Assembly (NCBI RefSeq): GCF_022846255.1
Contig: NZ_AP025682.1
Direction: 5' to 3' (one strand)
From: Escherichia coli
GTDB taxonomy: Bacteria; Pseudomonadota; Gammaproteobacteria; Enterobacterales; Enterobacteriaceae
Length of the DNA stretch: 64,000 nucleotides
Shown: piece after piece, positions 1 to 64,000 of the stretch
Layout of the letters: every line of letters starts with the position of its first letter
Numbering within the stretch: the stretch's first letter is position 1
Position numbers and translations under genes: made by a program
Notes under the pieces: model-generated
Databases searched by the model: none
The model's input: only the letters and a program-made list of their open reading frames with translations
Told to the model about the DNA's origin: nothing

Positions 1-10428: not shown

Positions 10429-11730
10429 TTATTTTAATGGACTAATATCACTATTATTATCGCTATCTGTGATTTTTTCCCCATTCACGGAGATCATTCC
10501 CTGGATATATGAATCCCATAGATGTACGTCACCTTTATGAAAAATAATGCATGACATTGCGATTTTTTGTACTTTATATATCTGTTTATAGTATTCTTCT
10601 GAGTTTAATGGTGTATCTTTCAAGCTTTCATTCCTTGCTGGAAGAATCTTGACGGGACAGATAAAATCTGTATCCCCGAGTGAAAAGACATTAACTCCGG
10701 TTATAAAAAAGATACCCGGAATGTCTTGATGCAATCTCGTATTCCAGACTTGAGGATTAAACAGTTTATATGAATATTTATTTACATCTATATAATATTG
10801 ATGAGGACGCCAATCACTGATACCCGACATACTCATCGTCATATTGATAATTATATCAGGAATAGGTTTGAATAATACACTTAGAATGAACAATATGGCA
10901 GGAGGGAGTATTGCGATAGATAGCAAAGAGTTCAACCCTTCTTCTTGTTTTTCTTCTTGCTCATTTATCACTATCACACCTGGCAACATTCCTAAAAAGA
11001 TAAAAGCTAATGCAATGCAAGAAAATGATAGAAACTGTGATAAGATATCTGCACTCTCTTCAAGTCTGATCTTATTTGTCAAAAATAGCAGGGGGATAAT
11101 CTGAACAAGCCCGGGTAGAATTAAACATAAAGGAAGAGTGTATCTTATCCTGTTCCTGGGACGATATTGTTCGTGATTCTCGTGATTCTCGTGATTCTCG
11201 TGATTCTCGTGATTCTCGTGATTCTCAATGTTCTGTTCCCGAGGGGTATTTTTAGTGAATATTAATTTTTCTGAGAGGAAATATGAGACGAAATAATTAA
11301 ATAATACTATTAGTATTACTTCTGATATGGATGGATATAGAGTATTTTCTTCTGAAAAGGTAGACAGAACTGACTTTAGCACTAATGAAAAATAGAAAAC
11401 AACACTGTTCATATAGCAAATTATAGCAATTCTGTGCGCGATTCCTTTGTGATTTTTATAATAGTCTTTATGCCATGTATATGTATACACCAATACATGA
11501 GAAGATATAAAAATCAGTGAGGTTAGAGCCATTAGAGATAAAAGGATAAATATAAAGATAACACTTAAATAAAACTTTATGTCTATTGAGTCGAAAAACA
11601 AATCAAGTCTACCGAGTCCTTGCAGATAGAACCATATTGCAGATATGGCGCATCCTGTACTAAATACAGAAGACGTTAACATGGCGAGAAAAGCTTTATT
11701 ATTTAAATGTGAAAAGATAGATCTATTCAT
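10429..11730 (-). CDS. hypothetical multi-pass membrane protein with internal (ENH)6 repeat and ~130-aa C-terminal soluble domain
   Basis: ~433-aa ORF (ATG 11730; track start GTG 11739); ~7-8 hydrophobic helices; His-rich loop NIENHENHENHENHENHENHEQ encoded by a 9-bp tandem repeat; AT-rich codon usage. Confidence 0.55.
   Translation of the reverse strand: MNRSIFSHLNNKAFLAMLTSSVFSTGCAISAIWFYLQGLGRLDLFFDSIDIKFYLSVIFIFILLSLMALTSLIFISSHVLVYTYTWHKDYYKNHKGIAHRIAIICYMNSVVFYFSLVLKSVLSTFSEENTLYPSISEVILIVLFNYFVSYFLSEKLIFTKNTPREQNIENHENHENHENHENHENHEQYRPRNRIRYTLPLCLILPGLVQIIPLLFLTNKIRLEESADILSQFLSFSCIALAFIFLGMLPGVIVINEQEEKQEEGLNSLLSIAILPPAILFILSVLFKPIPDIIINMTMSMSGISDWRPHQYYIDVNKYSYKLFNPQVWNTRLHQDIPGIFFITGVNVFSLGDTDFICPVKILPARNESLKDTPLNSEEYYKQIYKVQKIAMSCIIFHKGDVHLWDSYIQGMISVNGEKITDSDNNSDISPLK
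11171..11226. repeat. 9-bp tandem repeat (TCGTGATTC)x6 inside the membrane-protein CDS
   Basis: Six perfect tandem copies seen directly; unit is 3 codons, so copy-number change is frame-preserving. Confidence 0.9.
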
Positions 11731-11945
11731 TATAAGCACATCATATTCTGTTGAGTATATGTCGATTTTATAATGTCATGTTCATGCAGATAATATCATA
11801 AGTAACATTAGTTGAACAAGAACAGAGTTGTAACAGATAAAGATCTCGTTGTTAGTTACATGATCTGATAAATGTTAGCATGAAATAGTAACTATATGAA
11901 GGATATAAGAACCTGTATCATAATGTCATATGCGTTATATCTGAT

Positions 11946-12707
11946 TCAGATATATTTTAATTTTGCTGATAGTTCTCGACATGCTTCAAGAACCAAAGTG
12001 GAATAATATTCTACTTTTTCTTTTGGCATTTGAATTTCCACACCACTAATGCTGATAGCAGCAATTGCTTCTCGAGCCTGATTAAACACCGGGGCGGCAA
12101 TGCAATAAATTCCTGGTGAATCTTCTGCGTTATCAAAAGCCCATCCTCGCTCACGAATACGTGCAAACTCTAGTATTAGATCAGATTTCCGAGTGATTGT
12201 CGTTTGCGTAAATCGAGGCAATGCCTCCTCAGGTAGTAAAGTGTCAATGACGTCTTGAGGTAACCATGCGCATAACGCTTTCCCCACCCCTGAGCTATGG
12301 AGTGGCAGCTTCTTACCTACCCACGTTCTGATACCAATTGGTTGAGTGCTTTCGAGTTTTAAGATATAGATTGGAGCGACTTCCTCAAGAATGCCTAAAT
12401 GGCAGATAAGATCAGTACTATCTCTCAGTTTTTCCAGCACCGGTCTCGCTACCTTACTTATGTCAAACTGTTCTAGCGAGCGATTTCCCCATTCATATAA
12501 TTTCAGTCCAAGGAAAAAACGCCCCCTTTCCTGACGTAACAAATGGTGTTCGACCAGAGCATTCAGTAAAGATGATGTGCTGCTTTTAGGCAGAGCCAGA
12601 TCTTGCTGGATTTGACTGAATGTGGCACCAGGAGAGTTGAAAAGATAATTGCAGATTCTGACTGTTTTATCGAGTGCTGGTACTGGTGTTCTTGTTTGAT
12701 TATTCAT
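11946..12707 (-). CDS. IclR-family transcriptional regulator
   Basis: 253-aa ORF; N-terminal HTH and C-terminal IclR effector domain pattern (GxxxLxxxDxxxxxxGWAxDxEExxxGxxCxAAPVF); divergent from the DapA-like operon. Confidence 0.85.
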   Translation of the reverse strand: MNNQTRTPVPALDKTVRICNYLFNSPGATFSQIQQDLALPKSSTSSLLNALVEHHLLRQERGRFFLGLKLYEWGNRSLEQFDISKVARPVLEKLRDSTDLICHLGILEEVAPIYILKLESTQPIGIRTWVGKKLPLHSSGVGKALCAWLPQDVIDTLLPEEALPRFTQTTITRKSDLILEFARIRERGWAFDNAEDSPGIYCIAAPVFNQAREAIAAISISGVEIQMPKEKVEYYSTLVLEACRELSAKLKYI

Positions 12708-13204
12708 AAAAAAATAACATATGATTTCTTACCAATGCTAAATAGTATACCCCAATCTTTATTAATGCATAGTGATGCTTAATCATTATGTTGCAGTTGA
12801 TCGACACAGGGGGACAAGAGTAGTTGTGTCACTGCCACATCACCCGGCATGCGATTTCACATCGGGATGTTCGAGAAGCATCAATGCTGCGCCCAAGATC
12901 CACCGAAAAGAAACGTGGGAATCACCGGCGGTGGGATTCATTGTCTATGCCCGTGTAGATTAGTGTGGATTTGCTGCACAGATGGTTCCGGTCTGAGAAA
13001 TGGGTAAATTCGTCGTTTACGACGGGAAGCTGCCTACACATGTTATACATCGTCTTCGTGTATCAACATGCTCCTATAAACTCGACTCAACTCACATTTT
13101 TCATTTCACATTGTAAAAACCTTTGACATGCAGAACCTTATTCTGATTCATTATATTCAACATGAAGAACTTTTGTTCCATATACAGAACTTAGTGAGAG
13201 CGAT

Positions 13205-14104
13205 ATGTTGACAGCGTTTAGAGGTATTTTTCCGCCGGTTCCTACTATTGTTGACGCACAGGGGAAACTGGATAAGACGGGTATGGCCCGAATGATTGAC
13301 CATGTAATAGAGAATGGTGCAAACGGAATGCTGATCCTAGGCAGTGGGGGCGAATTCTCACAATTTTCTTCCCAACAACGAAAAGAGATAGCAGCATTTT
13401 GTTTAAATCATGTAGATGGAAGAGTGCCTGTACTGGTGGGGGTTGCTTGTGCCGGGACAGCAGAAACTATTGAGCTGGGACGCCATGCTTATGAGCACGG
13501 AGCTGATGGTGTGCTGGTTGTTAATCCGTATTATGCAAAACTCAGCGATGATGCCCGGTTTATGCATTATAAATCTATTGCTGATACACTTGAAATCCCG
13601 GTGTTTCTCTATAACTTTCCTGATTTAACCGGCCAGGATATTGGACTTGAAGTCATTACCCGGCTGGCCCGGGAAGTTCCTAATATCGTGGGTATCAAAG
13701 ATACAATCGATAACATCAGTCATACCCGAGAAATTATCAACCGTGTACATTCATTTCGTCCGGATTTCATTATATTCAGTGGTTATGACGAATATATGCT
13801 GGACACTCTGTTACTGGGTGGTCATGGCGGTATTCCGGCAACATTCAATTTTGCTCCGGAAATCACACGGGGTATTTATCAGGCTGTTATGGAAAATGAT
13901 CTTGATAAGGCGCGTTATTTCCAACAACAACTGGCAAAATTGTCTCCGTTGTATGCGCTTGAGCAACCTTTCTTTGGGGTGATAAAGACCGCCATCAAAC
14001 TGAGTGGACTGGACATATCTACTGCAGTTATGGCACCGGCTCTTCCGCTCAGTGATGAGAAAATATCCAGAGTAAAATCCATTCTGGAACAAATTCATCA
14101 GTAA
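13205..14104 (+). CDS. DapA/NAL-family class I aldolase/dehydratase (2-keto-3-deoxy sugar acid type)
   Basis: 299-aa ORF; GSGGEFSQ and NFPDLTGQD...VGIKDT motifs; ~50% identical by eye to the YjhH-like ORF at 29909-30814. Confidence 0.85.
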   Translation: MLTAFRGIFPPVPTIVDAQGKLDKTGMARMIDHVIENGANGMLILGSGGEFSQFSSQQRKEIAAFCLNHVDGRVPVLVGVACAGTAETIELGRHAYEHGADGVLVVNPYYAKLSDDARFMHYKSIADTLEIPVFLYNFPDLTGQDIGLEVITRLAREVPNIVGIKDTIDNISHTREIINRVHSFRPDFIIFSGYDEYMLDTLLLGGHGGIPATFNFAPEITRGIYQAVMENDLDKARYFQQQLAKLSPLYALEQPFFGVIKTAIKLSGLDISTAVMAPALPLSDEKISRVKSILEQIHQ

Positions 14105-14120
14105 TCACGAGGGACGCAGG

Positions 14121-15638
14121 ATGAATAACTCTCAGGTACTCAAACTCAATAATCTGGATGATGTTGTGATTGCCATAACAGAGCTTCCTGCCGGAAGCTG
14201 GTTGAAGGCAGAAAATATCGAAACGCGTGACCTTATTCCGGCCGGACACAAAATTGCTCTTCGTGATATTCCTGCTGGTAGTGCGGTTAAGCGCTATGGA
14301 CAAATTATCGGCTTTGCCACTCGTGATATCCGCCAGGGGGAACATATTCATGTTCATAATCTCGGTATGGGAAATTTTGAACGTGATTATGCCTGGGGAA
14401 TAGACAGCCATCTTCCTGAGCGGGATGTCCATCAGGATACTTTTATGGGGATCAGAAGAAAAGACGGGCGAGTGGCAACCCGTAATTTTATCGGTGTGCT
14501 GAGTTCGGTGAACTGTAGCGCAACCGTGGTCAGAGCCATTGAGGATCATTTCCGTACCCGAGGCCTGAGCGATTACCCGAATGTTGATGGTATTGTCGCA
14601 TTGCCTCAGAGCTTCGGCTGCGCCTTTGGCTCTAATACTGAAATGATGAAAGTCATGCGGAGAACGATAGCAGGCTATGCCACTCACGTAAACTTTGCCG
14701 GGATTGTGATAGTGGGACTGGGATGTGAATCATTCCAGATTAAGGACATGATGAATGCCCATGGACTACATGAAAACCCGATGTTTCATACACTGACAAT
14801 TCAGGAAAGTGGCGGAACACGCAACGCTATCGAAAAGGGTATTTCGTTTATTCTTGATATGCTGCCGGAAGCCAACAATGTTAAACGTGAACCTGTTCCA
14901 GTGTCAGAAATTATCCTGGCCCTTGAGTGTGGTGGCTCAGACAGTTACTCAGGAATTTCTGCCAACCCGGCACTCGGTTATGCAGTTGATCGTCTGGTCC
15001 GTCAGGGAGGGACGGCCATTCTGTCCGAAACATCAGAAATCTACGGAGCTGAGCATCTTCTGACACGCCGTGCTATTAATCGTGAAGTGGGAGAAAAGCT
15101 AATCCGCAGGATTAAGTGGTGGGAGGAGTACTGTAAACGTACGGGTAGTGAAATGAATAACAATCCCTCCGCAGGTAATAAAGCGGGAGGGCTGACTACT
15201 GTTCTGGAGAAATCACTGGGTGGAATCGCTAAAGCCGGGACAACCAGCTTAATGGATGTGTATGAATATGCTGAACCTGTAACAGCAAAAGGGCTTGTCT
15301 TTATGGATACCCCCGGGTACGACCCGATGGCGGTAACTGGGCAAATTGCCGGAGGCGCTAATCTACTGTGTTTTACCACGGGTAGGGGATCTGCCTTTGG
15401 AGCAAAACCCACGCCTTGTCTGAAACTGGCGACCAATAATGCATTATGGCAACGACAGCGTGATGACATGGATTTAAACTGTGGCACGATCGTTGATGGT
15501 GAAGAAACGATTGAACAGGTAGGGGAACGTATTTATCAGAGAATTATTGAGCTGGCTTCAGGTAACCGTAGCCGAAGTGAAGAACTTGGGTATGGGAGTC
15601 TGGAATTTGTTCCTTGGATAATGAACTCAATAATGTAA
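14121..15638 (+). CDS. UxaA/GarD-family sugar-acid dehydratase (altronate/galactarate dehydratase-like)
   Basis: 505-aa ORF; SD GAGGGA; N-terminal SAF-like region and C-terminal dehydratase region typical of this family (recalled). Confidence 0.75.
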   Translation: MNNSQVLKLNNLDDVVIAITELPAGSWLKAENIETRDLIPAGHKIALRDIPAGSAVKRYGQIIGFATRDIRQGEHIHVHNLGMGNFERDYAWGIDSHLPERDVHQDTFMGIRRKDGRVATRNFIGVLSSVNCSATVVRAIEDHFRTRGLSDYPNVDGIVALPQSFGCAFGSNTEMMKVMRRTIAGYATHVNFAGIVIVGLGCESFQIKDMMNAHGLHENPMFHTLTIQESGGTRNAIEKGISFILDMLPEANNVKREPVPVSEIILALECGGSDSYSGISANPALGYAVDRLVRQGGTAILSETSEIYGAEHLLTRRAINREVGEKLIRRIKWWEEYCKRTGSEMNNNPSAGNKAGGLTTVLEKSLGGIAKAGTTSLMDVYEYAEPVTAKGLVFMDTPGYDPMAVTGQIAGGANLLCFTTGRGSAFGAKPTPCLKLATNNALWQRQRDDMDLNCGTIVDGEETIEQVGERIYQRIIELASGNRSRSEELGYGSLEFVPWIMNSIM

Positions 15639-15705
15639 TAACACAGGGCAGAGTTTATCCTGCCCTGTTGAAGTAAACACCGTTTTAGATAATTAGAGGT
15701 GAATA

Positions 15706-16713
15706 ATGGAACAGAAACCTGTGTTGGGAATTTTTTTAGGTGAAGCTGCCGGTATCGGACCAGAATTGATTGCTAAGGTTGTTGCTGATGGTACTGTCTA
15801 TAAATATTGCAGACCCGTTCTGATTGGTGATGCCCGTGTTCTTGCTCTTGGACAAAAGATTGCGGGTGTTCATTTTCAATGGGATGTAATAAGTGACCCA
15901 TCAGAGGCAGACTGGAGCACAGGAAATGTACCATTACTTGATTTAAAAAATTTCAACCCCGAAAAACTAACTATGGGGACCATTGATACCGATTCAGGTT
16001 ATGCAACCGGGGAATCATTGGTAACCTGTATGTCATTACTCAAATCAGGAAAGATTGATGGTTTTGTTTTTGCTCCATTGAATAAAGAGGCGTTCAAGAA
16101 AGGGGGCTGGGATATTGAAGACGAACATTATCTGTTTGCAGAGCAGTTAGGATGCCTGGATAGACCTCGCGGCCTGTTGAATGTCCTGGATGATCTCTGG
16201 GTTTTCCGTGTGACCGGACATATTCCGTTCAAAGATATTGCCAGCCATATTACTCCAGAAAATGTTAGCCGTTCGATTCAGTTATGCTATGACACACTAC
16301 GTATGGCAGCTATTGAAAATCCGCGAATTGCAGTTGCTGCACTTAATCCCCACGCCGGGGATGGTGGAACCTGCGGCACCGAAGAAATAGACGTGCTCAT
16401 TCCAGTAATTGAAAGTTTTCGAAAGAAAGGAATGGACATGTATGGGCCAGTTCCAGGTGACACCATTTTTATTCATGCGTTTAATCATGAATATGATGCG
16501 GTTGTTACCCTGTTCCATGACCAGGGACAAATTGCTACTAAACTGCATTCCTTTGACGTGGGAATAACTGTTGCCGCAGGACTTCCGTTCGCTATTACAA
16601 CACCAGAACATGGCACTGCATTTGATATTGCAGGTAAGGGGATCGCAAAAACAATGGCTACAGAGAGGGCTATTGCCGTGGCGGCCAGAATGGCTTCTAC
16701 AACACATAAATAA
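15706..16713 (+). CDS. PdxA-family NAD-dependent dehydrogenase (PdxA2-like)
   Basis: 335-aa ORF; SD AGAGGTG; PdxA-type pattern (AALNPHAGDGG..., HDQGQIA). Confidence 0.75.
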   Translation: MEQKPVLGIFLGEAAGIGPELIAKVVADGTVYKYCRPVLIGDARVLALGQKIAGVHFQWDVISDPSEADWSTGNVPLLDLKNFNPEKLTMGTIDTDSGYATGESLVTCMSLLKSGKIDGFVFAPLNKEAFKKGGWDIEDEHYLFAEQLGCLDRPRGLLNVLDDLWVFRVTGHIPFKDIASHITPENVSRSIQLCYDTLRMAAIENPRIAVAALNPHAGDGGTCGTEEIDVLIPVIESFRKKGMDMYGPVPGDTIFIHAFNHEYDAVVTLFHDQGQIATKLHSFDVGITVAAGLPFAITTPEHGTAFDIAGKGIAKTMATERAIAVAARMASTTHK

Positions 16714-16983
16714 AAATTCATAATAGCAGATAATATAATGTCTAATCTATACAGATAGATGTGAATATTATCTGCGTTATAATAAACTGTATAAGGCTAT
16801 TATAAATAACAGTCGGTGTTTTGATAAGTTGCTGGTTGTTATATCTTTAAAACGAGTTGATGATATTTATTTACTAGATATTCAGTGCGATTATAGCAGT
16901 ACTGTATCGCAAGAAAATAGCAGTGCTGGGGAAGTAGAAAGAATAAATTGCGATTTGCATGCTCATAGATAAGGATAGATCTC

Positions 16984-18342
16984 ATGTATTCAGAATCATT
17001 TGTGATGATAAGTGGGCTTGTTGCAATAGTTATACTTATCATCTTGATCACCCGATTTAAGCTTCATCCTTTTTTTTCATTGCTTATATCGTCTGTATTT
17101 TTGGGAATTGTGAACAATATTGGAGTGGCGAAAAGTGTAGATATATTTACGCACGGGTTTGGTAGTCAACTGTCTGTCACGGGGGTAGTTATCGGCTTAG
17201 GCGCAATGTTGGGGGGGCTATTGGTACAGTCTGGAGGAGGGGACAAAATAGCCGATATTATTATTGGGTCTAGAAAAATTGTTTGGATGCCTCTGTGTAT
17301 TGGTATAGTTTCGTTAATCATCGGTCTACCTAACTTGTTTGAAGTTACTTTTGTACTGATGGTACCCCTTGTGTTCTCTATTACCAAACGTTTGGGGTTA
17401 CCTGTTCTCAGAGTTGCACTCCCAATGTCTGCAGGATTAATGACAGCTCATGCGTTATTACCGCCTGGTCCGGCAACTATTATCGCTGCTACGGCTTATG
17501 GTGCCAGCATCGGAGAAACTACGCTTTATGGGGTGATTATTAGTATACCTGTTCTACTCTCAGGAGCTTATCTTTTCCCAAAAATAATGCACAAACATCT
17601 TAACGTGGGAGAACCTTTGGCACTGAATGAAACTGAACATAGACGGGGAAATAACGAACGTCAATTATATCGCCAACCATCGCTGACTGTCGCTTTGATA
17701 ACAGTTATGATCGCCCCTTGTCTGATGATTGTTGGGACTATTGGACTTGACTTTTTGCCAAAAACAGGTGTGGTCACAGAGGTATTCCAGGCACTAGGCA
17801 ATCCAGTAATAACTCTTGGACTTGCTCTGGTTTATGCCATGATATTTCTGGGACGGGGAGTGGGTTTTAGTAATGAAGAAATCCTGTCTATCAGTAAGAA
17901 AAGTATTGTGCCTATTGTTGGTTTGTTGCTAATTATCGGTGGAGGCGGTGGATTAAAAAACATACTAACAGCAATTGGTCTAAGTGATATTATCAGTAAC
18001 TTTGCTACGGATTGGTCTATTCCTCCGCTATTATTTGCATGGCTGGTGGCAGCTATTTTCCGCATTGCGCTTGGCTCTGGAACGGTGGCGGTCTCAGCTT
18101 CAGGAGGAATCGTTGCCGCGTTACTTACAGCACATCCAGAAACTAACGCAGCTCTATTGGTACTTTCAACTACGACTGGGGCAATGATTTTTTCACATGT
18201 CAGTGATGGGGCATTTTGGTTATTCAAAGAATACTTTGGACTTAGCGTACCACAAACTATTCGCACATGGAGTTATTTAGTCACGATACAGTCCATTGTC
18301 GGGCTTATAGGTGTATTGGTTCTAGGCGCTATTCTCAGTTAG
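16984..18342 (+). CDS. GntP-family (gluconate:H+ symporter family) permease
   Basis: 452-aa polytopic ORF with GntP-type motifs (LPPGPATIIAA...; IIGGGGGLK). Confidence 0.85.
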   Translation: MYSESFVMISGLVAIVILIILITRFKLHPFFSLLISSVFLGIVNNIGVAKSVDIFTHGFGSQLSVTGVVIGLGAMLGGLLVQSGGGDKIADIIIGSRKIVWMPLCIGIVSLIIGLPNLFEVTFVLMVPLVFSITKRLGLPVLRVALPMSAGLMTAHALLPPGPATIIAATAYGASIGETTLYGVIISIPVLLSGAYLFPKIMHKHLNVGEPLALNETEHRRGNNERQLYRQPSLTVALITVMIAPCLMIVGTIGLDFLPKTGVVTEVFQALGNPVITLGLALVYAMIFLGRGVGFSNEEILSISKKSIVPIVGLLLIIGGGGGLKNILTAIGLSDIISNFATDWSIPPLLFAWLVAAIFRIALGSGTVAVSASGGIVAALLTAHPETNAALLVLSTTTGAMIFSHVSDGAFWLFKEYFGLSVPQTIRTWSYLVTIQSIVGLIGVLVLGAILS

Positions 18343-18427
18343 TGGTTCTGTATTCAATATATAAGAAAGCAATATCAAGTTTTAACATCTTTAATTTAAT
18401 AGATATAGTATTAAAGGAGAGTAATTT

Positions 18428-19693
18428 ATGTCCTCCAATGAGAAAGCAACAAATATAAGATGGAGAATATTTTTTGTACTTTTTCTTCTTGTTGTTGTCA
18501 GTATGATTGATCGAGCCTCAATATCTATAGCTATGCCTACTATCGCTAAAGATTTGGGATTAAGCGATACGATGCAGGGATTAATACTAAGCGGTTTTTT
18601 CTGGACTTATGCTTGTATGCAAATACCCGGTGGGTTTCTGGCCGATAAATTTGGGGCAAGAATTGTACTGACATGTTCTGCCATTATTTGGGGAACTGCA
18701 GAAGCCTTATTAGGATTATGCCCAACAGGTTTCGCTTTACTTGCTGCTAATCTATTGCTTGGTGCAAGTGAAGCACCTGTGTTTCCCTCAGGCGCTAGAC
18801 TTAATGCAATTTGGTTAAATAAAAATGAAAGAGCTCGTGGAGCAACATTAATGGATGCCGGAGGTCCATTTGGGGCTGCAATTGGTGGAATATTAGTAGC
18901 TGAAATGATGCTTTATTTTGCATCGTGGCGGGTTACATTCATTATCTGTGGTGTTGCGGCTATCACTCTGGGGTTAATAGCTTACTGGATTATTCGCGAC
19001 AAACCTGAAGATTCACCAAATGTAAATGATAAAGAATTAAGTATTATTAATCTCGATCGTGTTGAGCAACATATAGTAGCAGAAAACAATGAGCCATTAT
19101 TAAAGGTTATTCCTCTACGTTCTTTTATTGGTATGCTTTTAGGTCGTTGTTCATGGGCAATGTGTTTCTTTGGTTTATTAACCTGGGGACCAGGATATCT
19201 TACACGAGCATTAAATCTGGATTTAAAAGCTGTTGGTTTTGCCACAATGATTATATTTTGCGCAGGTGGTTGTGGTAGTCTTTGTGGCGGATGGCTGGCA
19301 GATAAACTCGCAAGTAAAGGATTTGGGCGAGCTAGAACGTGTAAATTTCTATTAACTGTATCAGGTATCTGTACACTAATATCATTTGCTTTATTACCAA
19401 GCATACCAGATGTAAAAACATCAATTATTCTGCTGTCCTGCGCCGCGTTTGTTTTGATGTGGGGTAGTATGTACTGGACGTTTCCTCCTTTATTAGCTCC
19501 CCGTTCCCGTGTAGCTACTGTCGGGGGCATGATGAATATGGCTGGAAGTGTTGGAGGTATTTGCATTCCACTATTGGTAGGACTTATTTTGGATGTGACG
19601 AACTCATTCAATCCTGTACTCTACTTTTTTGCTGGTTGTGCTGTAATATTTATTTTAATGACTAATATTATCGATTTACGACACGTGCGATAG
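18428..19693 (+). CDS. MFS transporter (anion:cation symporter-type, sugar-acid transporter-like)
   Basis: 421-aa ORF; SD AAGGAGAG; 12-TM MFS pattern with MIDRASISIAMPTIAKDLGLS N-terminal signature. Confidence 0.85.
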   Translation: MSSNEKATNIRWRIFFVLFLLVVVSMIDRASISIAMPTIAKDLGLSDTMQGLILSGFFWTYACMQIPGGFLADKFGARIVLTCSAIIWGTAEALLGLCPTGFALLAANLLLGASEAPVFPSGARLNAIWLNKNERARGATLMDAGGPFGAAIGGILVAEMMLYFASWRVTFIICGVAAITLGLIAYWIIRDKPEDSPNVNDKELSIINLDRVEQHIVAENNEPLLKVIPLRSFIGMLLGRCSWAMCFFGLLTWGPGYLTRALNLDLKAVGFATMIIFCAGGCGSLCGGWLADKLASKGFGRARTCKFLLTVSGICTLISFALLPSIPDVKTSIILLSCAAFVLMWGSMYWTFPPLLAPRSRVATVGGMMNMAGSVGGICIPLLVGLILDVTNSFNPVLYFFAGCAVIFILMTNIIDLRHVR

Positions 19694-19702
19694 GAGATAA
19701 AC

Positions 19703-20653
19703 ATGAACATCAAGCCACTAAATTTATATGATGGCCCTGTAATTGATGCGCATCATCACTTCTGGGATCCGATAGAAAATGATCATCCTTGGCTAAAGCC
19801 GGATGTTTTAATTCCTTTTAGATATGGTGATTATACGGCGATTAAGAAAAAATATTATCCTGAAGATTATTTTGCAGATGTAGGTGATATTAATGTCGTT
19901 GAAACCTGTTATATGGAGACTGAATGGAATCCAGCGGATCCATGTGGTGAAAGCGATTTCATTACATCAGTAGCAAAAATGACAGGTTATCCAAATGCTG
20001 TTGTCGGACAGGCTTGGTTAAATCATGATGATATAGATTCTGTGTTGAAGATGCAGAGTTCATATGAGTTGATGCGAAGCATCAGGCATAAGCCAGAGGG
20101 GCCTGATAAACCAGAGGATGTTGGATCGTATACAACTCTGATGAGTGATGAAAGATGGCGATATGGGTATTCATTACTTTCAAAATACAATCTAATGTTT
20201 GATCTGCAAACCCAGTGGTGGAATTTGCATGAAGCTGTAAAACTGGCAAATGATTTCCCAGACACAGTAATAATCCTTAATCATACAGGGCTCCCTGCAC
20301 AACGTTCTGTTGAAGGGTTGGCCGGGTGGCATTCAGCAATGGCTTCTTTGGCTGAATGTGAAAATGTGATGGTTAAAATATCGGGTATAGGTTTAAAAGG
20401 GATTCCATGGACAGTGGAGAATAATCTATGGATAATATCTGAAACGTTATCAATGTTTGGTCCTGACAGGGTCATGTTTGCAAGTAATTTCCCCGTGGAC
20501 AGTCTTTGTGGCAGTTTCAGTGATATATTTCATGGCTTTATGACTGTTTGCGAGATGAAAGGGTATTCACATGCGGCTCAGCGGAAAATGTTTCATGACA
20601 ATTGTAAGAGAATCTATCGAACAATCCCACCAAGTGAATTGAAGGAAGTATAG
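19703..20653 (+). CDS. Amidohydrolase_2-family metal-dependent hydrolase (lactonase/decarboxylase type)
   Basis: 316-aa ORF; SD AGGAG; N-terminal DAHHHFWDP metal-binding motif typical of this family. Confidence 0.7.
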   Translation: MNIKPLNLYDGPVIDAHHHFWDPIENDHPWLKPDVLIPFRYGDYTAIKKKYYPEDYFADVGDINVVETCYMETEWNPADPCGESDFITSVAKMTGYPNAVVGQAWLNHDDIDSVLKMQSSYELMRSIRHKPEGPDKPEDVGSYTTLMSDERWRYGYSLLSKYNLMFDLQTQWWNLHEAVKLANDFPDTVIILNHTGLPAQRSVEGLAGWHSAMASLAECENVMVKISGIGLKGIPWTVENNLWIISETLSMFGPDRVMFASNFPVDSLCGSFSDIFHGFMTVCEMKGYSHAAQRKMFHDNCKRIYRTIPPSELKEV

Positions 20654-20805
20654 CTGATAATCATATTTAATGATATCTGAGGTTTATTATTGTATAACTC
20701 ATGGAAATTCATGATTCGTAAATGTGAGTTATATCTATATGCTGTTGAATAGTGATACGCAAGAAGCACATAAAAATATAACATAATAATACTCCGTAAA
20801 CATTT

Positions 20806-20834
20806 CCCCCTTTTAAAAGAGGGGGAGTTTTTAT
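20806..20834 (+). terminator. rho-independent terminator after the acid-sugar operon
   Basis: GC stem CCCCCTTTT/AAAAGAGGGGG followed by AGTTTTTATT. Confidence 0.6.
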
Positions 20835-20972
20835 TGTCATTGCTATACCATAGCTTGGAGAGGATTATTGGAATGGTAGAAGAGTCATTATGAGATAATA
20901 TTATTATCTGAGCTGGCCCCCTGAAATACCAGACAGTAGATGTATCTTAAAATAAGAGATAGGCTTGGATAT

Positions 20973-21368
20973 ATGTCTAACACTAGTTCTAATTTTGAGA
21001 TGGCTGGCGTTTTGTTAGGAAAAGAGGTGCGTAAACGTAAAACACCTCAGGAAAAAATCGCAATTATTCAACAGACTATGGAGCCGGGCATGATGGTGTC
21101 CCACGTGGCGCGTTTGCATGGAATTCAGCCCAGTCTGTTGTTTAAGTGGAAGAAACAATACCAGGAAGGAAGCCTCACTGCTGTGGCTGCCGGTGAAGAC
21201 GTTGTTCCTGCTTCTGAACTGACCGCTGCAATAAAGCAGATTAATCAGCTTCAGCGTTTACTGGGTAAGAAAACCATGGAAGTTGAGATCCTCAAAGAAG
21301 CGGTGGAGTATGCACAATCGCGAAAATGGATAGCGCATGTGCCCTTGTTACCTTCGGACAAGGAATAG
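20973..21368 (+). CDS. IS2-group transposase OrfA
   Basis: HTH OrfA homolog of IS2 InsC ([24 protein letters not shown]...). Confidence 0.75.
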
Positions 21369-22207
21369 CCCCGGTAAGCCGTGTTCTGGGCGTGTCACGT
21401 GCGCAGTTAACATTACGGATGAAGGCATCTGATAACAAGCCAGATAAACGGCGCCAGAGGCGCGATGAGGCTGCGGATGCAGAAGTCTTATCGCGCATCC
21501 TGGATATCATTGGCGATATGCCAGCATACGGGTATCGCCGTGTCTGGGCGATACTCAGGCGGCAGTCCCGAAATGAAGGACTACCGTTCGTGAATGCAAA
21601 GCGTGTTTACCGGATAATGAGCGAAAATAGTCTGTTGTTGTTACATGACAAACCATCACGACGGCAGCGGGAACATAAAGGCCGAATATCGGTGAAGGAA
21701 AGCGACCAGCGTTGGTGTTCCGATGGCTTTGAGTTCGGTTGCGATGATGGCGAAAAACTGCGTGTTACGTTCGTCCTGGACTGTTGCGATCGTGAAGCCA
21801 TAGACTGGGTCGCAAGCACGGGAGGTTACGATAAAGCGACAGTGCAGGATGTGATGTTAGGAGCGATAGAAAAACGCTTTGGCGATAAAGTACCGGAACA
21901 GTCCATCCAGTGGCTGACAGATAACGGTTCAGCGTACAGAGCGCATGAAACACGGCAGTTCGCCAGAGAGCTGAATCTGAAGCCCTGCACAACAGCAATC
22001 AGTAGCCCTCAGAGTAATGGAATGGCAGAACGGTTCGTGAAAACGATGAAGGAAGACTACATCGCGTTCATGCCGAAACCGAATGTAAGAACGGCATTGC
22101 ATAACCTTGCAGTGGCGATCGAGCATTACAATGAAAACCATCCGCATAGTGCGTTGGGTTATCGCTCTCCGCGAGAATATCGACGTCAGCGGGTAATGTT
22201 AACTTAA
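21326..22207 (+). CDS. IS2-group transposase OrfB (DDE catalytic)
   Basis: 293-aa ORF homologous to IS2 InsD; overlaps orfA in the -1 frame. Confidence 0.75.
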
Positions 22208-22311
22208 GATACAACCCCTGTCTGGAAATAAGGGGGCAAGAACACCGTCTCAGATCTGTTTTCAATGAAAACAGATCATTCTGGAACTACTCGTCCCAGT
22301 TACTTGAAGCG

Positions 22312-23397
22312 ATGTCCATTCTTCGTCCGAACGAAAATCTTGCAGCAGCTCTCAGCGATGATTCAGAGTTCAGCAATAGCATGCAGTTCAGGTTAATCCT
22401 GGCAAAGACTGTTGATGCAGGAGCCCCGGTTCCAGCGGATCTGGCTCTGACGTGGGTGACAAACCATATTGAATACTCATTACGAACCCCCGCCCGCCGC
22501 TGTGCGAAAGAATTTGCTGCACTATTTAAACGGCGTTACACCCTTAAATACGGTGAAGGGATGGTAGTGAAGCCGAATAAAGCGCGTCTGCGTTTAGATT
22601 ACACGCCTGCAAGTCCCAGTTTGAGAGGTATTCGGCTTCCTGTTCCTGACTTGCCTGATCCAAGTGCATTGAAAGGCCCTGTTCAGAAGCTTATGACTCT
22701 TGCTGATATATGCACAGATGAACTGGATGCTTACAGTCGTTACCTTGGTAGAAAAGGCACTTCAGCAAATGATACCGCTGCAATTTTGTTGCTGCCTTCA
22801 GAAATCGTTAACGAAAGCGCAGATAAATTATTAAGTGCATTCAAACGCTGGGCTGATGACGCGATCCTCAGTAAGGGGGGAGTAGTTTCAGTTGCTGACT
22901 TCTGGTCACACATGAATGCTACCTGTCCGGCAAAGATCAACAAAAAAGAGGCCGACTTGATGCAGGCCTTTGCACAGAAAATGGGGTACTGCCTGGCTCC
23001 TGACCCCTATTACCACCACGTAAAAGCAAATGTCGATGGTGTTCTTGTTTTATTCCCTGCTGGTGAAAGTGGCCGCTTCTCTCCTTCTCCTGAATTTATC
23101 ACAGCTGTATTGACGCTCCGATTAGGTTCGGTAGTCGCCTTGATTGACAATTCTTTCGATCAAGCCGAACAGAAAGTGCTTGAGAATGCCATCAACAACA
23201 ATGTCAGCTTCAGCGATGATGAAAAGCGCTCTCTGCACGCATATTTAACGTGGCAGCTTCATACCCCGGCGAATATGACGGGAATGAAAAGCCGGATTGA
23301 ATTACTCGGTGCAGCGGAAAAATCAGCTGTGGGTAAGGTTATCGTTAGTGTCGCTTGCTCTGACGGCAGAATTACGCCTGCCGAAATCAAACTGTAG
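22312..23397 (+). pseudogene. TerB-domain protein gene remnant, 3'-truncated by the IS911-like element
   Basis: 361-aa ORF; C-terminal TerB-like repeats (VALIDNSFDQAEQKVL; VSVACSDGRITPAEI); TAG stop 23395-23397 overlaps the IS left end; frame stays open upstream into the preceding IS, so the 5' end may also be lost. Confidence 0.5.
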
Positions 23398-23464
23398 TGG
23401 CACACTGAATTTGGCCACCTGAACAGAGGTGATATGCTCACCTCAGAACAACACAGGTGCTCCA

Positions 23465-24633
<1,169 letters not shown>

Positions 24634-25056
24634 CCACTACAAATATCATTATATTGGAATAATTATAAAACTGAACAAAATGGTCAATGTAATCTGGTTA
24701 ATTTATAAATATTTACATTGCGTGATGATATTTAATTCCAGTGTTAAGTAATGTCACATGCCTATTATTGGTTACTACTTTGTAGGTGTTTTGGTTCGGC
24801 GTTAATATCATTGGTCATAATCACCTGTGAAAGTTTATTCTTGAAATGTTATAGGTATATTACTTGCAATTAAAAATGAGAAATTTATTATTATTGTGTT
24901 TTGCAAATATAATAATTAAAAATTTATTATAAATTATGATTAGAACTGACAATATAAAAGAATAATAAAACTCAATATGAAAATAATTATCATCTGGTAT
25001 GATACTTTTGCTGTTGATTACAGGAATAAAGTGTCAGAATAATATTGTTATTGGGT

Positions 25057-25084
25057 AAAAAAAGCCTCCACTATATGTGGAGGC
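25057..25084 (-). terminator. hairpin GCCTCCAC-TATAT-GTGGAGGC with flanking A/T run (terminator-like, minus strand)
   Basis: Perfect 8-bp stem, 5-nt loop; AAAAAAA on plus strand gives a U-run after the stem on the minus strand; ~700 bp downstream of int. Confidence 0.45.
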
Positions 25085-25758
25085 AAACCCTTAGATAGTT
25101 CTATTGAGGCAAGTATGTTATAAATCTGCCTTATCTTTTATAGCATATAAAGATATGTATGCTATATTGTTTTTTGAAGAAATTTTTCCAGAAATTACAG
25201 TAATACAAGAAATATTAACCGGTGTGATTTTTGGATGTTTAATAAGTACAGTGTAGTGTACTTATATTTTTGTAATAAAGATGAACGCGTCCTTTAGATA
25301 AACTGAAAAATATTAAGCATGTCTCATGTGGTTTTCTGAATCAAAACTCTTTTCAGTCTTTGGTTTTTTGTTAAAAACAGGTTTATTGCAAGGGTGTTGT
25401 TGTGAAATGTGTTTTGGTGTCGTTGTGATTTTATGGTGATAATGTGAATTTTTATCCTTTCAAGATGGCTCCCTGGACGTTAAATACAGTGGAAATTTAT
25501 ATTAAGATATAAATATAACTATTGCGTTATTTAAATTATTGTCTATTACAGCTCCAGTTAATAGAGCCTGAAGTAATTTCTTAGTATTTCATCATAAGCG
25601 TTTATCTATCGTCTCTTTCTAAATTAACCGGTCGTATTACAAGGTGCTGAATCTGATTAAGGAATGATACTTAGGGGATTATGGCTGACTTAATAATTAG
25701 ATAACTGATAAATGACTATCAGGGGGATATCGTTAAGTCAGCCTTTAAAATCAAGCGA

Positions 25759-26949
25759 TTATATAGCTGGTGACTCTTTTCGAAGAGCATCAAGGTAGTC
25801 AGCGTACCATTGCATCATTTCTCGTCTTCCTTCAAGGTAACGAGCATGGTTGTATGTACCACGAATGCTGTTTTTGTCCGTATGTGCAAGTTGCATTTCA
25901 ATCCATGCACTATTGAATCCTTGCTCGTGTAGAACAGTACTCATTGTATGACGAAATCCATGCCCGGTAGCTTTTTTGTCATAGCCAATCTTCTTCAAAA
26001 CCATATTGACGCTTGCATCGCTGATAGGCCTGTTAACATCATTTCTTCCGGCAAAGATGTATCTGTATCTTCCAGTCAGTTCTTTGAGGATTTGCAGAGA
26101 CTGGATTGCCTGATCTGACAGAGGGACGATATGCTCCTTCCTCATTTTCATCCGGGTCGGAGGAACTTCCCATATCTTTTGGGTAAAATCGATCTCACAC
26201 CATTCCCCCATACGTAATTCTACTGTTCTCAGCCCTGTGAGCATCAACAATTTTGTAGCTTCACGGGTTACAATACTGCCGGTGTAGTTTTCGAGTTTGT
26301 ATAAAAACTCTGGTAGTTCAGGAGGAAGCAGGAAAGGGTAATGTGTTCGCTTATAGCTTTTCATTGCTATAACCAGATCAGAAGCTGGATTGTATCGTGC
26401 CCGACCTGTAACAATGGCATACCGAAACACTTCACCACATCGTTGGCGAACTTTATTAGCTAGCTCGCAGGCTCCTCGGCTTTCGATACGCTGAAGAACT
26501 GCGAGAAGTTCAAGAGGTTCGATTTCACTAATGGGTCTGTTTCCAATGTAGGGAAACACATTATTTTTGAATGCTCTGTCGACATAATCAGCGTAGCTGG
26601 CAGACCAGCCTGAAACTTTTGCGTTGTACCACTCGGTGGCGATTGCGGCAAAAGTTCTTCCTTCGGAAAGGTTTTTCTCAAGATTTTCAGCTTTCTTGAC
26701 TTCACCGGGATCTTTACCATCGGCATGTATTTTCTTGGCTTCATCCCGACGTTTGCGAGCTTCAGCCAATGTAATAGTTGGATAGGTGCCAAATGATAGT
26801 TTCTTTTCCTTCCCCGCATAGTGGTACTTCATTCGCCAGTACTTTGAGCCGTTAGGATTGACCTGAAGGTAGAGCCCACCACCATCGGCAATCTTATAAA
26901 TTTTATCTTTGGGTTTGGCTGTTTCAACTTGTCGAGCTGTCAGTGGCAT
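25759..26949 (-). CDS. int: P4-type tyrosine integrase (internal copy)
   Basis: ORF 25759-26976; likely start ATG 26949 (MPLTARQVETAKPKDK...) with SD GAGG; P4-family N-terminal pattern and C-terminal catalytic R...HxxR...Y region. Confidence 0.85.
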   Translation of the reverse strand: MPLTARQVETAKPKDKIYKIADGGGLYLQVNPNGSKYWRMKYHYAGKEKKLSFGTYPTITLAEARKRRDEAKKIHADGKDPGEVKKAENLEKNLSEGRTFAAIATEWYNAKVSGWSASYADYVDRAFKNNVFPYIGNRPISEIEPLELLAVLQRIESRGACELANKVRQRCGEVFRYAIVTGRARYNPASDLVIAMKSYKRTHYPFLLPPELPEFLYKLENYTGSIVTREATKLLMLTGLRTVELRMGEWCEIDFTQKIWEVPPTRMKMRKEHIVPLSDQAIQSLQILKELTGRYRYIFAGRNDVNRPISDASVNMVLKKIGYDKKATGHGFRHTMSTVLHEQGFNSAWIEMQLAHTDKNSIRGTYNHARYLEGRREMMQWYADYLDALRKESPAI

Positions 26950-27076
26950 CTGGGGGCCTCGCAATAGATTGACCAAGATGTGCCCCTAAATAGGCCCCCA
27001 AATGTGACTTGATTTACGTTCCCCTGAGGAGAATTAAGGCGACTATTTGAGTAACATAAGTAAGGGTATGTGCTGA

Positions 27077-27640
27077 TTATAAAGGCTTTTTGTGGGGTAT
27101 GGTAGATTTCAGGAGAGGTGTGCATGGTGTCCCCTGCAGAATGATGTAAACACCTGCTGCGAAGGTAATAGATTGCATGATGGAGAACATGAACCAGTTT
27201 TTACCACCACTAAGCTCTTTCACCACATCTGCACGCGCAAACAGGCACGTCACCAGGAAAATTATGCTCATGGTAAAAGAGATAGCAACCGGCGTGTCGC
27301 GCAAGAACAGCAGACTTTTCGGCACATTCATGTCTTCAGTCGAGTGGTCTTTATTACCAAACTTGCTGCCGATGAAACCGGCCAATACATAATATAATGT
27401 TGAGAAGTGGCCGATGGCAACGTCATCAGAACCGGTCACTTTCTTCATGTACGGATGCGCAATAGCCGGGAAAAAGACCATTGCCACGCCAACAACCAAA
27501 GAGCCAACGGCTATAAGCGTAATGCCGGTCATGCCTGCTGTTGCCAGAATTACCGCTACCATCATCGACATAAACAACGTGTGATGACCGGTCAGGAAGA
27601 TAAATTTCCACGGTGTGAAACGGGCAATCAGAATGTTGAT
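27077..27640 (-). pseudogene. PTS EIIC internal fragment (ascorbate/galactitol-superfamily permease; possibly sgc-derived)
   Basis: Membrane ORF fragment resembling the UlaA/SgaT-type EIIC core; no native N- or C-terminus; abuts the rpe-like fragment in opposite orientation. Confidence 0.5.
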
Positions 27641-27642
27641 AA

Positions 27643-28014
27643 CCATCAGAACCGCTGGACTATCCCTCGGAAACGTTAGCTGAGATCCGCCATACCGGCG
27701 CACGAGCCGGGCTGGCATTTAATCCGGCGACCCCAATCGACGCCTGGCAATATCTAGCGTCTGAGCTGGACGGCGTGATGGTGATGACCTGTGAGCCCGA
27801 TGGGCACGGACAGCGGTTTATTCCCTCTATGTGCGAGAAAATCCAAAAAGTACGCACGGCTTTTCCTCAGACCGAGTGCTGGGCCGACGGTGGAATTACG
27901 CTGGCGGCAGCACAGCAACTGGCTGCAGCCGGGGGGCAGCATATGGTGATTGGGCGCGTCTTGTTCTTTTCATCTGACTATCGCGCGACCTTAGCTCAAT
28001 TCGCCACCCTGTAA
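27643..28014 (+). pseudogene. ribulose-phosphate 3-epimerase-like (sgcE-type) 3' fragment
   Basis: In-frame translation ...AGLAFNPATP...PDGHGQRFIPSMCEKIQKVR...ADGGITLAAAQQLAAAGG... matches the C-terminal ~120 aa of Rpe-family proteins; N-terminal two-thirds absent. Confidence 0.7.
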
Positions 28015-28030
28015 GAGGAGATTGTTTCTG

Positions 28031-28813
28031 ATGAGCCAACAGAGACCTGACCGTATCAAACAGATGCTGCACTACCTGTGGCAACATCGTCACCTCTCCA
28101 CACAGCAGGCCATGGAGCTTTTTGGCTATGCGGAGGCGACTGTCCGTCGTGATTTTCAGTATATTGCCAACCAGTACCCAGGAATGATCCGCGGTCACGG
28201 TTGTCTCGACTTCGACGACAGTACTGACGACAAAGAGTACGTTTTCGATGTGAAACGTACATTGCAATCTGTGGCGAAGAGAGAAATAGCCGCCCTTGCC
28301 CGAACGATGATCAAAGATGGCGACTGCTTTTTTCTCGACTCCGGCTCAACCTGCCTCGAACTGGCGAAATGCCTGGCCGATGCACGGGTGAAGGTCTCCT
28401 GCAACGACATTAAAATCGCCAATGAGCTGGGCTGTTTTCCCCATGTGGAAAGCTATATTATCGGTGGACTGATTCGCCCGGGTTATTTTTCGGTAGGAGA
28501 GAGTCTGGCGCTGGAGATGATCAATGCCTTTTCCGTAGAACGTGCGTTTATCTCCTGCGATGCGCTGTCGCTGGAGACGGGGATCACCAATGCCACCATG
28601 TTTGAGGTCCGGGTGAAAACACGGATTATTCAACGCTCGCGTGAAGTTATTCTCATGGCCGAACACTCAAAATTTGATGCCGTTGAGCCGCATGCTGTAG
28701 CAACACTCTCATGTATTAAAACGATCATTAGTGACAGCGGGTTACCTGAGACTATTGCACAGCGTTATCAGCGAGCCGGATGTCAGTTGTTTTTACCTCA
28801 TTCAATAAAGTGA
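28031..28813 (+). CDS. sgcR: DeoR-family transcriptional regulator SgcR-like
   Basis: ORF with SD AAGAGGAG 10 nt upstream of ATG 28031; DeoR-type HTH and sugar-phosphate-binding C-terminal domain; resembles K-12 SgcR as recalled. Confidence 0.8.
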   Translation: MSQQRPDRIKQMLHYLWQHRHLSTQQAMELFGYAEATVRRDFQYIANQYPGMIRGHGCLDFDDSTDDKEYVFDVKRTLQSVAKREIAALARTMIKDGDCFFLDSGSTCLELAKCLADARVKVSCNDIKIANELGCFPHVESYIIGGLIRPGYFSVGESLALEMINAFSVERAFISCDALSLETGITNATMFEVRVKTRIIQRSREVILMAEHSKFDAVEPHAVATLSCIKTIISDSGLPETIAQRYQRAGCQLFLPHSIK

Positions 28814-29115
28814 TAGGTAAGTTCGTTCGAGAGGGATTTCAAGCAAAAACAATCAATGGCACCCAATAGAAAATATTGGCGATGCGCTCGAACGAATAAA
28901 GAAGCCCTATGCGCAATCCACACGCTACGATGTTGCAACAACACTCCATCTACTTTTTATTCTCATTCACTAAATGTGGCTGTTCTGGATTCATTATTCA
29001 AAGTGTGTACAAGATCACATTTAATCACTTCATTACGGTTCAGCATGCTGAACAAAGCATATTTTCCACTATGTAATGCCGATACCATTTATTCCATGAG
29101 CAAGGAGGAGCCATT

Positions 29116-29904
29116 ATGGTTCGCAAAGGGTGTAATTCATTAGTCCGTGCTGAAAAAATATTAACCCACATTGCATGGGTTGGTATGGCAAGTTATATGG
29201 AGTTATTAAATAAATTTCAGTACCCAAAAAGCAGCCTGCTTAATTTATTGAATGTAATGGTGGAGTGTGGTTTCTTAATTAAAAACAAAAACGGCTACTA
29301 TTCACTGGGAATAAAAAACTACGAATTGGGTTGTCAGGCGTTACACCGCCAAAATATATTTGAGGTGACTAAGCGGCCAATGCAGGAGTTGTCGCTGAAA
29401 AGTGGACTGGTTTGTCATCTTGGGGCGATGGAGAGCATTTCGGCTATTTATCTCGACAAGATCGAAAGTCCGGACTCTGTACCGACGAGCAAAAGCTGGA
29501 TTGGCAAAAAACTTGAGTTGCATATTACCGCGTTGGGTAAGGCATTATTAGCCTGGAAGACACGAGAAGAATTAGATTATTTTTTAGAAGCACTCACGTT
29601 AACTCCGCATACGCGCAATACATTTACCGATAAAAAATCATTTCTGGAAGAATTACAAAAAACACGCCTTCGGGGATGGGCCATAGACAACGAAGAATCA
29701 ACCTATGGTGCGGTATGTTTAAGTATGCCGGTATTCAATATGTATAACAGAGTTAACTATGCAATCTCACTTTCTGGCGATCCGGTAATTTATTCAGGAA
29801 ATAAGATAGACAGCTATCTGGAGTTGCTCCGGAAATGCACAGGGCAAATATCATATGGGCTGGGATACAGAAACGAAAATGAGCATTTACGAAAAGGAAA
29901 CTGA
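29116..29904 (+). CDS. yjhI: IclR-family regulator (YjhI-like)
   Basis: 262-aa ORF; paralogous to the IclR at 11946-12707; stop overlaps SD of the next gene. Confidence 0.8.
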
Positions 29905-29908
29905 GGTA

Positions 29909-30814
29909 ATGAAAAAATTCAGCGGCATTATTCCACCGGTATCCAGCACGTTTCATCGTGACGGAACCCTTGATAAAAAGGCAATGCGCGAAGTTGCCGA
30001 CTTCCTGATTAATAAAGGGGTTGACGGGCTGTTTTATCTGGGTACCGGTGGTGAATTTAGCCAAATGAATACAGCCCAGCGCATGGCGCTCGCCGAAGAA
30101 GCTGTAACCATTGTCGACGGGCGAGTGCCGGTATTGATTGGCATCGGTTCCCCTTCCACTGACGAAGCGGTCAAACTGGCGCAGCATGCGCAAGCCTGCG
30201 GCGCTGATGGTATCGTCGCCATCAACCCCTACTACTGGAAAGTCGCCCCACGAAATCTTGACGACTATTACCAGCAGATCGCCCGTAGTGTCACCCTACC
30301 GGTGATCCTGTACAACTTTCCGGATCTGACGGGTCAGGACTTAACCCCGGAAATCGTGACGCGTCTGGCTCTGCAAAACGAGAATATCGTTGGCATCAAA
30401 GACACCATCGACAGCGTTGGTCACTTGCGTACGATGATCAACACAGTTAAGTCAGTACGCCCGTCGTTTTCGGTATTCTGCGGTTACGATGATCATTTGC
30501 TGAATACGATGCTGCTGGGCGGCGACGGTGCGATAACCGCCAGCGCTAATTTTGCTCCGGAACTCTCCGTCGGCATCTACCGCGCCTGGCGTGAAGGCGA
30601 TCTGGCGACTGCCGCGACGCTGAATAAAAAACTACTACAACTGCCCGCTATTTACGCCCTCGAAACACCGTTTGTCTCACTGATCAAATACAGCATGCAG
30701 TGTGTCGGGCTGCCTGTAGAGACATATTGCTTACCACCGATTCTTGAAGTTTCAGAAGAAGCCAAAGAAAAAGTCCGCGCACTGCTGTCCGCGCAAGGTA
30801 TTTTATCGGACTGA
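29909..30814 (+). CDS. yjhH: DapA-family 2-keto-3-deoxy-pentonate (xylonate-pathway) aldolase YjhH-like
   Basis: Start ATG 29909 (MKKFSGIIPPV...) with SD GAGG; GTGGEFSQ, NFPDLTGQD, GIKDT motifs. Confidence 0.85.
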   Translation: MKKFSGIIPPVSSTFHRDGTLDKKAMREVADFLINKGVDGLFYLGTGGEFSQMNTAQRMALAEEAVTIVDGRVPVLIGIGSPSTDEAVKLAQHAQACGADGIVAINPYYWKVAPRNLDDYYQQIARSVTLPVILYNFPDLTGQDLTPEIVTRLALQNENIVGIKDTIDSVGHLRTMINTVKSVRPSFSVFCGYDDHLLNTMLLGGDGAITASANFAPELSVGIYRAWREGDLATAATLNKKLLQLPAIYALETPFVSLIKYSMQCVGLPVETYCLPPILEVSEEAKEKVRALLSAQGILSD

Positions 30815-30824
30815 GGAGAGGATC

Positions 30825-32792
30825 ATGTCTGTTCGCCATATTTTTGCTGACGAAAGTCGCGATATCTACACCGTCAGAACCCACGCAGATGGCCCTGACG
30901 GAGAACTGCCTCTGACGGCGGAAATGCTCATCAACCGCCCGAGTGGGGATCTGTTCGGGATGACCATGAATGCCGGAATGGGCTGGTCTCCGGACGAGCT
31001 GGATCGGGACTGTATTCTACTGCTCAGCACACTGGGAGGGGTACGCGGGGCAGACGGTAAGCCCATCGCGCTGGCGTTGCATCAGGGCCACTACGAGCTG
31101 GATATCCAGATGAAAGCGGCTGCGGAGGTAATCAAAGCGAACCGTGTCCTGCCCTATGCCGTCTATGTTTCCGATCCGTGCGACGGACGAACTCAGGGTA
31201 CGACGGGTATGTTTGACTCGCTACCGTACCGTAATGACGCCGCCATGGTGATGCGTCGTCTTATCCGCTCTCTGCCCGATGCAAAAGCCGTCATAGGCGT
31301 GGCGAGCTGCGACAAGGGACTTCCGGCCACCATGATGGCGCTTGCCGCGCAGCATAACAAAGCGACGGTGCTGGTGCCCGGTGGCGCGACTCTACCCGCA
31401 GGGGATGGGGAAGATAACGGCAAGGTGCAGACCATCGGTGCCCGCTTCGCCAATGGCGAGTTATCACTACATGATGCCCGCCGTGCGGGTTGTAAAGCCT
31501 GTGCCTCCTCCGGCGGCGGCTGCCAATTTCTGGGCACCGCCGGGACATCACAGGTAGTAGCTGAAGGATTAGGACTGGCTATCCCGCACTCAGCACTGGC
31601 CCCATCCGGCGAACCGGTGTGGCAGGAGATAGCCAGAGCCTCCGCGAAGGCGGCGTTGAACTTATGTAAACAAGGCATCACCACCCGGGAAATACTTACC
31701 GATAAAGCGATTGAGAATGCGATGACGGTCCATGCGGCGTTCGGTGGTTCAACAAATCTGTTGCTGCATATTCCGGCGATTGCCCATCAGGCCGGCTGCC
31801 ATATTCCAACCGTTGACGACTGGATCCGCATCAACAAGCGGGTGCCCCGACTGGTAAGCGTACTCCCCAATGGTCCGGTTTATCACCCGACAGTGAATGC
31901 CTTCATGGCGGGAGGTGTGCCGGAGGTGATGCTGCATCTTCGTAGTCTGGGATTGCTGCATGAAGACGTGATGACGGTCACCGGCAGCACGCTGAAAGAA
32001 AACCTGGACTGGTGGGAGCATTCCGAACGGCGTCAGCGGTTCAAACAGCTTCTGCGCGAACAGGAGCAGATCGATGCCGACGAGGTGATCATGTCGCCAC
32101 AGCGGGCACGGGAGCGCGGCCTGACCTCAACGATCACTTTCCCGGTGGGCAATATTGCCCCGGAAGGGTCGGTTATCAAATCCACCGCCATCGATCCCTC
32201 GGTGATTGATGATCGGGGCATCTATTACCATAAAGGCGTGGCGAAGGTTTATCTGTCCGAGAAAAGCGCGATTTACGATATCAAGCACGAGAAGATTAAA
32301 GCGGGCGATATTCTGGTCATCATCGGCGTTGGCCCTTCCGGCACCGGGATGGAGGAAACCTACCAGGTCACCAGCGCCCTGAAACATCTGTCCTATGGCA
32401 AGCATGTTTCACTGATCACCGATGCGCGTTTCTCGGGTGTTTCCACGGGAGCCTGTATCGGCCACACAGGGCCAGAAGCACTGGCCGGAGGGCCAATCGG
32501 TAAATTACGCACCGGAGATATTATTGAAATTAAAATTGATTGTCGCGAGCTTCAGGGCGAAGTCAATTTCCTCGGAACCCGTAACGATGAAACATTACCC
32601 TCACGGGAGGAGGCCACCGCAATATTAAACGCCCGACCCAGTCATCAGGATTTACTTCCTGATCCTGAACTGCCAGATGATACCCGACTCTGGGCGATGC
32701 TCCAGGCGGTAAGCGGCGGGACATGGACGGGTTGTATTTATGATGTAAATAAAATCCGCACGGCCTTGCGCGATTATATGAATAAAAACTGA
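30825..32792 (+). CDS. yjhG: IlvD/EDD-family dehydratase (D-xylonate dehydratase YjhG-like)
   Basis: Start ATG 30825 (MSVRHIFADE...) with SD GAGGAGAG; ~655 aa; IlvD/EDD signature with Cys-rich cluster (CDGRTQG, SCDKGLPA). Confidence 0.85.
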   Translation: MSVRHIFADESRDIYTVRTHADGPDGELPLTAEMLINRPSGDLFGMTMNAGMGWSPDELDRDCILLLSTLGGVRGADGKPIALALHQGHYELDIQMKAAAEVIKANRVLPYAVYVSDPCDGRTQGTTGMFDSLPYRNDAAMVMRRLIRSLPDAKAVIGVASCDKGLPATMMALAAQHNKATVLVPGGATLPAGDGEDNGKVQTIGARFANGELSLHDARRAGCKACASSGGGCQFLGTAGTSQVVAEGLGLAIPHSALAPSGEPVWQEIARASAKAALNLCKQGITTREILTDKAIENAMTVHAAFGGSTNLLLHIPAIAHQAGCHIPTVDDWIRINKRVPRLVSVLPNGPVYHPTVNAFMAGGVPEVMLHLRSLGLLHEDVMTVTGSTLKENLDWWEHSERRQRFKQLLREQEQIDADEVIMSPQRARERGLTSTITFPVGNIAPEGSVIKSTAIDPSVIDDRGIYYHKGVAKVYLSEKSAIYDIKHEKIKAGDILVIIGVGPSGTGMEETYQVTSALKHLSYGKHVSLITDARFSGVSTGACIGHTGPEALAGGPIGKLRTGDIIEIKIDCRELQGEVNFLGTRNDETLPSREEATAILNARPSHQDLLPDPELPDDTRLWAMLQAVSGGTWTGCIYDVNKIRTALRDYMNKN

Positions 32793-32898
32793 AAGCAAAA
32801 ATAAAAATATCCAGACGCCTGAATTATCCGGTTACGCATTATTCATCCTGTGCGCAGCCGGATAATGACGGCTCGTTACCCTATAATGAGAGGACGTT

Positions 32899-34248
32899 AT
32901 GCCACTAATTATCGTTGTGGCAGGGATTGCTTTACTCCTGCTTTTAACCATAAAAATTAAGCTTAATACGTTTGTTTCGTTAATTATTGTCTCGATTGCT
33001 GTCGCCATCGCCAGTGGTATGGATTTGAGTAAAGTCGTCACCTCAGTCGAATCCGGACTTGGCGGTACGCTGGGCCATATTGGTTTGATATTTGGCTTCG
33101 GTGTTATGCTCGGTCGCTTGCTGGCCGATGCGGGGGGGGCGCAGCGAATAGCGCTGACCATGCTGAATTATTTCGGGAAAAATAAACTTGACTGGGCAGT
33201 GGTCTGTTCGGCGTTTATTGTCGGTATCGCACTTTTTTTCGAAGTCGGTTTAATTCTTCTGGTACCTATTTTATTCGCTATTGCCCGTGAAGCAAAAATA
33301 TCACCGATGTTTATGTGTGTGCCGATGCTTTCCGGTTTGCTGGTCGCACACGGTTTTTTGCCGCCGCACCCCGGCCCGACAGTAATCGCCAGAGAATATG
33401 GTGCTGATGTAGGATTGGTACTGATATACGGTATCATTGTCGGCATTCCAACCTTTATTCTTTGCGGCCCGGTATTGAATAAATTCTGCCAGCGCATTAT
33501 TCCGGAAGCCTTTAAAAAAGAGGGGAATATAGCCTCTCTCGGCGCGACCCGCCGGTTCAGCGAAAGCGAAATGCCTGGCTTTGGGATCAGTTTTCTCACG
33601 GCAATGCTGCCGGTGATCCTGATGGCGGTTGTCACCATCATCCAGATGACTCATGCCAAAAGTGCCGCGGATTCAGGCTTATTCTACAACGTGCTACTGT
33701 TCTTAGGTAATTCGACGATCGCCATGCTGATTTCACTGCTGTTCGCGATCTATACCATGGGCCTGGGGCGCGGGAAAACAATCCCTGACCTGATGGATTC
33801 TTGCGGAAAAGCTATCGCGGGTATTGCCGGTCTGCTGCTGATTATCGGTGGTGGTGGTGCATTCAAGCAAGTTCTCATCGACTCTGGCGTTGGTCAGTAT
33901 ATTTCCACCCTGGTTTCGGGTATGGATATTAACCCGATCCTGATGGCCTGGGGCGTGGCCGCATTCCTGCGTATTTGTCTGGGTTCAGCCACCGTCGCGG
34001 CGATCTCTACCGCCGGTCTGGTCATCCCATTGTTGGCAGTACATCCCAATACCAACCTGGCCTTGATTACGCTGGCTACCGGTGCCGGATCCTGTATTTG
34101 TTCTCACGTTAACGATGCCAGTTTCTGGATGATTAAAGACTTTTTTGGCCTGACCACCAAAGAAACGCTGTTATCCTGGACGCTGATGTCCACACTCTTA
34201 TCCATCAGTGGGCTGATTTTTATTCTGCTCACCAGCTTAGTTTTATAA
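32899..34248 (+). CDS. yjhF: GntP-family permease (YjhF-like)
   Basis: 449-aa polytopic ORF; SD GAGAGGA; GntP motifs ([20 protein letters not shown]). Confidence 0.85.
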
Positions 34249-34397
34249 TCGGGTTCTTGCCAGTGAGCCAACCTGTTGTTCACTGTCCCCCATAATTTAG
34301 TGAGTGACGGCAACCGTCTGCACGGTGACGAATCGCTGGCGATCAAAAAGGGGCGATATTGAACCGTCGATTATGCTTGTTGAGTGTACTCTCAGTA

Positions 34398-34436
34398 ATA
34401 CTGTAAAGCCGGAGCATGTCTCCGGCTTTACAGTAT
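34398..34436. repeat. perfect 16-17-bp inverted repeat TACTGTAAAGCCGGAG-CATGT-CTCCGGCTTTACAGTA
   Basis: Seen directly; no U-tract on either strand, so not a canonical terminator; lies between yjhF and the SorC regulator gene. Confidence 0.9.
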
Positions 34437-34594
34437 GGGGGAACAGCGGGCGATCGCTCAAATGGTATGCTGGTTTATTTCATGTAAAAGAATAAAATAT
34501 CTGTATAAAATCATGCCACTGGCAATCTGCATCAACTCTCCGGGTAAACAGGGTTAAGATGAGCATTTCCCCGGTTTAATACAGGTATACAAAA

Positions 34595-35581
34595 GTGGAT
34601 AGAGATCAAACAAACAGCAGCCTGTTCAATGATGATCCCGTGCTTCATGCAACATGGCTGTACTATCAGGAAGGCAAAAGCCAGACTGAAGTTGCAGCTA
34701 TCATGGGGGTGTCCCGCGTCACGGTTGTCAAATACCTGCAAACAGCCCGGGAAAATGGACTGGTTCATATCAACCTGGATGTGAATGTCTTTGGCTCTAT
34801 CGACGCTGCTTTGCAAATTCGCGATAAATTCAATCTCCTGAGAGTGATCATCGTGCCGGATGGCGAACATGCCGGAAAACGTGATGATACAAAGCTGATG
34901 CGGACTCGCCTTTCACGTGCCGGTGGCATGTATCTGAATCAGGTGATTGAGAATGGTGATGTGCTGGGGGTTGCCTGGGGAAGAACAATCCATCAGATGA
35001 GCAAAACCATGACGCCGAAGTCATGTAAAAATGTCACCGTTATACAGATGCTCGGTTCCATGCCATCTCAGCCAGACCTGACGATCATTGAATCCTCATC
35101 GCAAATCGCCTACAAGCTTTCAGGCCGTGTCGCTTCGCTGCACGTGCCCGCCGTGGTATCAAGCGCCAGACTGGCCATGGAGTTACAGGCAGAGCCTATT
35201 ATTCGATCGAATTTTGACGTTCTGACTCGCTGTACGAAAGCCTTTTTTGTCGTGGGTAACACGCTTGATGAAAATCCCCTGATTCGGGTGGGCGTGCTGA
35301 ATAAGAAGGAAATGCAGACGTATCGAGATTTAGGCGCAGTAGGTGTCATTTGTGGCCGCTTCTATGACAAGGAAGGGATGCCCGTCGTGGCTGATGTTGA
35401 CCAGCGTATTCTGGGAATCAGTCTGGCTCAGTTAAGGCAGATTGAACGGAAGATCTTTCTTGCTGGTGGCGAAAGAGGCTATGACGCAACGTTGGGTGCC
35501 CTGCTGGGAGGATATGTCACTGACCTGATTGTTGATGAAGGAACGGCAGAGTTTTTGCTGGCGTGTGAATTACCACACTAA
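34595..35581 (+). CDS. SorC/DeoR-family sugar-binding transcriptional regulator
   Basis: 328-aa ORF (GTG start per track); N-terminal HTH (LYYQEGKSQTEVAAIMGVSRVTVVKYL) plus sugar-phosphate-binding domain; convergent with the mtnK operon. Confidence 0.7.
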   Translation: MDRDQTNSSLFNDDPVLHATWLYYQEGKSQTEVAAIMGVSRVTVVKYLQTARENGLVHINLDVNVFGSIDAALQIRDKFNLLRVIIVPDGEHAGKRDDTKLMRTRLSRAGGMYLNQVIENGDVLGVAWGRTIHQMSKTMTPKSCKNVTVIQMLGSMPSQPDLTIIESSSQIAYKLSGRVASLHVPAVVSSARLAMELQAEPIIRSNFDVLTRCTKAFFVVGNTLDENPLIRVGVLNKKEMQTYRDLGAVGVICGRFYDKEGMPVVADVDQRILGISLAQLRQIERKIFLAGGERGYDATLGALLGGYVTDLIVDEGTAEFLLACELPH

Positions 35582-35593
35582 AAGAATGAACTA

Positions 35594-35625
35594 CTGCCCC
35601 ATGTGGATATGGGGCAGGATTTTAT
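35594..35625. terminator. bidirectional rho-independent terminator
   Basis: Stem CTGCCCCAT / ATGGGGCAG with 6-nt loop, followed by GATTTTATT; sits between convergent genes. Confidence 0.6.
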
Positions 35626-36626
35626 TGATTAGCGGCGATAATAAGAACAATACCCACAATGTATGAAATAAACATAGTCAGCAGCAGTTTATTGGTTCCG
35701 GCTGGCGCACTGGCAAATTCTCTCCAGATGAAGACTCCCCAGATCACGGCAATCATTGTGGCACCCTGTCCCAGACCGTAGGAAATGGCATAACCCGCCT
35801 GACCAGACGCAATCAAACTGAATGCCAGACCGACACACCAAATCATACCGCCCAGCCAGCCGCAAACATGATCCCGTAAACTCCCGGAAAAATACATTTT
35901 CCTGTTGACAGGTTCTCCTGAAATAGGCTTTTTCATGACCAGCGTGTTAAGGACAAAGTTCGACAAAAACAGCCCCACGGCAAACAGAACAAGTGCTGAG
36001 TACGGCGTCATCAGACCGCTGGCAGGCTGGCTGAAATTGTCAGACATGGAGTCCGCCAGGAAGCGGAAAAACCATCCCATGATGATACCCGCAAGAATGG
36101 CAGTGATGAGGCCTTTGTTACGGCGAGATTTATCCGCCTCCTGCGTGACACGGCCATAGGCTATCGCGGTAAAAATAATGGCGATCACAACGCAGGCGAC
36201 ACCGAGGAACAGAATGAGCGGATCGCCCTGCGGATTGCCGATATAGGTGGTGATCACACCCAGAGCCAGTGCCAGCCCCACCCCCACAGGAAAAGCTACC
36301 GCCATACCGGCAAGATTAATAGAAGCCACCAGAAGAATATTGGAAATATTGAAGATAATCCCTGCCAGTATTGCCGACATCAGACTACTGTTGCTCGCCT
36401 GCTGAATATCAGGTATAAAGCTGCGACCGGCTTCGCCCATAGAACCCAGAGTGAAGGCAAATAACAAAGAACACAGCAATAATCCAATTGAATAATCCCA
36501 ATAGAATAGAGGGAACTCCCATTTTTTATTACTGACAAGTTTAGTTGTATTCGCCCATGAACCCCAGCAAATCATAGTAATAAAACACATTATTATGGCG
36601 ACAGCATACGATTCCACGATAAACAT
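35622..36626 (-). CDS. sugar transporter (DMT/GRP-type, RhaT-like fold)
   Basis: 334-aa polytopic ORF; SD AAGGAG; last gene of the minus-strand mtnK operon. Confidence 0.55.
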   Translation of the reverse strand: MFIVESYAVAIIMCFITMICWGSWANTTKLVSNKKWEFPLFYWDYSIGLLLCSLLFAFTLGSMGEAGRSFIPDIQQASNSSLMSAILAGIIFNISNILLVASINLAGMAVAFPVGVGLALALGVITTYIGNPQGDPLILFLGVACVVIAIIFTAIAYGRVTQEADKSRRNKGLITAILAGIIMGWFFRFLADSMSDNFSQPASGLMTPYSALVLFAVGLFLSNFVLNTLVMKKPISGEPVNRKMYFSGSLRDHVCGWLGGMIWCVGLAFSLIASGQAGYAISYGLGQGATMIAVIWGVFIWREFASAPAGTNKLLLTMFISYIVGIVLIIAANQ

Positions 36627-36729
36627 AAATAACTCCTTGTGGTAGTTATAATCAATCGTTGTGGACAGAGGGCATAACAGCCATTCCTCGAATGGCTGTT
36701 ATATGTTATTAATTAAAATAAAGCTGTAA

Positions 36730-37371
36730 TTACGCTTTCAAACCATACGTTTTGAATTTTTCAAGAACGATGGTCATTTCGGCTTCAGACAGAACGGGAA
36801 CATCGTGATGTAATCCGCCACATTTGATGTATAAATCAGCCAGCGTCTCAGTTTCACCCGCCAGCCACAACGTCTTTTCCAGCGTGACGTCCATGGCCAG
36901 CATACCGTGGTGCTGCATCAGCAAGGACTTACTTTCTCTGATTCCTTGAGATACACTGTCGGCCAGTTCAGGGCTGCCAAAGGTATAATAGGGAATACAG
37001 GGAATATGATCCGTCCCCGATACCGCCACCATATAATGAATAGCCGGAATTGAATGATTATGTATTGCCACCGCCGTGGAATTCACCGCATGCGTATGTA
37101 TGACAGCATTCAATTCTGGTCTGGCTTTATAACACGCCAGATGAAATAGCCATTCACTTGATGGTATTTTACCCGCTTCAGGTATTCCCTTATCGTCTAC
37201 AAAGACAATCATGTCCGGCGTCATCTTTGAATAAGCGATCCCACTCGGTGTAATCAACATGCCACCGGTATATCTGGCACTCACATTACCTGATGTTCCT
37301 TGATTCAGACCTGACGCATTCATTTCCCGACAAATGGAAATGATATTTTCTGCTAACTTAATCCTTTCCAT
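36730..37371 (-). CDS. class II aldolase/adducin-family protein (MtnB-like; DHAP-shunt aldolase candidate)
   Basis: 213-aa ORF; SD AAGGAG; class II aldolase metal-binding His pattern (HTHAVNSTAVAIHNH...). Confidence 0.8.
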   Translation of the reverse strand: MERIKLAENIISICREMNASGLNQGTSGNVSARYTGGMLITPSGIAYSKMTPDMIVFVDDKGIPEAGKIPSSEWLFHLACYKARPELNAVIHTHAVNSTAVAIHNHSIPAIHYMVAVSGTDHIPCIPYYTFGSPELADSVSQGIRESKSLLMQHHGMLAMDVTLEKTLWLAGETETLADLYIKCGGLHHDVPVLSEAEMTIVLEKFKTYGLKA

Positions 37372-37401
37372 TACTGCTCCTTAACAGAAGTGATCGTCGT
37401 T

Positions 37402-38517
37402 TTAATGCAGCTCGTCCTGGAGTGCTTTACTCTTCAGGTCAGCAAACATATCCGCCAGAGCTGACTTACTGGCAGCACAGACTCCCCGTTCAGTAATGAG
37501 GCCGGTAATGTATCGGGCAGGCGTGACGTCGAAAGCGTAGTTCTCACAACGGGTTCCTTCAGGGGCGGTATTGACCCAGCTCAATTCTCCCTGAGTATTT
37601 ATCCCATAGACATGGGACTGCTCTTTTCCGTCACGTTGCTCAATCGGAATGGTTTTTCCGTCCTCGATAGTCCAGTCAATAGTGGGAGAAGGTAGCGCGA
37701 CGTAGAAGGGAACATGGTTATCATGGGCCGCCAGCGCCTTAAGATAGGTACCAATTTTATTACAGACATCCCCTCTGGCCGTGGTTCGATCGGTCCCCAC
37801 TATACAGAGATCAACGTCACCGTGTTGCATCAGGTGGCCACCCGCATTGTCGGCAATCAGGGTGTGAGGAATACCGTGTGAACCCAGTTCAAATGCCGTG
37901 AGTCCACCCTGATTACGTGGCCGCGTTTCATCCACCCAGACGTGAACAGGGATTCCGTTTTCATGCGCTTTATAGATGGGAGAAAGCGCGGTTCCCCAGT
38001 CTACGGTCGCCAGCCAGCCTGCGTTACAATGTGTCAGGATATTGACCACACTCCCGGCCGATTTTTTCTGGGCTATTTCGCGGATGACTTCTGCACCATG
38101 TAATCCAATTTGTTCGCACAACGCGACATCTTCCTCGGCAATTTCTGCCGCCAGCGCCCAGGCCACATCCTTGCGCTCTGATACACAGAGATCCTTCAGT
38201 GTGGCTATCATCCTGTCGAGAGCCCATTTGAGGTTAATTGCAGTTGGTCGGGTTTTGATAAGAAGGTCATAGTAACGCTGCAGACCTACGTCACTGGCAT
38301 TGTGGTTCATTCCCAGTGCGATACCATATGCCGCAACGACACCAATAAGCGGGGCGCCACGAACCCACATCTCCTGAATAGCCGCAGCGGCCATTTCCGC
38401 AGAGGTAAGCGCCACCACTTCAAACTTAAAAGGCAGCTTAGTCTGATCGATGATCTCTACCGCTTTTCCATCCCCGGAAACCCAGACCGTTCGGTAGTGT
38501 TTACCTTTAATATTCAT
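37402..38517 (-). CDS. mtnA: 5-methylthioribose-1-phosphate isomerase family (MtnA-like)
   Basis: 371-aa ORF; SD AAGAGG; eIF-2B alpha/beta/delta-type isomerase pattern. Confidence 0.85.
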
Positions 38518-38526
38518 AATGACCTC

Positions 38527-39786
38527 TTACTTAACCTTCGCAGACTGGATGACGGAGTCCATATTTTTAAACTGGCGGGCATTGACAATAAGATCGCGCG
38601 CCATGGTCAATGCACGTCGTTCACATTCTGCGCGAAGCTCTGTATTTTCAATCTGTTTCAGCTCGGCAACGCCAGCAAAACCAATGATCCGGCGATTCAT
38701 TTCCATGCCGGCATTCACCAGGGAATCTTCAAGCAGCGTGGCAAAAAACTGATCCTGTGCGTCCTCAAGAGCGGCCCTGTTCTGTTGATACATTTCTGTC
38801 GGCCACGCGTCACCCTGTGTTTTGTTGTCCCAGAGCTGGCGGAACTCCCGGGTGAAAACTGACCAGGTGTGGACAATCTGCTGAAGTAGCCATTCCTGAT
38901 AGTCAGCGCGACGTTGCTCATTTGCATCCCACCCAGGGCGTGAGAAGAACGCCAGCAGGAGGTTGCCAATATAGTTGCCGATATCAAACGCCATTGGTCC
39001 CATGAAACCGAACTCCGGATCAATCACTTTGGTATCCGTGTCGGTCACCATGATTGAGCCTGAATGAAGGTCACCATGTAACAATGCCTGCGCTTCTGTC
39101 ATAAATTTGTACTTATAACGCATGGCAACCTGGAGCATCTCTACATCAGCCCAGGCCTTATGGACGGCATCGTCCAGCTCAGGAGAAGTCCAGTTATTCC
39201 GTTCCGCGTTGTAATAGGGCTCTGTGAAGATCAGATCTTCCGTAATTTTGCACAGCTCATGATTCAACGCGAACTCAGCAGTAAGCGCTTTTTTCTGTTC
39301 TGCTGACATGCCAATGTCAGACGTATTAAAGAGAGTCTGTGCTAAAAATCTGCCGATATCTTCAGCTAGCTTAGGGAATTTTTTACCGTTAATCAGTCCC
39401 TTACGCAGAATTACGTGAGGCGTCAAATACTCCATGGCAAACAGTGCCATTTCCGGGTCATAAAAATAGACCTGGGGAATCAGTGTGTGACCCGCGTACT
39501 TGGCTTCCTGACATAAGACGTTGTACTCAAAGCCCGCACGGCTCAGAGATAAAGGCCATCCTTCGCCCCCTGCACGAAGCCAGGGCAGAGCTTGTTTTAC
39601 AATGATGGTTTTATGTGTCCCCTTAACGATAAACACCATGTTCAGGTTTCCGTCCCCCACTTCTGAAACTTTCCACTCTTCTGGTAACCCTCCCGGTTCG
39701 CATGAAGGGGTCAGTCTGGACGAGAGATAACCAGGCAGCGTGTCACATGTCAGCGGCTTGTAACCTGATGGAATTGAATCCGTCAT
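38527..39786 (-). CDS. mtnK: 5-methylthioribose kinase family (MtnK-like)
   Basis: 419-aa ORF; SD AAGGAG; aminoglycoside-phosphotransferase-like kinase with MtnK pattern (EVGDGNLNMVF...IVKQALPW...HGDLHSGSIMV...KVIDPEFGFMGP). Confidence 0.85.
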   Translation of the reverse strand: MTDSIPSGYKPLTCDTLPGYLSSRLTPSCEPGGLPEEWKVSEVGDGNLNMVFIVKGTHKTIIVKQALPWLRAGGEGWPLSLSRAGFEYNVLCQEAKYAGHTLIPQVYFYDPEMALFAMEYLTPHVILRKGLINGKKFPKLAEDIGRFLAQTLFNTSDIGMSAEQKKALTAEFALNHELCKITEDLIFTEPYYNAERNNWTSPELDDAVHKAWADVEMLQVAMRYKYKFMTEAQALLHGDLHSGSIMVTDTDTKVIDPEFGFMGPMAFDIGNYIGNLLLAFFSRPGWDANEQRRADYQEWLLQQIVHTWSVFTREFRQLWDNKTQGDAWPTEMYQQNRAALEDAQDQFFATLLEDSLVNAGMEMNRRIIGFAGVAELKQIENTELRAECERRALTMARDLIVNARQFKNMDSVIQSAKVK

Positions 39787-40300
39787 AACAGTTCTCCTTA
39801 TCTACACAGAATGATAACTGACTTATCATATGGCAACTATACTTTATCATGTGTAAAGTAATTTGTGATGCATGTAGATTTTTTGAACTGGAGAAAATTA
39901 AAAATAATGTTGTATGGAGTCATGATCTTTACAGGAATTAGTAGGGTGCATTCCTGTTATTTATATAAAATTCATTGTATTACATAAAAATGACGGTGCT
40001 GCGCGGGGAATTGTCTCGGGCAATCTTAGACGAAAGGAAGTATTGAAGTGACAGAATAATCTACATTTTTTATACATGTGTATTTTTCTGTTGTCTTTTG
40101 TTTTTAGCGTATGGTGTTTTTATGCCGATGTCTAATAGACAGATAGATTCGAGGGCCAACAGCCCCATTATCATGATGGAGCAACAGAGGTGAGTCTAAC
40201 GTTTCCGTACTTCTTATCGATCGGCACTAACAATCCTTTGTGATAACGGTATTCCCACACAGAGAAACCCACGTACCTGAATAAAAAAAAGATTACTGGT

Positions 40301-40700
40301 GTGGAAATGGGATTAACAGATTATGCCATCAAATCGGATGGTAATGAGGTCAATAATCCTCGTCATCTCATTAACGTCAACTGTAATCTGCGACGCAAAT
40401 TAGCCAGCATGATGAATAATAAACACAATCTGGCAAGAGCGTTAGGTGATGCTGATTGGCACGGCTTTATCAACAAACTGGAGTACAAGGCAGCCGAAAA
40501 AGGCGTTCATCTGGTAAAAATCGACCAGTAGTTTGTCTGTTCGAAAAGCTGCTATTGTTGTGGTTACAAAATGTTGCTTCAAAAACGGATCTGGCGATGC
40601 CCTGAATGCGGTGTTGAACATGACCGGGATATAAATGCGGCAATCAACATAAAACTTAAAGACATACAGGAATTAAAGGCGGCGGGCCCCGTCGTCTCTG
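40301..40700 (+). pseudogene. IS200/IS605-family TnpB (OrfB) remnant with internal deletion and frameshift
   Basis: Two frames encode TnpB-like pieces (...WHGFINKLEYKAAEKGVHLVKIDQ and ...RIWRCPECGVEHDRDINAAINIKLK...); no intact ORF; subterminal hairpins follow. Confidence 0.55.
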
Positions 40701-40984
40701 TCTATGGAGGAGCTGCGTAAACCCGTCGTACAGACGGTTGCAGCCTGAAAAGTGGGAAGGCCTTGCCCGATTGGGCGGGGAGTAGTCACCCTTGGAGTCA
40801 TTTTTATCCGGTGTATTAATATGCTCCTAATAGTTAATCTGGTTATAATATTTTTTTTTTGATTATGATCACGAAAATATCTCGGTTTTTATTTGCAAAA
40901 CTTGAAACGTGAATCCAAAAAAGATAAATATTTGTCCGCAGTGACTTCTTTTCTGTTGAAAAGTTCAATCTAAAGGGCAAAAAA

Positions 40985-42097
40985 ATGAAAAAAATTACAG
41001 TGGCACTTTCTGTGGTTGCGGCATCTGTTCTGATGGCAATGTCTGCACAAGCGGCAGAAATCTATAACAAAGACGGTAACAAACTGGATCTGTACGGCAA
41101 AGTTAATGCAGAGCATTACTTCTCTTCTTCAGCTAGTGATGACGGGGATAAAACTTATGCTCGTATGGGTTTCAAAGGTGAAACTCAGATTAATGACCAG
41201 TTAACCGGTTTTGGTCAGTGGGAGTACGAATTTAAAGGTAACCGTACTGAAACTGAAGGTTCTGATAAAGATAAAACTCGTCTTGCGTTTGCAGGGCTTC
41301 GCTTTGGCGATTATGGTTCGCTCGACTATGGTCGCAACTACGGTGTAGCTTATGATGTTGGCGCTTGGACTGACGTGCTGCCGGAGTTTGGTGGAGATAC
41401 CTGGACTCAGACTGATGTATTTATGACCCAGCGTGCTACTGGCGTAGCGACCTATCGTAACAATGATTTCTTCGGCTTGGTTGATGGTCTGAACTTTGCT
41501 TTGCAGTATCAAGGTAAAAATGATAGTGCTGCAAAAGTGAATAACTGGAAAGGCCGTGACGAAGTTGAATCTAATGGTGATGGCTTTGGTCTGTCAGCTA
41601 CTTACGATTATGAGGGATTTGGCGTTGCTGCAACCTATGCAAAATCTGACCGTACTGATGGGCAGGTATCCTATGCTAAAGACAGCCCTCTGAATGCCTC
41701 TGGTAAAACTGCTGAAGTATGGGCTACGGGCCTGAAATATGATGCAAACAACATTTACCTGGCTGCAACTTATTCTGAAACTCAGAATATGACAGTCTTC
41801 GGTGATGACCATATCGCAAACAAAGCGAAAAACTTTGAAGCTGTTGCTCAATACCAGTTTGATTTCGGCTTGCGTCCGTCCATCGCTTACCTACACTCTC
41901 GCGGTGAAAATATTGGTGCGTTCGGTAACCAGGATCTAGTTGAATACATCGACGTAGGTGCGACTTATTACTTCAACAAAAATATGTCCGCTTTCGTTGA
42001 CTACAAGATCAACCTGATTGATGAAAGTGAATTTACCAAAGCATCTGAGGTTGCAACCGACAACATCGTTGCTGTTGGTATGACCTACCAATTCTAA
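40985..42097 (+). CDS. nmpC: general porin, OmpC/OmpF family (NmpC/Lc-like)
   Basis: 370-aa ORF; signal peptide [23 protein letters not shown]; mature N-terminus [17 protein letters not shown] and C-terminal ...YQF typical of enterobacterial 16-strand porins; closest recalled match NmpC/Lc. Confidence 0.85.
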
Positions 42098-42172
42098 TTT
42101 TGGTAGGTAAGAATATGCGGGAAGGGAGTGATGTCACTGCCCGCATATAGGTGGCACCCTCATGCCACCTTT

Positions 42173-42205
42173 GAAGAGGCAATTTTATTGCCTCTTCTCA
42201 ATTTA
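42173..42205 (+). terminator. putative rho-independent terminator after porin
   Basis: 10-bp stem GAAGAGGCAA / TTGCCTCTTC, 5-nt loop, T-rich tail. Confidence 0.45.
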
Positions 42206-42252
42206 ACTTCATGTTATTTATTACCCTTTTATTGATTTGAAACTCTATTGTT

Positions 42253-42280
42253 GGGGCGCTTTGTTGCGCCCATTTTTTTA
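42253..42280 (+). terminator. rho-independent terminator
   Basis: Stem GGGCGC / GCGCCC followed by ATTTTTTTA. Confidence 0.6.
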
Positions 42281-42350
42281 CACCAATTAGGTAAAGTTAT
42301 TTTTAAGTAATCGAGTAACTTGATCCTACCCACGTAATGTGGACACGGCC

Positions 42351-43205
42351 CTAAGCGAGATTATGGTTTTCAAATTGTTCCGGGCTGAGACCGCCACAGG
42401 CACTGTGACGACGCCAGCGATTGTAATCACACTCGATATAATTAAACACCGTTGCCCGCATTATTTCCCGGCTGCTAAAGCGTTCCCCGTGGATACATTC
42501 CACCTTCAGCGAATGAAAGAAGCTTTCCACACAGGCATTGTCATAACAGTAGCCTTTCGCACTCATACTGCCACGCAGGTTGTGTCGCTTCAGCAGCGCC
42601 TGATAATCCCCTGAACAGTATTGACCACCACGGTCCGTATGAACAATGACGCTTTCCGGGCGTCTTCTCCGCCACAACGCCATTTGCAGTGCATCACAGG
42701 CCAGTTGTGCTGTCATTCGCGGTGACATCGACCAGCCAATGACGGCGCGTGACCACAGGTCGATGACTACTGCGAGATACAACCAGCCCTCATCGGTACG
42801 CAAGTACGTGATGTCACCCGCCCACTTCTGGTTCGGGCCACTGGCGCTGAAGTCCTGCTCCAGCAGATTCTCCAATACGGGCAGACCATGTGCACGGTAG
42901 CTGACCGGGCTGAACTTCCGGCTGGCTTTCGCCCGCAGCCCCTGACGACGCAGGCTGGCGGCAATGGTTTTAATATTGAACTCCGGCAGTTCGTCAGCAA
43001 GGCGGGGATCACCGTATCGCTGCTTTGCCTCAAAGAATGCCTTATGGACAGCGGCATCGCAGGTGAGCCGAAACTGTTGGCGCAGGCTCATCTGGTGACG
43101 ACGCCTGAGCCAGACATACCAGCCGCTGCGGGCAACCCGAAGTACACGACACATCGCTTTGATGCTGAACTCTGCCCGATGATTTTCGATGAAGACATAC
43201 TTCAT
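42351..43205 (-). CDS. IS3 transposase OrfB
   Basis: 284-aa DDE ORF ([26 protein letters not shown]...). Confidence 0.9.
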
Positions 43206-43501
43206 TTCAGGCGCTTCGCGAAGTATGTCGCGGCCTTTTGGAGGATGGCCAGTTCCTCAGCCTGCTCCGCCAGTTGTCGTTTAAGGCGGACATTTTCAGC
43301 GGCCAGTTCGCTTTCGCGCTCTGACGAACTCATTTGTTGCTGCTGTTTACTGCGCCAGGCATAAAGCTGAGATTCATACAGGCTGAGTTCACGGGCTGCG
43401 GCGGCCACACCGATGCGTTCAGCGAGTTTCAGGGCTTCGTTACGAAATTCAGGCGTATGTTGTTTACGGGGTTTCTTGCTGATTGATACTGGTTTTGTCA
43501 T
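43202..43501 (-). CDS. IS3 transposase OrfA
   Basis: 99-aa HTH OrfA; overlaps orfB (ATGA) for -1 frameshifting. Confidence 0.9.
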
Positions 43502-43833
43502 GAGTCACCTCTGGTTGAGAGTTTACTCACTTAGTCCTGTGTCCACTATTGGTGGGTAAGGTCACGGCGGGGTTAGGTGCGTGCGCTGAACAAAATGACG
43601 AAGGTAGGAATGCCAGAAAGCGTGCGTATTGCCTGACGGTAGCAACCAGCTGAAGGGATGCTTATCCCCAAACCTGATTTATTCAACAAAGCCGCTATAG
43701 CCTTACCGGAACAATCACCACCTCCCCTGGAGGTGGTCAAGAATACAGCTCTGGCGAGCCGCATACCTTTAATTACCTGCTCTGATTAGATAAATCAGAT
43801 GCAGGTACATAAGTATGCCAGCATTATATGCAA

Positions 43834-45024
43834 TTAACGTTTCCGTCCTGGAAATACAAATAGTGCAATAACGGGAGATATTACCATCAGAACAAAAACA
43901 TAGGTAAATCCAAGTGTAAATCCGCCTGTTAGATCGACCGACCAGCCAATTAACTGACTGTTTATCGTTGCCAAAATAAATGTACAAACCCAGAAGGTGG
44001 ACATTGAATAAGTAACAGTTTGAGTATTCGCATTTTTTTGTTCTTCTTTTGGAATGGAGAAGATGAATGCAAACCAGGTGGCAAAAATAGAACCCGTCAA
44101 AAACGAACAAACCAATATAACGATATCATTAGTGGCAAATAACATTGCAAAGGTTGTAATAGCCATAAAGATACTGGAAATAAATAGCCATGATTTATAA
44201 TTATACCCACGGTTTTTAAAGTACGGCCCCATCAATGCACCAAGTAAAATCCCCACCTGATTGACTGTGCCACTCAAGTGAGCACAGGAGTCAGGGGGAA
44301 GATTAGCATATTTTGCATAGTACAGAGGCAGAAATGTGAACATAAAAATCATCATGATCATTGCCCCAGCATACTGAATAATCATTCCCCAGACAATACG
44401 ATTAAACAATACATCCTTTAATACAGATATTCGCTGTTCATAACTTATAGATATATGGCTATTCTGTTGTTGCTCTTCATCCGTGAAACATATTATCCAG
44501 ACAACCCCCAATATTAACGTAATTATTCCATAGATAGCTAACAGATTACGCCACCCGTTGAACAGCAGTGATAAATAACCTGCCAATGTCAATGCAATAA
44601 TTGTACCGATAATATTTGAAGTGCAATTTATACTATTTAATGTTGACGCCATTTTGTTATCGAAAAAGCGAGCAACCGTGGGCACCAGTGATACAAGGCA
44701 AATAGCCCCCCCCAGCCCACCAAGAAAACGAATAATCAATAACAAAGTAAAGTTATTAATAAATGGAATGAGCAAGGAGCTCCCAATCATTATACATCCA
44801 AGAAAATAGGATTTTCGGGTGCCGAGCCGGGAAACAAAGACTGCAGTACAAACAGCTCCCACAATTTTAGCCCATAAAATTACATTTGACATCAATGCAG
44901 CATGTGATACATCAACATTAAAATCACTCATAATTTGTGGCATTACGGCCCCTGTCGTAGCCCAGGCGGCACCAAATACCATATAAACGGTGTAAAGAAT
45001 GAATTCAATGACCCATTTTTTCAT
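43834..45024 (-). CDS. MFS transporter
   Basis: 396-aa 12-TM ORF; SD GAGG; 4-nt overlap with upstream peptidase gene. Confidence 0.8.
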   Translation of the reverse strand: MKKWVIEFILYTVYMVFGAAWATTGAVMPQIMSDFNVDVSHAALMSNVILWAKIVGAVCTAVFVSRLGTRKSYFLGCIMIGSSLLIPFINNFTLLLIIRFLGGLGGAICLVSLVPTVARFFDNKMASTLNSINCTSNIIGTIIALTLAGYLSLLFNGWRNLLAIYGIITLILGVVWIICFTDEEQQQNSHISISYEQRISVLKDVLFNRIVWGMIIQYAGAMIMMIFMFTFLPLYYAKYANLPPDSCAHLSGTVNQVGILLGALMGPYFKNRGYNYKSWLFISSIFMAITTFAMLFATNDIVILVCSFLTGSIFATWFAFIFSIPKEEQKNANTQTVTYSMSTFWVCTFILATINSQLIGWSVDLTGGFTLGFTYVFVLMVISPVIALFVFPGRKR

Positions 45025-46274
45025 TTTTGTACCTCAGGGACACTTAGCTCAACCATTTCCAGCAGCATTTCACTGGCAAGACGCAGGGATTCCACAGGCA
45101 AAAACTCTCTGGTTGAGTGAAAATTGTGCGCCCCTGTAAATATATTAATAGTAGGCAGCCCTTTTGGGGTGATGACGCTACCATCATAACCACCGCGCAT
45201 AATCAGTGGTTTTGGTGTAATGCCAAGGTTACGCATTGCCTGTCTAACGTTATCTAAGATTGCAGGTGTTTTATCAAGCGCTGGTTTGACATTTTCATAT
45301 ATATCGGTTAACACTAATGTTATTCTTTCACTCTTCCAGCGCTGATTAATACTCTTAACAATGTTCTCGAGTACGGCTTTACGTTGTTTATATCCTGTTA
45401 ACTCAAAGTCCCGAATAGCAATATCAAGCGTGGCGCTGGCTGTATCACCATGGAGATTATGGACCCAATAATATCCTTCCCGTTTTTCAGTATGCTCAGG
45501 CCTTTCTTTTTCAGGTAATGCGGCGATAATTTCCGTTGCTATACACAACGCATTAACAAGCTTACCTTTAGCACTCATTGGATGTGCTGTAACACCACGA
45601 ACTGTAATTCGTGCACTACCTGCATACCAGTTTTCAACAACATATTCTCCAATCTCACAACAGTCGAGACAGATACCAAAATCAGAATTCAGTTCACCAA
45701 CATCAAGCGCTTTTGCCCCTCTGATACCGGTCTCCTCATCAGGCAAAAGAACAAGACGAATATCACCATGAGAAAAGGAGGGTGTATTAATCATATATTT
45801 GAGAGCTTCAACACCTGCTGCAATGGCAGCTTTGTCGTCAGCCCCCAGCAAGCTGGTGCCATCAGTTACAATAATATCCTGACCGATATAGTTGAGTAGT
45901 TCTGGATTATCCTGTGGGGATAGTTTTTCCACACTCCCTGCAAACGGTATAGCACCTCCGTTATACTTTTTCACTCGGAAAGCATGTGTATCTGTACTGT
46001 GGTCCGGAGCTGTATCAAGGTGTGCAAAGAATACGATAGAAGGTGCATCAGGAATATTAGCGGGTAAATGAATTGTGGCAATAGCATTTTCTTTTATGCT
46101 TGTTTGTACCTCTGGAACATCAGAAAATTGACTTACAACATATTCTGCCAGTTTATATTGATTTTTACAGCTTGGAAGCTCCTTGCTACCATCAACCGAT
46201 GTCGTATTTATTTTTGTGTAATATAAAAAAGTCTCAATTATTTTCTCTAAGTCAATGCGTTTTTTCATGATCAT
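45021..46274 (-). CDS. peptidase T-like M20-family metallopeptidase (tripeptidase-like)
   Basis: 417-aa ORF; M20 metal-ligand motifs (HLDTAP; GADDKAAIAAGVEAL; HGDIRLVLLPDEETGIRGA). Confidence 0.8.
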   Translation of the reverse strand: MIMKKRIDLEKIIETFLYYTKINTTSVDGSKELPSCKNQYKLAEYVVSQFSDVPEVQTSIKENAIATIHLPANIPDAPSIVFFAHLDTAPDHSTDTHAFRVKKYNGGAIPFAGSVEKLSPQDNPELLNYIGQDIIVTDGTSLLGADDKAAIAAGVEALKYMINTPSFSHGDIRLVLLPDEETGIRGAKALDVGELNSDFGICLDCCEIGEYVVENWYAGSARITVRGVTAHPMSAKGKLVNALCIATEIIAALPEKERPEHTEKREGYYWVHNLHGDTASATLDIAIRDFELTGYKQRKAVLENIVKSINQRWKSERITLVLTDIYENVKPALDKTPAILDNVRQAMRNLGITPKPLIMRGGYDGSVITPKGLPTINIFTGAHNFHSTREFLPVESLRLASEMLLEMVELSVPEVQK

Positions 46275-46294
46275 ATACCTAATTGTTTACTATC

Positions 46295-46329
46295 AATATC
46301 CTGACTATCTATATTTAGATAATATCCTG
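46295..46329. promoter_or_regulatory. two direct repeats AATATCCTG spaced 26 bp, just upstream of the peptidase start
   Basis: Seen directly at 46295-46303 and 46321-46329; a GTCAGTTCCTGAC palindrome lies ~60 bp further upstream. Confidence 0.3.
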
Positions 46330-46479
46330 CAAAAATTAGTGAGTATAGAAAAGGTCGTCAGTTCCTGACTGGTAAATGTCCCTTCGAGATTTATTAGAGT
46401 CATAATTTGCCTCATCCCAATACAAAAAACAATACGAAAGTATGAAAAAGTGTAGTGATCAACAAAATATTGCCACGTT

Positions 46480-46556
46480 TGTTTCGGTGTTATTGGAGAG
46501 GTTTTTGGTGTTTTGTCCTTACGAGCATCACGCAGTTGTTTGCCCCATCTTGTCAT
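46480..46556 (-). pseudogene. IS911-like OrfA fragment
   Basis: Encodes [26 protein letters not shown], matching an internal segment of IS911-type OrfA. Confidence 0.4.
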
Positions 46557-46719
46557 CGTGGAAAGACGACATCAATAGCTTGGTGTAACTCTGGTCAACA
46601 ACCAGTTGCACGGAGTTGCATATGAATTCAGGAGCTTTTCACTGGTGCACCTATATTGGCATATCTGAACCGCCCCGGAAATCCTGGAGACTAAACTCTC
46701 TGAGAAAGAGGCAAACAGG

Positions 46720-46785
46720 ATGACTAAAAAAACACGTTTTTCCCCCGAAGTCCGTCAACGGGCAGTTCAATGCTTTGTCGAATAA
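46720..46785 (+). pseudogene. IS3-family OrfA 5' fragment
   Basis: Encodes MTKKTRFSPEVRQRAVQ, the N-terminus of IS3-family OrfA proteins; stops after 21 codons. Confidence 0.4.
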
Positions 46786-46899
46786 ACATTTACCTGAACG
46801 ATTAACTGCAACGGCTATCCTTACCGACAATCAACGTCAATAAAAATCTGTACTGACTCGTCAGCACTGGGTTCGATCAGTAGGAACATGAATTCAAAG

Positions 46900-46990
46900 G
46901 CCACCTTGCTGAATCTCAAGACTCCTCCGATTCCAAAGATAAACCCCGTCTTAAGTTCGCTGGCCTGAAATTCGGTGACTATTGTCTATA
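46900..46990 (+). pseudogene. porin gene fragment
   Basis: Encodes EFKG...DKPRLKFAGLKFGDY, matching the conserved beta-strand 2-3 region of the intact porin (EYEFKG...[17 protein letters not shown]). Confidence 0.4.
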
Positions 46991-47191
46991 TCGGGATCAC
47001 CACGGTTGTGTGATTAATCATCGTCGATCATAAAGCGTCTATGGATGTACTGCGGCGTTCCTGCTACTGGTGATCACCCTGTGGTTGTGCAATTCCAAAC
47101 GGCTGAAGCGAGAGTAACAGACATCACGCCGCAATCGGGGGCGGCGTGTAGACGTGGTTAATTACTATCAAATATATTAATCAGGCCGATT

Positions 47192-48643
47192 CTATTTGCT
47201 TTCATTTATGGTTTCCATCATGAGCTGTTGCTGCTTTTCTTTGGACAGTCGAGCGATACCAAAGCCTGTGAACCCCCACAGCGTCGCAAAGAAAATGCCA
47301 CTCCAGCAGAGAATAGCCCACGGAAGATAGCTTAATGTAGCAACGCCAAGTGTACCTGCCATGTAGGCACCCGCGGCAGTCCAGGGCAGAATTGGTTCAA
47401 ATATGGTGGCAGAGTCTTCTACAGTCCTTGCCAGATTTTTTGGATGTAGGCCGCGCTCAATATAAGCACTTCGTAGCATTTCAATCGGAATCAGGATTGA
47501 TATCTGACCATTACAGGTCACGCTAATCATTGTTAAACCACAGGCAATAGTCGCAAGAATCATGGTTCCTGTGGAATGAACTAATTTGAGCAGATTATGG
47601 ACGATGACTTCTAAAGCGCCGCTCAAGGCTAATGTTCCTGCAAATGAAAGGGCGCAGAAACAAATAAGCAACGTACTCATCATCGAGTTCATGCCACCGC
47701 GGTTTAACAAATTACCTAATAGCGGATTAACATCTTTATCGGTAAGCATTGAAACGTTAAATCCGTCTACTGCACTTTTAACAATGTCGTGTAGTGCGAA
47801 CCCCTGAATAACGCTGGCGTTGATCATGGCTACCAGTGCCGAAACAAGCATAATTGGAATGGTTGGTTTCTTGGTAATCGAACCGTACAGGACAATGGCA
47901 ATGGGTAGCAATAACAATAAATTAAAATGATAAATTCCTTTTAATCCTTCAGTGATTAGCTGAATTTTTTCGGGAATGGTTGAGCCGCCGAGCTCGCCAT
48001 TCATCCCATAGAGCGTCATAACAAAGGCTGACAGTATCAATGAAGGAAGGGTTGTATAAAGTAAATGAGCGATGTGTTCATAGAGATCTATCTGGGCTGC
48101 CATTGCGGCTAAGTTAGTATCACCAGAAAGGGGAGACAGTTTGTCCCCGAAGTAAGCCCCTGCCACAATAGCGCCTGCAGTTGCTGCCAGATTAGCCTCC
48201 ATTCCGATAGCCACACCCATAAACGCAACACCGACGGTGCCTGCGGATCCCCAGGATGTCCCTGTGCATACAGAAACGACGGCAGTAACGAGCAGGGCCG
48301 TCACATAGATCATGGAAGGATTTATCAGAATAAGGCCGTAATAAATCATCAGCGGAATAGTACCGCCTATCATCCATGTCCCAATCAGGAGGCCCACGCT
48401 GATCAAAATTAGCAGAGCAGGCATTGTTTTAGCGATTTTCTGCGATATTGATTCAAGGATTGCATTGTAGCCATACCCCAACCGCTTAACTAACAGTGCA
48501 GCAATGACGGTTGAAAGAACCATTAATGGCTCAGGTGGCAGATCGAATGCCGCATAACCAAATCCCAGCAATAGTATCATCGCTAGTATTGGTAATAATG
48601 ATTCCACCAGAGTTGGGGATCTTGGAGTATTGTTATTATTCAT
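47192..48643 (-). CDS. NhaC-family transporter
   Basis: ~484-aa polytopic ORF (ATG 48643, SD AGGAG inside the upstream gene's 3' end); NhaC-type pattern. Confidence 0.75.
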   Translation of the reverse strand: MNNNNTPRSPTLVESLLPILAMILLLGFGYAAFDLPPEPLMVLSTVIAALLVKRLGYGYNAILESISQKIAKTMPALLILISVGLLIGTWMIGGTIPLMIYYGLILINPSMIYVTALLVTAVVSVCTGTSWGSAGTVGVAFMGVAIGMEANLAATAGAIVAGAYFGDKLSPLSGDTNLAAMAAQIDLYEHIAHLLYTTLPSLILSAFVMTLYGMNGELGGSTIPEKIQLITEGLKGIYHFNLLLLLPIAIVLYGSITKKPTIPIMLVSALVAMINASVIQGFALHDIVKSAVDGFNVSMLTDKDVNPLLGNLLNRGGMNSMMSTLLICFCALSFAGTLALSGALEVIVHNLLKLVHSTGTMILATIACGLTMISVTCNGQISILIPIEMLRSAYIERGLHPKNLARTVEDSATIFEPILPWTAAGAYMAGTLGVATLSYLPWAILCWSGIFFATLWGFTGFGIARLSKEKQQQLMMETINESK

Positions 48644-49814
48644 GAAGGGAAACTCCTGTAGTGAAGGGGATGCTCTGATAAATCCGTTCAAATGCTTGTG
48701 TAAGATTGCTTCTCGGCGTGGCTATGTTCACACGGAAAAAACCAAGTCCTTCATCGCCAAAATCTGATCCCCAGCTCATCTCAACACCTGCGAGCGAGAC
48801 AAACCAATGGCGTAGTTGCTCTTCGCTGATGTTCATTGCCCGGTAGTCGATCCACAACATGTAAGTTCCGCCACCAGAGGCGACAAACCAGTCTGGAAAA
48901 TGAGCTTGGCAGAATGATTGAACCCAGCTCCTGTTTTCGACCAAATAATCTTTTAATGCTGCTAACCAAGAATCGCCATGGCGGTAAGCACAGAGAAATG
49001 CAGGAACAGAGAAATAACCAGGATTATGGATACCTGCTGCAATAAGAGCTAATTTAAACTGTTCACGATATTTATCGTTAGCAATAACAATATTTGCGAT
49101 TTCAAGTCCGGCCATATTAAAAGTTTTTGCTGGAGATGTACAAATAAACGAGTTTTGTGCAACGTATGAGCTTATAGAAGAAATTGTTTGATGTTGTTTT
49201 TGGGTGAAGTTGAAGTCTGCATGAACATCATCAGAAATAATAAAAATATTATATTTTTCTGCTAATGAAGCTATTTTCCTTAGATTGTCTTCTGACCAGA
49301 TTGTTCCTGTTGGATTATGCGGCGATATTAGAATGAAACAACAAGCCATTTTAAACTTATCTTCGAGATCCGCAAAGTCTATTTCATAGTGGTGGTCACG
49401 ATAAAGTAACGCACTTTCCAGCAATACTCGATGGTTGACTTCAACTGCATGACTAATAGGATGATAGGCTGGTGTCAGGCTGACAATAGCATCTCCCGGT
49501 TGGGTAAAGTTCTGGATAAATAATGAGACGGCCTGTACTACCCGTGGGCAAAAAACAATGTGTTCAGGGTTGACCTTCCACGAGTAATGGCGTTGATACC
49601 ACTGTGCTGCCACTTGCTGCCAGTCATCACTTAATAATGTATAACCGTAGATACCTTTCTGATTTGCGACAGATAATTCAGAAACTATAAAATCAGCTAC
49701 AGGAATATCCATATCAGCTACAGACAGGGGAATGATGTCACGCCCCTTGTTATTATATTTAGCGCTATAGGTTCCGTCGCGTGAAATAACTTTATCAAAA
49801 TTATAAACTTTCAT
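48636..49814 (-). CDS. PLP-dependent C-S lyase (MalY/PatB cystathionine beta-lyase family)
   Basis: ~392-aa ORF from ATG 49814 (MKVYNFDKVISRDGTYSAKY...); aminotransferase class I/II fold pattern; 2-nt gap to NhaC start. Confidence 0.8.
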   Translation of the reverse strand: MKVYNFDKVISRDGTYSAKYNNKGRDIIPLSVADMDIPVADFIVSELSVANQKGIYGYTLLSDDWQQVAAQWYQRHYSWKVNPEHIVFCPRVVQAVSLFIQNFTQPGDAIVSLTPAYHPISHAVEVNHRVLLESALLYRDHHYEIDFADLEDKFKMACCFILISPHNPTGTIWSEDNLRKIASLAEKYNIFIISDDVHADFNFTQKQHQTISSISSYVAQNSFICTSPAKTFNMAGLEIANIVIANDKYREQFKLALIAAGIHNPGYFSVPAFLCAYRHGDSWLAALKDYLVENRSWVQSFCQAHFPDWFVASGGGTYMLWIDYRAMNISEEQLRHWFVSLAGVEMSWGSDFGDEGLGFFRVNIATPRSNLTQAFERIYQSIPFTTGVSLHE

Positions 49815-49913
49815 ATTTGTTACTCGCCCGGTTTTATCGTTAGGGTAATGTAATATTTCGAGGGAGGAAGTGTTATTCTGTATTTTGTTTTCGTTATTAT
49901 GAAAATTTGCATA

Positions 49914-49929
49914 TGTGATGTTTATCACA
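49914..49929. promoter_or_regulatory. consensus CRP site TGTGA-N6-TCACA
   Basis: TGTGATGTTTATCACA seen directly, ~100 bp upstream of the C-S lyase start on the minus strand (class I position). Confidence 0.5.
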
Positions 49930-50285
49930 AAGATGTTAACTATCTGTCAATAAAAAGACTCCAGCAAATGTAAACGTTTTACATCGCTTAAGCCTATGGA
50001 ATTTACATAAAAAAAGGGCGTGCCGAGTCTTTCGACCCAATCATTATCTCGGTAACTCCATTCACAAGAGCAGGAAATAACCTCTTCAACAAATAACAGA
50101 CTGATGCCTGCGAGCGCGCTCCCCAGGTTTCTGGGCTGAAAGTACCGCCGCACTCGTTTAACGCGGAACAGTCTGTGTTGGCGGTTTAATGGTGGATGTT
50201 GCTGTAGACCACAACTGATGAGGCAACGGAGTTTACCGTGATGATTCCTATTTATCATTTTCTGGTCAGTGCCGCGATTCTGGTA

Positions 50286-51515
<1,230 letters not shown>

Positions 51516-52049
51516 TCAGGTGGCCAAACTTACTGTGCCACTACAAATGTATACGAATTGTCATATTCAGACATTTGGGACTTAGATTAGTTGATAGGCA
51601 AAGTATTATAAATCATATTATACTTGTCTGCTTATACGTTGTTGTAAGTATAACATTACTCTATAAGGCGTTCTGACGCTAGGCGCGTTTTTTTATGTTT
51701 ACCCATATTTGGGTAAGAATTATTGTCGATAATTTTATTTTCCCATTTATATAATACTGTACGGCCGACGCCAATGCTCCAGGTGATGTCACTGGCTGAT
51801 CTCGTCGTGTACAAGCACCATGACAGCCCGATGTATCGTTTCTGGTTCAAAGAGAGCATCACGCTTGGTCTTACTGTTAAATATACGCTGTTTGTCGGAA
51901 TAAGGTTCATTAATTCAGCATGTGAGTGCATTATTATAAGGATAATCCAGAGTTCTGCTGGTAAATACCAAGCAGTTGCGATGGTTAAAATAATGCTCAA
52001 CTCTACACTATTTGCAAAGCAGATAGTGTGCTAAGCAAAATAAAAAACA

Positions 52050-53270
52050 TTAATCCATTCTGCCTCTTTCTTTTCCTGATAATGCAATAATAGAAGTCAG
52101 ACCTGACAAAATAATGATAAAAGATATTAATGCTAAAAGGATCCATGATTGAGACCAATTGCGAAAATACTCATAAATATATCCCATAAAGATAGGTCCA
52201 AGAGAAGCTAATGTATAACCAATACCCTGAACAATAACAGATATTCGCTTGTTATCGTCCAGGTTTGTGGATAATTTCATTATTAGAGTGAAAATTACAA
52301 CAAATCCGCCTCCTTGTGCTATCCCACCAGTAAAGCTCCAAATTATCCAAAAAGTGGGAAAAATTAATATCAGAGAAATAGAGACTATCCAACATCCACC
52401 CATAACAACCAGCAGATATTCATATTTAATATAACGTCCTAGTGCTGGGATAATCAGTGCTCCAGACAGGGCCAACCCCTGAAATATTGAGGCAATGACA
52501 CCAGCGCCTGAAGCGCTGATACCACTTACTGACATTAAATATGCTGGTAACCATGCAGTAATTCCGTAGTAAATGAATAAATGAGCAGCAAATCCAGCAC
52601 TCAGAGATGCAATGACGATTTTTTGCTGCACCGAAAAAAAATGCGAATATTTCTGCCGTGTTAAGGCATATCCTGGTGAGATACTGGTTACTTCTTTATT
52701 CTGTGATTGTGATATCTGCCATAGTAACAATGCCAGTACTGGTAACCATACCCAGCTAGCCAATGCAAATTGCCATCCCATTATGTGTGCAATTGGTGCT
52801 GTCATTGAACTGGTAATCATAGTTCCGATATTAAGAGAGGATGTATATATGCCCGTTACTACCCCCATTCGATGACGAAAATCGCGCCCGATGATCATTA
52901 AACTCACAATATTTCCTGTTGCCAGAGCAGCACCAAGTATAAATGTCCCAGCTAATATACCGATTTCACCAGTGTAGGGGCGCAATAAAATCCCAATACT
53001 GGCACCAATTAGCGTGATCCACATACTTTTGTTGATTCCGATTTTCGATATGACCACAGAAATGATCGGAGTTAGGGTTCCAAAACATAAGACAGGTATA
53101 CTGGTCAGCAGTCCAGTTAACGTAGCATTTAGCTTCAAATCATGCAGTAGTGGCTGTAGGACTGGAGGAACAGCTGTAAGTGGACTTCTTAGATTCATCC
53201 CCAGAACAATCAGGGCAAGCAAAAGCATTAATGTTTTGTTAACCTTAGTCAATAATTTCACGGGATTCAT
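52050..53270 (-). CDS. MFS transporter (CynX/NimT-like)
   Basis: 406-aa 12-TM ORF; divergent from a TetR gene. Confidence 0.75.
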   Translation of the reverse strand: MNPVKLLTKVNKTLMLLLALIVLGMNLRSPLTAVPPVLQPLLHDLKLNATLTGLLTSIPVLCFGTLTPIISVVISKIGINKSMWITLIGASIGILLRPYTGEIGILAGTFILGAALATGNIVSLMIIGRDFRHRMGVVTGIYTSSLNIGTMITSSMTAPIAHIMGWQFALASWVWLPVLALLLWQISQSQNKEVTSISPGYALTRQKYSHFFSVQQKIVIASLSAGFAAHLFIYYGITAWLPAYLMSVSGISASGAGVIASIFQGLALSGALIIPALGRYIKYEYLLVVMGGCWIVSISLILIFPTFWIIWSFTGGIAQGGGFVVIFTLIMKLSTNLDDNKRISVIVQGIGYTLASLGPIFMGYIYEYFRNWSQSWILLALISFIIILSGLTSIIALSGKERGRMD

Positions 53271-53307
53271 CTCACGCAGATACGATGGATAATAAGCATC
53301 CTGTTAC

Positions 53308-53331
53308 ATCAAGCTGTATACAATACTTGAT
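53308..53331. promoter_or_regulatory. palindromic candidate TetR operator (ATCAAG-C-TGTATACA-ATA-CTTGAT)
   Basis: Seen directly in the 115-bp divergent intergenic region between the MFS and TetR genes. Confidence 0.3.
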
Positions 53332-53385
53332 CAAAAATGACCCGTCAGTCAACTTTATTGTGATGAACATGAAGAAGAGGAAAGT

Positions 53386-54036
53386 ATGAGCAACCAAGAC
53401 AATGTAATGCCGGCAAGAAAAAAGCGCAGTCCTAGCCTGATGAAAACCAAAAAAACACGCGAGTCAATCATCAAAGCAGGGATGGAGGTGTTTATTGAGC
53501 ATGGCTTTGCTGACGCAAAAGTAAGCGAAATCAGCAAAAAAGCAGGAGTCGCTAAAGGGACTGTCTATAACTACTTTCAGACCAAAGAAAGCCTTTTTGA
53601 AAGTGTTTTACGAGAATTTATTGTTGCTGCACCAATGGAACTAAGATCTGAGCCTCGAAAGCATGGGGAAAGTATAAAGCAATATCTGCAGCGCGTGCTT
53701 TTACCTGTAATAAAAACTCTTGAATCATCAGGTCGTGCTCAGATTGCCAGATTAGTAATAACTGAAAGTGCCCGTTTTCCAGTATTGGCTAAAGCATATC
53801 TACAGGAAGTCCACCAGCCTCTCATTGATAGTTTGAAAATTTTATTAGAGGCTGCCTTTAAGGAAGGCGAACTCAAAAATAATAAACTAGCCCTTTATCC
53901 ACATATATTATTGTCCCCGAACTGGCTAGGTATTGTCCACAACGGAATGCTTGACCCATCAAATCCACTTAATATAGGGGAGTTATTTGAGGTTGGACTG
54001 GATCTCTTTTTTGATTCAGTTAATGAACAATTGTAG
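53386..54036 (+). CDS. TetR/AcrR-family transcriptional regulator
   Basis: 216-aa ORF; SD AGAGGA; N-terminal TetR HTH (...FADAKVSEISKKAGVAKGTVYNYFQTKESL). Confidence 0.8.
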   Translation: MSNQDNVMPARKKRSPSLMKTKKTRESIIKAGMEVFIEHGFADAKVSEISKKAGVAKGTVYNYFQTKESLFESVLREFIVAAPMELRSEPRKHGESIKQYLQRVLLPVIKTLESSGRAQIARLVITESARFPVLAKAYLQEVHQPLIDSLKILLEAAFKEGELKNNKLALYPHILLSPNWLGIVHNGMLDPSNPLNIGELFEVGLDLFFDSVNEQL

Positions 54037-54609
54037 AGAGAATGGGTATTGTATTCAATTAGTTTAGGAGCTTAAGCTATCGGGGGTAATGCTGATTTAT
54101 TGGCAGTTGTGTACGTATTAGCGCTGCTTTTGCCGTAATACCCAGTAGTTCTTTCCAGCATAACTACAACTGAATGATACCAAAAATACATCTCAAGCTT
54201 TTTATCTTAGTCTTTCTATGATGACAATATTGAAAACTTCAGGATAATTAAAAGGTTAGTATTAATGAAAGTCCTTACATTTAAGCATCTTCTCTCTAAA
54301 CATATTTTCCTTAGAATCGGGGGCCTCAGTATTTAAAATCTTCCAGAGGTGTAATATTCAGCTTTGCTGTGACAACATCGAGAATGGTAAAAATTGATAA
54401 TATATCCTCTGAATATCAGGATGACTACGTTATAATGTATATGAGTTGGATTTGATTAGTTTCAAGGAAAGTGAAATGTGTGAAATAAGTACCAGACCAG
54501 TAGAACAGTAATTAAATACCGGAAAGCAAAGGGGGGAGGGGCGTGCTGACTGCATCTAAAATGAGACTATTACGCCCAGACATAGAGGGAAATAGCCAGT
54601 AGAGTACTT

Positions 54610-55386
54610 TTATTTGTTGGGGGGGGCCTGCTGATCCGTTTCACCAGTTGAGTTTGCAGCTGGAAGTTCTTTTGTCTTTGCTGTATCAATTGATTTGATT
54701 TGTTCGATGGCAGTTATATTACCTGACATTGCTTCATTGAGCACTTCTACTGCCCTACGGGCATCACGATCCTTGATCGACATGTAGACCTTGATATGAG
54801 CTTCCACACTCTCTAGGGTGATACCTAGCGCACGGTTAAGCTCTTCAAGATAGTAGTAATAGATGTCTTTAATCGAGTTCATCACGTTATAGAACACGCT
54901 GTTGTGTGATGCTCTGACTATTGCCAGATGGAACTCGTAATCCGCTTCCGAATACTTTTTGTAGTCCCCCTTATTGATCAACATATTATTCAGAGCTTCT
55001 TCGAGCTGGCGAATGTCGTCGTCGGTGGCGTGAGTGACAGCGAGTTCCACGCATTTGAACTCCACGGTCTGACGGAAAATCATCATATCGTGAAACTCTT
55101 CGCGGCTAAGGTGCATGATAGGACGTGGATCGTTACTCAACATTTGCGGGGTGAAGTTTGTGCTCACGTAGCTGCCACAGCCCTGACGTGTCACAACAAT
55201 CCCCAAGGTGCGAAAGCGCTGAACCGCACTACGTACACTGACCCGGCTTACATTAAATGAGTTGGCCAGCTCTAATTCTGAGGGCAAACGGCTACCTGGT
55301 GGCCAGCTGCCGTCCAGCAGTTTTCCACTTATTTGATCATAAACTTCATTTACAACATTCTGTTTCTGAATGGATTTTATGCTCAA
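54610..55386 (-). CDS. GntR/FadR-family transcriptional regulator
   Basis: 258-aa ORF (TTG start per track; exact start uncertain); wHTH pattern (PPGSRLPSELELANSFNVSRVSVRSAVQ) plus FCD-type C-terminal domain. Confidence 0.75.
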   Translation of the reverse strand: MSIKSIQKQNVVNEVYDQISGKLLDGSWPPGSRLPSELELANSFNVSRVSVRSAVQRFRTLGIVVTRQGCGSYVSTNFTPQMLSNDPRPIMHLSREEFHDMMIFRQTVEFKCVELAVTHATDDDIRQLEEALNNMLINKGDYKKYSEADYEFHLAIVRASHNSVFYNVMNSIKDIYYYYLEELNRALGITLESVEAHIKVYMSIKDRDARRAVEVLNEAMSGNITAIEQIKSIDTAKTKELPAANSTGETDQQAPPNK

Positions 55387-55464
55387 GATGGGGTCCGAAG
55401 TCAGTTTAGATAAGCCAATAATATATCATCTTTAAAATCAAAGCGCCCAAGTGGGCGCCCTATA

Positions 55465-56751
55465 TTAACAAGTTTGTGCTTTTGCTTCAGTGGATTTTTT
55501 AGTGCTAAACGAGGTGAGTGAGGTGAGCAACACTGCCACAACCAGCGAAGCACTCATAAAGACATAAGAAGCACCTGGATCGCCCGTTAATCCATTCAGA
55601 TAACCGACAATCCATGAACCAACGAATGAGCCCAGAGCACCGAAACTTACGATAAATGCCATCGCACCAGCCATCACATTACGAGGGATAATTTCTGGTA
55701 TTGCGGCAAAGAATGGTCCGTAAGGTGTATACATCGCGCCACCTGCAACCATCAACAGGATATACGAGAGCCAAAAGTTGGATTCTCCAACGGTAAACGA
55801 ACCAATAAAGCAGAACGCACCCAATCCTAAAAACAGAAGAACAATGATTTTACGGTTCATAAATTTATCTGAATACCAAGACGCGCCGAGCATAAGTGAT
55901 ACAGCTAATAAGTAGGGTGCTGCTGATAGCCAACCTATTGCTACGATGCTTAATTCAGATGCTGATTTCAAAATAGACGGTAGCCACATAATAAATCCAT
56001 ACATCCCAATATTCCAGAAGAAGTGGATAAATGAGAGTGATAAGACTTTGCCTGAACGAAATGCTTCGCTGTAGTTTTTAATTTCTTTAATATTGGTTTG
56101 CTCTGCCGCAAGTGCCGCTTCTATATCTTTTTTTTCGTGCTCTGTTAACCAGGTTGCATCTGTGGGGCGATCAACAAAGACAAACCACCAGATAACTGCC
56201 CAAATGATGGCAGGGATGCCTTCGATAATAAACATACCACGCCAGCCAAAGGAGTCCACGAGATAGCCTGATAGCACTGACATCCAGAGTACTGTTATGG
56301 GGTTGCCAAGAAAAAGGAAGGTGTTAGCTTTCGACCTTTCTTTCTTAGTGAACCAATGGCTCAGGAAAACAAGCATGGCAGGCATCACAACGCTTTCAGC
56401 CACGCCGAGTAAGAAGCGAATGACCGCTAGGACCTTAACGTCGTGGACCATGCCGGTCGCTGTCGCTAGTATTCCCCACAGAATTAAGCTCCAAAAAATA
56501 AGCTTCTTGGCACTTCTTTTTTCAGCATAAATCCCTCCAGGTACCTGAAAGAAAAAATATCCAAGGAAGAACAGTGCACCCAGTAGTGAGGAAATCCCTG
56601 GTGTAATATTGAGATCCTCAGCCAGACCGGAGGCAGCACCAAAGCCATAATTAGCGCGATCAAGATAGGCAAGGCTATACGTAATAAATGCCAGCGGGAT
56701 CAACTTACGCCAGCGAATCGGCGCTAATTTTTTATGTATATTCTGAACCAT
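55465..56751 (-). CDS. MFS transporter (ACS/hexuronate-aldonate type)
   Basis: 428-aa ORF with LDRANYGFGA N-terminal MFS signature. Confidence 0.85.
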   Translation of the reverse strand: MVQNIHKKLAPIRWRKLIPLAFITYSLAYLDRANYGFGAASGLAEDLNITPGISSLLGALFFLGYFFFQVPGGIYAEKRSAKKLIFWSLILWGILATATGMVHDVKVLAVIRFLLGVAESVVMPAMLVFLSHWFTKKERSKANTFLFLGNPITVLWMSVLSGYLVDSFGWRGMFIIEGIPAIIWAVIWWFVFVDRPTDATWLTEHEKKDIEAALAAEQTNIKEIKNYSEAFRSGKVLSLSFIHFFWNIGMYGFIMWLPSILKSASELSIVAIGWLSAAPYLLAVSLMLGASWYSDKFMNRKIIVLLFLGLGAFCFIGSFTVGESNFWLSYILLMVAGGAMYTPYGPFFAAIPEIIPRNVMAGAMAFIVSFGALGSFVGSWIVGYLNGLTGDPGASYVFMSASLVVAVLLTSLTSFSTKKSTEAKAQTC

Positions 56752-56806
56752 GATGTTTTCCCATTTAATTACTGCAGTTCGTATAACGAATGTCAGTAGA
56801 TGTTAA

Positions 56807-57574
56807 TTACAGCACCGCGAGCCACCCACCATCAACGTAAATAATTTGTCCATTGATATAATCTGATGCTTTGGATGATAAGAAGATGGCAGTTCCGATG
56901 AGTTCCTCTGGATGTCCCCAACGTTGGGACGGGTTGCTGTTTTTCACCCAAGAATCGAAGTGTTTGTCTTCGATAAGCGCAGTGTTCATGTCGGTGAGAA
57001 TGTAGCCCGGTCCAATGGCATTGGTCTGAATATTAAACTGTGCCCATTCTGCGGCCATTGAACAGGTAAGCATTTTGATGCCGCCTTTTGCTGCCGTGTA
57101 TGGAGCAACTGTTGGACGTGCGGCCTGGCTAGTGAGTGAACCGATATTAATGATTTTGCCACCGCGTTTATGGTCAATCATCCGCTTTGCCGCCGCGCGG
57201 GACACGAGAAATGCACTAGTTAAGTTCGTGTCGATCACCTTCTGCCAGTTTTCCAACTCCAGTTCAACCATCGGTTTGCGGTACTGAATACCAGCGTTAT
57301 TAATCAGGATATCAATACTGATCCCTTGCGCATCAAGTTGACTAAAAGCTGATTCAATCGCTTGTTCATTGGTGACGTCAAAAGCCACACCGTGCGCATC
57401 GTAACCCTTGCTTGTCAGAGACTTTACTGCTTCTGCCAGCAACGTGTCGCGAATATCATTCAGGATGACTCGAGCACCCGCAACGGCAAGTCCCTCTGCA
57501 TAGGCAAGGCCCAGTCCACGTGCTGCACCTGTTACCAACGCCGTTTTCCCCGTTAAATCAAATAAAGCGTTCAT
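56807..57574 (-). CDS. SDR-family oxidoreductase (gluconate 5-dehydrogenase / KduD-like)
   Basis: 255-aa ORF; SD GAGGA; TGAARGLG cofactor motif and YxxxK catalytic motif (YTAAK). Confidence 0.85.
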   Translation of the reverse strand: MNALFDLTGKTALVTGAARGLGLAYAEGLAVAGARVILNDIRDTLLAEAVKSLTSKGYDAHGVAFDVTNEQAIESAFSQLDAQGISIDILINNAGIQYRKPMVELELENWQKVIDTNLTSAFLVSRAAAKRMIDHKRGGKIINIGSLTSQAARPTVAPYTAAKGGIKMLTCSMAAEWAQFNIQTNAIGPGYILTDMNTALIEDKHFDSWVKNSNPSQRWGHPEELIGTAIFLSSKASDYINGQIIYVDGGWLAVL

Positions 57575-57595
57575 ATTGTTTCCTCATGCATTTGT

Positions 57596-57625
57596 GTTGT
57601 ATGACAACTACCTTTTAAAAGGTAG
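57596..57625. promoter_or_regulatory. GTTGT-N3-ACAAC palindrome plus adjacent 18-bp perfect palindrome CTACCTTTTAAAAGGTAG (candidate GntR operator)
   Basis: Seen directly 22-50 bp upstream of the SDR start; second copy of the GTTGTAnGACAAC motif at 57829-57841. Confidence 0.35.
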
Positions 57626-57828
57626 GGGGTTCGCTACGACAAAAGCAACAATGTGCCCATGAATTTGCAACATGGATCACAAATAGCTTTGTGCAATGAT
57701 TGATGGTCTTATTTAATTTATTGAATTATATGGTGTAATATTTATATTGATGAGCATGGTTTGATCACTGTCACAGAATGGCGTTCGCAACGATCACTTG
57801 CAAATGAAGCGTGATATAACAATGTTGG

Positions 57829-57841
57829 TTGTAGGACAACC
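57829..57841. promoter_or_regulatory. second GTTGT-N3-ACAAC palindrome (candidate GntR operator)
   Basis: GTTGTAGGACAAC ~70 bp upstream of the ManD-like start; overlapping TGTAGG/CCTACA palindrome. Confidence 0.35.
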
Positions 57842-57909
57842 TACATGTTGTGTTGTTCATAACGATATGGATATGGCATACGAGAAAATTACTGAGCTGA
57901 GGTGTAAAA

Positions 57910-59163
57910 GTGAGTAGCCTGAAAATAACTAACGTGAAGACGATTCTGACGGCACCAGGCGGCATTGATTTAGCGGTCGTGAAAGTCGAGACCAACGAGC
58001 CAGGACTATACGGGTTGGGATGTGCAACATTTACTCAGCGTATCTTTGCAGTAAAAAGCGCAATCGATGAATACATGGCACCTTTCCTGATTGGGAAAGA
58101 TCCTACTCGTATTGAAGATATCTGGCAGTCGGGTGCGGTGAGTGGCTACTGGCGTAGTGGTCCCATTATGAACAATGCGTTGTCTGGTGTGGACATGGCA
58201 CTGTGGGATATCAAAGGTAAACTGGCGGGGATGCCGGTTTATGACTTGCTGGGTGGCAAATGCCGTGATGGTATCCCACTATACTGTCATACCGACGGTA
58301 GCGATGAAGTTGAAGTAGAAGATAACATCCGTGCCAGAATGGAAGAGGGTTACCAGTATGTTCGCTGCCAGATGGGCATGTACGGCGGCGCGGGGACTGA
58401 TGACCTTAAACTGATCGCTACGCAGTTGGCGCGAGCGAAGAACATTCAGCCGAAGCGTTCGCCCCGCAGCAAAACGCCCGGTATCTACTTTGATCCGGAT
58501 GCCTACGCCAAAAGCGTTCCACGTTTGTTTGATCACCTGCGTAACAAGCTGGGATTTGGCATTGAATTTATTCATGATGTGCACGAGCGTGTCACCCCTG
58601 TGACCGCTGTTAACCTGGCTAAAACGCTCGAACAATATCAGCTGTTTTATCTTGAAGATCCGGTGGCACCTGAAAACATCGACTGGTTGAAAATGCTGCG
58701 TCAGCAGTCTTCCACTCCGATATCCATGGGTGAACTGTTTGTAAATGTGAATGAGTGGAAACCGCTCATCGACAATAAACTCATCGACTACATTCGCTGC
58801 CACGTGAGTACTATTGGTGGCATTACACCGGCGAAAAAACTTGCGGTCTACAGCGAGTTGAACGGTGTGCGAACCGCATGGCATGGGCCGGGCGATATTT
58901 CTCCGGTCGGGGTCTGCGCTAATATGCATCTGGACTTGAGTTCACCGAACTTTGGTATTCAGGAATACACGCCAATGAACGACGCGCTGCGTGATGTATT
59001 TCCGGGCTGCCCTGAGATTGACCGCGGTTATGCCTATCTGAACGAGAAGCCGGGTCTGGGGATTGAGATTGATGAAGCTAAAGCGGCAAAATACCCGTGT
59101 GAGGGTGGGATACCGTCGTGGACGATGGCGCGTACACCTGACGGTACTGCCTCAAGACCATAA
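57910..59163 (+). CDS. enolase-superfamily dehydratase, mannonate dehydratase (ManD)-like
   Basis: 417-aa ORF (GTG start, SD GAGGTG); ManD-subgroup pattern (DMALWDIKGKLAGMPVYDLLGG...YLEDP...GPGD). Confidence 0.8.
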   Translation: MSSLKITNVKTILTAPGGIDLAVVKVETNEPGLYGLGCATFTQRIFAVKSAIDEYMAPFLIGKDPTRIEDIWQSGAVSGYWRSGPIMNNALSGVDMALWDIKGKLAGMPVYDLLGGKCRDGIPLYCHTDGSDEVEVEDNIRARMEEGYQYVRCQMGMYGGAGTDDLKLIATQLARAKNIQPKRSPRSKTPGIYFDPDAYAKSVPRLFDHLRNKLGFGIEFIHDVHERVTPVTAVNLAKTLEQYQLFYLEDPVAPENIDWLKMLRQQSSTPISMGELFVNVNEWKPLIDNKLIDYIRCHVSTIGGITPAKKLAVYSELNGVRTAWHGPGDISPVGVCANMHLDLSSPNFGIQEYTPMNDALRDVFPGCPEIDRGYAYLNEKPGLGIEIDEAKAAKYPCEGGIPSWTMARTPDGTASRP

Positions 59164-59537
59164 GTAATGAAGGGCCCGGTTTGCAGTTGCCGGGTCTGTC
59201 TCCTGTTCCCAGAGTTTTATTTATCTTCATCACTTACAGAGAATGCTCAACATTTGCTAGTCTTTTCCTGTCCAGGTATCCAAAGTCTCCTCCCAAATAT
59301 CCTGGATACTGGCTTAGACAAAATGAGATTATATTTTATAGTAAATTATATCATAACAGCTTTTGTTAAGGATGCTGTGTAAGATAAGATATATGGGTTA
59401 GAGGCATATTCTTTTGCAATCAGGAAGAAGATAATCACTGATGTTATCGGATATGTAGTAGTATTCGGTATAGCTATTTAGAGAAATTTGTGCCACAATT
59501 TATTATAGAGTTTAAAGAAAAATATATTGAAAATAAA

Positions 59538-59560
59538 ATCCGGGCTATTGCCCGGATTTT
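59538..59560. terminator. bidirectional rho-independent terminator
   Basis: Stem ATCCGGGC / GCCCGGAT, loop TATT, A/T runs on both sides; immediately 3' of the integrase stop. Confidence 0.65.
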
Positions 59561-59561
59561 A

Positions 59562-60824
59562 TTATTTTAATGGATTATTAATCTTTGCATATTCAAATGG
59601 ACTGATAAATCTTTCTCTATTTGCATCCAGAAAATCGGCCCACCATTGTAGCATCAGTCGACGTTCTTCCAGATGTTCTGCTTTATGAATGTAAGCAGCA
59701 CGTACACCATTACGCTCCTGATGGCTCATCTGACGTTCCACAGCATCGCGGGACCACAAACCTGATTCAATCAATGCACTGCACGCCATCGCCCGGAATC
59801 CATGGCCACAGACTTCCTGGGTTGTGTCATATCCCATAACCCTCAGGGCTTTATTTACGGTATTTTCGCTGATTGGTTTACGTGGGTCATGTGCCCCCGT
59901 AAAGATCAGACCATTTTCACCAGCCCATGTCTGAAGTTCTGTCAGTATGGCTACAGCCTGTTTGCTGAGTGGCACAAGATGTGGTGTTCGCATCTTGGAG
60001 CCTCGGTGTGAGAATTTTACGCCTGGCAGAGGTTCGCGTTCGGCTGGAATAGTCCACATGGCATTGTCAATATCAATTTCAGACCAGCGGGCATATCTGA
60101 GTTCACTGGAACGAATAAAAACCAGTAAATTCAGCATAACTGCCCGTCGGGTGACAGGCTGGCCTTTATAACCGCCAATACGCGACAGAAGTTCAGGCAG
60201 ACGTGAAAGATCCAGAGCTGGGCGATGCTGGCGTTTTACCGTAGTCAATGCACCAGCCATATCCAGAGCCGGGTTATATCTGATGATGCCAGACTGTACG
60301 GCATAACGCATTACAGCAGATATTCTTTGCTGCAGACGACTGGCGATTTCATAAATTTGTTTAGCTTCTGCAGCACGAACAGGGATAAGCAGGTCCGGGG
60401 TACTGAGTGTTGTGATATCCCGGTTGCCGATAAAGGGGAATACGTGTGTCTCGAGGCTTTTGAGTACTTTATCGCTGTGTGATTGTGCCCATTGTTTATT
60501 ACTGGCATGCCAGCGTCGTGCAATATGTTCAAAAGAGAGCTGTAAATCAGGGACTACTTTTTTAGCTCTTTTCTGTTCGCAAGGGTCAATCCCCTCCGAA
60601 ATCAGTTTTCGGGCCTCATCCCGTTTTGTACGAGCTTCGGAGAGAGAAACTTCTGGATACACACCAAGTGCCAGAGTCTTCTCCTTACCCAGAATACGAT
60701 AACGGAGACGCCAGTAACGGGAACCATTAGGATGAACCAGCAGGAACATGCCGGCCCCGTCAGTGAGTTTATAAGCCTTGTCAGTGGGCTTTGCAGCCCG
60801 GATTTTTGCGTCAGTCAGCGCCAT
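59562..60824 (-). CDS. int: P4-type tyrosine integrase adjacent to tRNA-Phe
   Basis: 420-aa ORF; SD AAGG; P4-family N-terminus (MALTDAKIRAAKPTDKAYKLTDGAGMFLLVHPNGSRYWRLRY) and C-terminal catalytic region; tRNA upstream on the same strand. Confidence 0.9.
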   Translation of the reverse strand: MALTDAKIRAAKPTDKAYKLTDGAGMFLLVHPNGSRYWRLRYRILGKEKTLALGVYPEVSLSEARTKRDEARKLISEGIDPCEQKRAKKVVPDLQLSFEHIARRWHASNKQWAQSHSDKVLKSLETHVFPFIGNRDITTLSTPDLLIPVRAAEAKQIYEIASRLQQRISAVMRYAVQSGIIRYNPALDMAGALTTVKRQHRPALDLSRLPELLSRIGGYKGQPVTRRAVMLNLLVFIRSSELRYARWSEIDIDNAMWTIPAEREPLPGVKFSHRGSKMRTPHLVPLSKQAVAILTELQTWAGENGLIFTGAHDPRKPISENTVNKALRVMGYDTTQEVCGHGFRAMACSALIESGLWSRDAVERQMSHQERNGVRAAYIHKAEHLEERRLMLQWWADFLDANRERFISPFEYAKINNPLK

Positions 60825-60978
60825 AGTTCAGCCTTCTGAATGCGTTAAAGAGGGTACAAATTCTGTCGAACTGGGGTATACCCGCAATTATACCCACACA
60901 ATGGGGTTGATGTGGGGGGAATCTGGTTGAGTTCGGTAGAATTGATTTGTAGGTAGAACGCTTAAATTGTGGCGTTCT

Positions 60979-61010
60979 GAAACGAAAAACGGACCTCCGT
61001 GGAGGTCCGT
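60979..61010 (-). terminator. rho-independent terminator 3' of tRNA-Phe
   Basis: Minus strand: stem CGGACCT / AGGTCCG followed by TTTTTCGTTTC, 11 nt after the tRNA 3' end. Confidence 0.6.
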
Positions 61011-61021
61011 TGATATGAATT

Positions 61022-61097
61022 TGGTGCCCGGACTCGGAATCGAACCAAGGACACGGGGATTTTCAATCCCCTGCTCTACCGACTGAGCTATCCGGGC
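61022..61097 (-). tRNA. pheV: tRNA-Phe (anticodon GAA)
   Basis: Reverse complement reads GCCCGGATAGCTCAGTCGGTAGAGCAGGGGATTGAAAATCCCCGTGTCCTTGGTTCGATTCCGAGTCCGGGCACCA, the E. coli tRNA-Phe sequence incl. CCA; pheV copy inferred from flanking yqgA-speC. Confidence 0.95.
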
Positions 61098-61202
61098 AAC
61101 GGGGCGCATTAAACCTGATTCGCCTCGTCTCGTCAATCAAATTTCTTCAATTTAGTGCAGACTGCACAATCTATCATCACTTTGCCGCTATTGCACGCAT
61201 TG

Positions 61203-61910
61203 TCAGGCAAACCAGGCGGTCCAGGCGGCGGAAAGCGGCATTGCCAGAAGGAGTGCTGGAAGCATGTTGACCACCGGGAACATTTTAATGCCACAGATGC
61301 GTAATCCGGTTGCCAGCAGCAATAAACCGCCTACGGCGCTGAAGTCTGCCATCATCGACGGTGTGGTCAGCGGTAATATCAGCGCGGCAGCCCACGCCAG
61401 TGTTAACTGGATGATCAGTAATGGAATGCTAATCACCGACACCGCAATACCCAGCGAGCAGGCGAAGATCATCGCCGTAAAGAAATCAAGAAATGACTTG
61501 GCGATTAAAATACTTGGATCGCCGGTCATCCCTTCGTTCATCGCCCCGAAGATTCCGGTGCCGCTGGCGCAAAACAGGACAATAATCGCGACAAAATTCT
61601 GAATAAAAGATTCATGCGCTGGCTTCTTACGCGAGTGGTGAAACAGATTATGCGCTTTGGCGACCACTGTATTGACGCCTTTTTCCAGCAGACAAATTTC
61701 GCCGATTAATGCTCCGAGTAAGGTTGCTAAAACCATCGCCGGAAGGTTGGCGCATTTCACCACCAGTAAAATACCAATCCCCAGCGATGCCAGACCAAAA
61801 ATTGATGTCATGGAGACGCGGATACGTTCCGGTAAGCGTTGGCTAAGGAGTGCGCCGAAAACGCCACCCAGTAAGACTGCACTTGCGTTGATAAAAGGGC
61901 CGATGACCAC
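61203..61910 (-). CDS. yqgA: DUF554-family inner membrane protein YqgA
   Basis: 235-aa polytopic ORF matching E. coli YqgA as recalled. Confidence 0.85.
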
Positions 61911-62308
61911 AAGAGTTCCTGTTAGCTGTATTGTTTGATTTTCTTATTATGAACTTTTGGCGCCGTCGATGGCTTGTTTGTTCGCAAAGTCCTGGCTTGC
62001 ACGCTTTAGCGAAAGGTGCCATGATTGCGCGAATTTTCTCCTCTCTGTACGGAGTTTGCCCGATGCACGCCACCTCCTTACATTCTCTCGCTTATCGCCG
62101 TTTCGCGCGAAACTCTTCTCTTTTTATGCTACTGCTCATGCGGTGAAGTTAACGCACGCTCACTGCAGGACAACAGTAAAATCAGAGCGTTTCTGCTTTT
62201 ACTGATGTCTGGCGGTCGGAGCTGGTGACCAGTTTGACCCATATCTCATGGGGCAGGGTTTTCCACCTTGTCCGGTATTCTTACTTCCCCTAAACGGGTT
62301 TTGCGCTT

Positions 62309-64000
62309 ATGAAATCAATGAATATTGCCGCCAGTAGTGAACTGGTATCCCGACTTTCTACTCATCGCCGCGTGGTGGCGTTGGGAGATACTGATTTTAC
62401 GGACGTCGCGGCAGTCGTCATTACCGCTGCGGATAGTCGCAGTGGCATTCTTGCGTTGCTTAAGCGCACCGGTTTTCATCTACCGGTGTTTTTGTATTCC
62501 GAACATGCTGTTGAATTACCTGCGGGCGTTACGGCGGTAATCAACGGCAACGAGCAGCAGTGGCTGGAGCTGGAATCCGCAGCCTGTCAGTATGAAGAGA
62601 ATTTGCTGCCACCGTTTTATGACACGCTGACGCAGTACGTTGAGATGGGTAATAGCACCTTTGCTTGCCCTGGACATCAACATGGTGCGTTCTTTAAAAA
62701 GCATCCTGCCGGACGCCATTTTTACGATTTCTTTGGCGAGAACATCTTTCGCGCCGATATGTGTAACGCTGACGTAAAATTGGGCGATCTGCTTATTCAT
62801 GAAGGATCGGCGAAAGATGCGCAGAAATTTGCAGCCAAAGTCTTTCATGCCGATAAAACCTATTTTGTGCTGAACGGCACATCGGCAGCGAATAAAGTGG
62901 TGACGAATGCGCTGTTAACGCGTGGCGATCTGGTGCTCTTCGACCGTAACAACCATAAGTCGAATCATCATGGCGCGTTGATTCAGGCGGGGGCGACGCC
63001 GGTCTATCTGGAAGCTTCACGTAACCCGTTTGGTTTCATTGGCGGTATTGATGCGCACTGTTTTAATGAAGAGTATCTGCGCCAGCAAATTCGCGACGTT
63101 GCGCCAGAAAAAGCCGACCTGCCGCGCCCGTTTCGCCTGGCGATTATTCAGCTGGGAACCTATGACGGCACTGTCTATAACGCCCGTCAGGTGATCGATA
63201 CCGTTGGGCATCTGTGTGATTACATTCTGTTTGATTCCGCGTGGGTCGGTTACGAACAGTTTATCCCGATGATGGCGGATAGCTCGCCGCTGCTGTTAGA
63301 ACTTAACGAAAACGATCCGGGGATCTTTGTGACTCAGTCGGTGCACAAACAGCAGGCGGGATTCTCACAGACGTCGCAGATCCATAAAAAAGATAACCAT
63401 ATCCGTGGACAGGCGCGTTTTTGCCCGCATAAGCGGTTGAATAATGCCTTTATGCTCCATGCTTCTACCAGCCCGTTCTATCCGCTGTTCGCCGCCCTGG
63501 ACGTTAACGCCAAAATTCATGAAGGGGAGAGTGGGCGTCGGCTGTGGGCTGAGTGCGTTGAGTTGGGTATTGAGTCGCGCAAGGCTATTCTTGCGCGCTG
63601 TAAGCTGTTCCGCCCGTTTATCCCGCCCGTTGTTGATGGCAAATTGTGGCAGGATTATCCGACGTCAGTGTTAGCCAGCGACCGCCGTTTTTTCAGTTTT
63701 GAGCCGGGGGCGAAGTGGCACGGCTTTGAAGGATATGCCGCGGATCAGTATTTTGTTGATCCGTGCAAGCTGTTACTCACCACGCCGGGTATCGATGCCG
63801 AAACCGGCGAATATAGCGATTTTGGCGTTCCAGCGACGATTCTGGCGCACTATCTGCGTGAGAACGGCATTGTGCCGGAGAAGTGCGATCTCAACTCCAT
63901 TCTGTTCTTATTAACTCCGGCGGAAAGCCACGAGAAGCTGGCACAACTGGTGGCGATGCTGGCGCAGTTTGAACAGCATATTGAGGATGATTCGCCGCTG
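62309..64000 (+). CDS. speC: ornithine decarboxylase SpeC (3'-partial; runs off window end)
   Basis: ATG 62309 opens an uninterrupted frame to position 64000 (564 codons, no stop; absent from the ORF track because unterminated); translation MKSMNIAASSELVSRL... with fold-III PLP decarboxylase pattern. Confidence 0.9.
   Translation, partial: MKSMNIAASSELVSRLSTHRRVVALGDTDFTDVAAVVITAADSRSGILALLKRTGFHLPVFLYSEHAVELPAGVTAVINGNEQQWLELESAACQYEENLLPPFYDTLTQYVEMGNSTFACPGHQHGAFFKKHPAGRHFYDFFGENIFRADMCNADVKLGDLLIHEGSAKDAQKFAAKVFHADKTYFVLNGTSAANKVVTNALLTRGDLVLFDRNNHKSNHHGALIQAGATPVYLEASRNPFGFIGGIDAHCFNEEYLRQQIRDVAPEKADLPRPFRLAIIQLGTYDGTVYNARQVIDTVGHLCDYILFDSAWVGYEQFIPMMADSSPLLLELNENDPGIFVTQSVHKQQAGFSQTSQIHKKDNHIRGQARFCPHKRLNNAFMLHASTSPFYPLFAALDVNAKIHEGESGRRLWAECVELGIESRKAILARCKLFRPFIPPVVDGKLWQDYPTSVLASDRRFFSFEPGAKWHGFEGYAADQYFVDPCKLLLTTPGIDAETGEYSDFGVPATILAHYLRENGIVPEKCDLNSILFLLTPAESHEKLAQLVAMLAQFEQHIEDDSPL

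Follow-up and report, generated by a model that had tools for sequence, protein, structure and literature searches.

The window analysed here, a 64-kb stretch (64,000 nt) of Escherichia coli DNA, carries a gene for a predicted membrane protein whose coding sequence contains a perfect in-frame tandem repeat (Table 1). An alternative in-frame GTG start lies upstream of the ATG, at 11739, and would give an ORF of 10429–11739 on the minus strand. The gene is located downstream of an IclR regulator and a sugar-acid operon, in DNA with a GC content of 31–32% (window 10–12 kb) as against 40–54% around it.

Table 1 Coordinates of the repeat-bearing gene and its parts in the window
Feature	Position	Strand	Basis
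CDS, 433 aa, unnamed family	10429..11730	-	stop codon 10429-10431; ATG 11728-11730; full-length homologues, dN/dS, AlphaFold2 (AF2)
Tandem array, 6.2 x 9 bp (in-frame variable-number repeat)	11171..11226	-	Tandem Repeats Finder score 112, codon register, copy-number comparison
TM4-TM5 loop hosting the repeat, residues 154-198	11137..11271	-	hydropathy, positive-inside count, pLDDT 55-57
Membrane region, residues 14-287, seven predicted TM helices	10870..11691	-	hydropathy and AF2
C-terminal alpha/beta domain (~145 aa), residues 288-433, predicted periplasmic	10432..10869	-	

Several features of the surrounding DNA are recorded here in their own right. Positions 1–5000 of the window match, at 99% identity, part of an E. 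coli island that encodes an IS3 transposase, an AlpA/HTH regulator, YagK/YfjJ and zinc-ribbon proteins; only 87 of 5,426 complete genomes have a place covering at least 80% of this stretch. A region of lower GC content begins at ~5 kb (31–40% over 5–12 kb), and at its start lies a truncated gene: the 181-aa ORF at 4963–5508 (minus strand) matches only the N-terminal half (1–165 of 362) of the sugar kinase PRK09954. In the neighbouring gene for a TPR-like protein (ORF 8733–9800, plus strand), 9 bp are missing at ~9278 relative to all five related loci compared (L001, L007, L008, L032 and L033), a window-specific in-frame deletion of three codons. In the five loci carrying the second E. coli allele described below (L010–L014), the TPR gene side is replaced by IS110 remnants, beyond which come a type I secretion set (OEP, ABC exporter, HlyD-like) and, downstream, a large ORF (~11976–17263 in the coordinates of these loci).

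Tandem Repeats Finder reported the repeat as a single array of period 9 with 100% matches and no indels; its score of 112 far exceeds that of any other array in the window, the next best scoring 48. The unit is TCGTGATTC on the plus strand and GAG-AAT-CAC, or Glu-Asn-His, in the frame of the gene, and the six sets of ENH codons, ENHENHENHENHENHENH, span residues 169–186 (window 11173–11226). An initial annotation of this DNA had described six perfect 9-bp copies encoding (Glu-Asn-His)x6 between transmembrane segments. Repeat detection and codon register bear this out, and a Kyte-Doolittle scan places the repeat in the loop between the fourth and fifth hydrophobic segments. Six perfect copies of a 9-mer cannot have arisen by chance in 64 kb. 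No relevant paper was found when the literature was searched for the repeat sequence, as DNA or as the ENH peptide.

The ORF belongs to a family of full-length proteins. A word-indexed search of 5.8 billion proteins returned only eight clusters, consisting of an E. coli allele at 92% identity and full-length relatives of 413–422 aa at 33–46%. A profile search, run exhaustively, yielded 173 representatives at E ≤ 1e-3; almost all are 375–425 aa long and align over their whole length. Full-length homologues are spread across Enterobacterales and are also present in Pseudomonas, those in other genera being 30–48% identical, and scanning genomes with a profile from alignment A1 gave four loci. By tblastn, distant relatives are encoded on 1,230 plasmids, with 20–27% identity over 90–97% of the protein; the same type of search against a phage collection gave no match. 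One entry of the plasmid collection, NZ_CP134663.1 (L029), is labelled ‘plasmid unnamed1’ and is chromosome-sized (4.9 Mb); it encodes a 38%-identical paralogue of the window gene, with no annotation under it. The protein matched nothing in Pfam, NCBIfam, PADLOC or PHROGs, and a sequence profile search of the PDB returned only hydrophobic-helix noise.

We compared the window allele (allele A) with the second E. coli allele (allele B), to which it is 94% identical at the nucleotide level. The dN/dS ratio is 0.26 overall, 0.34 for the transmembrane part and 0.13 for the C-terminal domain. The database homologues, the end-to-end profile matches, this dN/dS ratio and a confident AlphaFold2 model together indicate a real gene. 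One could instead suppose that the ORF is non-functional here, being left over from a horizontal acquisition and now decaying or silenced, so that the repeat simply drifts. The low GC content would fit such a remnant, as would our failure to find a convincing promoter or Shine-Dalgarno sequence, the truncation of the gene by insertion sequences (IS) in several assemblies, and the absence of the locus from 5,426 complete RefSeq E. coli genomes, where only the IclR neighbour was matched, at 87%. NCBI annotations point the same way in that they call only a C-terminal fragment of about 180 aa. A fragment of this kind (179–185 aa) is all that is called even where the full 430-aa ORF is intact (L008 5251–6543 in GCA_023860325; cluster members P0009, P0010 and P0018), so that annotation of the family in E. 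coli is systematically incomplete. A decaying remnant is hard to reconcile with an ORF that is intact over 433 codons in the window, with the constraint between the alleles, with full-length conservation in other genera and among the 173 representatives, or with the confidence of the predicted fold, and we regard it as very unlikely. We conclude that, to judge by sequence comparison, the ORF is an intact, selectively maintained and rare accessory gene of E. coli.

Hydropathy analysis identified seven hydrophobic segments, at residues 14–32, 57–75, 101–119, 135–153, 199–217, 237–255 and 269–287. The AlphaFold2 model, built from a 78-sequence alignment (mean pLDDT 88, pTM 0.86), has helices to about residue 286 and then an alpha/beta domain at residues 289–414. 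This agrees with the earlier description of about 300 aa of membrane helices joined to a soluble C-terminal domain of about 130 aa and of unknown function; no structural relative of the domain was detectable in the PDB. The repeat loop, at residues ~160–190, has a pLDDT of 55–57 and is disordered in the model. Lys and Arg residues number 12 on one side of the membrane and four on the other; the protein is therefore predicted to have its N-terminus inside, the repeat-bearing TM4-TM5 loop on the cytoplasmic side and a periplasmic C-terminal domain, a topology drawn from hydropathy and charge counts rather than from a dedicated predictor.

Conservation in the family is concentrated away from the repeat. 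Only P250 (10981–10983), C358 (10657–10659) and C394 (10549–10551) are invariant in the 78 family members, with G303, W329, L356 and P359 nearly so, and a motif of the form W-x-Y-L-x-x-[IL]-G-R-x-D-x-F immediately after TM1 (residues 33–45, window 11596–11634) is 81–87% conserved. The two invariant cysteines suggest a C358-C394 disulfide in the predicted periplasmic domain. With the predicted topology, the conserved elements, namely the motif in loop 1 and the C-terminal domain that contains both cysteines, would lie on the face opposite the repeat. A separate observation concerns the N-terminus, where a lipobox-like S-T-G-C (residues 24–27, window 11650–11661) follows a K-containing stretch and fits a PROSITE-type rule. 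The motif is present in 14 of the 78 family members, comprising the nine closest relatives and five distant members; proteins of the closest subclade might, on the strength of this motif, be lipid-modified polytopic membrane proteins.

The array varies in length between strains. On a near-identical E. coli haplotype we counted 2, 3, 5, 6 (the window) and 11 copies, plus arrays of at least 9–10, with the caveat that some of the counts rest on short-read or metagenome assemblies, in which repeats can be sized wrongly. Two copies are present in a JGI metagenome contig with the flanks of allele A (L028), three in six ENA metagenome contigs (L001–L006), five in GCA_023860325 (L008) and 11 in two independent NCBI assemblies, GCA_016679035 and GCA_049866765 (L007 and L009). 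In GCA_036863195 (L032), nine copies are followed by a 100-N scaffold gap within the array, and in GCA_054938725 (L033) the contig stops exactly at the array, which suggests that both arrays are too long for short-read assembly. Apart from array length, the gene DNA of L001–L009 has 0–1 mismatches to the window. The flanks of the variant loci differ from the window by just 0–5 SNPs over 6–14 kb, indicating that changes in array length outpace point substitution by a wide margin. In allele B, all five loci read have two copies, a constancy that is consistent with short arrays being stable.

Could these differences be assembly artefacts, with short repeats collapsed or expanded and the true array the same everywhere? 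The sources are short-read isolate assemblies and metagenome contigs built with k = 99–119, and one scaffold has an N-gap in the array while one contig ends at it. However, at 18–99 bp the arrays fall short of the read and k-mer lengths used, and the counts repeat within groups, with three copies in each of the six ENA contigs and 11 in both of the independent NCBI assemblies. Five discrete lengths on otherwise identical sequence are likewise not what a uniform array would yield, and we give this explanation almost no credence.

The reading frame stays open through the array in the 2-, 3-, 5-, 6- and 11-copy variants, and we found no frameshifted variant. The expectation in the initial annotation that the tract would be hypermutable and frame-keeping, with loop length differing between strains, thus holds: with the haplotype nearly unchanged, copy number ranges from 2 to at least 11. 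Copy number is not invariant, and a dN/dS of 0.26 indicates purifying selection, though the gene is IS-truncated in some strains. The 11-copy arrays in fact sit in truncated gene copies: in L007 and L009 (3819–5470), an IS3-family orfB and an IS605 TnpB fragment take the place of the first 273 nt of the gene and of the side carrying the IclR regulator and sugar-acid operon. Since the array has reached 11 copies in a gene that is already truncated, its expansion does not require selection on an intact protein.

We compared the TM4-TM5 loop across 77 homologues. It is typically 24–30 aa long, has Lys and Arg well in excess of Asp and Glu, and contains 0–3 His. Only the two E. coli alleles have the ENH tract, and every homologue beyond ~92% identity lacks it. 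On this comparison the His/Glu tract is evidently a recent, lineage-specific insertion in a variable, disordered linker, and it is probably tolerated rather than functional. Because the tract is lineage-specific, the family loop is poor in His and the loop is disordered in the model, a conserved metal-binding function is disfavoured. The proposal, made from the His/Glu composition, that the repeat is a metal-binding motif is accordingly not supported: the loop of the family is basic and almost free of His, the pLDDT is low, and the predicted cytoplasmic side is opposite the conserved, predicted periplasmic face.

A stronger version of that proposal is that (ENH)n is a selected cytoplasmic His/Glu loop with a metal-binding or regulatory function, in which copy number tunes length so that strains differ adaptively in activity. 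CDF transporters carry a His-rich loop, and in both these (at TM4-TM5) and ZIP transporters, as in the window protein, a disordered loop rich in His and acidic residues joins transmembrane helices on the predicted cytoplasmic side. Glu/His-rich peptides can bind Zn or Ni, copy number varies widely among intact genes, and in tolA repeat number modulates stress and phage tolerance (PMC3477136). The likeness to the transporters does not extend further. The window protein has no sequence or profile relationship to either family; no Cation_efflux or Zip domain was found by Pfam, and the single Zip match among 78 family members, at E = 0.015, is noise. With seven transmembrane segments and a periplasmic domain, its predicted architecture is not a transporter fold, and the His-rich tract is not conserved in its own family. 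Disorder of the tract, its absence beyond ~92% identity from a family whose loop is basic and His-poor, and the presence of 11 copies in a truncated and presumably dead gene copy all argue against a selected module. So does the perfect identity of the units, which points to a very recent expansion rather than a long-maintained motif. We consider an adaptive loop of this kind unlikely.

The evidence described above is consistent with the following sequence of events. The array, (GAGAATCAC)n, would have arisen recently, by in-frame tandem duplication within this lineage, in the TM4-TM5 loop, which is variable, disordered and predicted to be cytoplasmic. Replication slippage or recombination between units would then add or remove whole Glu-Asn-His triplets; as the units are perfect and 9 bp long, the frame is kept whenever a unit is gained or lost. 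The locus behaves as a fast-evolving variable-number tandem repeat (VNTR) with 2 to at least 11 copies. We infer slippage as the mechanism of change, and the resulting variation in length would be near-neutral, a view favoured by the lineage-specificity of the tract, its disorder and its expansion in dead copies. An on/off, phase-variable frameshift switch does not describe the locus, where the 9-bp unit lies inside the coding sequence and no variant is frameshifted. Taken together, we put the probability at roughly three in four that this is an in-frame VNTR in a tolerated loop of a maintained accessory gene, near-neutral in length, and neither a conserved metal-binding device nor a switching one.

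The genomic neighbourhoods of homologues bear on the role of the family as a whole. ICE homologues occupy a cargo slot (MPF_G-type ICE) between T4CP/DtrJ-like genes and RAQPRD, except that one homologue (L034) follows TraG_N genes and adjoins HsdR. Type I restriction-modification (R-M) neighbours were seen at L017, L023 and L034; the Dickeya homologue adjoins type I R-M, RhuM and YjhX, and the Serratia homologue adjoins hsdMSR. The Samsonia homologue (L024) has an HNH restriction enzyme and a ZorB-like protein as neighbours, the Siccibacter homologue (L022) lies beside PDC-M15B and a prophage tail gene, and a homologue on a Cronobacter plasmid (L030) comes directly after a CBASS NTase and an S-4TM effector. 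Homologue P0058 (L035) starts 17 bp after the NACHT antiphage protein HyoA. The setting in Enterobacter cloacae is among metabolic genes (L021), as it is for the window gene. On IncFIB plasmids the family gene adjoins repFIB-int, far from tra, and no family member lies beside repFIB-int on the F plasmid. No conserved partner gene was found in the homologue neighbourhoods inspected.

Two details of these neighbourhoods were followed and set aside as evidence. An apparent retron beside L034 was rejected as a sign of defence, its reverse transcriptase matching generic reverse transcriptase and homing-endonuclease models. A partnership with HyoA was rejected likewise: two HyoA homologues, on Rhizobium and Burkholderia plasmids, have no adjoining family gene, and the ORF of similar size next to the Rhizobium copy is unrelated to the family (hhalign probability 0.6%). 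The HyoA assignment itself, at L035 (1187–5482) and L036, is of a 1,431-aa protein without a Pfam match that scores 1476 bits against the NCBIfam HyoA model (cutoff 1200), and a TacA/acetyltransferase toxin-antitoxin pair lies upstream of it.

These contexts fit a stand-alone gene that is carried as cargo and frequently ends up in defence islands, and they hint at a possible role in defence or exclusion. The PADLOC 2.0 and NCBIfam antiphage models assigned no family to the window protein or to nine homologues, and Pfam gave no match to TraS/Eex. It is quite improbable, in our estimation, that the gene encodes an unrecognised, stand-alone inner-membrane determinant of phage defence or of exclusion, borne on mobile genetic elements, whose hypervariable cytoplasmic (ENH)n loop tunes or diversifies activity in this E. 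coli lineage. The family is nevertheless sizeable and wholly unannotated, occurs on more than 1,200 plasmids, in ICE cargo sites and in defence islands, and has a confident predicted fold with no solved relative, which makes it a reasonable candidate for functional screening by phage, conjugation or bacteriocin challenge.

Comparison with known systems separates the protein from its repeat. The nearest counterparts of the protein are the hypothetical proteins adjacent to repFIB-int on IncFIB plasmids (WP_176489665.1 and WP_163425737.1, for instance) and AlphaFold Database (AFDB) entries such as A0A483I0T3 and A0AB36FIB5, which share its family and fold; full-length Foldseek matches have TM scores of 0.7–0.88. 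None of these relatives has the ENH repeat, and all are unannotated and so carry no functional information. Entry-exclusion proteins (TraS/Eex) and abortive-infection membrane proteins, which are single-gene membrane determinants carried on mobile elements, bear a resemblance to the family, whose members are predicted inner-membrane proteins encoded by stand-alone genes in ICE or plasmid cargo positions and in defence islands. Unlike them, the window family has no match in PADLOC, the NCBIfam antiphage models, PHROGs or Pfam, and no conserved partner.

The repeat, by contrast with the protein, has a close precedent. The locus shows three features of a tolA-type in-frame VNTR: perfect head-to-tail units, a unit length that is a multiple of three within a coding sequence, and a copy number that differs between near-identical genomes. 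The intragenic repeat of tolA varies among E. coli strains; its contractions depend on RecA and occur at 6.9e-5 (Zhou, Michiels and Aertsen 2012, PMC3477136). A change in the number of repeats in this envelope protein can alter phenotype (PMC3477136). The window locus shares with tolA, and with bacterial VNTR/MLVA loci, perfect short multiple-of-three units in the coding sequence of an envelope protein that always keep the frame; as in tolA, copy number differs among E. coli strains, presumably through slippage or RecA-dependent recombination. The mechanism of the repeat adds nothing beyond what tolA and the MLVA loci already illustrate. The tract is a verified example of hypermutability that keeps the frame, and it could provide a marker for typing, at high resolution, the E. 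coli lineages with the island. The two loci differ in their hosts: tolA is a conserved core gene in which copy number has measured phenotypic effects, whereas the window gene is a rare accessory gene with a lineage-specific tract.

Follow-up and report, generated by a model that had tools for sequence, protein, structure and literature searches.

Gene content and signals of the locus

The window, the whole 64,000-nucleotide stretch of Escherichia coli DNA that was analysed, carries seven open reading frames between 11946 and 20834 (Table 1), and a check of the reading frames returned the coordinates of a preliminary description for all of them. Every family assignment in that description was right, being backed by NCBIfam and Pfam matches (with the window proteins and with orthologues of 84-95% identity) and by PDB sequence matches. 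The divergent IclR gene and the closing terminator were both recovered, the latter as a hairpin (20804-20827) with a stem of 10 bp (5 GC pairs) and a loop of 4 nt, followed by a TTTTTATT tail. The genes had been described as tightly packed, which holds for dapA-uxaA-pdxA (gaps of 16 and 67 nt) and for the MFS-amidohydrolase pair (9 nt), but not for gntP, which is preceded by 270 nt, or for the MFS gene, which is preceded by 85 nt. Similarly, a Shine-Dalgarno sequence is recognisable in all six operon genes (ranging from GAGAG to AAGGAG), but none is obvious at iclR when the sequence is read. The 270-nt spacer is the junction at which gntP is present or absent, depending on the version of the locus; a pattern scan found no terminator-like site on its plus strand and a single weak promoter-like match at 16696-16724, and the spacer has no Rfam match.

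Table 1. Features of the locus, with positions in the window
Feature	Position	Strand	Basis
IclR-family regulator	11946-12707	-	ORF; divergent from operon
Conserved promoter/operator block 5' of first operon gene	13123-13190	+	read from sequence
DapA-like aldolase	13205-14104	+	ORF
UxaA/GarD-like dehydratase	14121-15638	+	ORF
PdxA-like enzyme	15706-16713	+	ORF, PF04166
AT-rich spacer (270 nt) between enzyme and transporter genes	16714-16983	+	from sequence
GntP permease	16984-18342	+	ORF, TIGR00791
MFS transporter	18428-19693	+	ORF
Amidohydrolase_2	19703-20653	+	ORF, PF04909
Intrinsic terminator, operon end	20804-20834	+	pattern scan

The iclR gene is kept next to the operon in all enterobacterial versions. 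Its orthologues contain HTH_IclR and IclR_C domains, and the NCBIfam matches to BhcR, KdgR and IclR each lie under the equivalog cut-off. The iclR-dapA intergenic region spans 497 nt and is approximately 253 nt longer than in every other version because of an insertion at about 12765-13017. Within it, the block in front of dapA contains TTGACA at 13123-13128, the palindrome CAGAAccttaTTCTG at 13131-13145 and GAAC/GTTC half-sites at 13167-13190; across E. coli, Citrobacter and Hafnia the block has been preserved, in contrast to the diverged remainder of the intergenic region. We infer that the IclR protein regulates the operon, and the block may act as its operator.

Families and predicted roles of the proteins

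The aldolase is a class I enzyme of the DHDPS/NAL family and of the YagE/YjhH type, predicted to cleave 2-keto-3-deoxy-pentonate to pyruvate and glycolaldehyde. It matches YagE in the PDB with an E value of 2.7e-87, is 46% identical to a YjhH-like protein encoded at 29855-30814 of the window, and carries the Schiff-base Lys165, Tyr136 and a GSGGE motif; Leu141 stands in place of the DapA-specific Arg138, and the TIGR00674 score is 184 (cut-off 206). The dehydratase belongs to the D-arabinonate/D-idonate subfamily of the UxaA/GarD superfamily, with the four family cysteines C132, C167, C202 and C270. Its identity to the K-12 proteins is 37% for GarD and 32% for UxaA, and it reaches approximately 61% for C785_RS13685, whose sequence was reconstructed from OCR text corrected by hand. 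Homologues with 63-64% identity carry the JGI name arabinonate dehydratase, and one RefSeq record names the E. coli orthologue D-arabinonate dehydratase. Acids of (2S,3R) configuration are the substrates of UxaA-family D-arabinonate dehydratases, and the window enzyme is predicted to be an L-xylonate (2S,3R,4S) dehydratase.

The PdxA-like protein matches PF04166 (E = 3e-86) and falls under all PdxA and PdxA2 equivalog cut-offs of NCBIfam (PdxA2 score of 205 versus 583). The metal and catalytic residues H166, H211, H266, D247, D267 and K274 are invariant in its clade, and in 119 of 119 clade members GHTE is replaced by DEHY, N283 by T and R292 by I at positions where PdxA, PdxA2 and 4jqp carry GHTE, N and RTS. 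Consequently, four of the five residues that we take to bind substrate in PdxA are replaced in the clade (R292 to I, for example), which fits with the absence of any kinase. The preliminary description had reported that the locus encodes no kinase of any kind; indeed, none is found in it or in any orthologous locus examined. Its further remark that a DUF1537 partner is missing agrees with the pocket residues, by whose loss an enzyme of the PdxA2/DUF1537 type is ruled out. The substrate pocket of this PdxA-family protein is remodelled, and the enzyme does not depend on substrate phosphorylation; it is predicted to be an NAD+-dependent 2-carboxy-L-threo-pentonate decarboxylase. Distant members of the clade adjoin cyclase-type or amidohydrolase_1 hydrolases, or TctABC, so the clade as a whole is probably not monofunctional.

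The GntP protein is an acid-sugar:H+ symporter of the GntP family (TIGR00791 score of 353; cut-off 293), and its predicted cargo is the free acid, a carboxypentonate or pentonate. The MFS protein belongs to the anion:cation symporter group (D-galactonate/GarP-like; TIGR00893 score of 238, under the cut-off) and is predicted to import a mono-anionic lactone; it is 30% identical to GarP and 70% identical to a Desulfovibrio homologue. The amidohydrolase_2 protein (PF04909, E = 4.6e-37), with the N-terminal metal motif DAHHHFWD and 81% identity to its Desulfovibrio homologue, is predicted to be a lactonase, and its match to the L-fucono-1,5-lactonase model is weak (77 versus 400). In Hafnia and C. 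youngae, GntP is the sole transporter of the locus; gntP is missing from the common E. coli, Salmonella diarizonae and C. werkmanii versions. The suggestion that two transporters point to two related substrates is therefore upheld in the sense of two forms of one substrate: versions occur with GntP only, with MFS and lactonase only, and with both, and GntP and the MFS-amidohydrolase_2 pair are interchangeable uptake modules.

Modular distribution and the Pseudomonas counterpart

The operon is genuine: it sits in a genomic island of E. coli and is horizontally mobile. Its genes keep their synteny across E. coli, Salmonella enterica diarizonae, Citrobacter spp., Hafnia alvei and gut Desulfovibrio MAGs, so the grouping is more than chance, and a six-gene allele at 86.7% DNA identity occurs in 451 of 5426 complete E. 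coli genomes. The invariant core consists of the YagE/YjhH-like aldolase, the UxaA-family dehydratase and the PdxA-family enzyme. Between E. coli and Desulfovibrio, the MFS-amidohydrolase_2-PdxA-like unit is 70/81/73% identical, and the aldolase and dehydratase are only 50 and 37% identical. Three unrelated dehydratase families lie near the PdxA-like clade, namely MR_MLE (P. fulva), UxaA-type (enteric bacteria and Desulfovibrio) and YjhG/YagF-type (upstream in the Megasphaera locus); the latter two, like PA2215, are pentonate dehydratases. Sister clusters have IclR, aldolase and dehydratase genes in common with the locus (53-80% identity) but no PdxA-like gene, and carry their own transporter together with DgoK/DgoA or a GldA-like glycolaldehyde/glycerol dehydrogenase. 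Such clusters place the PdxA-like enzyme upstream of the dehydratase, and their DgoK/DgoA partner points to a (2S,3R,4S) D-idonate-type specificity, which is the L-xylonate configuration.

In P. fulva, an MFS-amidohydrolase_2-PdxA-like triad is 49/60/40% identical to the window proteins. Its genes overlap by 4-8 nt, the amidohydrolase gene is translationally coupled to the PdxA-like gene, and the P. fulva enzyme, a PA2212-type homologue, has the same pocket signature as the window clade (E136, T283 and I292-T-T), both retaining the metal ligands. The P. fulva locus comprises LysR, TctCBA, the triad, a TRAP system, a beta-propeller, a second MFS and, eight genes downstream, an enolase-superfamily (MR_MLE) gene known only as a 113-aa fragment. 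This gene content agrees with the published description of PA2206-PA2217, including, for P. fulva, a version into which a TRAP system has been inserted, and the triad lies in the counterpart of this P. aeruginosa region. Within it, PA2214-17 belongs to the L-lyxonate pathway. As the PdxA-like protein is only 40% identical to that of P. fulva, a different substrate in E. coli is quite possible.

The PA2206-PA2217 region is said to encode L-ascorbate catabolism (Cupriavidus necator H16 and P. aeruginosa), in which an amidohydrolase reportedly opens 2-carboxy-L-lyxonolactone and a kinase-independent PdxA-family enzyme decarboxylates 2-carboxy-L-lyxonate to L-lyxonate. The claim that no characterised pathway has this combination thus stands in that no publication was found on this exact operon, but not for the triad, which has its counterpart in a region with a reported role. 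To call the substrate unknown was an overstatement, since the triad, a dehydratase approximately 60% identical to D-arabinonate dehydratase and a YagE/YjhH-like aldolase narrow the substrate class. The locus reads as an uncharacterised variant of known pathways and not as a wholly new system.

Proposed pathway and alternative readings

We put at about even the chances that the operon, under IclR control and without a kinase, serves the catabolism of 2-carboxy-L-threo-pentonate and its two lactones, 2-carboxy-L-xylono- and 2-carboxy-L-lyxonolactone. The MFS protein would import the mono-anionic lactone and GntP the open-chain acid, and the amidohydrolase would open the carboxypentonolactone. 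The PdxA-family enzyme would then take off one of the two C2 carboxyls by transient NAD+-dependent oxidation at C3 and beta-decarboxylation, yielding a pentonate, predicted to be L-xylonate (2S,3R,4S). The dehydratase would convert L-xylonate to 2-keto-3-deoxy-L-pentonate, and the aldolase would cleave this to pyruvate and glycolaldehyde, which host enzymes would dispose of. Since 2-carboxypentonate lactones carry one charge and the free acid two, both being relatively stable, an anion-type MFS with a lactonase beside GntP would be explained. L-xylonate instead of L-lyxonate is a prediction only; L-lyxonate (2R,3R), reportedly the product of the known pathway, conflicts with the (2S,3R) rule of UxaA-type enzymes.

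A non-phosphorylative (Dahms or 'Route I') path for a straight-chain aldonate of the D-arabinonate, L-galactonate, L-fuconate or D-idonate series and its lactone is unlikely. There, the PdxA-like protein would make the (2S,3R) substrate of the dehydratase from the imported acid (e.g., L-gulonate, D-ribonate, D-talonate or a 3-keto acid derived from a lactone of the ascorbate type), acting as an NAD(P)-dependent 3-keto-reductase or as a C3/C2 redox-epimerase. The similarity of the dehydratase to D-arabinonate dehydratase, the aldolase type, the weak fucono-lactonase match, the upstream place given to the PdxA-like enzyme by the sister clusters and a layout parallel to the C. jejuni fucose/D-arabinose locus (IclR, DapA, UxaA, MFS, dehydrogenase, amidohydrolase) are all consistent with it. 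However, neutral aldonolactones are not anions, which leaves the pairing of an anion-type MFS with a lactonase unexplained, the homology of the triad to PA2210-12-type genes goes unused, and we know of no PdxA-family epimerase or simple keto-reductase.

That the operon joins two independent modules, with the PdxA-like beta-decarboxylating dehydrogenase making a ketose or keto compound directly from an imported hydroxy-acid and the dehydratase-aldolase pair serving a different acid sugar, is quite improbable. The 270-nt spacer between enzyme and transporter genes would suit this arrangement, as would the occurrence of PdxA with GntP alone in Superficieibacter, of PdxA with MFS and hydrolase alone in Megasphaera and other Firmicutes, and of an IclR-DapA-UxaA-MFS cassette alone in Serratia and Salmonella. 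On the other hand, Desulfovibrio and L008 have one transporter and interleaved DapA, MFS, Amh2, split UxaA and PdxA genes, which argues for one substrate and one pathway, and the PdxA-like gene recurs next to three unrelated dehydratase families. Very improbable, finally, is an aldarate path like GarD-GarL-GarR, in which an anionic aldaro-lactone is imported, hydrolysed, dehydrated by the GarD-like enzyme and cleaved by the aldolase to pyruvate and tartronate semialdehyde, with the PdxA-like protein reducing the semialdehyde to glycerate or replacing uronate dehydrogenase upstream. GarD is the best NCBIfam and PDB match of the dehydratase, the MFS protein is GarP/DgoT-like, aldaric monolactones are anionic, the layout of dehydratase, aldolase, oxidoreductase and transporter mirrors the gar genes, and a smaller substrate, for instance glycerate or tartronate semialdehyde, could account for the missing R292 and N283. 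Yet the 37% identity to GarD compares with about 61-64% to arabinonate dehydratases, and Superficieibacter and Pseudomonas pair the PdxA-like protein and a transporter without any dehydratase. A downstream role is further opposed by C. youngae, where a GldA-type aldehyde/alcohol dehydrogenase accompanies the PdxA-like gene, and by the sister clusters, which process the aldolase product without a PdxA-like enzyme.

Among the closest known systems is the ascorbate pathway, in which genes for a transporter, an amidohydrolase lactonase and a PdxA-family enzyme independent of any kinase reportedly also adjoin one another, with a pentonate dehydratase acting next; homologues in P. fulva and the PdxA pocket signature are likewise shared. 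That pathway is said to continue in a Weimberg-like manner through the enolase-type LyxD, a second dehydratase and an aldehyde dehydrogenase to 2-oxoglutarate, whereas the window locus has a UxaA-type dehydratase with a class I aldolase (Dahms-like), IclR instead of LysR, an extra GntP and a predicted L-xylonate intermediate. The D-xylonate (Dahms) clusters yjhIHGF and yagEF of E. coli, one of whose type lies at 29116-34248 of the window, share IclR, a YjhH/YagE-type aldolase, a pentonate dehydratase and a GntP permease, but their dehydratase is of the IlvD/YjhG type, and the PdxA-like, MFS and lactonase genes are additional here. The non-phosphorylative L-fucose/D-arabinose unit of C. jejuni (cj0480c-cj0490) is likewise polycistronic with a divergent IclR repressor, but relies on an SDR sugar 1-dehydrogenase and the sugar permease FucP, together with a mutarotase and an aldehyde dehydrogenase, where the locus has a PdxA-family oxidoreductase and two acid transporters. 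The Herbaspirillum C785_RS13685 (D-arabinonate) and Paracoccus Pden_4928 (D-idonate) dehydratases share the subfamily, the four cysteines and the expected (2S,3R) configuration with the window enzyme, whose substrate is predicted, but feed Weimberg/Route III or KDGal-kinase routes. PdxA2/DUF1537 pathways (D-threonate, D-erythronate) share the Pfam family, the metal ligands and the catalytic Asp/Lys; they differ in the kinase gene and in the GHTE, N283 and R292 positions. D-apiose pathways, with the ApnL lactonase and the ApnO oxidoisomerase, reportedly also pair an amidohydrolase-type lactonase with a PdxA-family enzyme for a non-phosphorylated branched acid sugar, but continue with OiaK/OiaC/OiaT-type enzymes instead of a UxaA dehydratase and an aldolase.

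Genes for ascorbate oxidation, a dehydroascorbate lactonase and the (benzilic-acid) rearrangement enzyme are absent from the locus, so the proposed pathway depends on spontaneous formation of its substrate. Dehydroascorbate or 2,3-diketo-L-gulonate gives rise to carboxypentonates spontaneously, and these branched C6 acids are stable. If the proposal is true, gut bacteria could feed on these stable breakdown products of vitamin C without a kinase.

Organization of the locus

All seven genes named in the preliminary description were recovered in the ORF list with identical coordinates, and the family calls agree with NCBIfam, with Pfam (window proteins and close orthologues) and with PDB sequence matches. 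The hairpin and T-run that close the operon were likewise found. The tight packing reported earlier holds for dapA-uxaA-pdxA and for the MFS-amidohydrolase pair only, since the successive gaps between the six operon genes are 16, 67, 270, 85 and 9 nt. Recognisable ribosome-binding sites precede all six operon genes; iclR has no obvious one. The reported absence of a kinase was borne out in the window locus and in every orthologous locus examined.

Features of the locus and of the surrounding island
Feature	Position	Strand	Basis or remark
Membrane ORF, multi-pass, 436 aa	10429-11739	-	about 32 % GC, (NHE)7 repeat; just upstream of iclR
IclR regulator	11946-12707	-	ORF list, NCBIfam
iclR-dapA insert	12765-13017		about 253 bp
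TnpB-like part of insert	12880-13004
DapA-like aldolase	13205-14104	+	ORF list, NCBIfam, PDB match
UxaA/GarD-like dehydratase	14121-15638	+	ORF list, NCBIfam, PDB match
PdxA-like enzyme	15706-16713	+	ORF list, NCBIfam, Pfam
Spacer before gntP	16714-16983		270 nt
GntP permease	16984-18342	+	ORF list, NCBIfam
MFS transporter	18428-19693	+	ORF list, NCBIfam
Amidohydrolase_2	19703-20653	+	ORF list, NCBIfam, Pfam
Terminator, end of operon	20804-20834	+	sequence scan; strong hairpin and T-run
Two IS3-family elements	20940-22207, 23429-24633		two-ORF transposases; directly downstream of operon terminator
ORF, 361 aa	22312-23397		between both IS3-family elements
Second P4-type integrase	25759-26976		mid-window
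PTS IIC fragment, 213 aa	27077-27718	-	ascorbate family (UlaA/SgaT-type)
DeoR-family regulator	28022-28813		adjoins PTS IIC fragment
yjhIHGF-type cluster	29116-34248		second acid-sugar cluster
mtnK, NhaC antiporter, OmpC-like porin, others	36000-50300		99.8 % identity to other E. coli strains
P4-type integrase with tRNA-Phe	59562-61097		span of the pair
tRNA-Phe	61022-61097		window end

The spacer before gntP is only weakly conserved, and neither it nor the whole locus has a match in Rfam. The insert between iclR and dapA is missing in every other version. Part of it is approximately 70 % identical to a 126-nt pseudogene fragment of the "RNA-guided endonuclease TnpB family" from E. coli IncI-type plasmids. 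The insert is probably what remains of an IS200/IS605-type element at its right end. It has no Rfam match, and a near-identical copy was not found in complete E. coli genomes.

Family assignment of the enzymes and transporters

The PdxA-like protein belongs to the PdxA family (PF04166, E=3.1e-86). The metal-binding residues H172, H216 and H271, both aspartates and the lysine (D247, D267 and K274 in E. coli PdxA numbering) are invariant across the 119 members of its clade. In all 119, GHTE(135-138) is replaced by D-E-H/L-x, N283 by T, and R292 by I or V, whereas PdxA, two PdxA2 structures and 4jqp keep GHTE/N/RTS intact. The substrate-binding residues of E. coli PdxA, which we take from the UniProt list to be H136, T137, K274, N283 and R292, are reduced in the window protein to K274, with H136→E, T137→H, N283→T and R292→I. 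A true PdxA or PdxA2 was rejected on these replacements, on scores under the cut-off for eight of eight NCBIfam models, and on the absence of a DUF1537 kinase. The loss of R292 is consistent with a substrate that bears no phosphate and with the lack of a kinase. The "pdxA-like cluster" of BEN2908 was also set aside as a counterpart; it lies on a different island and is of the DUF1537/PdxA2 type. The combination E136, T283 and I/V292 splits a large set of "PdxA"-annotated proteins (alignment P0001-P0120, and locus L032) from genuine PdxA/PdxA2. The proteins that bear it adjoin acid transporters, and nearly all still carry the mistaken database name 4-hydroxythreonine-4-phosphate dehydrogenase. 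More distant members of the clade neighbour other hydrolases or TctABC, which implies that the clade may not be monofunctional.

The aldolase matches YagE among PDB sequences (E=2.7e-87) and is 46 % identical to the YjhH-like protein of the window. With the Schiff-base Lys165, the catalytic Tyr136 and GSGGE all present, it is assigned to the DHDPS/NAL family, YagE/YjhH type, and aldolase activity is predicted for it. A true DapA was rejected (TIGR00674, 184.3 bits vs a cut-off of 206.15); Leu141 aligns with what is presumably Arg138 of E. coli DapA, the residue that binds aspartate semialdehyde.

The dehydratase has the domain set of the UxaA/GarD superfamily, SAF + GD_AH_second + GD_AH_C: the representative of its 90 % cluster, for which 100 % identity is listed, carries PF08666, PF04295 and PF20629, as do orthologues. 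Its four family cysteines, C132, C167, C202 and C270, are kept in the motifs VNCSA, FGCA, GLGCE and LECGG; in C785_RS13685 these conserved residues are C134, C173, C208 and C276, which have been proposed to bind iron. Identity with GarD was rejected (TIGR03248, 401.6 bits vs a cut-off of 730.85; 37 % to K-12 GarD), as was identity with UxaA at 32 %. The protein is about 61 % identical to the D-arabinonate dehydratase C785_RS13685, a figure that is approximate because a hand-corrected OCR copy was used. JGI gives homologues at 63-64 % identity the name "arabinonate dehydratase", and the E. coli orthologue is called D-arabinonate dehydratase in one RefSeq record. The D-arabinonate/D-idonate dehydratase subfamily takes (2S,3R) acids as substrates, and its D-idonate (2S,3R,4S) dehydratase Pden_4928 is 67 % identical to the arabinonate enzyme C785_RS13685 although their substrates differ.

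The amidohydrolase_2 protein (PF04909, E=4.6e-37) carries the HxH metal motif as DAHHHFWD at residues 15-22. It is remote from every characterised lactonase, and its lactonase role is a prediction from sequence. Assignment to the L-fucono-1,5-lactonase equivalog was rejected (NF052480, 77.5 bits vs a cut-off of 400; PDB 4dlf matches only in part, with E=2e-8). GntP scores 353 bits with TIGR00791 (cut-off 292.75) and is therefore a GntP family permease, falling under all specific equivalogs. The MFS protein is best matched by TIGR00893, the anion:cation symporter model of the DgoT/GarP group (237.7 bits vs a cut-off of 395), and is 30 % identical to GarP and 24 % to ExuT.

Island setting, versions of the locus and sister clusters

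Taken as a whole, the window is a composite genomic island of the pheV/pheU type; outside the locus it matches E. coli island DNA at 99.8 %. The locus proteins themselves are catalogued as Escherichia coli (BDH31971-76 and further records). The seven-gene allele was not found in the complete RefSeq E. coli genomes (n=5426), whereas a six-gene allele without gntP occurs in 451 of them (approximately 8 %). That allele shares 86.7 % DNA and 93-96 % protein identity with the window and likewise lies in an IS-rich island; O25b:H4-ST131 records are among its cluster members.

In the yjhIHGF-type cluster, a pentonate dehydratase of the YjhG/YagF family (1203 bits) accompanies an IclR regulator, a YjhH-like aldolase and a GntP permease, so that the island holds two Dahms-style pentonate modules whose dehydratases are not homologous. 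The PTS fragment matches only residues ~100-275 of the IIC subunits, and the gene is thus truncated. Neither the membrane ORF upstream of iclR nor the ORF between the IS3-family elements has a match in NCBIfam. The mtnK gene encodes S-methyl-5-thioribose kinase and is, to our knowledge, absent from E. coli K-12.

Comparative loci were gathered via the PdxA-like protein, and a contig scan gave at least 12. The seven-gene version is found in Citrobacter braakii; the six-gene version, with MFS and amidohydrolase and without GntP, in common E. coli, S. enterica diarizonae and C. werkmanii; and a five-gene version with GntP only in Hafnia alvei and C. youngae/portucalensis. Superficieibacter has PdxA and GntP alone. 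Desulfovibrio MAGs and a metagenomic contig (L008) have an interleaved arrangement of DapA, MFS, Amh2 (amidohydrolase_2), split UxaA and PdxA, with a single transporter. Between E. coli and Desulfovibrio, the MFS, Amh2 and PdxA proteins are 70, 81 and 73 % identical, far above the aldolase (50 %) and the dehydratase (37 %). This implies that the triad of MFS, amidohydrolase_2 and PdxA-like genes is the conserved unit and that the downstream pair was recruited separately.

In addition, IclR-aldolase-dehydratase cassettes 53-80 % identical to that of the window occur without a PdxA-like gene. These sister clusters have their own MFS (35-36 % identity to that of the window), together with either DgoK/DgoA (Salmonella, a metagenome) or a GldA-type glycerol/glycolaldehyde dehydrogenase (Serratia). 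In C. youngae, the PdxA-like and GldA-type genes are both present. Based on these patterns, the PdxA-like enzyme would act upstream of the dehydratase and not on the aldolase product. The sister island on L028 (7081-13450) and L030 (6086-12446), from Salmonella enterica and a metagenome, encodes IclR, a DHDPS-type aldolase, a UxaA-type dehydratase, MFS, DgoK and DgoA, and so holds a free-acid aldolase together with a kinase/KDPGal-aldolase pair. Its dehydratases are 75-77 % identical to that of the window; the island, apparently uncharacterised, is predicted to encode a route of the D-idonate type that leads to KDGal.

Ascorbate precedent and the proposed pathway

The PA2206-PA2217 region of P. 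aeruginosa and its C. necator equivalent reportedly catabolise L-ascorbate. Ascorbate is said to be oxidised and its lactone hydrolysed to 2,3-diketo-L-gulonate, which reportedly undergoes an enzymatic benzilic-acid rearrangement to 2-carboxy-L-lyxonolactone. A lactonase of the amidohydrolase superfamily is then said to open this lactone, a PdxA-family enzyme with catalytic NAD+ to decarboxylate the acid to L-lyxonate, and LyxD and partners to convert L-lyxonate to 2-oxoglutarate. The window amidohydrolase_2 has many Pseudomonas homologues at 58-61 % identity. In P. fulva, the MFS, amidohydrolase_2 and PdxA-like genes form a triad of the PA2210-12 type and overlap by 4-8 nt, their products are 49, 60 and 40 % identical to the window proteins, and the PdxA-like protein carries the pocket signature of the window clade. 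LysR and TctCBA lie on one side of the triad; a TRAP system, a beta-propeller, a second amidohydrolase_2, an MFS and a gene of the enolase superfamily lie on the other. This layout is exactly that published for the PA2206-PA2217 region, which is termed "metabolic" and encodes a tripartite tricarboxylate transporter, PA2212, PA2213, PA2214 (MFS)-PA2215, a FAH gene and an aldehyde dehydrogenase; its P. fulva version has an inserted TRAP system. The title of a further paper designates PA2214-17 as an L-lyxonate pathway region.

According to the plant literature, the same branched acids arise non-enzymatically from diketogulonate as two epimeric lactones, each mono-anionic, and a single di-anionic acid in open form. 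These interconvert, are otherwise relatively stable and slowly yield L-lyxonate and L-xylonate. In the window and in orthologous loci, the PdxA-like gene lies with genes for a transporter and a predicted amidohydrolase lactonase, and the locus also encodes a putative pentonate dehydratase. Three unrelated dehydratase families share loci with the PdxA clade: the UxaA type in enteric and Desulfovibrio loci, the YjhG/YagF type upstream in Megasphaera paucivorans, and an MR_MLE (enolase superfamily) gene in P. fulva, eight genes downstream, at the end of the stretch examined and covered there only as a 113-aa fragment.

In the proposed pathway, the charged lactone would be imported by the anion-type MFS and opened by the amidohydrolase_2 lactonase, and the open acid would enter through GntP, which would explain the versions with GntP only and with MFS and lactonase only. 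The PdxA-like enzyme would remove one carboxyl group, and the pentonate would be dehydrated by the UxaA-type enzyme and cleaved to pyruvate and glycolaldehyde; a GldA-type, "glycolaldehyde reductase"-like neighbour in Citrobacter and Serratia fits the latter product. C2 of the open acid is not a stereocentre, so the decarboxylase would set the product. This product is predicted to be L-xylonate (2S,3R,4S), because UxaA-type enzymes need a (2S,3R) substrate and because DgoK/DgoA accompany the most similar sister dehydratase (77 %), implying a D-idonate-type (2S,3R,4S) substrate that leads to KDGal. A different stereochemical outcome would then account for the low identity (40 %) of the enteric PdxA-like enzyme to its Pseudomonas counterpart.

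Other readings compete with this one. A pathway for a straight-chain (2S,3R) aldonate or lactone, with the PdxA-like enzyme as a keto-reductase or epimerase, would suit the dehydratase subfamily but makes no use of the homology between the triad and the Pseudomonas genes; we regard it as unlikely. A downstream role as aldehyde or tartronate-semialdehyde reductase was down-weighted, as the GldA-type enzyme coexists in C. youngae and the sister clusters lack a PdxA-like gene. A role in the 1-dehydrogenation of aldoses or uronates, with Kdo → D-arabinose and oxidative uronate routes among the variants considered, is chemically unprecedented and clashes with the link of the triad to acid transporters. 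That two independent modules were fused into one operon is quite improbable, and a Gar-like aldarate pathway slightly more so.

Tentatively, and with substantial doubt, we put forward a mobile, O2-independent and kinase-free pathway that may scavenge the spontaneous "dead-end" products of vitamin C decay (2-carboxy-L-pentonate and its lactones) in gut Enterobacteria (among them ST131-type lineages of E. coli), in Hafnia, Citrobacter and Salmonella, and in Desulfovibrio. Its PdxA-subfamily decarboxylase would be stereo-inverted relative to the known enzyme, giving L-xylonate instead of L-lyxonate, and would feed an L-xylonate dehydratase of the UxaA type, not described before, and an aldolase for 2-keto-3-deoxy-L-pentonate. 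The locus would join a shortened ascorbate-product pathway, as its front half, to a Dahms-type back half, and it is mobile among gut bacteria. The earlier statement that no characterised pathway has this combination thus needs qualification: a literature search with the exact gene combination and the RefSeq names gave nothing relevant and no paper on the operon, but both halves have precedents.

The locus proteins go by the database names "PdxA", "altronate dehydratase" and "dihydrodipicolinate synthase", and even "thioesterase" occurs; for five uncharacterised proteins, the model predicts a substrate that can be tested directly. The operon is a good target for enzyme function discovery, with a concrete substrate hypothesis and no conceptual surprise, and E136/T283/I292 (E. 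coli PdxA numbering) gives a clean signature that separates phosphate-independent PdxA-family enzymes from PdxA/PdxA2. If the model is right, vitamin C decay products would be the niche of an accessory island present in ~8 % of complete E. coli genomes and several gut genera, and the recently discovered ascorbate pathway would reach anaerobes in a shortened, aldolase-based form.

Follow-up and report, generated by a model that had tools for sequence, protein, structure and literature searches.

Related aldolase genes beside unrelated dehydratase genes in a composite Escherichia coli island

A stretch of Escherichia coli DNA of 64,000 nucleotides (assembly GCF_022846255.1, contig NZ_AP025682.1; hereafter the window) carries two gene pairs, each encoding an IclR-family regulator and a DapA-like aldolase and each accompanied by a dehydratase gene of a different type. 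This arrangement raises the question of whether the two pairs are copies of one module to which different dehydratases have been attached, and of what the less familiar pair does. The boundaries given for the pairs when the sequence was first read (11946-14104 for locus 1 and 29116-30814 for locus 2) were correct.

Locus 2 is yjhIHGF, already known as the D-xylonate operon. Its nucleotide sequence was 98% identical to annotated yjhIHGF of E. coli records, and yjhI and yjhF carry those names in the matching records. All four genes lie on the plus strand: yjhI (29116-29904) encodes the yjh operon's activator, an IclR-family protein (98% identical to K-12 YjhI); yjhH (29909-30814) encodes the 2-keto-3-deoxy-D-xylonate (D-pentonate) aldolase (97% identical to K-12 YjhH; PF00701 at 368.5 bits); yjhG (30825-32792) encodes the IlvD/EDD-family D-xylonate dehydratase, which is 68% identical to YagF and scored above the cut-off of the YjhG/YagF model TIGR03432 (1202.8 versus 808.15 bits); and yjhF (32899-34248) encodes a GntP-family permease (TIGR00791 at 652 bits), the presumed D-xylonate transporter. 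The yjhH start follows the E. coli annotation; a longer open reading frame would begin at 29855. The aldolase function of YjhH and the yjh pathway have been described, as has the role of YjhI as an activator with KDX as its effector (PMC13279387). YjhF would provide uptake, YjhH yields pyruvate and glycolaldehyde, and YjhI senses KDX.

Locus 1 is an uncharacterised accessory operon with short intergenic gaps. The gene for the IclR-family regulator, IclR1 (11946-12707, minus strand; Pfam HTH_IclR and IclR_C), is divergent from the remaining genes, which are all on the plus strand. The first of these encodes Ald1 (13205-14104; PF00701), a DHDPS/NAL-family class I aldolase of the YagE/YjhH subfamily, and is followed by the gene for a UxaA/GarD-superfamily dehydratase of the D-arabinonate/L-fuconate dehydratase subfamily (14121-15638; SAF, GD_AH_second and GD_AH_C domains at 52, 137 and 334 bits, respectively). 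Next come genes for a PdxA-family dehydrogenase (15706-16713; PF04166 at 290 bits, below all NCBIfam equivalog cut-offs), a GntP-family permease (16984-18342; PF02447, and TIGR00791 at 353 bits) that is 35% identical to YjhF, and an MFS transporter (18428-19693; PF07690) like those of the D-galactonate/anionic sugar-acid transporter subfamily (TIGR00893 at 237.7 bits, under its cut-off). The last gene encodes an Amidohydro_2-family hydrolase (19703-20653; PF04909 at 129 bits), a predicted sugar-acid lactonase with weak matches to the L-fucono-1,5-lactonase model NF052480 (77.5 bits; cut-off 400) and structures 4dlf/4dnm (36.5 bits). A terminator-like hairpin, a 10-pair stem followed by a T-run that was found by consensus scan as a pattern match only, lies beyond it on the same strand (20804-20827). 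No SDR, mutarotase or Aldedh genes were found between 11946 and 20653, and locus 1 had no gene for an alpha-ketoglutarate-semialdehyde dehydrogenase. A search of Rfam with 11000-36000 gave zero matches, and the sole PADLOC match among the orphan open reading frames flanking locus 1 was an SngA-like fragment (22312-23397).

The locus was found in 451 of 5426 complete E. coli genomes (approximately 8%), and the copy in the window is a rarer allele rather than the common E. coli one. The window allele and C. braakii have the GntP permease gene, whereas the common E. coli allele lacks it, as do DFL.5 and DP033.

The description of the two dehydratases as unrelated held: the UxaA/GarD-type enzyme of locus 1 and the IlvD/EDD-type enzyme of locus 2 had no similarity (best E value 0.47). 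Identity of the locus-1 enzyme to C785_RS13685, the D-arabinonate dehydratase of Herbaspirillum huttiense, was at least 53% over 506 columns, a lower bound since the reference was a machine-read alignment figure containing reading errors; identity to E. coli UxaA and GarD was 32% and 37%, respectively. At the four conserved cysteines of C785_RS13685 (C134, C173, C208 and C276, with reference motifs taken from published mutagenesis primers) the locus-1 protein has SVNCSAT, FGCA, VGLGCE and LECGGS. Judged by sequence, the enzyme is nearer to the characterised D-arabinonate/L-fuconate dehydratase than to UxaA or GarD. An E. coli protein 95% identical to it, WP_001044501.1, bears the similarity-based name "D-arabinonate dehydratase" in one RefSeq record. 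The primer-derived termini of characterised D-arabinonate dehydratases (MKANSP...IGVYT and MSTDAL...LGAVM) matched none of the 120 homologues listed. The nearest characterised relative is specific for D-arabinonate and L-fuconate; since other members of the family use L-galactonate, D-altronate or D-threonate, family membership does not fix the substrate of locus 1.

It is fairly probable that the window holds two independent, anciently diverged non-phosphorylative sugar-acid operons, with locus 1 acting on D-arabinonate and/or L-fuconate or on the lactones. In both, an acid sugar would be converted to a 2-keto-3-deoxy acid and then to pyruvate and a small aldehyde. What the comparisons show is the family and subfamily to which each protein belongs, the order of the genes and, in relatives, repeated exchange of the dehydratase cassette; for locus 1 we infer the substrate, the order of reactions, the operator and any part played by the PdxA-family protein. 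The substrate would be a (2S,3R) acid sugar, opposite in configuration to that of locus 2, imported by the MFS and GntP permeases; the Amidohydro_2 enzyme would open the lactone, the UxaA-type enzyme would dehydrate the acid, and Ald1 would cleave the product to pyruvate and either glycolaldehyde or L-lactaldehyde. IclR1 would exert control through a GAAC/GTTC motif just upstream of the Ald1 gene, with the keto-deoxy intermediate as the probable signal. Were D-arabinonate the substrate, the two loci would meet at D-2-keto-3-deoxypentonate, which would explain a conserved aldolase with a variable dehydratase. Two components fit the scheme less readily: a lactonase is not obviously needed, since locus 1 has no sugar 1-dehydrogenase, and the scheme offers no role for the conserved PdxA-family gene.

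The PdxA-family gene stays linked to the MFS and Amidohydro_2 genes in two distant loci (L102 and L103), where the PdxA-family proteins are 69-74% identical to that of locus 1, the MFS transporters 69-71%, and the trio overall 69-79%; the aldolase and dehydratase versions there are quite different from those of locus 1. Such co-inheritance suggests that the trio defines the input of the pathway, and so speaks for an alternative in which the trio prepares another acid sugar (L-galactonate, D-altronate, D-threonate, or an aldarate or uronate derivative) and locus 1 does not converge with the xylonate pathway. The promiscuity of UxaA/GarD members on (2S,3R) acids, the resemblance of the MFS protein to acid-sugar transporters and the identity of the dehydratase to GarD are consistent with that alternative. 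It is nevertheless rather doubtful, given the specificity of the nearest characterised dehydratase and the many relatives that consist of IclR, aldolase, dehydratase and MFS genes only, without the trio. A literature search on PdxA-family enzymes in sugar-acid clusters found nothing relevant; the PdxA cluster of the BEN2908 genome paper is a different cluster, with a DUF1537 kinase.

The favoured reading, an operon for D-arabinonate and/or L-fuconate or the lactones, requires Ald1 to act as an aldolase. Ald1 and YjhH aligned without gaps at 134 of 294 positions (46%; E value 1e-98), so that the first estimate of about 50% was slightly high; the paralogy of the aldolases, set against a family-level similarity of below 30%, was borne out, and such identity is not due to chance, as it far exceeds the values for DapA (30-31%) and NanA (25-29%). 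Ald1 was 47% identical to YagE, which was its best match among solved structures (296 bits; runner-up 151 bits), and PF00701 covered residues 5-296, the full length, at 270.4 bits. Residues K165 (GIKDT), Y136 (YNFP) and Y110 were invariant in an 11-sequence alignment, and we take them to be the equivalents of the DapA catalytic residues (the Schiff-base lysine and active-site tyrosines). All trees were built by neighbour-joining; in 54 of 60 bootstraps Ald1, YjhH, YagE and two representatives (P0241 and P0242) split from 22 other sequences, and Ald1 and YjhH fell in sister clades within one aldolase subfamily. Ald1 is accordingly predicted, from its sequence, to be a 2-keto-3-deoxy sugar-acid aldolase, and at 46% identity it diverged from YjhH long ago.

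That Ald1 is instead a DHDPS-family dehydratase, either a KDP dehydratase or KdgD-like, in a Route II pathway forming alpha-ketoglutarate, is very unlikely. The DHDPS family does include such dehydratases (PMC6336799), and Ald1 gave sub-threshold matches to KdgD models (114-121 bits), but it is far nearer the YagE/YjhH aldolases (277-280 bits by BLASTP), and the semialdehyde dehydrogenase gene is lacking in locus 1. In addition, an Fe-ADH gene resembling those for glycerol dehydrogenase and glycolaldehyde reductase flanks the aldolase gene in many relatives; the presence of such an aldehyde-reductase-like gene fits a small hydroxy-aldehyde as the aldolase product.

The regulators gave a different result from the aldolases. 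IclR1 and YjhI were identical at only 79 of 227 positions (35%; 146 bits), which is ordinary IclR-family similarity, so that the pairs described as clearly paralogous are so for the aldolases only. The closest K-12 paralogue of IclR1 was YfaX (38%; 169 bits) rather than YjhI, and identity to KdgR and XynR was 31% each. An exclusive clade of IclR1 and YjhI appeared in 9 of 100 neighbour-joining bootstraps, and one of IclR1, YjhI and XynR in none of 100; IclR1 was 94% identical to the IclR protein of the common E. coli allele. Orientation also differed, with IclR1 divergent from its operon and yjhI co-directional with yjhH across a 4-bp gap.

For the locus-1 operon, a candidate promoter and operator (13123-13190, plus strand) showed up as a footprint in an 8-sequence upstream alignment; the operator candidate came solely from this cross-species comparison. 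The footprint includes a conserved TTGAC upstream of the Ald1 gene (13123-13127) and the putative operator GAAC-N4-GTTCCATATA-N2-GAAC (13167-13190), a 24-nt motif that occurs once in the window and has exact copies in 13 related loci. Variants of GTTC-N8-GAAC were present upstream of Ald1-clade aldolase genes regardless of dehydratase type, and none was found upstream of yjhI/yjhH. A promoter consensus scan of locus 1 gave no more sites than shuffled sequence, and an inverted-repeat scan of both regulatory regions gave nothing convincing.

The two loci share one island in a loose sense, both lying in a composite island adjoined by tRNA-Phe (61022-61097) and the associated integrase; they are kept apart by two IS3-type elements, a TerB-like open reading frame and a second integrase. 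The literal reading of the first proposal, a recent duplication of the IclR-aldolase module within the island, after which the dehydratase was replaced, was rejected as highly improbable: although the loci are neighbours here and also in E. coli DP033, at its leuX island, and the aldolases belong to one subfamily, the aldolases are only 46% identical, IclR1 and YjhI resemble each other no more closely than they do YfaX or KdgR, regulator orientation, operator and GC content (42.3% in locus 1, 51.1% in locus 2) all differ, and each locus has nearer relatives in other genera than the other locus of the window.

The proposed modular evolution thus stood in part. Duplication of the IclR and aldolase genes as a unit, with new dehydratases acquired afterwards, found no support; aldolases of this subfamily are nevertheless paired with unrelated dehydratases, and the partner was exchanged repeatedly. 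Among 80 related loci drawn from species genomes, the dehydratase beside the aldolase was of the UxaA/GarD type in 23, the IlvD/EDD type in 11 and the enolase superfamily in 8 (counts that include the window and the K-12 references), and at least 10 changes of type were found on the aldolase tree, four of these within the Ald1 clade. No recognisable dehydratase gene lay within 4.5 kb of 43 of the 82 aldolases from related loci (in the tree, 44 of 86 leaves, including the DapA outgroup), and adjacency of the two genes is not proof of coupling. In Gilliamella, aldolases of 93.6% identity and IclR proteins of 94% identity at the same chromosomal site are followed by either a UxaA-LarA-MFS-LarC or an MFS-IlvD cassette; nucleotide homology stops approximately 65 bp short of the stop codon of the aldolase gene and returns on the right flank. 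Dehydratase swapping is therefore real. "Significant phylogenetic mosaicism" among a few enzyme superfamilies has already been described for non-phosphorylative sugar pathways (PMC6336799), so a mix-and-match design is not a new idea.

It is possible, and we suggest it tentatively, that locus 1 is a mosaic of three layers: a core made up of IclR, operator and aldolase, a dehydratase cassette that can be exchanged, and the separately inherited trio. The PdxA-family enzyme, which has no kinase in its neighbourhood, would then act on a non-phosphorylated acid sugar in a step not yet described and so supply the dehydratase. If so, a nickel-pincer (LarA-type) isomerase would take the PdxA slot in other lineages; as a corollary, locus 1 and the yjh operon would converge on the same keto-deoxy-pentonate, and cross-talk between their regulators could occur inside the island.

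No result here overturns current understanding. Locus 2 is textbook, and locus 1 is unstudied. Locus 1 probably lets E. coli use a wider range of sugar acids in the gut; fuconate and arabinonate come from host and plant glycans, and an analogous locus gives Campylobacter jejuni a colonisation advantage. Pathway engineers already use YjhH, YagE and arabinonate dehydratases; the relatives offer them a list of the aldolase-dehydratase combinations that occur in nature, and IclR1 with its motif gives them a candidate regulator-operator pair from which to build biosensors. For evolutionary biology, Gilliamella provides a clean example, resolved to the breakpoint, of one cassette replacing another inside an operon.

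Among known systems, the D-xylonate (Dahms-type) operons yjhIHGF and yagEFGH/xynR of E. coli share the design of locus 1: each combines an IclR regulator with a permease for acid sugars, a dehydratase and an aldolase, and the aldolases belong to one DHDPS subfamily (46-47% identity). Neither they nor locus 1 have a sugar dehydrogenase; the acid itself is therefore presumably the locus-1 substrate. Locus 1 differs in its UxaA/GarD rather than IlvD/EDD dehydratase, its divergent regulator (31-35% identical to YjhI and XynR), its additional PdxA-family and Amidohydro_2 genes, and a predicted substrate of the opposite C2/C3 configuration.

Likened by gene families, the C. jejuni L-fucose/D-arabinose locus cj0480c-cj0490 shares with locus 1 a divergent IclR gene and genes for a DapA-like aldolase, a UxaA-type dehydratase, an MFS transporter and an amidohydrolase in near-identical order. 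Its IclR protein is a repressor, and the proposed route runs from lactone to acid to keto-deoxy acid and then to pyruvate and an aldehyde (PMC12566272, PMC6946681). The C. jejuni locus has the sugar dehydrogenase FucX, FucP, a mutarotase and an aldehyde dehydrogenase, all absent from locus 1, and lacks the PdxA-family gene; locus 1 has PdxA and GntP genes.

The H. huttiense dehydratase C785_RS13685 belongs to the same superfamily as that of locus 1 and shares its four conserved cysteines, the identity given above being to the machine-read sequence. Its keto-deoxy product, however, passes to an FAH-type dehydratase or to a dehydrogenase and hydrolase (Routes II and III) rather than to a DHDPS-type aldolase, and the aldolase route is listed among pentoses only for D-xylose and L-arabinose (PMC6336799). 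Finally, the E. coli L-rhamnonate cluster yfaXWVU (rhm) likewise combines an IclR regulator (YfaX), a dehydratase, an MFS transporter and a keto-deoxy sugar acid aldolase; its dehydratase is of the enolase superfamily and its aldolase is an HpcH class II enzyme, so that it represents another combination of like parts.

Pairwise alignment of Ald1 (13205-14104, + strand), the DHDPS-family predicted aldolase that opens the locus 1 operon, with YjhH (29909-30814), the aldolase of the D-xylonate operon yjhIHGF at locus 2, revealed 46% identity (134/294) with no gaps (E = 1e-98). Ald1 was 46-47% identical to YjhH and YagE, which shared 59% identity with each other; E. coli DapA and NanA were 25-31% identical to each of the three. 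The best solved structure for Ald1 was YagE (296 bits), followed by a DapA (151 bits). Homologues were searched for among 1.84 billion cluster representatives and a neighbour-joining tree was built, in which the Ald1 clade was placed beside the YjhH/YagE clade. In 54 of 60 bootstrap replicates, a group made up of Ald1, three of its close homologues, YjhH, YagE and two representatives was separated from DapA, NanA and 20 further top-scoring representatives. From this split and the adjacent placement, Ald1 and YjhH/YagE can be assigned to sister clades of one aldolase subfamily. Alignment and phylogeny were therefore consistent with the sequence-only reading, which had regarded the aldolases as clearly paralogous; its estimate of about 50% identity was correct with regard to the close relationship, although the measured value was 46%.

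The same reading had also treated the IclR-family regulators as a paralogous pair, which was not borne out. IclR1 (11946-12707, - strand) and YjhI (29116-29904) were 35% identical over 227 residues, and IclR1 was closer to YfaX (38%), which regulates the L-rhamnonate cluster; IclR1 was 31% identical to both XynR and KdgR. YjhI was 31-33% identical to XynR, KdgR and YfaX. A further six K-12 IclR paralogues and 29 regulators encoded beside aldolase genes were included in a regulator tree, in which an exclusive IclR1-YjhI group was recovered in 9 of 100 bootstraps and an exclusive group of IclR1, YjhI and XynR in none of 100. IclR1 is transcribed divergently from the locus 1 operon across a 497 bp spacer; yjhI is separated by 4 bp from the co-directional yjhH downstream. 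The GC content of yjhI was 40%, compared to 52% for yjhH and 56.5% for yjhG, which suggests that yjhI joined the yjh operon from another source. Over the whole loci the values were 42.3% (locus 1) and 51.1% (locus 2). The regulators of the two loci were recruited separately. The xylonate regulators are reported to act oppositely, XynR as a repressor and YjhI as an activator, and both sense KDX, the dehydratase product (PMC13279387).

The dehydratases were unrelated, as had been proposed: no similarity was detectable between the locus 1 (14121-15638, + strand) and locus 2 (YjhG, 30825-32792) enzymes (best E = 0.47). The former contained all three UxaA/GarD domains and the four conserved cysteines of the superfamily, and the score of YjhG, an IlvD/EDD-type enzyme, against the YjhG/YagF model was 1202.8 bits, above its cut-off of 808. 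The UxaA-type protein matched an E. coli protein cluster at 100% identity. It was 32% identical to E. coli UxaA, 37% to GarD and at least 53%, along the entire protein, to Herbaspirillum huttiense C785_RS13685, a characterised D-arabinonate dehydratase (PMC6336799); the last value is a lower bound, as that sequence came from a machine-transcribed supplementary alignment. D-threonate is also a substrate of related dehydratases (PMC10079672). In one RefSeq record, the dehydratase of the common E. coli allele of locus 1 is named D-arabinonate dehydratase.

Exchange of dehydratases was examined by scanning one genome per species. Relatives were encoded at 544 loci, the best 80 of which were fetched with their flanks, and neighbouring genes were classed by tblastn and Pfam. 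The aldolase tree had 86 leaves (82 aldolases from the best 80 loci, the window and K-12 references, and a DapA outgroup), each assigned the nearest dehydratase within 4.5 kb. Among these leaves, drawn from the best 80 of 544 loci and the references, the nearest dehydratase was of the UxaA/GarD type in 23, the IlvD/EDD type in 11 and the enolase superfamily in 8; in 44 no recognised dehydratase lay within 4.5 kb. By parsimony, the dehydratase type changed at least 10 times, 4 of them within the Ald1 clade. The clearest case is Gilliamella, in which all five loci shared PTS-EI, PGI, IclR, Fe-ADH and aldolase genes. After the aldolase, L025 and L029 carried a UxaA-type dehydratase, a LarA-like isomerase, MFS and LarC, whereas L027, L028 and L049 carried MFS and an IlvD-type dehydratase. 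The aldolases of L025 and L027 were 93.6% identical and the regulators 94.0%; nucleotide homology (88%) broke approximately 65 bp ahead of the stop codon of the aldolase gene and resumed on the right flank. Since the cassettes differ behind near-identical aldolases, dehydratase swapping operates in this family, where phylogenetic mosaicism of such pathways has already been described (PMC6336799). The proposal of modular evolution by swapping was therefore right in kind, but wrong as the history of the two window loci themselves, which represent old separate lineages with no recent swap. Two tandem UxaA-type dehydratase genes followed the aldolase in Gilliamella sp. wkB108 (L029:8909-12025), and an Acetobacteraceae MAG (L053:8001-10100) had two tandem aldolase genes and then one UxaA-type dehydratase.

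The locus 1 operon continues on the + strand with genes encoding a PdxA-family dehydrogenase (15706-16713), a GntP permease (16984-18342), an MFS transporter (18428-19693) and an Amidohydro_2 protein (19703-20653), followed by a terminator-like hairpin (20804-20827). Two GC-rich metagenomic contigs, L102 (3188-7996) and L103 (3243-7993), carried IclR, DHDPS, MFS, Amidohydro_2, split UxaA-type dehydratase and PdxA genes. Compared to the window proteins, identity was 69-74% for PdxA, 69-71% for MFS and 77-79% for Amidohydro_2, and far lower for the aldolase (49%), dehydratase (37-38%) and regulator (26-32%); this difference argues that the PdxA-MFS-Amidohydro_2 trio travels, co-inherited, as a unit of its own. 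Other relatives had LarA/LarC in place of the trio or no accessory at all. A LarA-like gene (nickel pincer cofactor-dependent isomerase, group 22; 513 bits, cut-off 400) directly followed the UxaA-type dehydratase in five loci from Budvicia, Superficieibacter and Gilliamella (L020, L022:10603-11901, L023, L025:8979-13059 and L029), accompanied by LarC in four of the five, the L029 flank ending before that position. These genes occupy the place of the E. coli PdxA-family gene. No kinase was found near the latter, nor any literature accounting for it in sugar-acid clusters; this conserved component is the item with some novelty.

Alignment of the regions upstream of Ald1 from eight loci revealed an invariant TTGAC and, at 13167-13190, 14 nt before the Ald1 start codon, an invariant GAAC-N4-GTTCCATATA-N2-GAAC. 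This 24-nt pattern is a candidate IclR1 operator. It occurred once in the window, and exact copies were present at 13 related loci, which belong to Escherichia, Citrobacter, Salmonella, Raoultella, Phytobacter, Serratia and Budvicia. Irrespective of dehydratase type, Ald1-clade aldolases of Gilliamella and those at several further proteobacterial loci (mostly from Alphaproteobacteria) were preceded by GTTC-N8-GAAC variants. No comparable motif was found upstream of yjhI or yjhH.

The window is a mosaic E. coli island, with an integrase (59562-60824) adjoining a tRNA-Phe gene (61022-61097) and many segments 98-99% identical to E. coli genomes; the stretch at 5.1-11.9 kb lay outside the top matches among complete E. 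coli genomes. Between the two loci come a pair of IS3-type elements and a TerB-like ORF, then a second integrase and a truncated PTS IIC gene. The second integrase, of the P4 type (25759-26976), is followed by the truncated, sgcC-like PTS IIC gene (both within 25759-27718), and the pair marks a boundary at which island modules meet. This integrase is annotated beside a tRNA-Arg in other E. coli genomes; in the window no tRNA was found there. The ORF between the IS3-type elements (22312-23397, 361 aa, weak TerB match) gave a partial match of 82 bits to the Shango defence system protein SngA and is probably a remnant, since the partner genes are absent. Immediately downstream of IclR1, an ORF of 436 aa (10429-11739, - strand) had no matches in Pfam, NCBIfam or PADLOC, and a 355-aa ORF (8733-9800, + strand) had weak TPR matches. 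Annotated E. coli records were 98% identical to locus 2 (sgcR, yjhI, yjhH, yjhG, yjhF at 32899-34248, yjhU) and colinear with it. A GRP sugar transporter gene, a fuculose-phosphate-aldolase-like gene, mtnA and mtnK (35622-39786, - strand) are found downstream of yjhU, an arrangement shared with E. coli SCEC020001 and DP033; the set is similar to the cluster for 5-deoxyribose/methylthioribose salvage in extraintestinal E. coli.

Of 5426 complete E. coli genomes, 451 carried the common locus 1 allele, whose proteins were 93-96% identical to those of the window. Neither this allele nor the loci of Citrobacter and Salmonella contained approximately 278 bp of the IclR1-Ald1 intergenic region (12758-13035), a segment that had no match among the 5426 genomes. 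The GntP permease gene was shared with Citrobacter braakii and missing from the common allele (DFL.5, DP033) and from the loci of Salmonella diarizonae and C. werkmanii, which suggests that the gene was recently inserted into the operon or lost from it. At the leuX tRNA island of E. coli DP033 (L101, NZ_CP096110.2 4418213-4446289), approximately 5 kb separates the common allele from the yjh operon, and the two are ordered and oriented as they are in the window. The neighbourhood of the two loci recurs; the window's own arrangement was found in no complete genome.

Based on the kinship of its dehydratase, its gene set and the Fe-ADH neighbours of its relatives, locus 1 most likely encodes a pathway in which D-arabinonate and/or L-fuconate (or a lactone) would be taken up and dehydrated to a keto-deoxy acid, aldol cleavage of which would yield pyruvate and glycolaldehyde or L-lactaldehyde. 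The Amidohydro_2 protein weakly resembles L-fucono-1,5-lactonase. In many relatives a glycerol-dehydrogenase/glycolaldehyde-reductase-like Fe-ADH adjoins the aldolase, which fits a small hydroxy-aldehyde product. From the chemistry and PMC6336799, D-arabinonate would give the same keto-deoxy-pentonate that YjhG makes, since the C2 and C3 stereocentres are lost on dehydration and D-xylonate has the same C4 configuration as D-arabinonate. Locus 1 is similar in gene set and order to the fucose/D-arabinose locus of C. jejuni, with which it shares a divergent IclR-family regulator gene (that of the repressor FucR in C. jejuni) and dapA-like, uxaA, MFS and amidohydrolase genes; the final step of the route proposed there is DapA-like cleavage of a keto-deoxy acid (PMC12566272, PMC6946681). 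Locus 2 is a known system, and locus 1 joins a known kind of pathway.

Follow-up and report, generated by a model that had tools for sequence, protein, structure and literature searches.

An internal piece of the Shango gene sngA between two IS3-family elements in a decayed Escherichia coli genomic island: a very probable IS-made pseudogene

What kind of gene is an open reading frame of 361 codons that lies, on the plus strand at 22312-23397, between two insertion sequences in Escherichia coli DNA? The window, as we call the whole stretch of 64,000 nucleotides that was analysed, had been given a sequence-only reading, in which this ORF was a truncated TerB-domain gene between an IS2-like and an IS911-like element. 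Both elements were found, each of them complete (the IS2-like one being ISEc48), with DNA of the gene sngA between them. The exact 361-aa protein is deposited from E. coli as BDH31980.1 and GDA43011.1, 'hypothetical protein', the longest contig being 4.94 Mb, and the identical sequence is carried by at least 23 contigs from several samples. Comparison with intact relatives makes it very probable that the ORF is a piece (codons 226-609 of 769) from the interior of sngA, which encodes the TerB-domain protein of the Shango system, and that this piece represents a non-functional pseudogene made by insertion sequences.

The remnant DNA occupies 22245-23392 (+), beginning with position 3 of codon 226 and ending with position 1 of codon 609 in the 769-codon gene, and the first codon of the ORF corresponds to internal Met249 of SngA. 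By blastn this segment was 99.56% identical over 1148 nt, with no gaps, to positions 12001-13148 of the sngABC locus of E. coli FDAARGOS_536 and to positions 16714-17861 of the argW island of E. coli 201609 (NZ_CP048107.1), while tblastn of SngA against the window aligned residues 227-608 at 98.7% protein identity. Among 5426 complete RefSeq E. coli genomes, megablast matched 22245-23392 in 446, across at least 80% of the query in 442 of these; the best of the matches, at 99.6% identity, bear the annotation 'TerB N-terminal domain-containing protein'. An ungapped match of this length and identity to an annotated gene, together with the 442 matching genomes, excludes chance similarity.

In FDAARGOS_536, sngA (2310 bp, 769 aa; PADLOC SngA, 4.4e-103) is followed by sngB, which encodes a 438-aa ATP-binding protein, a BrxC/D-type P-loop ATPase (PADLOC SngB, 2e-187; Pfam BrxC_BrxD, 2e-151), and then by sngC, which encodes a 732-aa DEAD/DEAH helicase (PADLOC SngC, 5.2e-277; Pfam DEAD and Helicase_C). 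The sngABC genes are said to have been described by Millman and colleagues in 2022 and by Johnson and colleagues in 2023. In FDAARGOS_536 as well as in 201609, sngB lies directly downstream of sngA and sngC is present too, and in the former their starts overlap or nearly overlap the preceding gene; the PADLOC models used for Shango were PDLC03958-03960. Shango has been reported in E. coli as a three-gene TerB/ATPase/helicase anti-phage system (bioRxiv 10.1101/2022.05.11.491447), and in P. aeruginosa PA14 it lowered the efficiency of plating 10-100-fold (PMC10250203). How TerB-domain defence proteins act was still called unclear in 2025, the idea proposed being membrane surveillance (10.1101/2025.09.30.679545). 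The earlier suggestion that an intact version of the gene might belong to an uncharacterised system can be set aside, since the intact version is SngA of Shango, which is modelled in PADLOC and experimentally validated. At 17630-21650 of the FDAARGOS_536 locus and 22343-26362 of the 201609 island, sngABC is followed by genes for a conserved protein of 338 aa that matched nothing in Pfam or PADLOC and for a 786-aa protein in which HsdR_N is the sole domain. These two proteins may constitute another defence module, possibly the ApsAB-like pair described in a study of E. coli genomic islands that carry Shango beside complete or partly deleted ApsAB-like systems (PMC11096173). Both genes are deleted in the window.

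The domain content of the fragment reflects its position within the gene. In intact 769-aa SngA, whose N-terminus (MELWIFIVAIYLIYILF) is hydrophobic (mean Kyte-Doolittle hydropathy of 1.88 for residues 1-19), Pfam detected TerB_N at 98-309 (1.4e-49), TerB at 519-624 (29.1 bits) and TerB_C at 644-768 (3e-27), all three above cut-off. The fragment lacks this architecture: residues 20-61 match just the last 42 positions of TerB_N (166-207 of 207; 18.8 bits, below cut-off), residues 271-360 match positions 7-97 of the 118 in the TerB profile at 23.1 bits versus a cut-off of 24.4, and no TerB_C was found by Pfam. A TerB domain is thus detected by HMM, just under the cut-off, as a single partial copy, and what had been described as TerB-like repeats is this one truncated domain plus the TerB_N tail. 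The sole PADLOC match of the fragment was SngA (PDLC03958; 1.7e-23, 82 bits, profile positions 183-374 of 528), and an NCBIfam scan of it returned nothing meaningful (best E = 0.17).

The left boundary is formed by a complete ISEc48 element of the IS3 family (20909-22244, +; 1336 bp), which has TG...CA ends (TGAGCTGGCCCCC...GGGGGCAAGAACA) with terminal inverted repeats that are present and imperfect, and which carries orfA (20940-21368, +) and orfB (21326-22207, +). RefSeq copies annotated 'IS3-like element ISEc48 family transposase' agree with it at 99.4-99.6% identity, and the domains HTH_Tnp_1, HTH_21, rve and rve_3 were assigned to its genes as seen in another contig with the same junctions (L002, see below). 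To judge from the resemblance of its end sequences, it would belong to the IS2 group. Its right end adjoins codon 226 of sngA. The right boundary is a complete IS3-family element at 23393-24641 (+; 1249 bp), also with TG...CA ends (TGTAGTGGCACACTGAATTTGGCCACC...CCACTACA, the left end being given as well as TGTAGTGG), with orfA at about 23429-23767 (+) and orfB at 23794-24633 (+). Full-length copies of it in E. coli are 99.6% identical and are recorded as an unnamed 'IS3 family transposase', and about 130 bp at its left end agree at about 96% with elements that carry the annotation IS911 family; the element resembles IS911 without being IS911 itself. Neither element is flanked by a target-site duplication, the flanks being ttatc/ISEc48/ccgtc on the left and aac/IS911-like/aat on the right. 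As possible recombination partners, the window holds diverged relatives of the two elements alone (64-67% identical), at 3860-5044 and 50288-51545.

As the sequence-only reading stated, the frame of the ORF is open upstream into the left element, back to a stop codon at 22147-22149 within ISEc48, and between that stop and 22312 there is no in-frame ATG, GTG or TTG. At the other end, homology to intact sngA stops at 23392, and the TAG at 23395-23397 is formed by nucleotides 3-5 of the IS911-like element, inside its terminal repeat; the stop codon is therefore supplied by the IS end, and the claim that it arises at this junction proved accurate. In the 361-aa ORF the TAG and the two sense codons before it come partly or wholly from the IS, and the uninterrupted sngA frame left in the fragment amounts to 382 codons, so that some residual expression through IS read-through is conceivable. 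That an ORF survives at all is due only to the chance that the sngA frame runs open from Met249 to the TAG within the IS911-like terminal repeat. A scan of 22000-23500 for promoters and terminators found no plus-strand sigma-70-like promoter and no terminator, inspection of the sequence upstream of the ATG at 22312 found no convincing Shine-Dalgarno sequence, and an Rfam scan of the window gave no match in or near 22312-23397.

The gene has been shortened from both sides. At the C-terminal end 160 codons are gone, comprising the end of TerB and all of TerB_C, and full-length homologues run 160 residues beyond the point at which the fragment stops; the earlier statement that at least the 3' end is missing was thus sound on this side and incomplete on the other, where homology starts at 22245 and 225 codons, with the hydrophobic N-terminus and most of TerB_N, have been lost too. 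Full-length family members do not have their natural limits at these positions, and neither condition that the sequence-only reading named for refuting the truncation, homologues that stop at the same point or the lack of a TerB domain by HMM, was borne out. When SngA, SngB, SngC and the two downstream island proteins were compared by tblastn with the whole 64-kb window, the sole match was SngA 227-608, and there were no other pieces of sngA, and no sngB or sngC, elsewhere in the 64 kb. Relative to the FDAARGOS_536 allele the fragment contains five substitutions, all non-synonymous, and no indels. R239W, T301I, I421L and D488N, again all non-synonymous, are private to the remnant with respect to two intact alleles, whose 5.8-kb operons differ mutually at just 7 sites. 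The ratio of five non-synonymous to no synonymous changes relative to FDAARGOS_536 has P = 0.27 under neutrality, so that the pattern is compatible with relaxed constraint and statistically weak. Because both domains are cut, the hydrophobic N-terminus is lost, no promoter is recognisable and partner genes are lacking, the remnant should, to judge from its sequence, confer no defence.

Comparison with the argW island of E. coli 201609 indicates where the missing parts belonged. To the right of the IS911-like element, the window contains the integrase-proximal end of an argW-type island (24642-27139, -), consisting of an AT-rich spacer, a P4-type tyrosine integrase (25759-26976, -) and the last 15 nt of tRNA-Arg (27125-27139, -; TGGTGTCCCCTGCAG). 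This segment is 99.6% identical to positions 27985-30477 of the 201609 island, on the same strand and on the same side of sngA; in that island the integrase block lies approximately 10.1 kb downstream of the matching sngA segment. Three blocks are colinear between island and window, all on the plus strand and with their order kept: island 2061-2480 with window 21825-22244, which is the 3' 420 bp of an ISEc48 remnant that has the same right end; island 16714-17861 with window 22245-23392, the sngA fragment; and island 27985-30477 with window 24642-27139, the spacer, integrase and tRNA-Arg end. Between the first two blocks the window lacks 2481-16713 of the island (14.2 kb, including the 5' part of sngA), a gap that starts exactly at the ISEc48 right end. 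Between the second and the third it lacks 17862-27984 (10.1 kb), a gap that starts just as exactly at the left end of the IS911-like element, which has taken the place of the sngA 3' end, sngB, sngC, the 338-aa hypothetical gene, the HsdR_N gene, an IS3 copy and a papB remnant. In total, about 24 kb of the island interior is absent from the window, and the ancestral-type argW island remains intact in E. coli 201609 and FDAARGOS_536.

Adjacent deletion by IS3-family elements, or recombination between IS copies, is expected to leave exact break-point junctions without a target-site duplication. Both gaps probably arose in one of these ways, by IS-mediated adjacent deletion or by recombination between two copies of one IS; each of these routes would account for the absence of a target-site duplication at both elements. 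Among the 5426 complete RefSeq E. coli genomes, no record covered any of the three junctions, and no simple-insertion intermediate with a target-site duplication was present. The order and mechanism of the deletions are accordingly inferred rather than observed, as no intermediate with an IS at the break point and the rest of the island intact was found.

Eight contigs of independent assembly (L002-L009) contain the same double junction, from ISEc48 through sngA to the IS911-like element, at 99.96-100% identity, and because of this recurrence the arrangement is, on the evidence of these assemblies, real and stably inherited. In one of them, L009, colinearity with the window extends beyond the IS911-like right end, as far as position 24718. 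Another, the metagenome contig L002 (ENA ERZ927457 k127_7117), is identical to the window up to 3 nt past that end (...CCACTACA/AAT/TGTAGTGGTCAAG...) and then passes directly into the terminus of another IS3-family element, whose place in the window is 25.6 kb away (50288-51545, -); the stretch concerned is L002 8290-8561, compared with window 24641-24644 and 50287-50515. This second element is 64.6% identical to the IS911-like element. L002 thus implies a variant that lacks window 24645-50287 and has two IS ends tail-to-tail, 3 bp apart, and L009 keeps the arrangement of the window. Within the element at 50288-51545 there is also a full-length Rfam match (135 bits) to the Hfq-binding sRNA isrC at 51355-51477 (-).

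Insertion sequences are a classic source of misassembly, and the divergence of L002 only 3 nt after the IS911-like element could be taken to mean that IS repeats had misjoined an intact sngA locus to unrelated sequence, making the bracketing of the fragment an assembly artefact. We consider this scarcely credible, because both sngA/IS junctions recur at 100% in assemblies made from different reads and by different assemblers (ENA metagenomes, Logan and two NCBI genomes), L009 continues colinearly past the IS911-like right end to 24718, and the protein is annotated on a contig of 4.94 Mb. An origin from TerB of terZABCDE, or from another TerB-containing system such as Bunzi or Dionysus, rather than from Shango, has in its favour that Pfam TerB is common to all of these. 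Such an origin is exceedingly improbable as well: the fragment is 99.56% identical in nucleotide sequence to a gene that stands in a sngA-sngB-sngC operon, its only PADLOC match is SngA, and the TerB_N and TerB_C flanks and the 769-aa length of the intact protein are traits of SngA, unlike those of a small stand-alone TerB.

The alternative that deserves somewhat more thought is that the truncated protein is produced, perhaps by read-through out of the ISEc48 transposase gene, and has an independent role, that of a dominant-negative or decoy SngA, for instance, or that of a TerB stress protein acting alone. The ORF is whole over 361 codons, its frame is open into ISEc48, and at least 23 contigs, from several samples, preserve the identical sequence. 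Against this, there is no in-frame start before Met249, no promoter-like site and no clear Shine-Dalgarno sequence; TerB is cut and below the Pfam cut-off, with TerB_C and most of TerB_N gone; the window offers the protein neither partner genes nor another Shango system to act on; and its private changes are all non-synonymous. In addition, the carriers are 99.96-100% identical across the flanking insertion sequences too, an indication of recent clonal descent, not of selection. We therefore regard expression with an independent function as very improbable, and give slightly less weight still to its more specific form, in which read-through from ISEc48 would yield a transcript of the fragment and this E. 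coli lineage would have kept it as a shortened TerB protein; such a protein might hinder an incoming Shango system or serve by itself as a membrane or stress factor.

The IS-made sngA pseudogene resides in a window that is itself composite. A tRNA-Phe gene at 61022-61097, an adjacent integrase (59562-60824) and a DUF554 (yqgA-like) gene mark a pheV-type island with mostly metabolic and transport genes, and the window is a mosaic in which a piece of argW island (20909-27139) is embedded in this pheV-linked island, bounded by ISEc48 on the left and by a cut PTS EIIC gene on the right. The body of tRNA-Arg has been replaced by a truncated PTS EIIC-GAT ORF (27077-27718; Pfam profile positions 96-268 of 394), and since just 15 nt of tRNA-Arg are left with this ORF in its place, the argW piece has no intact attachment tRNA. 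To the left, 11938-20666 contains a sugar-acid-type cluster (a UxaA-family hydrolase, MFS and GntP transporters, a PdxA-family dehydrogenase, an amidohydrolase and a DHDPS-family protein) with ISEc48 as its right neighbour. With its counterparts in 451 E. coli genomes the cluster shares only about 86.7% identity, and it is probably a divergent allele that was acquired horizontally; for window 27132-36000, which holds yjhG/F/U/H/I, the identity to E. coli is 98.5%. IS elements are numerous throughout the window. Further IS3-family copies or remnants are found at 3860-5044, 42317-43564 and 46478-46766, of which one is 67% identical to ISEc48 and another matches, at 97.9% identity, the IS3 copy that follows the HsdR_N gene of the 201609 argW island.

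For annotation, the ORF that is now deposited as 'hypothetical protein' (BDH31980.1) is properly labelled a sngA (Shango) pseudogene, and a strain that carries it is not to be scored as Shango-positive. The locus also provides an example of the erosion of defence islands by IS3-family elements: approximately 24 kb, including a complete and validated anti-phage system, are gone, with both gaps extending from IS ends. How SngA works with the SngB ATPase and the SngC helicase is a question for the intact relatives, on which the remnant gives no handle. The system is already known, and the fragment is an ordinary dead gene piece in a decayed E. coli genomic island.

Its relation to known systems can be stated in the same terms. 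With SngA of Shango the fragment shares 98.7% of its protein and 99.56% of its DNA sequence over residues 227-608, as well as a match to the SngA HMM; however, it represents the middle half of SngA alone, and without sngB and sngC there is no Shango system in the window. With the argW islands that carry Shango, as in 201609, the window has in common the integrase, the AT-rich spacer, the tRNA-Arg 3' end (99.6%), the sngA allele, the ISEc48 remnant upstream, and their order and orientation, but about 24 kb of the interior is absent here, and the piece sits in a pheV-linked island rather than beside an intact tRNA-Arg. The TerB helical domain (PF05099) is shared with TerB of terZABCDE, which is a small stand-alone protein of the ter operon, whereas in SngA the domain forms a single part of a 769-aa protein with TerB_N, TerB and TerB_C; the window ORFs that were examined included no ter genes. 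Finally, the signature left at this locus is that of truncation and adjacent deletion by IS3-family elements such as IS911 and the IS2 group, and there is nothing unusual in it, two different insertion sequences having trimmed one gene from both sides.

Follow-up and report, generated by a model that had tools for sequence, protein, structure and literature searches.

Downstream of an internal integrase gene, the 64,000-nucleotide stretch of Escherichia coli DNA analyzed here (contig NZ_AP025682.1; hereafter, the window) contains 1.1 kb of AT-rich DNA at positions 24642-25758, raising the question of what this long stretch is and which parts of it are maintained by selection. An earlier note had described it as an ORF-free spacer with a strong hairpin, an inverted repeat and three direct repeats, and had suggested a small RNA (sRNA) locus, arm-type recombinase binding sites or an H-NS nucleation region. 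The description of the composition was borne out: GC content is 28.3%, the lowest of the window's 1.1-kb tiles, whereas the window averages 44.9% and the host core about 50%. The region contains no ORF of 60 aa or more, the longest being 50 aa; a mechanically called 75-aa TTG ORF (24524-24751) crosses the left edge in a frame that differs from that of the transposase.

A truncated spacer from an argW-type island

Comparison with complete genomes shows that 24642-25758 is what an IS has left of a non-coding spacer, ~1.27 kb in length, that belongs to a single family of integrative islands. The features that define it are:

23393-24641, plus strand: IS3-family element truncating the spacer (orfA 23429-23767, orfB 23794-24633; ends TGTAGTGG...CCACTACA)
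24642-25758, no strand: non-coding spacer remnant (1117 of ~1270 bp) of an argW-type island, normally flanked by the integrase and papB-like genes
25759-26976, minus strand: intact P4-type tyrosine integrase with an Arm-DNA-bind_3 domain, gene DNA 99.5% identical to argW-island integrase genes
27125-27139, minus strand: att core, the last 15 nt of tRNA-Arg (argW), at the end of island homology

The order of the island is tRNA-Arg, P4-type int, the ~1.27-kb spacer, a papB-like regulator, an araC-like regulator and a convergent SPATE autotransporter, and its usual site is tRNA-Arg (argW) in E. coli, Citrobacter freundii and Salmonella enterica. We found the island in 241 of 5426 complete E. coli genomes (~4%), as well as in C. 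freundii and S. enterica, with carriers that include O26:H11 and O111 EHEC, APEC O78 and Salmonella. Strain Eco_23-2667 is one that has the island intact. The spacer is collinear at 97-99% with 239 E. coli chromosomes, with no annotation beneath it, and its intact context is preserved in loci L003, L086-L095, L109 and L115 and in the Salmonella loci L104-L108. Homology stops on the left at exactly 24642, next to the IS3-family element, which in the window has replaced everything past the spacer on the regulator side; this IS-spacer junction is absent from all complete E. coli genomes compared. With the papB-like regulator as protein query, nothing was found beyond the E. coli and Salmonella lineages and some truncated copies, and the literature searched gave no specific account of these sequences or of a SPATE island at argW or tRNA-Arg. 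The first reading of the sequence had not recognized the region as an intergenic spacer cut short by an IS, one that normally stands upstream of a papB-like regulator gene.

The argW locus is a variable integration hot spot of E. coli, with the argW-dsdCXA island and CPS-53/KpLE1 as examples (PMC7545054, citing Moritz and Welch 2006), and its cargo in CFT073 is listed as IpuA/IpuB/DsdA (PMC7545054). The integrase-spacer module resembles such insertions in that it normally adjoins argW, between yfdC and variable cargo, and in that the window copy keeps the 15-nt argW att core. It differs from the CFT073 cargo in carrying papB-like, araC-like and SPATE genes, and from the hot spot in that the window module sits within a tRNA-Phe-associated island, where the att core is all that its int end retains of the tRNA gene and is fused to an internally truncated PTS IIC gene.

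The earlier note had called for a comparison with other P4-type integrase flanks, and this gave no support to a general feature of such flanks: 71 related integrase flanks have neither similarity to the spacer nor a comparable ORF-free, AT-rich stretch. By this comparison the spacer is not general to P4-type integrase flanks and belongs to one argW-type island.

Long AT-rich non-coding DNA upstream of a PapB-family regulator gene (PF03333), as seen in the intact island, also recalls pap-type fimbrial regulatory regions, in which the papI-papB intergenic region is subject to Dam/Lrp phase variation. Unlike pap, the spacer has no divergent papI-like ORF, its 1117 bp in the window contain no GATC (2.7 expected), two GATC sites nearer the E. 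coli papB-like gene are lost in Salmonella, and the downstream genes encode an AraC-like regulator and an autotransporter instead of a chaperone-usher operon. A pap-like Dam/Lrp phase-variation region was rejected, both the divergent papI-like gene and paired conserved GATC sites being missing.

Constraint is confined to three segments

Constraint within the spacer was mapped by three independent comparisons: E. coli-type against Salmonella-type islands, 18 E. coli-type haplotypes, and the E. coli-type sublineage L115 (95.5% identity overall). Between the two deep lineages, identity is 90.7% across int and the first ~125 bp of its 3' flank and 84% across the papB-like gene and the 250 bp preceding it. 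The spacer between them, at ~45%, is unalignable except for 25060-25140 (85-92%) and 25177-25216 (85%). Together, the comparisons show three constrained segments, namely the unit 25045-25246, treated below, and two at the edges of the remnant:

24642-24737, minus strand: distal papB-like upstream (promoter) region, orphaned by the IS, 79% conserved with Salmonella, 2.1 SNPs per 100 bp
25683-25743, minus strand: nested hairpin without a U-run, 15 nt past the integrase stop codon (z = -3.35)

Among the 18 haplotypes, the conserved segments have 2.1, 3.1 and 2.4 variable sites per 100 bp, compared with 10.1, 8.6 and 8.8 elsewhere (the int CDS has 1.7 in a 14-sequence alignment); pooled, they make up 318 of 1117 bp and contain 8 of the 82 variable sites (binomial P = 3.5e-5). 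In L115 the unit (202 bp) has 2 substitutions, whereas the variable parts (694 bp) have 36 and a 55-bp deletion. By the same comparisons, about 700 bp of spacer DNA (24738-25044 and 25247-25633) changes at least as fast as expected under neutrality, and the deletion is tolerated there.

The first edge segment is continuous with the papB-like gene in intact islands and holds TTGACC (24682-24687), a perfect TATAAT (24648-24653) and the 21-nt invariant AATGTAAATATTTATAAATTA, appearing promoter-like in a consensus scan. The nested hairpin has an 11-bp outer stem, GGCUGACUUAA/UUAAGUCAGCC, and an inner CUGAUAG..AUCAG. Both Salmonella and the MS 85-1 island variant (89% identity) keep it; one pair shows a compensatory change from C-G to U-A, and polymorphism is low (2.4 per 100 bp). 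In the spacer's AT-rich DNA generally, promoter-like hexamers occur at chance (9 found, 8.6 expected), and one promoter-like site on the minus strand, 25545-25518, falls within the deletion of L115 and is thus dispensable.

The variable remainder may be foreign spacer DNA that is probably coated by H-NS. The high-affinity H-NS motif is tCGATAAATT (Lang et al. 2007, PMC2094087). The spacer has no copy of it within one mismatch, so that the nucleation region suggested in the earlier note lacks its motif, and no A-tract phasing (10-11-bp periodicity) was seen; at two mismatches there are four spacer sites (3.6 per kb, compared with 1.6 per kb window-wide). The spacer is like H-NS-silenced DNA in being AT-rich (28.3% GC over 1.1 kb), lying in a horizontally acquired island and standing upstream of virulence-type regulators, and unlike it in these two missing features. 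H-NS coating is plausible from AT content alone.

The inverted and direct repeats are not conserved

Two of the motifs pointed out in the earlier note lie in or at the border of variable DNA:

25242-25265, no strand: inverted repeat, its arms extending to 9 bp
25393-25455, plus strand: three imperfect ~20-bp tandem units with TGTGAWWT copies (repeat scan)

The inverted repeat AAGTACA-N6-TGTACTT is present at 25244-25263 as described, but its N6 spacing is private to the window, because of a 5-bp duplication (25256-25260) found in the window only; the other 13 copies of a 14-sequence alignment all have a 1-nt spacer. The repeat itself is not conserved, its arms being polymorphic at 25244, 25249 and 25255. 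Short inverted repeats are enriched in the region (14 observed, 2.3 expected).

The direct repeats were likewise found where they had been placed, at 25401, 25424 and 25443, with a further copy at 25223. Their occurrence as a trio within 60 bp has a nominal P of about 2e-4 under a first-order Markov model for a pattern picked post hoc, and window-wide TGTGAWWT is at chance (16 found, 16.1 expected). No part of the spacer is more polymorphic than that holding the tandem units (25342-25441 has 12 variable sites), and the second copy is broken in 5 of 14 sequences. In L087, L115 (two) and Salmonella (one), whose integrase genes are 90-99% identical in DNA (90% in Salmonella), the cluster gives way to one to three scattered copies. 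Conservation of the repeats beside homologous integrases was thus not found: both TGTGAWWT and the palindrome are polymorphic within E. coli, and the cluster is absent from Salmonella.

Such repeats and palindromes might be recombination accessory DNA, that is, arm-type or accessory sites of the integrase, or a fimS-like switch. The integrase does have an arm-binding domain, TGTGAWWT clusters locally, and long-range inverted repeats flank parts of the spacer (e.g., 24696-24709 with 25616-25629). The repeats are, however, polymorphic and dispersed beside 90-99% identical integrase genes, they lie ~1.7 kb from the att core at 27125-27139 on the far side of int, and nothing alike occurs next to the 71 related integrases. 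We regard this reading as highly improbable, and the arm-type sites of the earlier note find no support. A fimS-like invertible switch, which should appear in both orientations, was rejected because none of the 239 full-length E. coli copies, all of them collinear, is inverted. On this comparative evidence, the inverted and direct repeats are not functional elements.

A conserved unit ends in a predicted minus-strand terminator

Within the spacer, E. coli-type and Salmonella-type islands can be aligned over one block only, the remaining constrained segment:

25045-25246, minus strand: conserved non-coding unit, perhaps a small RNA or 3' RNA module, whose 5' side may include a promoter region
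25057-25084, minus strand: predicted intrinsic (Rho-independent) terminator, GCCUCCAC-AUAUA-GUGGAGGC followed by U7
25107-25132, minus strand: penultimate hairpin (A/G)AGGCAG...CUUGCCU(C) with conserved loop AUUUAUAACAUA (fold and alignment)
25139-25166, minus strand: 9-bp hairpin UAUAGCAUA/UAUGCUAUA, E. coli-type only
25212-25217, minus strand: conserved TAATAT hexamer, possible -10 of the unit (alignment; weak -35 TAAACA at 18 bp)

Identity with the Salmonella type is 77-80% over the unit and 88-90% for 25057-25141, compared with ~45% in the flanks. In the carrier E. coli O26:H11 11368, the unit is located at about 3,306,774-3,306,936 of NC_013361.1, on the plus strand of that record. The 5' half (25142-25246) is as polymorphic within the E. 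coli type as the spacer at large (8.6 per 100 bp), and for the 3' block alone the depletion of variable sites is marginal (P = 0.07).

The hairpin at 25064-25084 reads GCCTCCAC-TATAT-GTGGAGGC on the given strand. The earlier note had reported flanking A/T runs; the hairpin was confirmed, and a run is found on one flank only (A7, 25057-25063). On the minus strand this arrangement predicts a terminator with an 8-bp stem (6 GC pairs), a 5-nt loop and, on that strand only, a U-run of seven residues in the window, eight in most E. coli copies and six in Salmonella. Two terminator-like sites occur in 24500-25900 (0.7 expected from shuffles), and this one is the sole such site of the Salmonella spacer. 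All 16 stem positions are invariant between the deep lineages, compared with differences at 2 of 5 loop positions, and conservation collapses directly 3' of the U-run.

Upstream of the terminator, the penultimate hairpin has 6-7 pairs in the E. coli type, forms a perfect 8-bp stem in L115 and is weakened in Salmonella. E. coli-type and Salmonella copies agree at every base of the 20-nt stretch UAUAACAUACUUGCCUCAAU, which runs from the loop of this hairpin through its 3' arm and lacks one base in L115. The 9-bp hairpin has 4 of its 9 pairs broken in Salmonella. Both within-type stem substitutions, the single one of the terminator stem (Citrobacter L109, giving U.G) and an A to G change in the 9-bp hairpin (L115), keep a G.U pair in minus-strand RNA and would give A.C on the other strand, which favours a minus-strand RNA. 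Minimum free energy z-scores of the 3' module range from -2.3 to -6.0 across three lineages. Covariation across the two deep lineages lends the fold no convincing support: 95.8% of cells were paired, with one double-sided change, shuffles reached the observed value in 11 of 500 runs, and the RNAalifold covariation term was positive, a point against it.

Coding readings of the block fared poorly. There is no conserved ORF in the unit, the 25-aa minus-strand and 50-aa plus-strand ORFs both being broken in Salmonella, and these two and a 37-aa hydrophobic plus-strand ORF were rejected as broken in Salmonella or located in the most polymorphic segment. The spacer might instead be the wreck of one or more coding genes, with the block as a coding 3' end remnant plus terminator; it is unusually long for an intergenic region, and an ORF usually follows within about 114 bp of related integrases. 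Against this, no copy has an ORF longer than 50 aa, annotation pipelines call none in dozens of genomes from three genera, and no reading frame is preserved by the substitutions in the conserved block. Both deep lineages have ORF-free spacers of like length (1208 and 1267 bp), which argues for a long-standing non-coding status, and we consider gene decay very unlikely.

We give equally little credence to a plus-strand function, in which the 3' block would be a promoter (TAGAYA-N16/17-TATGTT, ~25092-25119) for a transcript antisense to the int 3' region, possibly forming with the 50-aa ORF a pair akin to a type I toxin-antitoxin system. This promoter-like site matches at 9 of 12 positions at the homologous place in Salmonella and at 8 of 12, by eye, in E. 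coli, and the ORF (25104-25256) overlaps the conserved block. In Salmonella, however, a frameshift and a stop interrupt the ORF, the predicted terminator has its U-run on the minus strand only, the G.U-preserving substitutions point to the same strand, and promoter-like hexamers are at their chance frequency.

Small RNA, terminator or leader

We slightly favour a reading in which the region is an IS-truncated island spacer with three constrained segments, the unit encoding a minus-strand small RNA together with a terminator/insulator. The unit would be transcribed in the same sense as int, and its RNA would end at the terminator (25057-25084), beginning either (i) at its own weak promoter near 25212-25247, giving about 150 nt, or (ii) by processing from a long int 3' UTR, giving about 90 nt. 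The product would be a small non-coding RNA with the invariant UAUAACAUACUUGCCUCAAU as a possible seed, and the terminator would also block int-derived transcription ahead of the papB-like promoter. Consensus promoter scans of both lineages did not report the TAATAT hexamer and gave no convincing conserved sigma-70 promoter upstream of the unit.

Island- or prophage-encoded and 3'-UTR-derived sRNAs with an intrinsic terminator are familiar in enterobacteria, for example Salmonella InvR, the Isr RNAs, EHEC Esr41 and the CpxQ/SroC type. The unit resembles them in lying in horizontally acquired AT-rich DNA beside an integrase, in its predicted size of about 90-150 nt without an ORF, in its GC-rich terminator hairpin and U6-8 tail, in a conserved unstructured or loop-exposed stretch upstream of the terminator, and in that conservation starts and stops with the unit. 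Unlike them, it matches no Rfam family in sequence or structure. The Rfam/Infernal scan suggested in the earlier note covered 10 kb with an E cutoff of 1 and the region by itself with a cutoff of 10; no score came close to its gathering threshold, the best being Arrc14 at 31.3 bits (gathering 99) and STnc370 at 25.2 bits (gathering 54). The suggestion of an sRNA locus therefore stands as regards a conserved block with a minus-strand terminator at its 3' end, a drop in conservation after the U-run and no conserved ORF, and fails as regards an Rfam match. With no such match, we do not claim membership of a named sRNA family.

Relatives of the unit were sought with blastn (word size 7) and an nhmmer profile, which gave no match in 80 related-integrase loci (40-73% aa identity, many genera) or at loci with 50-54% identical AraC-like homologues. 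Searches of metagenome contigs with the exact terminator, and of viral contigs with two conserved 18-20-mers, returned only more copies of the same E. coli-type island, and the plasmid collection contained one E. coli record, of 1.4 Mb and evidently chromosomal-type.

A stronger form of the sRNA reading, which we put forward tentatively, is that the unit is an undescribed, horizontally transferred regulatory sRNA traveling with the SPATE/papB-like/araC-like island through E. coli, Citrobacter and Salmonella, orphaned by the IS in the window and repressing mRNAs via UAUAACAUACUUGCCUCAAU. This stretch includes an anti-Shine-Dalgarno-like CCUC and could repress translation of island or core-genome mRNAs. 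A k-mer seed-complement scan of the candidate RNA within the island loci found no target complementarity beyond the antisense self-match, and RNA duplex predictions against translation-initiation regions gave long, uninformative duplexes.

The main competitor, which we think possible but doubtful, is that the block is a terminator/insulator only, ending the int transcript, perhaps with sites for a regulator of the papB-like promoter, and yields no stable functional small RNA. No other predicted intrinsic terminator separates int from the papB-like gene in either lineage, a conserved promoter for an independent RNA was not found, the upstream hairpins are poorly conserved in Salmonella, and the conserved 5' block has small palindromes, TTACTGTAA and GAAAAATTTC, that are candidate protein sites; a terminator with adjacent protein-binding DNA would account for the conservation equally well without a stable RNA. 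Yet ~30 nt suffice for a terminator, and the ~50 nt upstream of its stem (25085-25131) are about 90% identical between the lineages, exceeding the neighbouring papB-like coding region (84%). Such conservation is unusual for a mere 3' UTR because the other ~600 nt of the same UTR are unalignable.

We find it improbable that the unit is instead a leader or attenuator of the papB-like operon, with a start in the 5' block and a regulated terminator in a ~700-nt leader controlling read-through into the papB-like and araC-like genes. The unit does lie upstream of the papB-like gene in the same orientation, and a conserved terminator after alternative hairpins is the usual attenuator layout. Against it, ~300 bp of unalignable DNA (24738-25044, 10.1 SNPs per 100 bp) separates the terminator from the papB-proximal promoter block, that block has its own TTGACC and perfect TATAAT, and no leader peptide or anti-terminator pairing is conserved.

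Conclusion

Here, we have mapped the constrained 30% of what was an unannotated 1.1-kb 'desert'. For the most part the result is unremarkable: a mobile element has left a scar in AT-rich DNA of foreign origin, and most of the motifs first noticed are private or polymorphic. The map nevertheless yields one candidate, an island-borne small RNA plus terminator between an integrase and two virulence-type regulators. If this reading is true, the unit would be one more sRNA co-transferred with an autotransporter toxin island, and its presence would explain a block that is conserved better than the neighbouring regulator genes.

Origin and architecture of the spacer

The spacer at 24642-25758 proved to be AT-rich and ORF-free, as the earlier note had claimed: its GC content is 28.3% vs 44.9% for the window, the lowest of any 1.1-kb tile, and it contains no ORF of at least 60 aa, the sole ORF of that size touching it being a mechanical 75-aa TTG ORF that extends out of the transposase gene over the left boundary. 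Of 5426 complete E. coli genomes, 241 carry a module to which the window sequence from 24642 to ~27140 is 99.5% identical; it is chromosomal in every case and has no annotation beneath the spacer. There, the P4-type integrase gene (int) adjoins tRNA-Arg (argW), a known variable integration site (PMC7545054), between yfdC and variable cargo.

Intact copies were available from E. coli (L003, L086-L095), Citrobacter freundii (L109), a metagenome bin (L115) and Salmonella enterica (L104-L108). They share the order argW, P4-type integrase, ~1.27 kb without genes, a PapB-family regulator (76 aa), an AraC-family regulator (282 aa) and a convergent SPATE-type autotransporter (Peptidase_S6, 1311-1313 aa), which sets the spacer between int on its upstream side and the papB-like gene on its downstream side; both genes lie on the minus strand in window orientation. 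Among complete islands (L003, L087, L104, L109, L115), E. coli and C. freundii are ~99% identical over the int-to-papB segment, with 76-90% identity to the S. enterica version at the same argW site; the island carries generic database names only, and we found no paper describing it. The features of the window are as follows.

23393-24641, IS3-family element with ends TGTAGTGG...CCACTACA, its outer end exactly abutting the spacer at 24642
24642-24737, papB-like promoter remnant: TTGACC, a perfect TATAAT (24648-24653) and a 21-nt invariant block
25045-25246, conserved unit
25057-25084, minus strand, predicted terminator
25139-25166, 9-bp hairpin, E. coli-type only
25393-25455, three imperfect ~20-bp tandem units including TGTGAWWT copies
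25683-25743, minus strand, nested hairpin, 15 nt past the integrase stop codon
25759-26976, minus strand, int
27125-27139, att core, the last 15 nt of argW (TGGTGTCCCCTGCAG), after which island homology stops

The IS has cost the window copy the final ~155 bp of its spacer and the entire cargo. The orphaned papB-like promoter region (24648-24687, minus strand) now faces the IS right end (24641), antisense to the transposase orfB, and is a possible source of antisense IS transcripts. At the other end, the att core is fused directly to internal sequence of a PTS IIC gene (ascorbate-type) whose homology begins at ~27132, so that the two overlap by ~8-10 nt; this fusion (27125-27142) suggests either joining through microhomology or integration at a secondary site acting as a pseudo-att. 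A search of the 5426 complete E. coli genomes found neither junction.

Next to tRNA-Phe (61022-61097) lies a second ORF of P4-type integrase size (59562-60824, minus strand), which puts int inside a larger tRNA-Phe-associated island that also holds IS2-like and other IS3-family elements (20940-22207, 23393-24641). The window copy of the integrase is an intact ORF of 405 aa read from a TTG, whereas in the reference E. coli O26:H11 11368 (L001, 9112-10302) this integrase carries an internal stop and a pseudogene annotation, and the papB-like gene, interrupted by another element of the IS3 family, retains only 51 aa; the module has therefore decayed independently across lineages, with the spacer kept.

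Flanks of related integrases

The proposed comparison with other P4-type integrase flanks gave no support for a shared element: 80 retrieved loci from many genera, which encode relatives of the integrase at 40-73% aa identity, have no sequence in common with the spacer. In the 71 that extend far enough downstream, an ORF of at least 60 aa follows at a median of 114 bp; only one has an ORF-free stretch of at least 1 kb, and only one a downstream GC content below 32%. The spacer is part of this island's cargo, not a property of the integrase family. The nested hairpin after int has an 11-bp outer and a 7-bp inner stem, each with CUGA/UCAG, and no U-run; it is kept in a second E. coli argW island variant, MS 85-1 (89% identity), and, with one compensatory pair, in Salmonella, and is absent after the 71 more distant integrases examined.

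Constraint along the spacer

Between the Salmonella and E. coli-type islands, identity is 90.7% over int and the first ~125 bp of its 3' flank and 84% over the papB-like gene and its upstream 250 bp. Alignable sequence within the spacer is limited to two blocks: 25058-25217 (80%; 77% across 25045-25246) and 24658-24737 (79%), the start of continuous papB-upstream homology. In a global alignment, 25060-25140 reaches 85-92% and 25177-25216 reaches 85%, while the remaining spacer stays at ~40-50%, effectively random for such composition; 25057-25141, at 88%, exceeds the adjacent regulator genes.

Variable sites per 100 bp among 18 distinct E. coli-type haplotypes (int CDS from a 14-sequence alignment)
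24642-24737: 2.1
24738-25044: 10.1
25045-25141: 3.1
25142-25246: 8.6
25247-25633: 8.8
25634-25758: 2.4
int CDS: 1.7

The three segments that the Salmonella comparison had marked out independently make up 318 of 1117 bp yet contain 8 of the 82 variable sites (P = 3.5e-5). In L115, a third sublineage with 95.5% overall identity, the 202-bp unit differs by 2 substitutions; the variable spacer parts differ by 36 in 694 bp and by a 55-bp deletion (25514-25568). The three comparisons (Salmonella, 18 haplotypes, L115) agree on the parts that are constrained.

A candidate RNA in the conserved unit

The earlier note had described a strong hairpin with flanking A/T runs; the hairpin (GCCTCCAC-TATAT-GTGGAGGC, 25064-25084) and an A7 run preceding it are present, and the minus-strand reading is that of a classic intrinsic terminator ending in a U7 tail. 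Terminator-like sites number 2 in the 1.4 kb scanned vs 0.7 expected, and the counterpart of this hairpin is the sole such site in the Salmonella spacer. The stem is identical between the two deep lineages at 16/16 positions, the loop differs at 2/5, and conservation drops abruptly immediately 3' of the U-run. Upstream come a single-stranded stretch and a hairpin, (G)AGGCAG-loop-CUUGCCU(C), of which loop through 3' arm (UAUAACAUACUUGCCUCAAU) is identical between E. coli-type and Salmonella and one base short in L115. The 9-bp hairpin lies 5' of this, and beyond it on that side a conserved block, TAATATTTCTT...TTACTGTAATTTCTG, could hold a promoter (TAATAT at 25212-25217); a promoter consensus scan of the block gave no passing site in either lineage.

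Only two stem substitutions occur within the E. coli type, C to U in the Citrobacter terminator and A to G in the L115 hairpin; both give G.U pairs on minus-strand RNA and would be A.C mismatches on the opposite strand. No reading frame is kept on either strand, and the suggested Rfam scan returned no family for the unit. As the best reading, we infer a minus-strand non-coding RNA of 90-150 nt, primary or processed from the long int 3' UTR; the direct observations are confined to conservation, terminator anatomy and ORF absence. The terminator would additionally insulate the papB-like promoter from integrase transcription. The candidate may be likened to island-encoded or 3'-UTR-derived enterobacterial sRNAs but fits no described family.

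Repeats, switches and H-NS

The inverted repeat at 25244-25263 exists, although its N6 form occurs solely in the window, where a private 5-bp duplication (25256-25260) converted an AAGTACA-N1-TGTACTT palindrome; its arms are polymorphic and have no Salmonella counterpart. The TGTGAWWT direct repeats were found as described (25401, 25424, 25443), with a further copy at 25223. Their units lie within the most polymorphic part of the spacer, and 5 of 14 spacer sequences have copy 2 disrupted; counted over the whole spacer, scattered copies number three in L087 (E. coli), two in L115 and one in Salmonella. Because of this polymorphism, the few copies elsewhere and the ~1.7 kb to the att core, we rejected the idea that they are arm-type recombinase sites. 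The collinearity of all 239 full-length copies likewise led us to reject an invertible switch.

The papI and GATC features that define pap-type switches are missing from the spacer. Upstream of the papB-like start codon (~60-90 bp), E. coli-type islands carry two GATC sites 26 bp apart, L115 one and Salmonella none (compared L087, L104), and any Dam-dependent switch would therefore be lineage-specific. H-NS likely binds the spacer, judging by composition alone, and as a whole it is similar to the H-NS-silenced regulatory DNA that precedes regulators gained by horizontal transfer; no spacer match to the high-affinity motif (PMC2094087) occurs within one mismatch, and no A-tract phasing was seen.

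Taken as a whole, the finding is mostly ordinary, a foreign spacer truncated by an IS, and within it lies one modestly interesting, unannotated candidate RNA element.

Follow-up and report, generated by a model that had tools for sequence, protein, structure and literature searches.

Putative arm-type integrase-binding sites in an inverted repeat at the start codon of a P4-like integrase gene

An inverted repeat lies across the ribosome-binding site and start codon of an integrase gene, int, in the Escherichia coli DNA analysed here (64,000 nucleotides, hereafter called the window). A first-pass annotation had read this repeat as a hairpin in the int mRNA which could occlude translation initiation, and the question raised by the locus is whether its two arms are an RNA element or sites on the DNA. 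As judged by alignment with related loci, the repeat was shown to be homologous to the arm-type repeats of the P4/IntS family, and it very probably consists of putative arm-type Int-binding sites in the P′ arm of the attL of an integrative element of this family. The features of the locus are listed in Table 1.

Table 1 Features of the int start and the adjoining attL arm in the window (−, minus strand; +, plus strand)
Feature	Sequence	Position	Strand	Remarks
int, P4-like tyrosine recombinase, 396 aa		25759-26949	−	ORF; ATG at 26949
Inverted arm-type copy	CATCTGGGGGCC	26947-26958	+	int strand reads GGCCCCCAGATG; corresponds to hairpin 3′ arm
DR2, P′ arm-type repeat 2 (putative)	TATTTAGGGGCA	26981-26992	−	Tandem direct copy, 12 nt after DR1
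DR1, P′ arm-type repeat 1 (putative)	CATTTGGGGGCC	26993-27004	−	Corresponds to hairpin 5′ arm; includes GGCCCCCA
CGTAAATCAAG block	CGTAAATCAAG	27013-27023	−	Position of the TTGAAA/TTGACA −35 element of relatives; degenerate here
Conserved A/T-rich block	CCCCACAAAAAGCCTTTATAATCAGCAC	27070-27097	−	TATAAT at 27076-27081, −132 from ATG
att core remnant, tRNA-Arg 3′ end	...CTGCAGGGGACACCA	27124-27142	−	Homology to argW-linked islands ends at 27142

The integrase gene and its attachment site

The predicted Int protein contains the Pfam domains PF13356 (Arm-DNA-bind_3, residues 3-88, E = 3.7e-28), PF22022 (Phage_int_M) and PF00589 (Phage_integrase), and is 44 % identical to the Int of P4 (E = 4e-114). 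The gene and its upstream region share 99.9 % DNA identity with argW-associated copies in 264 complete E. coli genomes, which adjoin the tRNA-Arg gene, argW, beside yfdC; the island integrase was found in approximately 5 % of complete E. coli genomes. Homology to the argW islands stops within the tRNA 3′ end, and the region 26949-27142 is therefore taken as the attL arm of the island, with the tRNA-Arg 3′ remnant as its predicted boundary. The usual upstream neighbour of int is the tRNA gene, in the same direction; in the window it is a truncated PTS gene on the same strand.

In FDAARGOS_536 (NZ_CP033762), no second tRNA-Arg core was present up to 50 kb from the argW island. P-arm copies belonging to the element in the window were not found either, the far end of the element lying beyond the window, and the relatives from IMG/VR were all in the integrated form, with P-arm copies absent within 1.2 kb. 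The window contains a second integrase gene, beside tRNA-Phe (ATG at 60824), which has its own set of repeats with the motif GGGTATA. The far end of this tRNA-Phe island is likewise outside the window.

The inverted repeat and its conservation in related loci

By inspection of the sequence, TGGGGGCC (26951-26958) and GGCCCCCA (26993-27000) match perfectly as the 8-bp arms of an inverted repeat and are separated by 34 nt, just as the first-pass annotation had described it. The plus strand over the repeat reads ...ggcat ctgggggcct cgcaatagat tgaccaagat gtgcccctaa ataggccccc aaatgtgact..., and in a repeat search the arms could be extended to 18 nt with 83 % complementarity (26942-26959 and 26992-27009). 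An 8-bp inverted repeat is in itself common and does not exceed chance: the window held 140 perfect 8-bp seeds with a spacer of at most 40 nt, compared with approximately 39 in mononucleotide shuffles. Three of the 140 seeds had at least 7/8 G+C (0.25 expected), and GGGGGCC occurs only six times on both strands of the 64 kb, two of these occurrences being at the int start repeat. A chance origin of this particular repeat was ruled out by its conservation in homologous loci, which is the decisive evidence.

Both arms are copies of one 12-nt motif, of which there are three at the locus, with a consensus of approximately 12 bp, (C/T)AT(T/C)TGGGGGCC. The two direct copies are 12 bp apart, approximately one helical turn, and the third copy is inverted and placed on the int start codon, the int ATG being the reverse complement of the cat at 26947-26949. 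This inverted copy also overlaps the GG of the Shine-Dalgarno sequence (GAGG, 26957-26960). DR2 is degenerate in the window (AGGGGCA), and no tandem copies of the GGGGGCC type were found elsewhere in the 64-kb window. The repeats, at 26947-27004, lie between the tRNA-Arg 3′ fragment (27124-27142) and the int coding region, approximately 120-180 bp from the crossover core at the tRNA-Arg 3′ end.

The same arrangement is found in P4, in which TTGGGGGCATAA and TTGGGGGCATCT are followed, after a gap of 16 nt, by ATGTGCCCCCAA immediately before the ATG. The GenBank record of P4 (NC_001609) labels these three sites 'attP arm sequence repeat', and labels two more such repeats across the core (4151-4174) and one within int. 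All six occurrences of GGGGGCA in the 11.6-kb P4 genome are at annotated arm repeats. In a five-way alignment P4 and the window corresponded block by block from the core to the ATG, with DR1 aligned with the P4 repeat at 3954-3965, DR2 with that at 3942-3953 and the inverted copy with the inverted repeat immediately next to the ATG of P4 int (3915-3926). The repeat thus did not hold up as a free-standing RNA element, its arms being copies of a DNA motif homologous to the attP arm repeats of P4. By analogy with the family, Int would be the protein that binds them.

The int locus of the window and 76 related loci of other species were aligned from −150 to +60 around the int ATG. The layout was kept and its sequence was variable: two direct copies 12 nt apart are followed, approximately 20 nt further on, by an inverted copy which ends at the ATG. 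With strict automatic criteria this layout was recognised in 49 of 79 related loci; when the criteria were loosened and viral contigs included, 57 of 97 distinct loci had it. In these 57 loci the first direct copy was at approximately −53 (DR1 at approximately −55 to −44), the second at approximately −41 and the end of the inverted copy between −5 and +3 of the ATG. The 12-nt spacing of DR1 and DR2 was present in nearly all relatives.

The motif itself is specific to the lineage, with direct and inverted forms such as GGGGGCC/GGCCCCC, GGGGGCAT/ATGCCCCC, GGGGGTAT/ATACCCCC, TGTATAG/CTATACA, GCGGGCAT/ATGCCCAC and ACGGTAT/ATACCGT, and also GGGTAAA. At least seven motif classes were distinguished, and all copies of one locus change class together. 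These comparisons show the P4 layout of arm repeats, two direct copies and an inverted copy on the int ATG, to be general across the P4/IntS family, with lineage-specific motifs. In several relatives, and also at the second integrase of the window, the inverted copy is 12-33 nt upstream of the start codon, so that it does not cover the ribosome-binding site, and in one class of viral contigs (L127-L161) the copy nearest the ATG is in direct orientation.

RNA folding, promoters and alternative readings

In many relatives (P4, L009, L036, L041, L054-57 and L069-73) the promoter scan identified a promoter with TTGAAA or TTGACA, a spacer of 18 nt and the 3′ half of DR1 as the −10 element. This promoter type was unrecognisable in the sub-family of the window, which has CGTAAA and then CCTATT (alignments and promoter scan), and a consensus promoter scan found no match of at least 9/12 on the int strand between 26950 and 27140. 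The TATAAT at −132 is accompanied by a weak −35 element. The A/T-rich block in which it lies is kept in the window, in L002-L006, L013 and others, and has the form CCCTTTAAAATCA in P4; it may serve as the −10 element of a promoter or as a bending site of the IHF type. An IHF site is reported for the int regulatory region of P4 (PMC7286903). The fit of the IHF consensus WATCAANNNNTTR to the conserved TTTATAATCAG block was only partial, as compared by eye.

The promoter of the relatives predicts a transcription start inside DR2, which agrees with the start of KplE1 intS, mapped 28-29 nt before the ATG (PMC2951348). The KplE1 intS mRNA therefore does not carry the 5′ arm of the hairpin, and neither would an mRNA from any promoter of the relatives' type.

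In the mechanism that the family suggests, the N-terminal arm-binding domain of Int would occupy the three sites and its catalytic domain the core, giving a recombination complex. Bound Int would also repress its own gene, since the sites extend over the promoter and the start of int. In KplE1, the IntS system of which is closely related to that of Sf6, the arm-type attL sites of the P′ arm have been mapped and assigned to IntS, P′1 overlaps the −10 element (Panis et al. 2010, PMC2951348), and repression of intS by IntS has been demonstrated experimentally (PMC2951348). P4 Int represses Pint via DNA binding, according to the summaries of Piazzolla (2006) in PMC2951348 and PMC7286903. Autorepression of int in the window is less certain than the identity of the sites, because the promoter which they overlap is degenerate here.

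The minus-strand RNA of the int start contains a stem of 13 bp, CAUUUGGGGGCCU / AGGCCCCCAGAUG, with one G-U pair. The claim that the 3′ arm overlaps the Shine-Dalgarno sequence was correct, the stem taking in the AGG of GAGG and the AUG as well. Folding of the 5′ UTR, which had been proposed as the check on the hairpin, favoured it: the minimum free energy (MFE) of an 81-nt segment was −31.3 kcal/mol, with an identical centroid structure (z = −3.24, none of 200 shuffles folding as well), and the stem was retained in a 231-nt context. Of the 41 ORFs in the window with 200 aa or more, int had the most stable translation start (−29.8, compared with a median of −11.7). The AUG was paired with a probability above 0.99 when the 5′ end of the RNA was at or upstream of −56 (P(unpaired) 0.002-0.005), and 73-99 % unpaired in RNA starting at −32 or −25. 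In these models the effect of the hairpin depends wholly on the position of the transcription start, and the predicted hairpin would silence translation only on transcripts which start upstream of 27005. Such a block on longer transcripts may apply in the window, because the usual promoter looks degenerate. Occlusion of int translation, as proposed in the first-pass annotation, is thus physically possible and the hairpin is the favoured fold, but occlusion is not the best explanation of the repeat. The RNA hairpin is probably a by-product of the layout of the sites, since one copy of the motif is inverted.

One possibility is that the Int-binding sites have a dual use, their inverted layout also insulating int translation from upstream read-through. 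Read-through transcripts from the tRNA or a host gene would carry both arms and be silent, whereas transcripts from the promoter of int itself would start inside DR2 and be translatable. The geometry of the relatives fits, with the −10 element in DR1, the predicted or measured start in DR2 and the inverted copy at the ATG, and int is usually directly downstream of a tRNA gene in the same direction (of the truncated PTS gene in the window). In 36 representative loci the mean P(unpaired) of positions −3 to +3 was 0.40 in RNA from −100, compared with 0.64 in RNA from −30, and 29 of the 36 loci were less accessible in the longer RNA; the corresponding values for the window were 0.00 and 0.51. This difference is built into the layout of the sites and is therefore not independent evidence. 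Occlusion was weak in many relatives (P(unpaired) 0.4-0.7 in long RNA), in the exceptions described above the copy near the ATG is either displaced from it or direct, and RNA-specific covariation, considered below, did not appear. A dual use of the sites is rated as quite unlikely. If it were true, the hairpin would act as the main brake on int expression in the window, where the internal promoter looks degenerate.

It is quite improbable that the RNA hairpin is the main role of the repeat, hiding the Shine-Dalgarno sequence and the AUG in the 5′ UTR and so limiting int translation. This reading draws on the fold itself, which is both MFE and centroid, on the very low accessibility of the AUG in RNA starting at or upstream of −56, and on the int start being the most structured among the 41 long ORFs. 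In the sub-family of the window the stretch from DR1 to the ATG offers no good promoter; transcription of int may therefore begin further upstream, giving RNA with both arms, and the hairpin would be present in any RNA that reads through from the truncated PTS gene, which has the same orientation. Control after transcription, as reported for int of P4, also fits: the summaries of Piazzolla (2006) in the citing papers PMC2951348 and PMC7286903 state that the P4 excisionase Vis acts post-transcriptionally. The sense RNA folded better than the antisense RNA by 2.0 kcal/mol on average (78 loci, with 53 negative and 23 positive differences), but this bias is uninformative because the sense strand is G-rich.

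An RNA role leaves the second direct copy, at its helical spacing, without explanation, and in P4, phiEt88 and Sf6 further copies lie across the core, where pairing with the int mRNA is impossible. When covariation was compared in 34 sequence clusters, DR1 and DR2 matched the inverted copy at 9.4 and 8.9 of 12 positions and each other at 8.9 of 12. The 194 mismatches comprised 50 G-U, 34 A-C and 110 pairing-breaking combinations, with no clear bias towards G-U, and no RNA-specific covariation beyond the shared DNA motif was found in the 34 clusters. The relatives with a free ribosome-binding site and the class with a direct copy at the ATG (L127-L161) argue against the hairpin in the same way, as does the start of KplE1 intS downstream of the position of the 5′ arm (PMC2951348). 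An Rfam scan of 20000-34000 (E ≤ 1) gave nothing at the int start site. An intrinsic terminator was considered separately and rejected, since CCACUGACAGC, which comes after the stem, contains no run of U, and the terminator scan was empty here.

That the repeats bind a protein other than Int, e.g. an excisionase (a directionality factor of the Vis/TorI type) or a host factor, is highly improbable. In favour of such a protein, directionality factors usually recognise direct repeats spaced by one turn of the helix (PMC7498355), and both P4 Vis and KplE1 TorI are described in the literature as acting on the int regulatory region. Against it, the homologous P4 repeats are annotated as arm repeats, the P′ sites of KplE1 have been attributed to IntS and differ from those of TorI (PMC2951348), the presence of the motif in both arms, one copy being inverted, is characteristic of arm-type sites, and the motif tracks the integrase lineage.

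With arm-type Int-binding sites as the preferred reading, the significance of the locus beyond its annotation is small. The architecture of attL, i.e. the core, the arm sites and the int start, is fixed for an argW-type island integrase which had been uncharacterised. The locus is also a caution for genome scans, in that an inverted repeat at the start of an integrase gene will usually be a set of protein-binding sites and not an RNA switch. A dual use, if true, would provide the island with a simple device which insulates int from read-through of a strongly transcribed tRNA gene.

Comparison with known systems

The locus resembles the 5′ UTR hairpins which sequester ribosome-binding sites in having a stable predicted stem that pairs both the Shine-Dalgarno sequence and the AUG. 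It differs from them in the absence of RNA-specific covariation and of an Rfam family, and in that its arms are explained as putative protein-binding sites.

The integrase of lambda is heterobivalent, its arm-binding domain being separate, and several arm-type sites flank the core, as in the P4/IntS family. A further likeness is the bend site which probably lies between the arm sites and the core, the P′ arm of lambda consisting of the H′ IHF site followed by P′1-P′2-P′3. The P′ sites of lambda differ in being all direct and clear of the int start, the lambda integrase is only distantly related, and lambda int is controlled by PI/PL and sib retroregulation, unlike int in the window.

KplE1 (CPS-53), HK620 and Sf6 are closer. 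They share the argW core TGCAGGGGACACCA, their integrases are approximately 48 % identical to Int of the window, and they have direct and inverted arm-type copies, the last one at the ATG (Sf6). The motif is GGGTAAAA rather than the GGGGGCC of the window, there are four P′ copies compared with three in the window, and a consensus-like promoter (TTGACA / TAAAAA), absent in the window, is present. In the intact phages phiEt88 and Sf6, the integrases of which are 49 % identical to Int of the window and which have the same TGCAGGGGACA core, the motif is TGCGGGCATA and GGGTAAAA, respectively. Each has two direct copies in the P arm, and two direct and two inverted copies in the P′ arm, the last inverted copy being at the ATG.

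The closest description of the locus is provided by P4. Both integrases belong to the same family, with the 44 % identity given above and the same three domains, and the order of elements is the same: a tRNA-derived core, an A/T block, two tandem 12-bp direct repeats and an inverted copy at the int ATG. P4 and the window also share the G5C core of their motifs, TTGGGGGCAT and TTTGGGGGCC, respectively. The differences are that the core derives from tRNA-Leu in P4 and from tRNA-Arg in the window, that the 3′ half of the motif is CAT in P4 and CC in the window, where DR2 is degenerate, and that the TTGAAA ... CATAAT promoter which overlaps DR1 in P4 is unrecognisable in the window. P4 is a satellite phage with P-arm copies, whereas the element in the window is a decayed genomic island for which such copies were not found. 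The attP arm repeats of P4 are reportedly credited to Pierson and Kahn, in 1987. The layout of the P4 arm repeats by int has been known for decades, and the window is another instance of it, not a new type.

The island, its junction and its decay

The island is not located at tRNA-Arg in the window; its attL end, the arm running from the att core remnant to int, is joined to a truncated gene for a PTS ascorbate-type IIC component. The 8-bp sequence CCCTGCAG is present both in the tRNA-Arg 3' end and in the intact IIC gene, precisely at the junction. The arrangement looks as if the integrase had inserted the island at a secondary attachment site. Among 5,426 complete E. coli genomes, not one has this junction, and the rest of the IIC gene (its 3' part) is missing from the 64-kb window.

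An IS3-family transposase ORF follows int in the window. In an argW-linked copy of the island (beside tRNA-Arg in another E. coli genome), fragments of IS3 and IS66 are found on that side of int, together with a PapB/FocB remnant. The island is thus decayed, and its far end has probably been lost.

Features of the window with their positions and strands
Feature	Position	Strand	Remarks
Two alike sequences, TCTG..ATTCAGGGGGGCCAGTCTAG and TCTGGTATTTCAGGGGGCCAGCTCAG	3700-3740 and 20885-20925	minus	
IS3-family transposase ORF	23794-24633 and 24640-25750 region		directly downstream of int
Conserved block AAAAAGCCTTTATAATCAG	27070-27097		~45 nt from core; also in homologous loci
Truncated PTS ascorbate-type IIC gene (sgcC-like)	from 27132 upward	minus	fused to island attL end
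Island/IIC junction	27133-27140, within 27124-27142		8-bp CCCTGCAG common to both partners
Second P4-like integrase	59600-61097 region, ATG at 60824	minus	adjoins tRNA-Phe
Inverted arm-type repeats, second integrase	60852 and 60874		
Direct arm-type repeats (GGGTATA), second integrase	about 60883-60897		
tRNA-Phe	61022-61097		beside second P4-like integrase

Arm-type repeats at other integrase genes

At the second P4-like integrase of the window, the last inverted copy lies approximately 27 nt upstream of the start codon and does not cover the ribosome-binding site, a normal GAAGG. A class of IMG/VR viral contigs (L127-L161) has the motif CGGGTAC, which includes the palindrome GGTACC, at positions -40 to -1 from the int ATG. 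The copy abutting the ATG (GCGGGTACCT-ATG) is direct, not inverted, and a predicted promoter (TTGCAA, 18-nt spacer, CATAAT) overlaps the first copy of the motif.

Two of the occurrences of GGGGGCC, the core of the arm-type motif, outside the int site of the window are within TCTG..ATTCAGGGGGGCCAGTCTAG and TCTGGTATTTCAGGGGGCCAGCTCAG; these may be insertion sequence ends and appear to have no relation to the int site.

Conserved sequences between the core and the repeats

Upstream of the direct repeats, many relatives have TCAAC/TCTAC-like words approximately 11 nt apart, which might be excisionase sites. The block AAAAAGCCTTTATAATCAG could be either a -10 element or a bend site of the IHF type; it is also common to many relatives, and its counterpart in phage P4 is CCCTTTAAAATCA.
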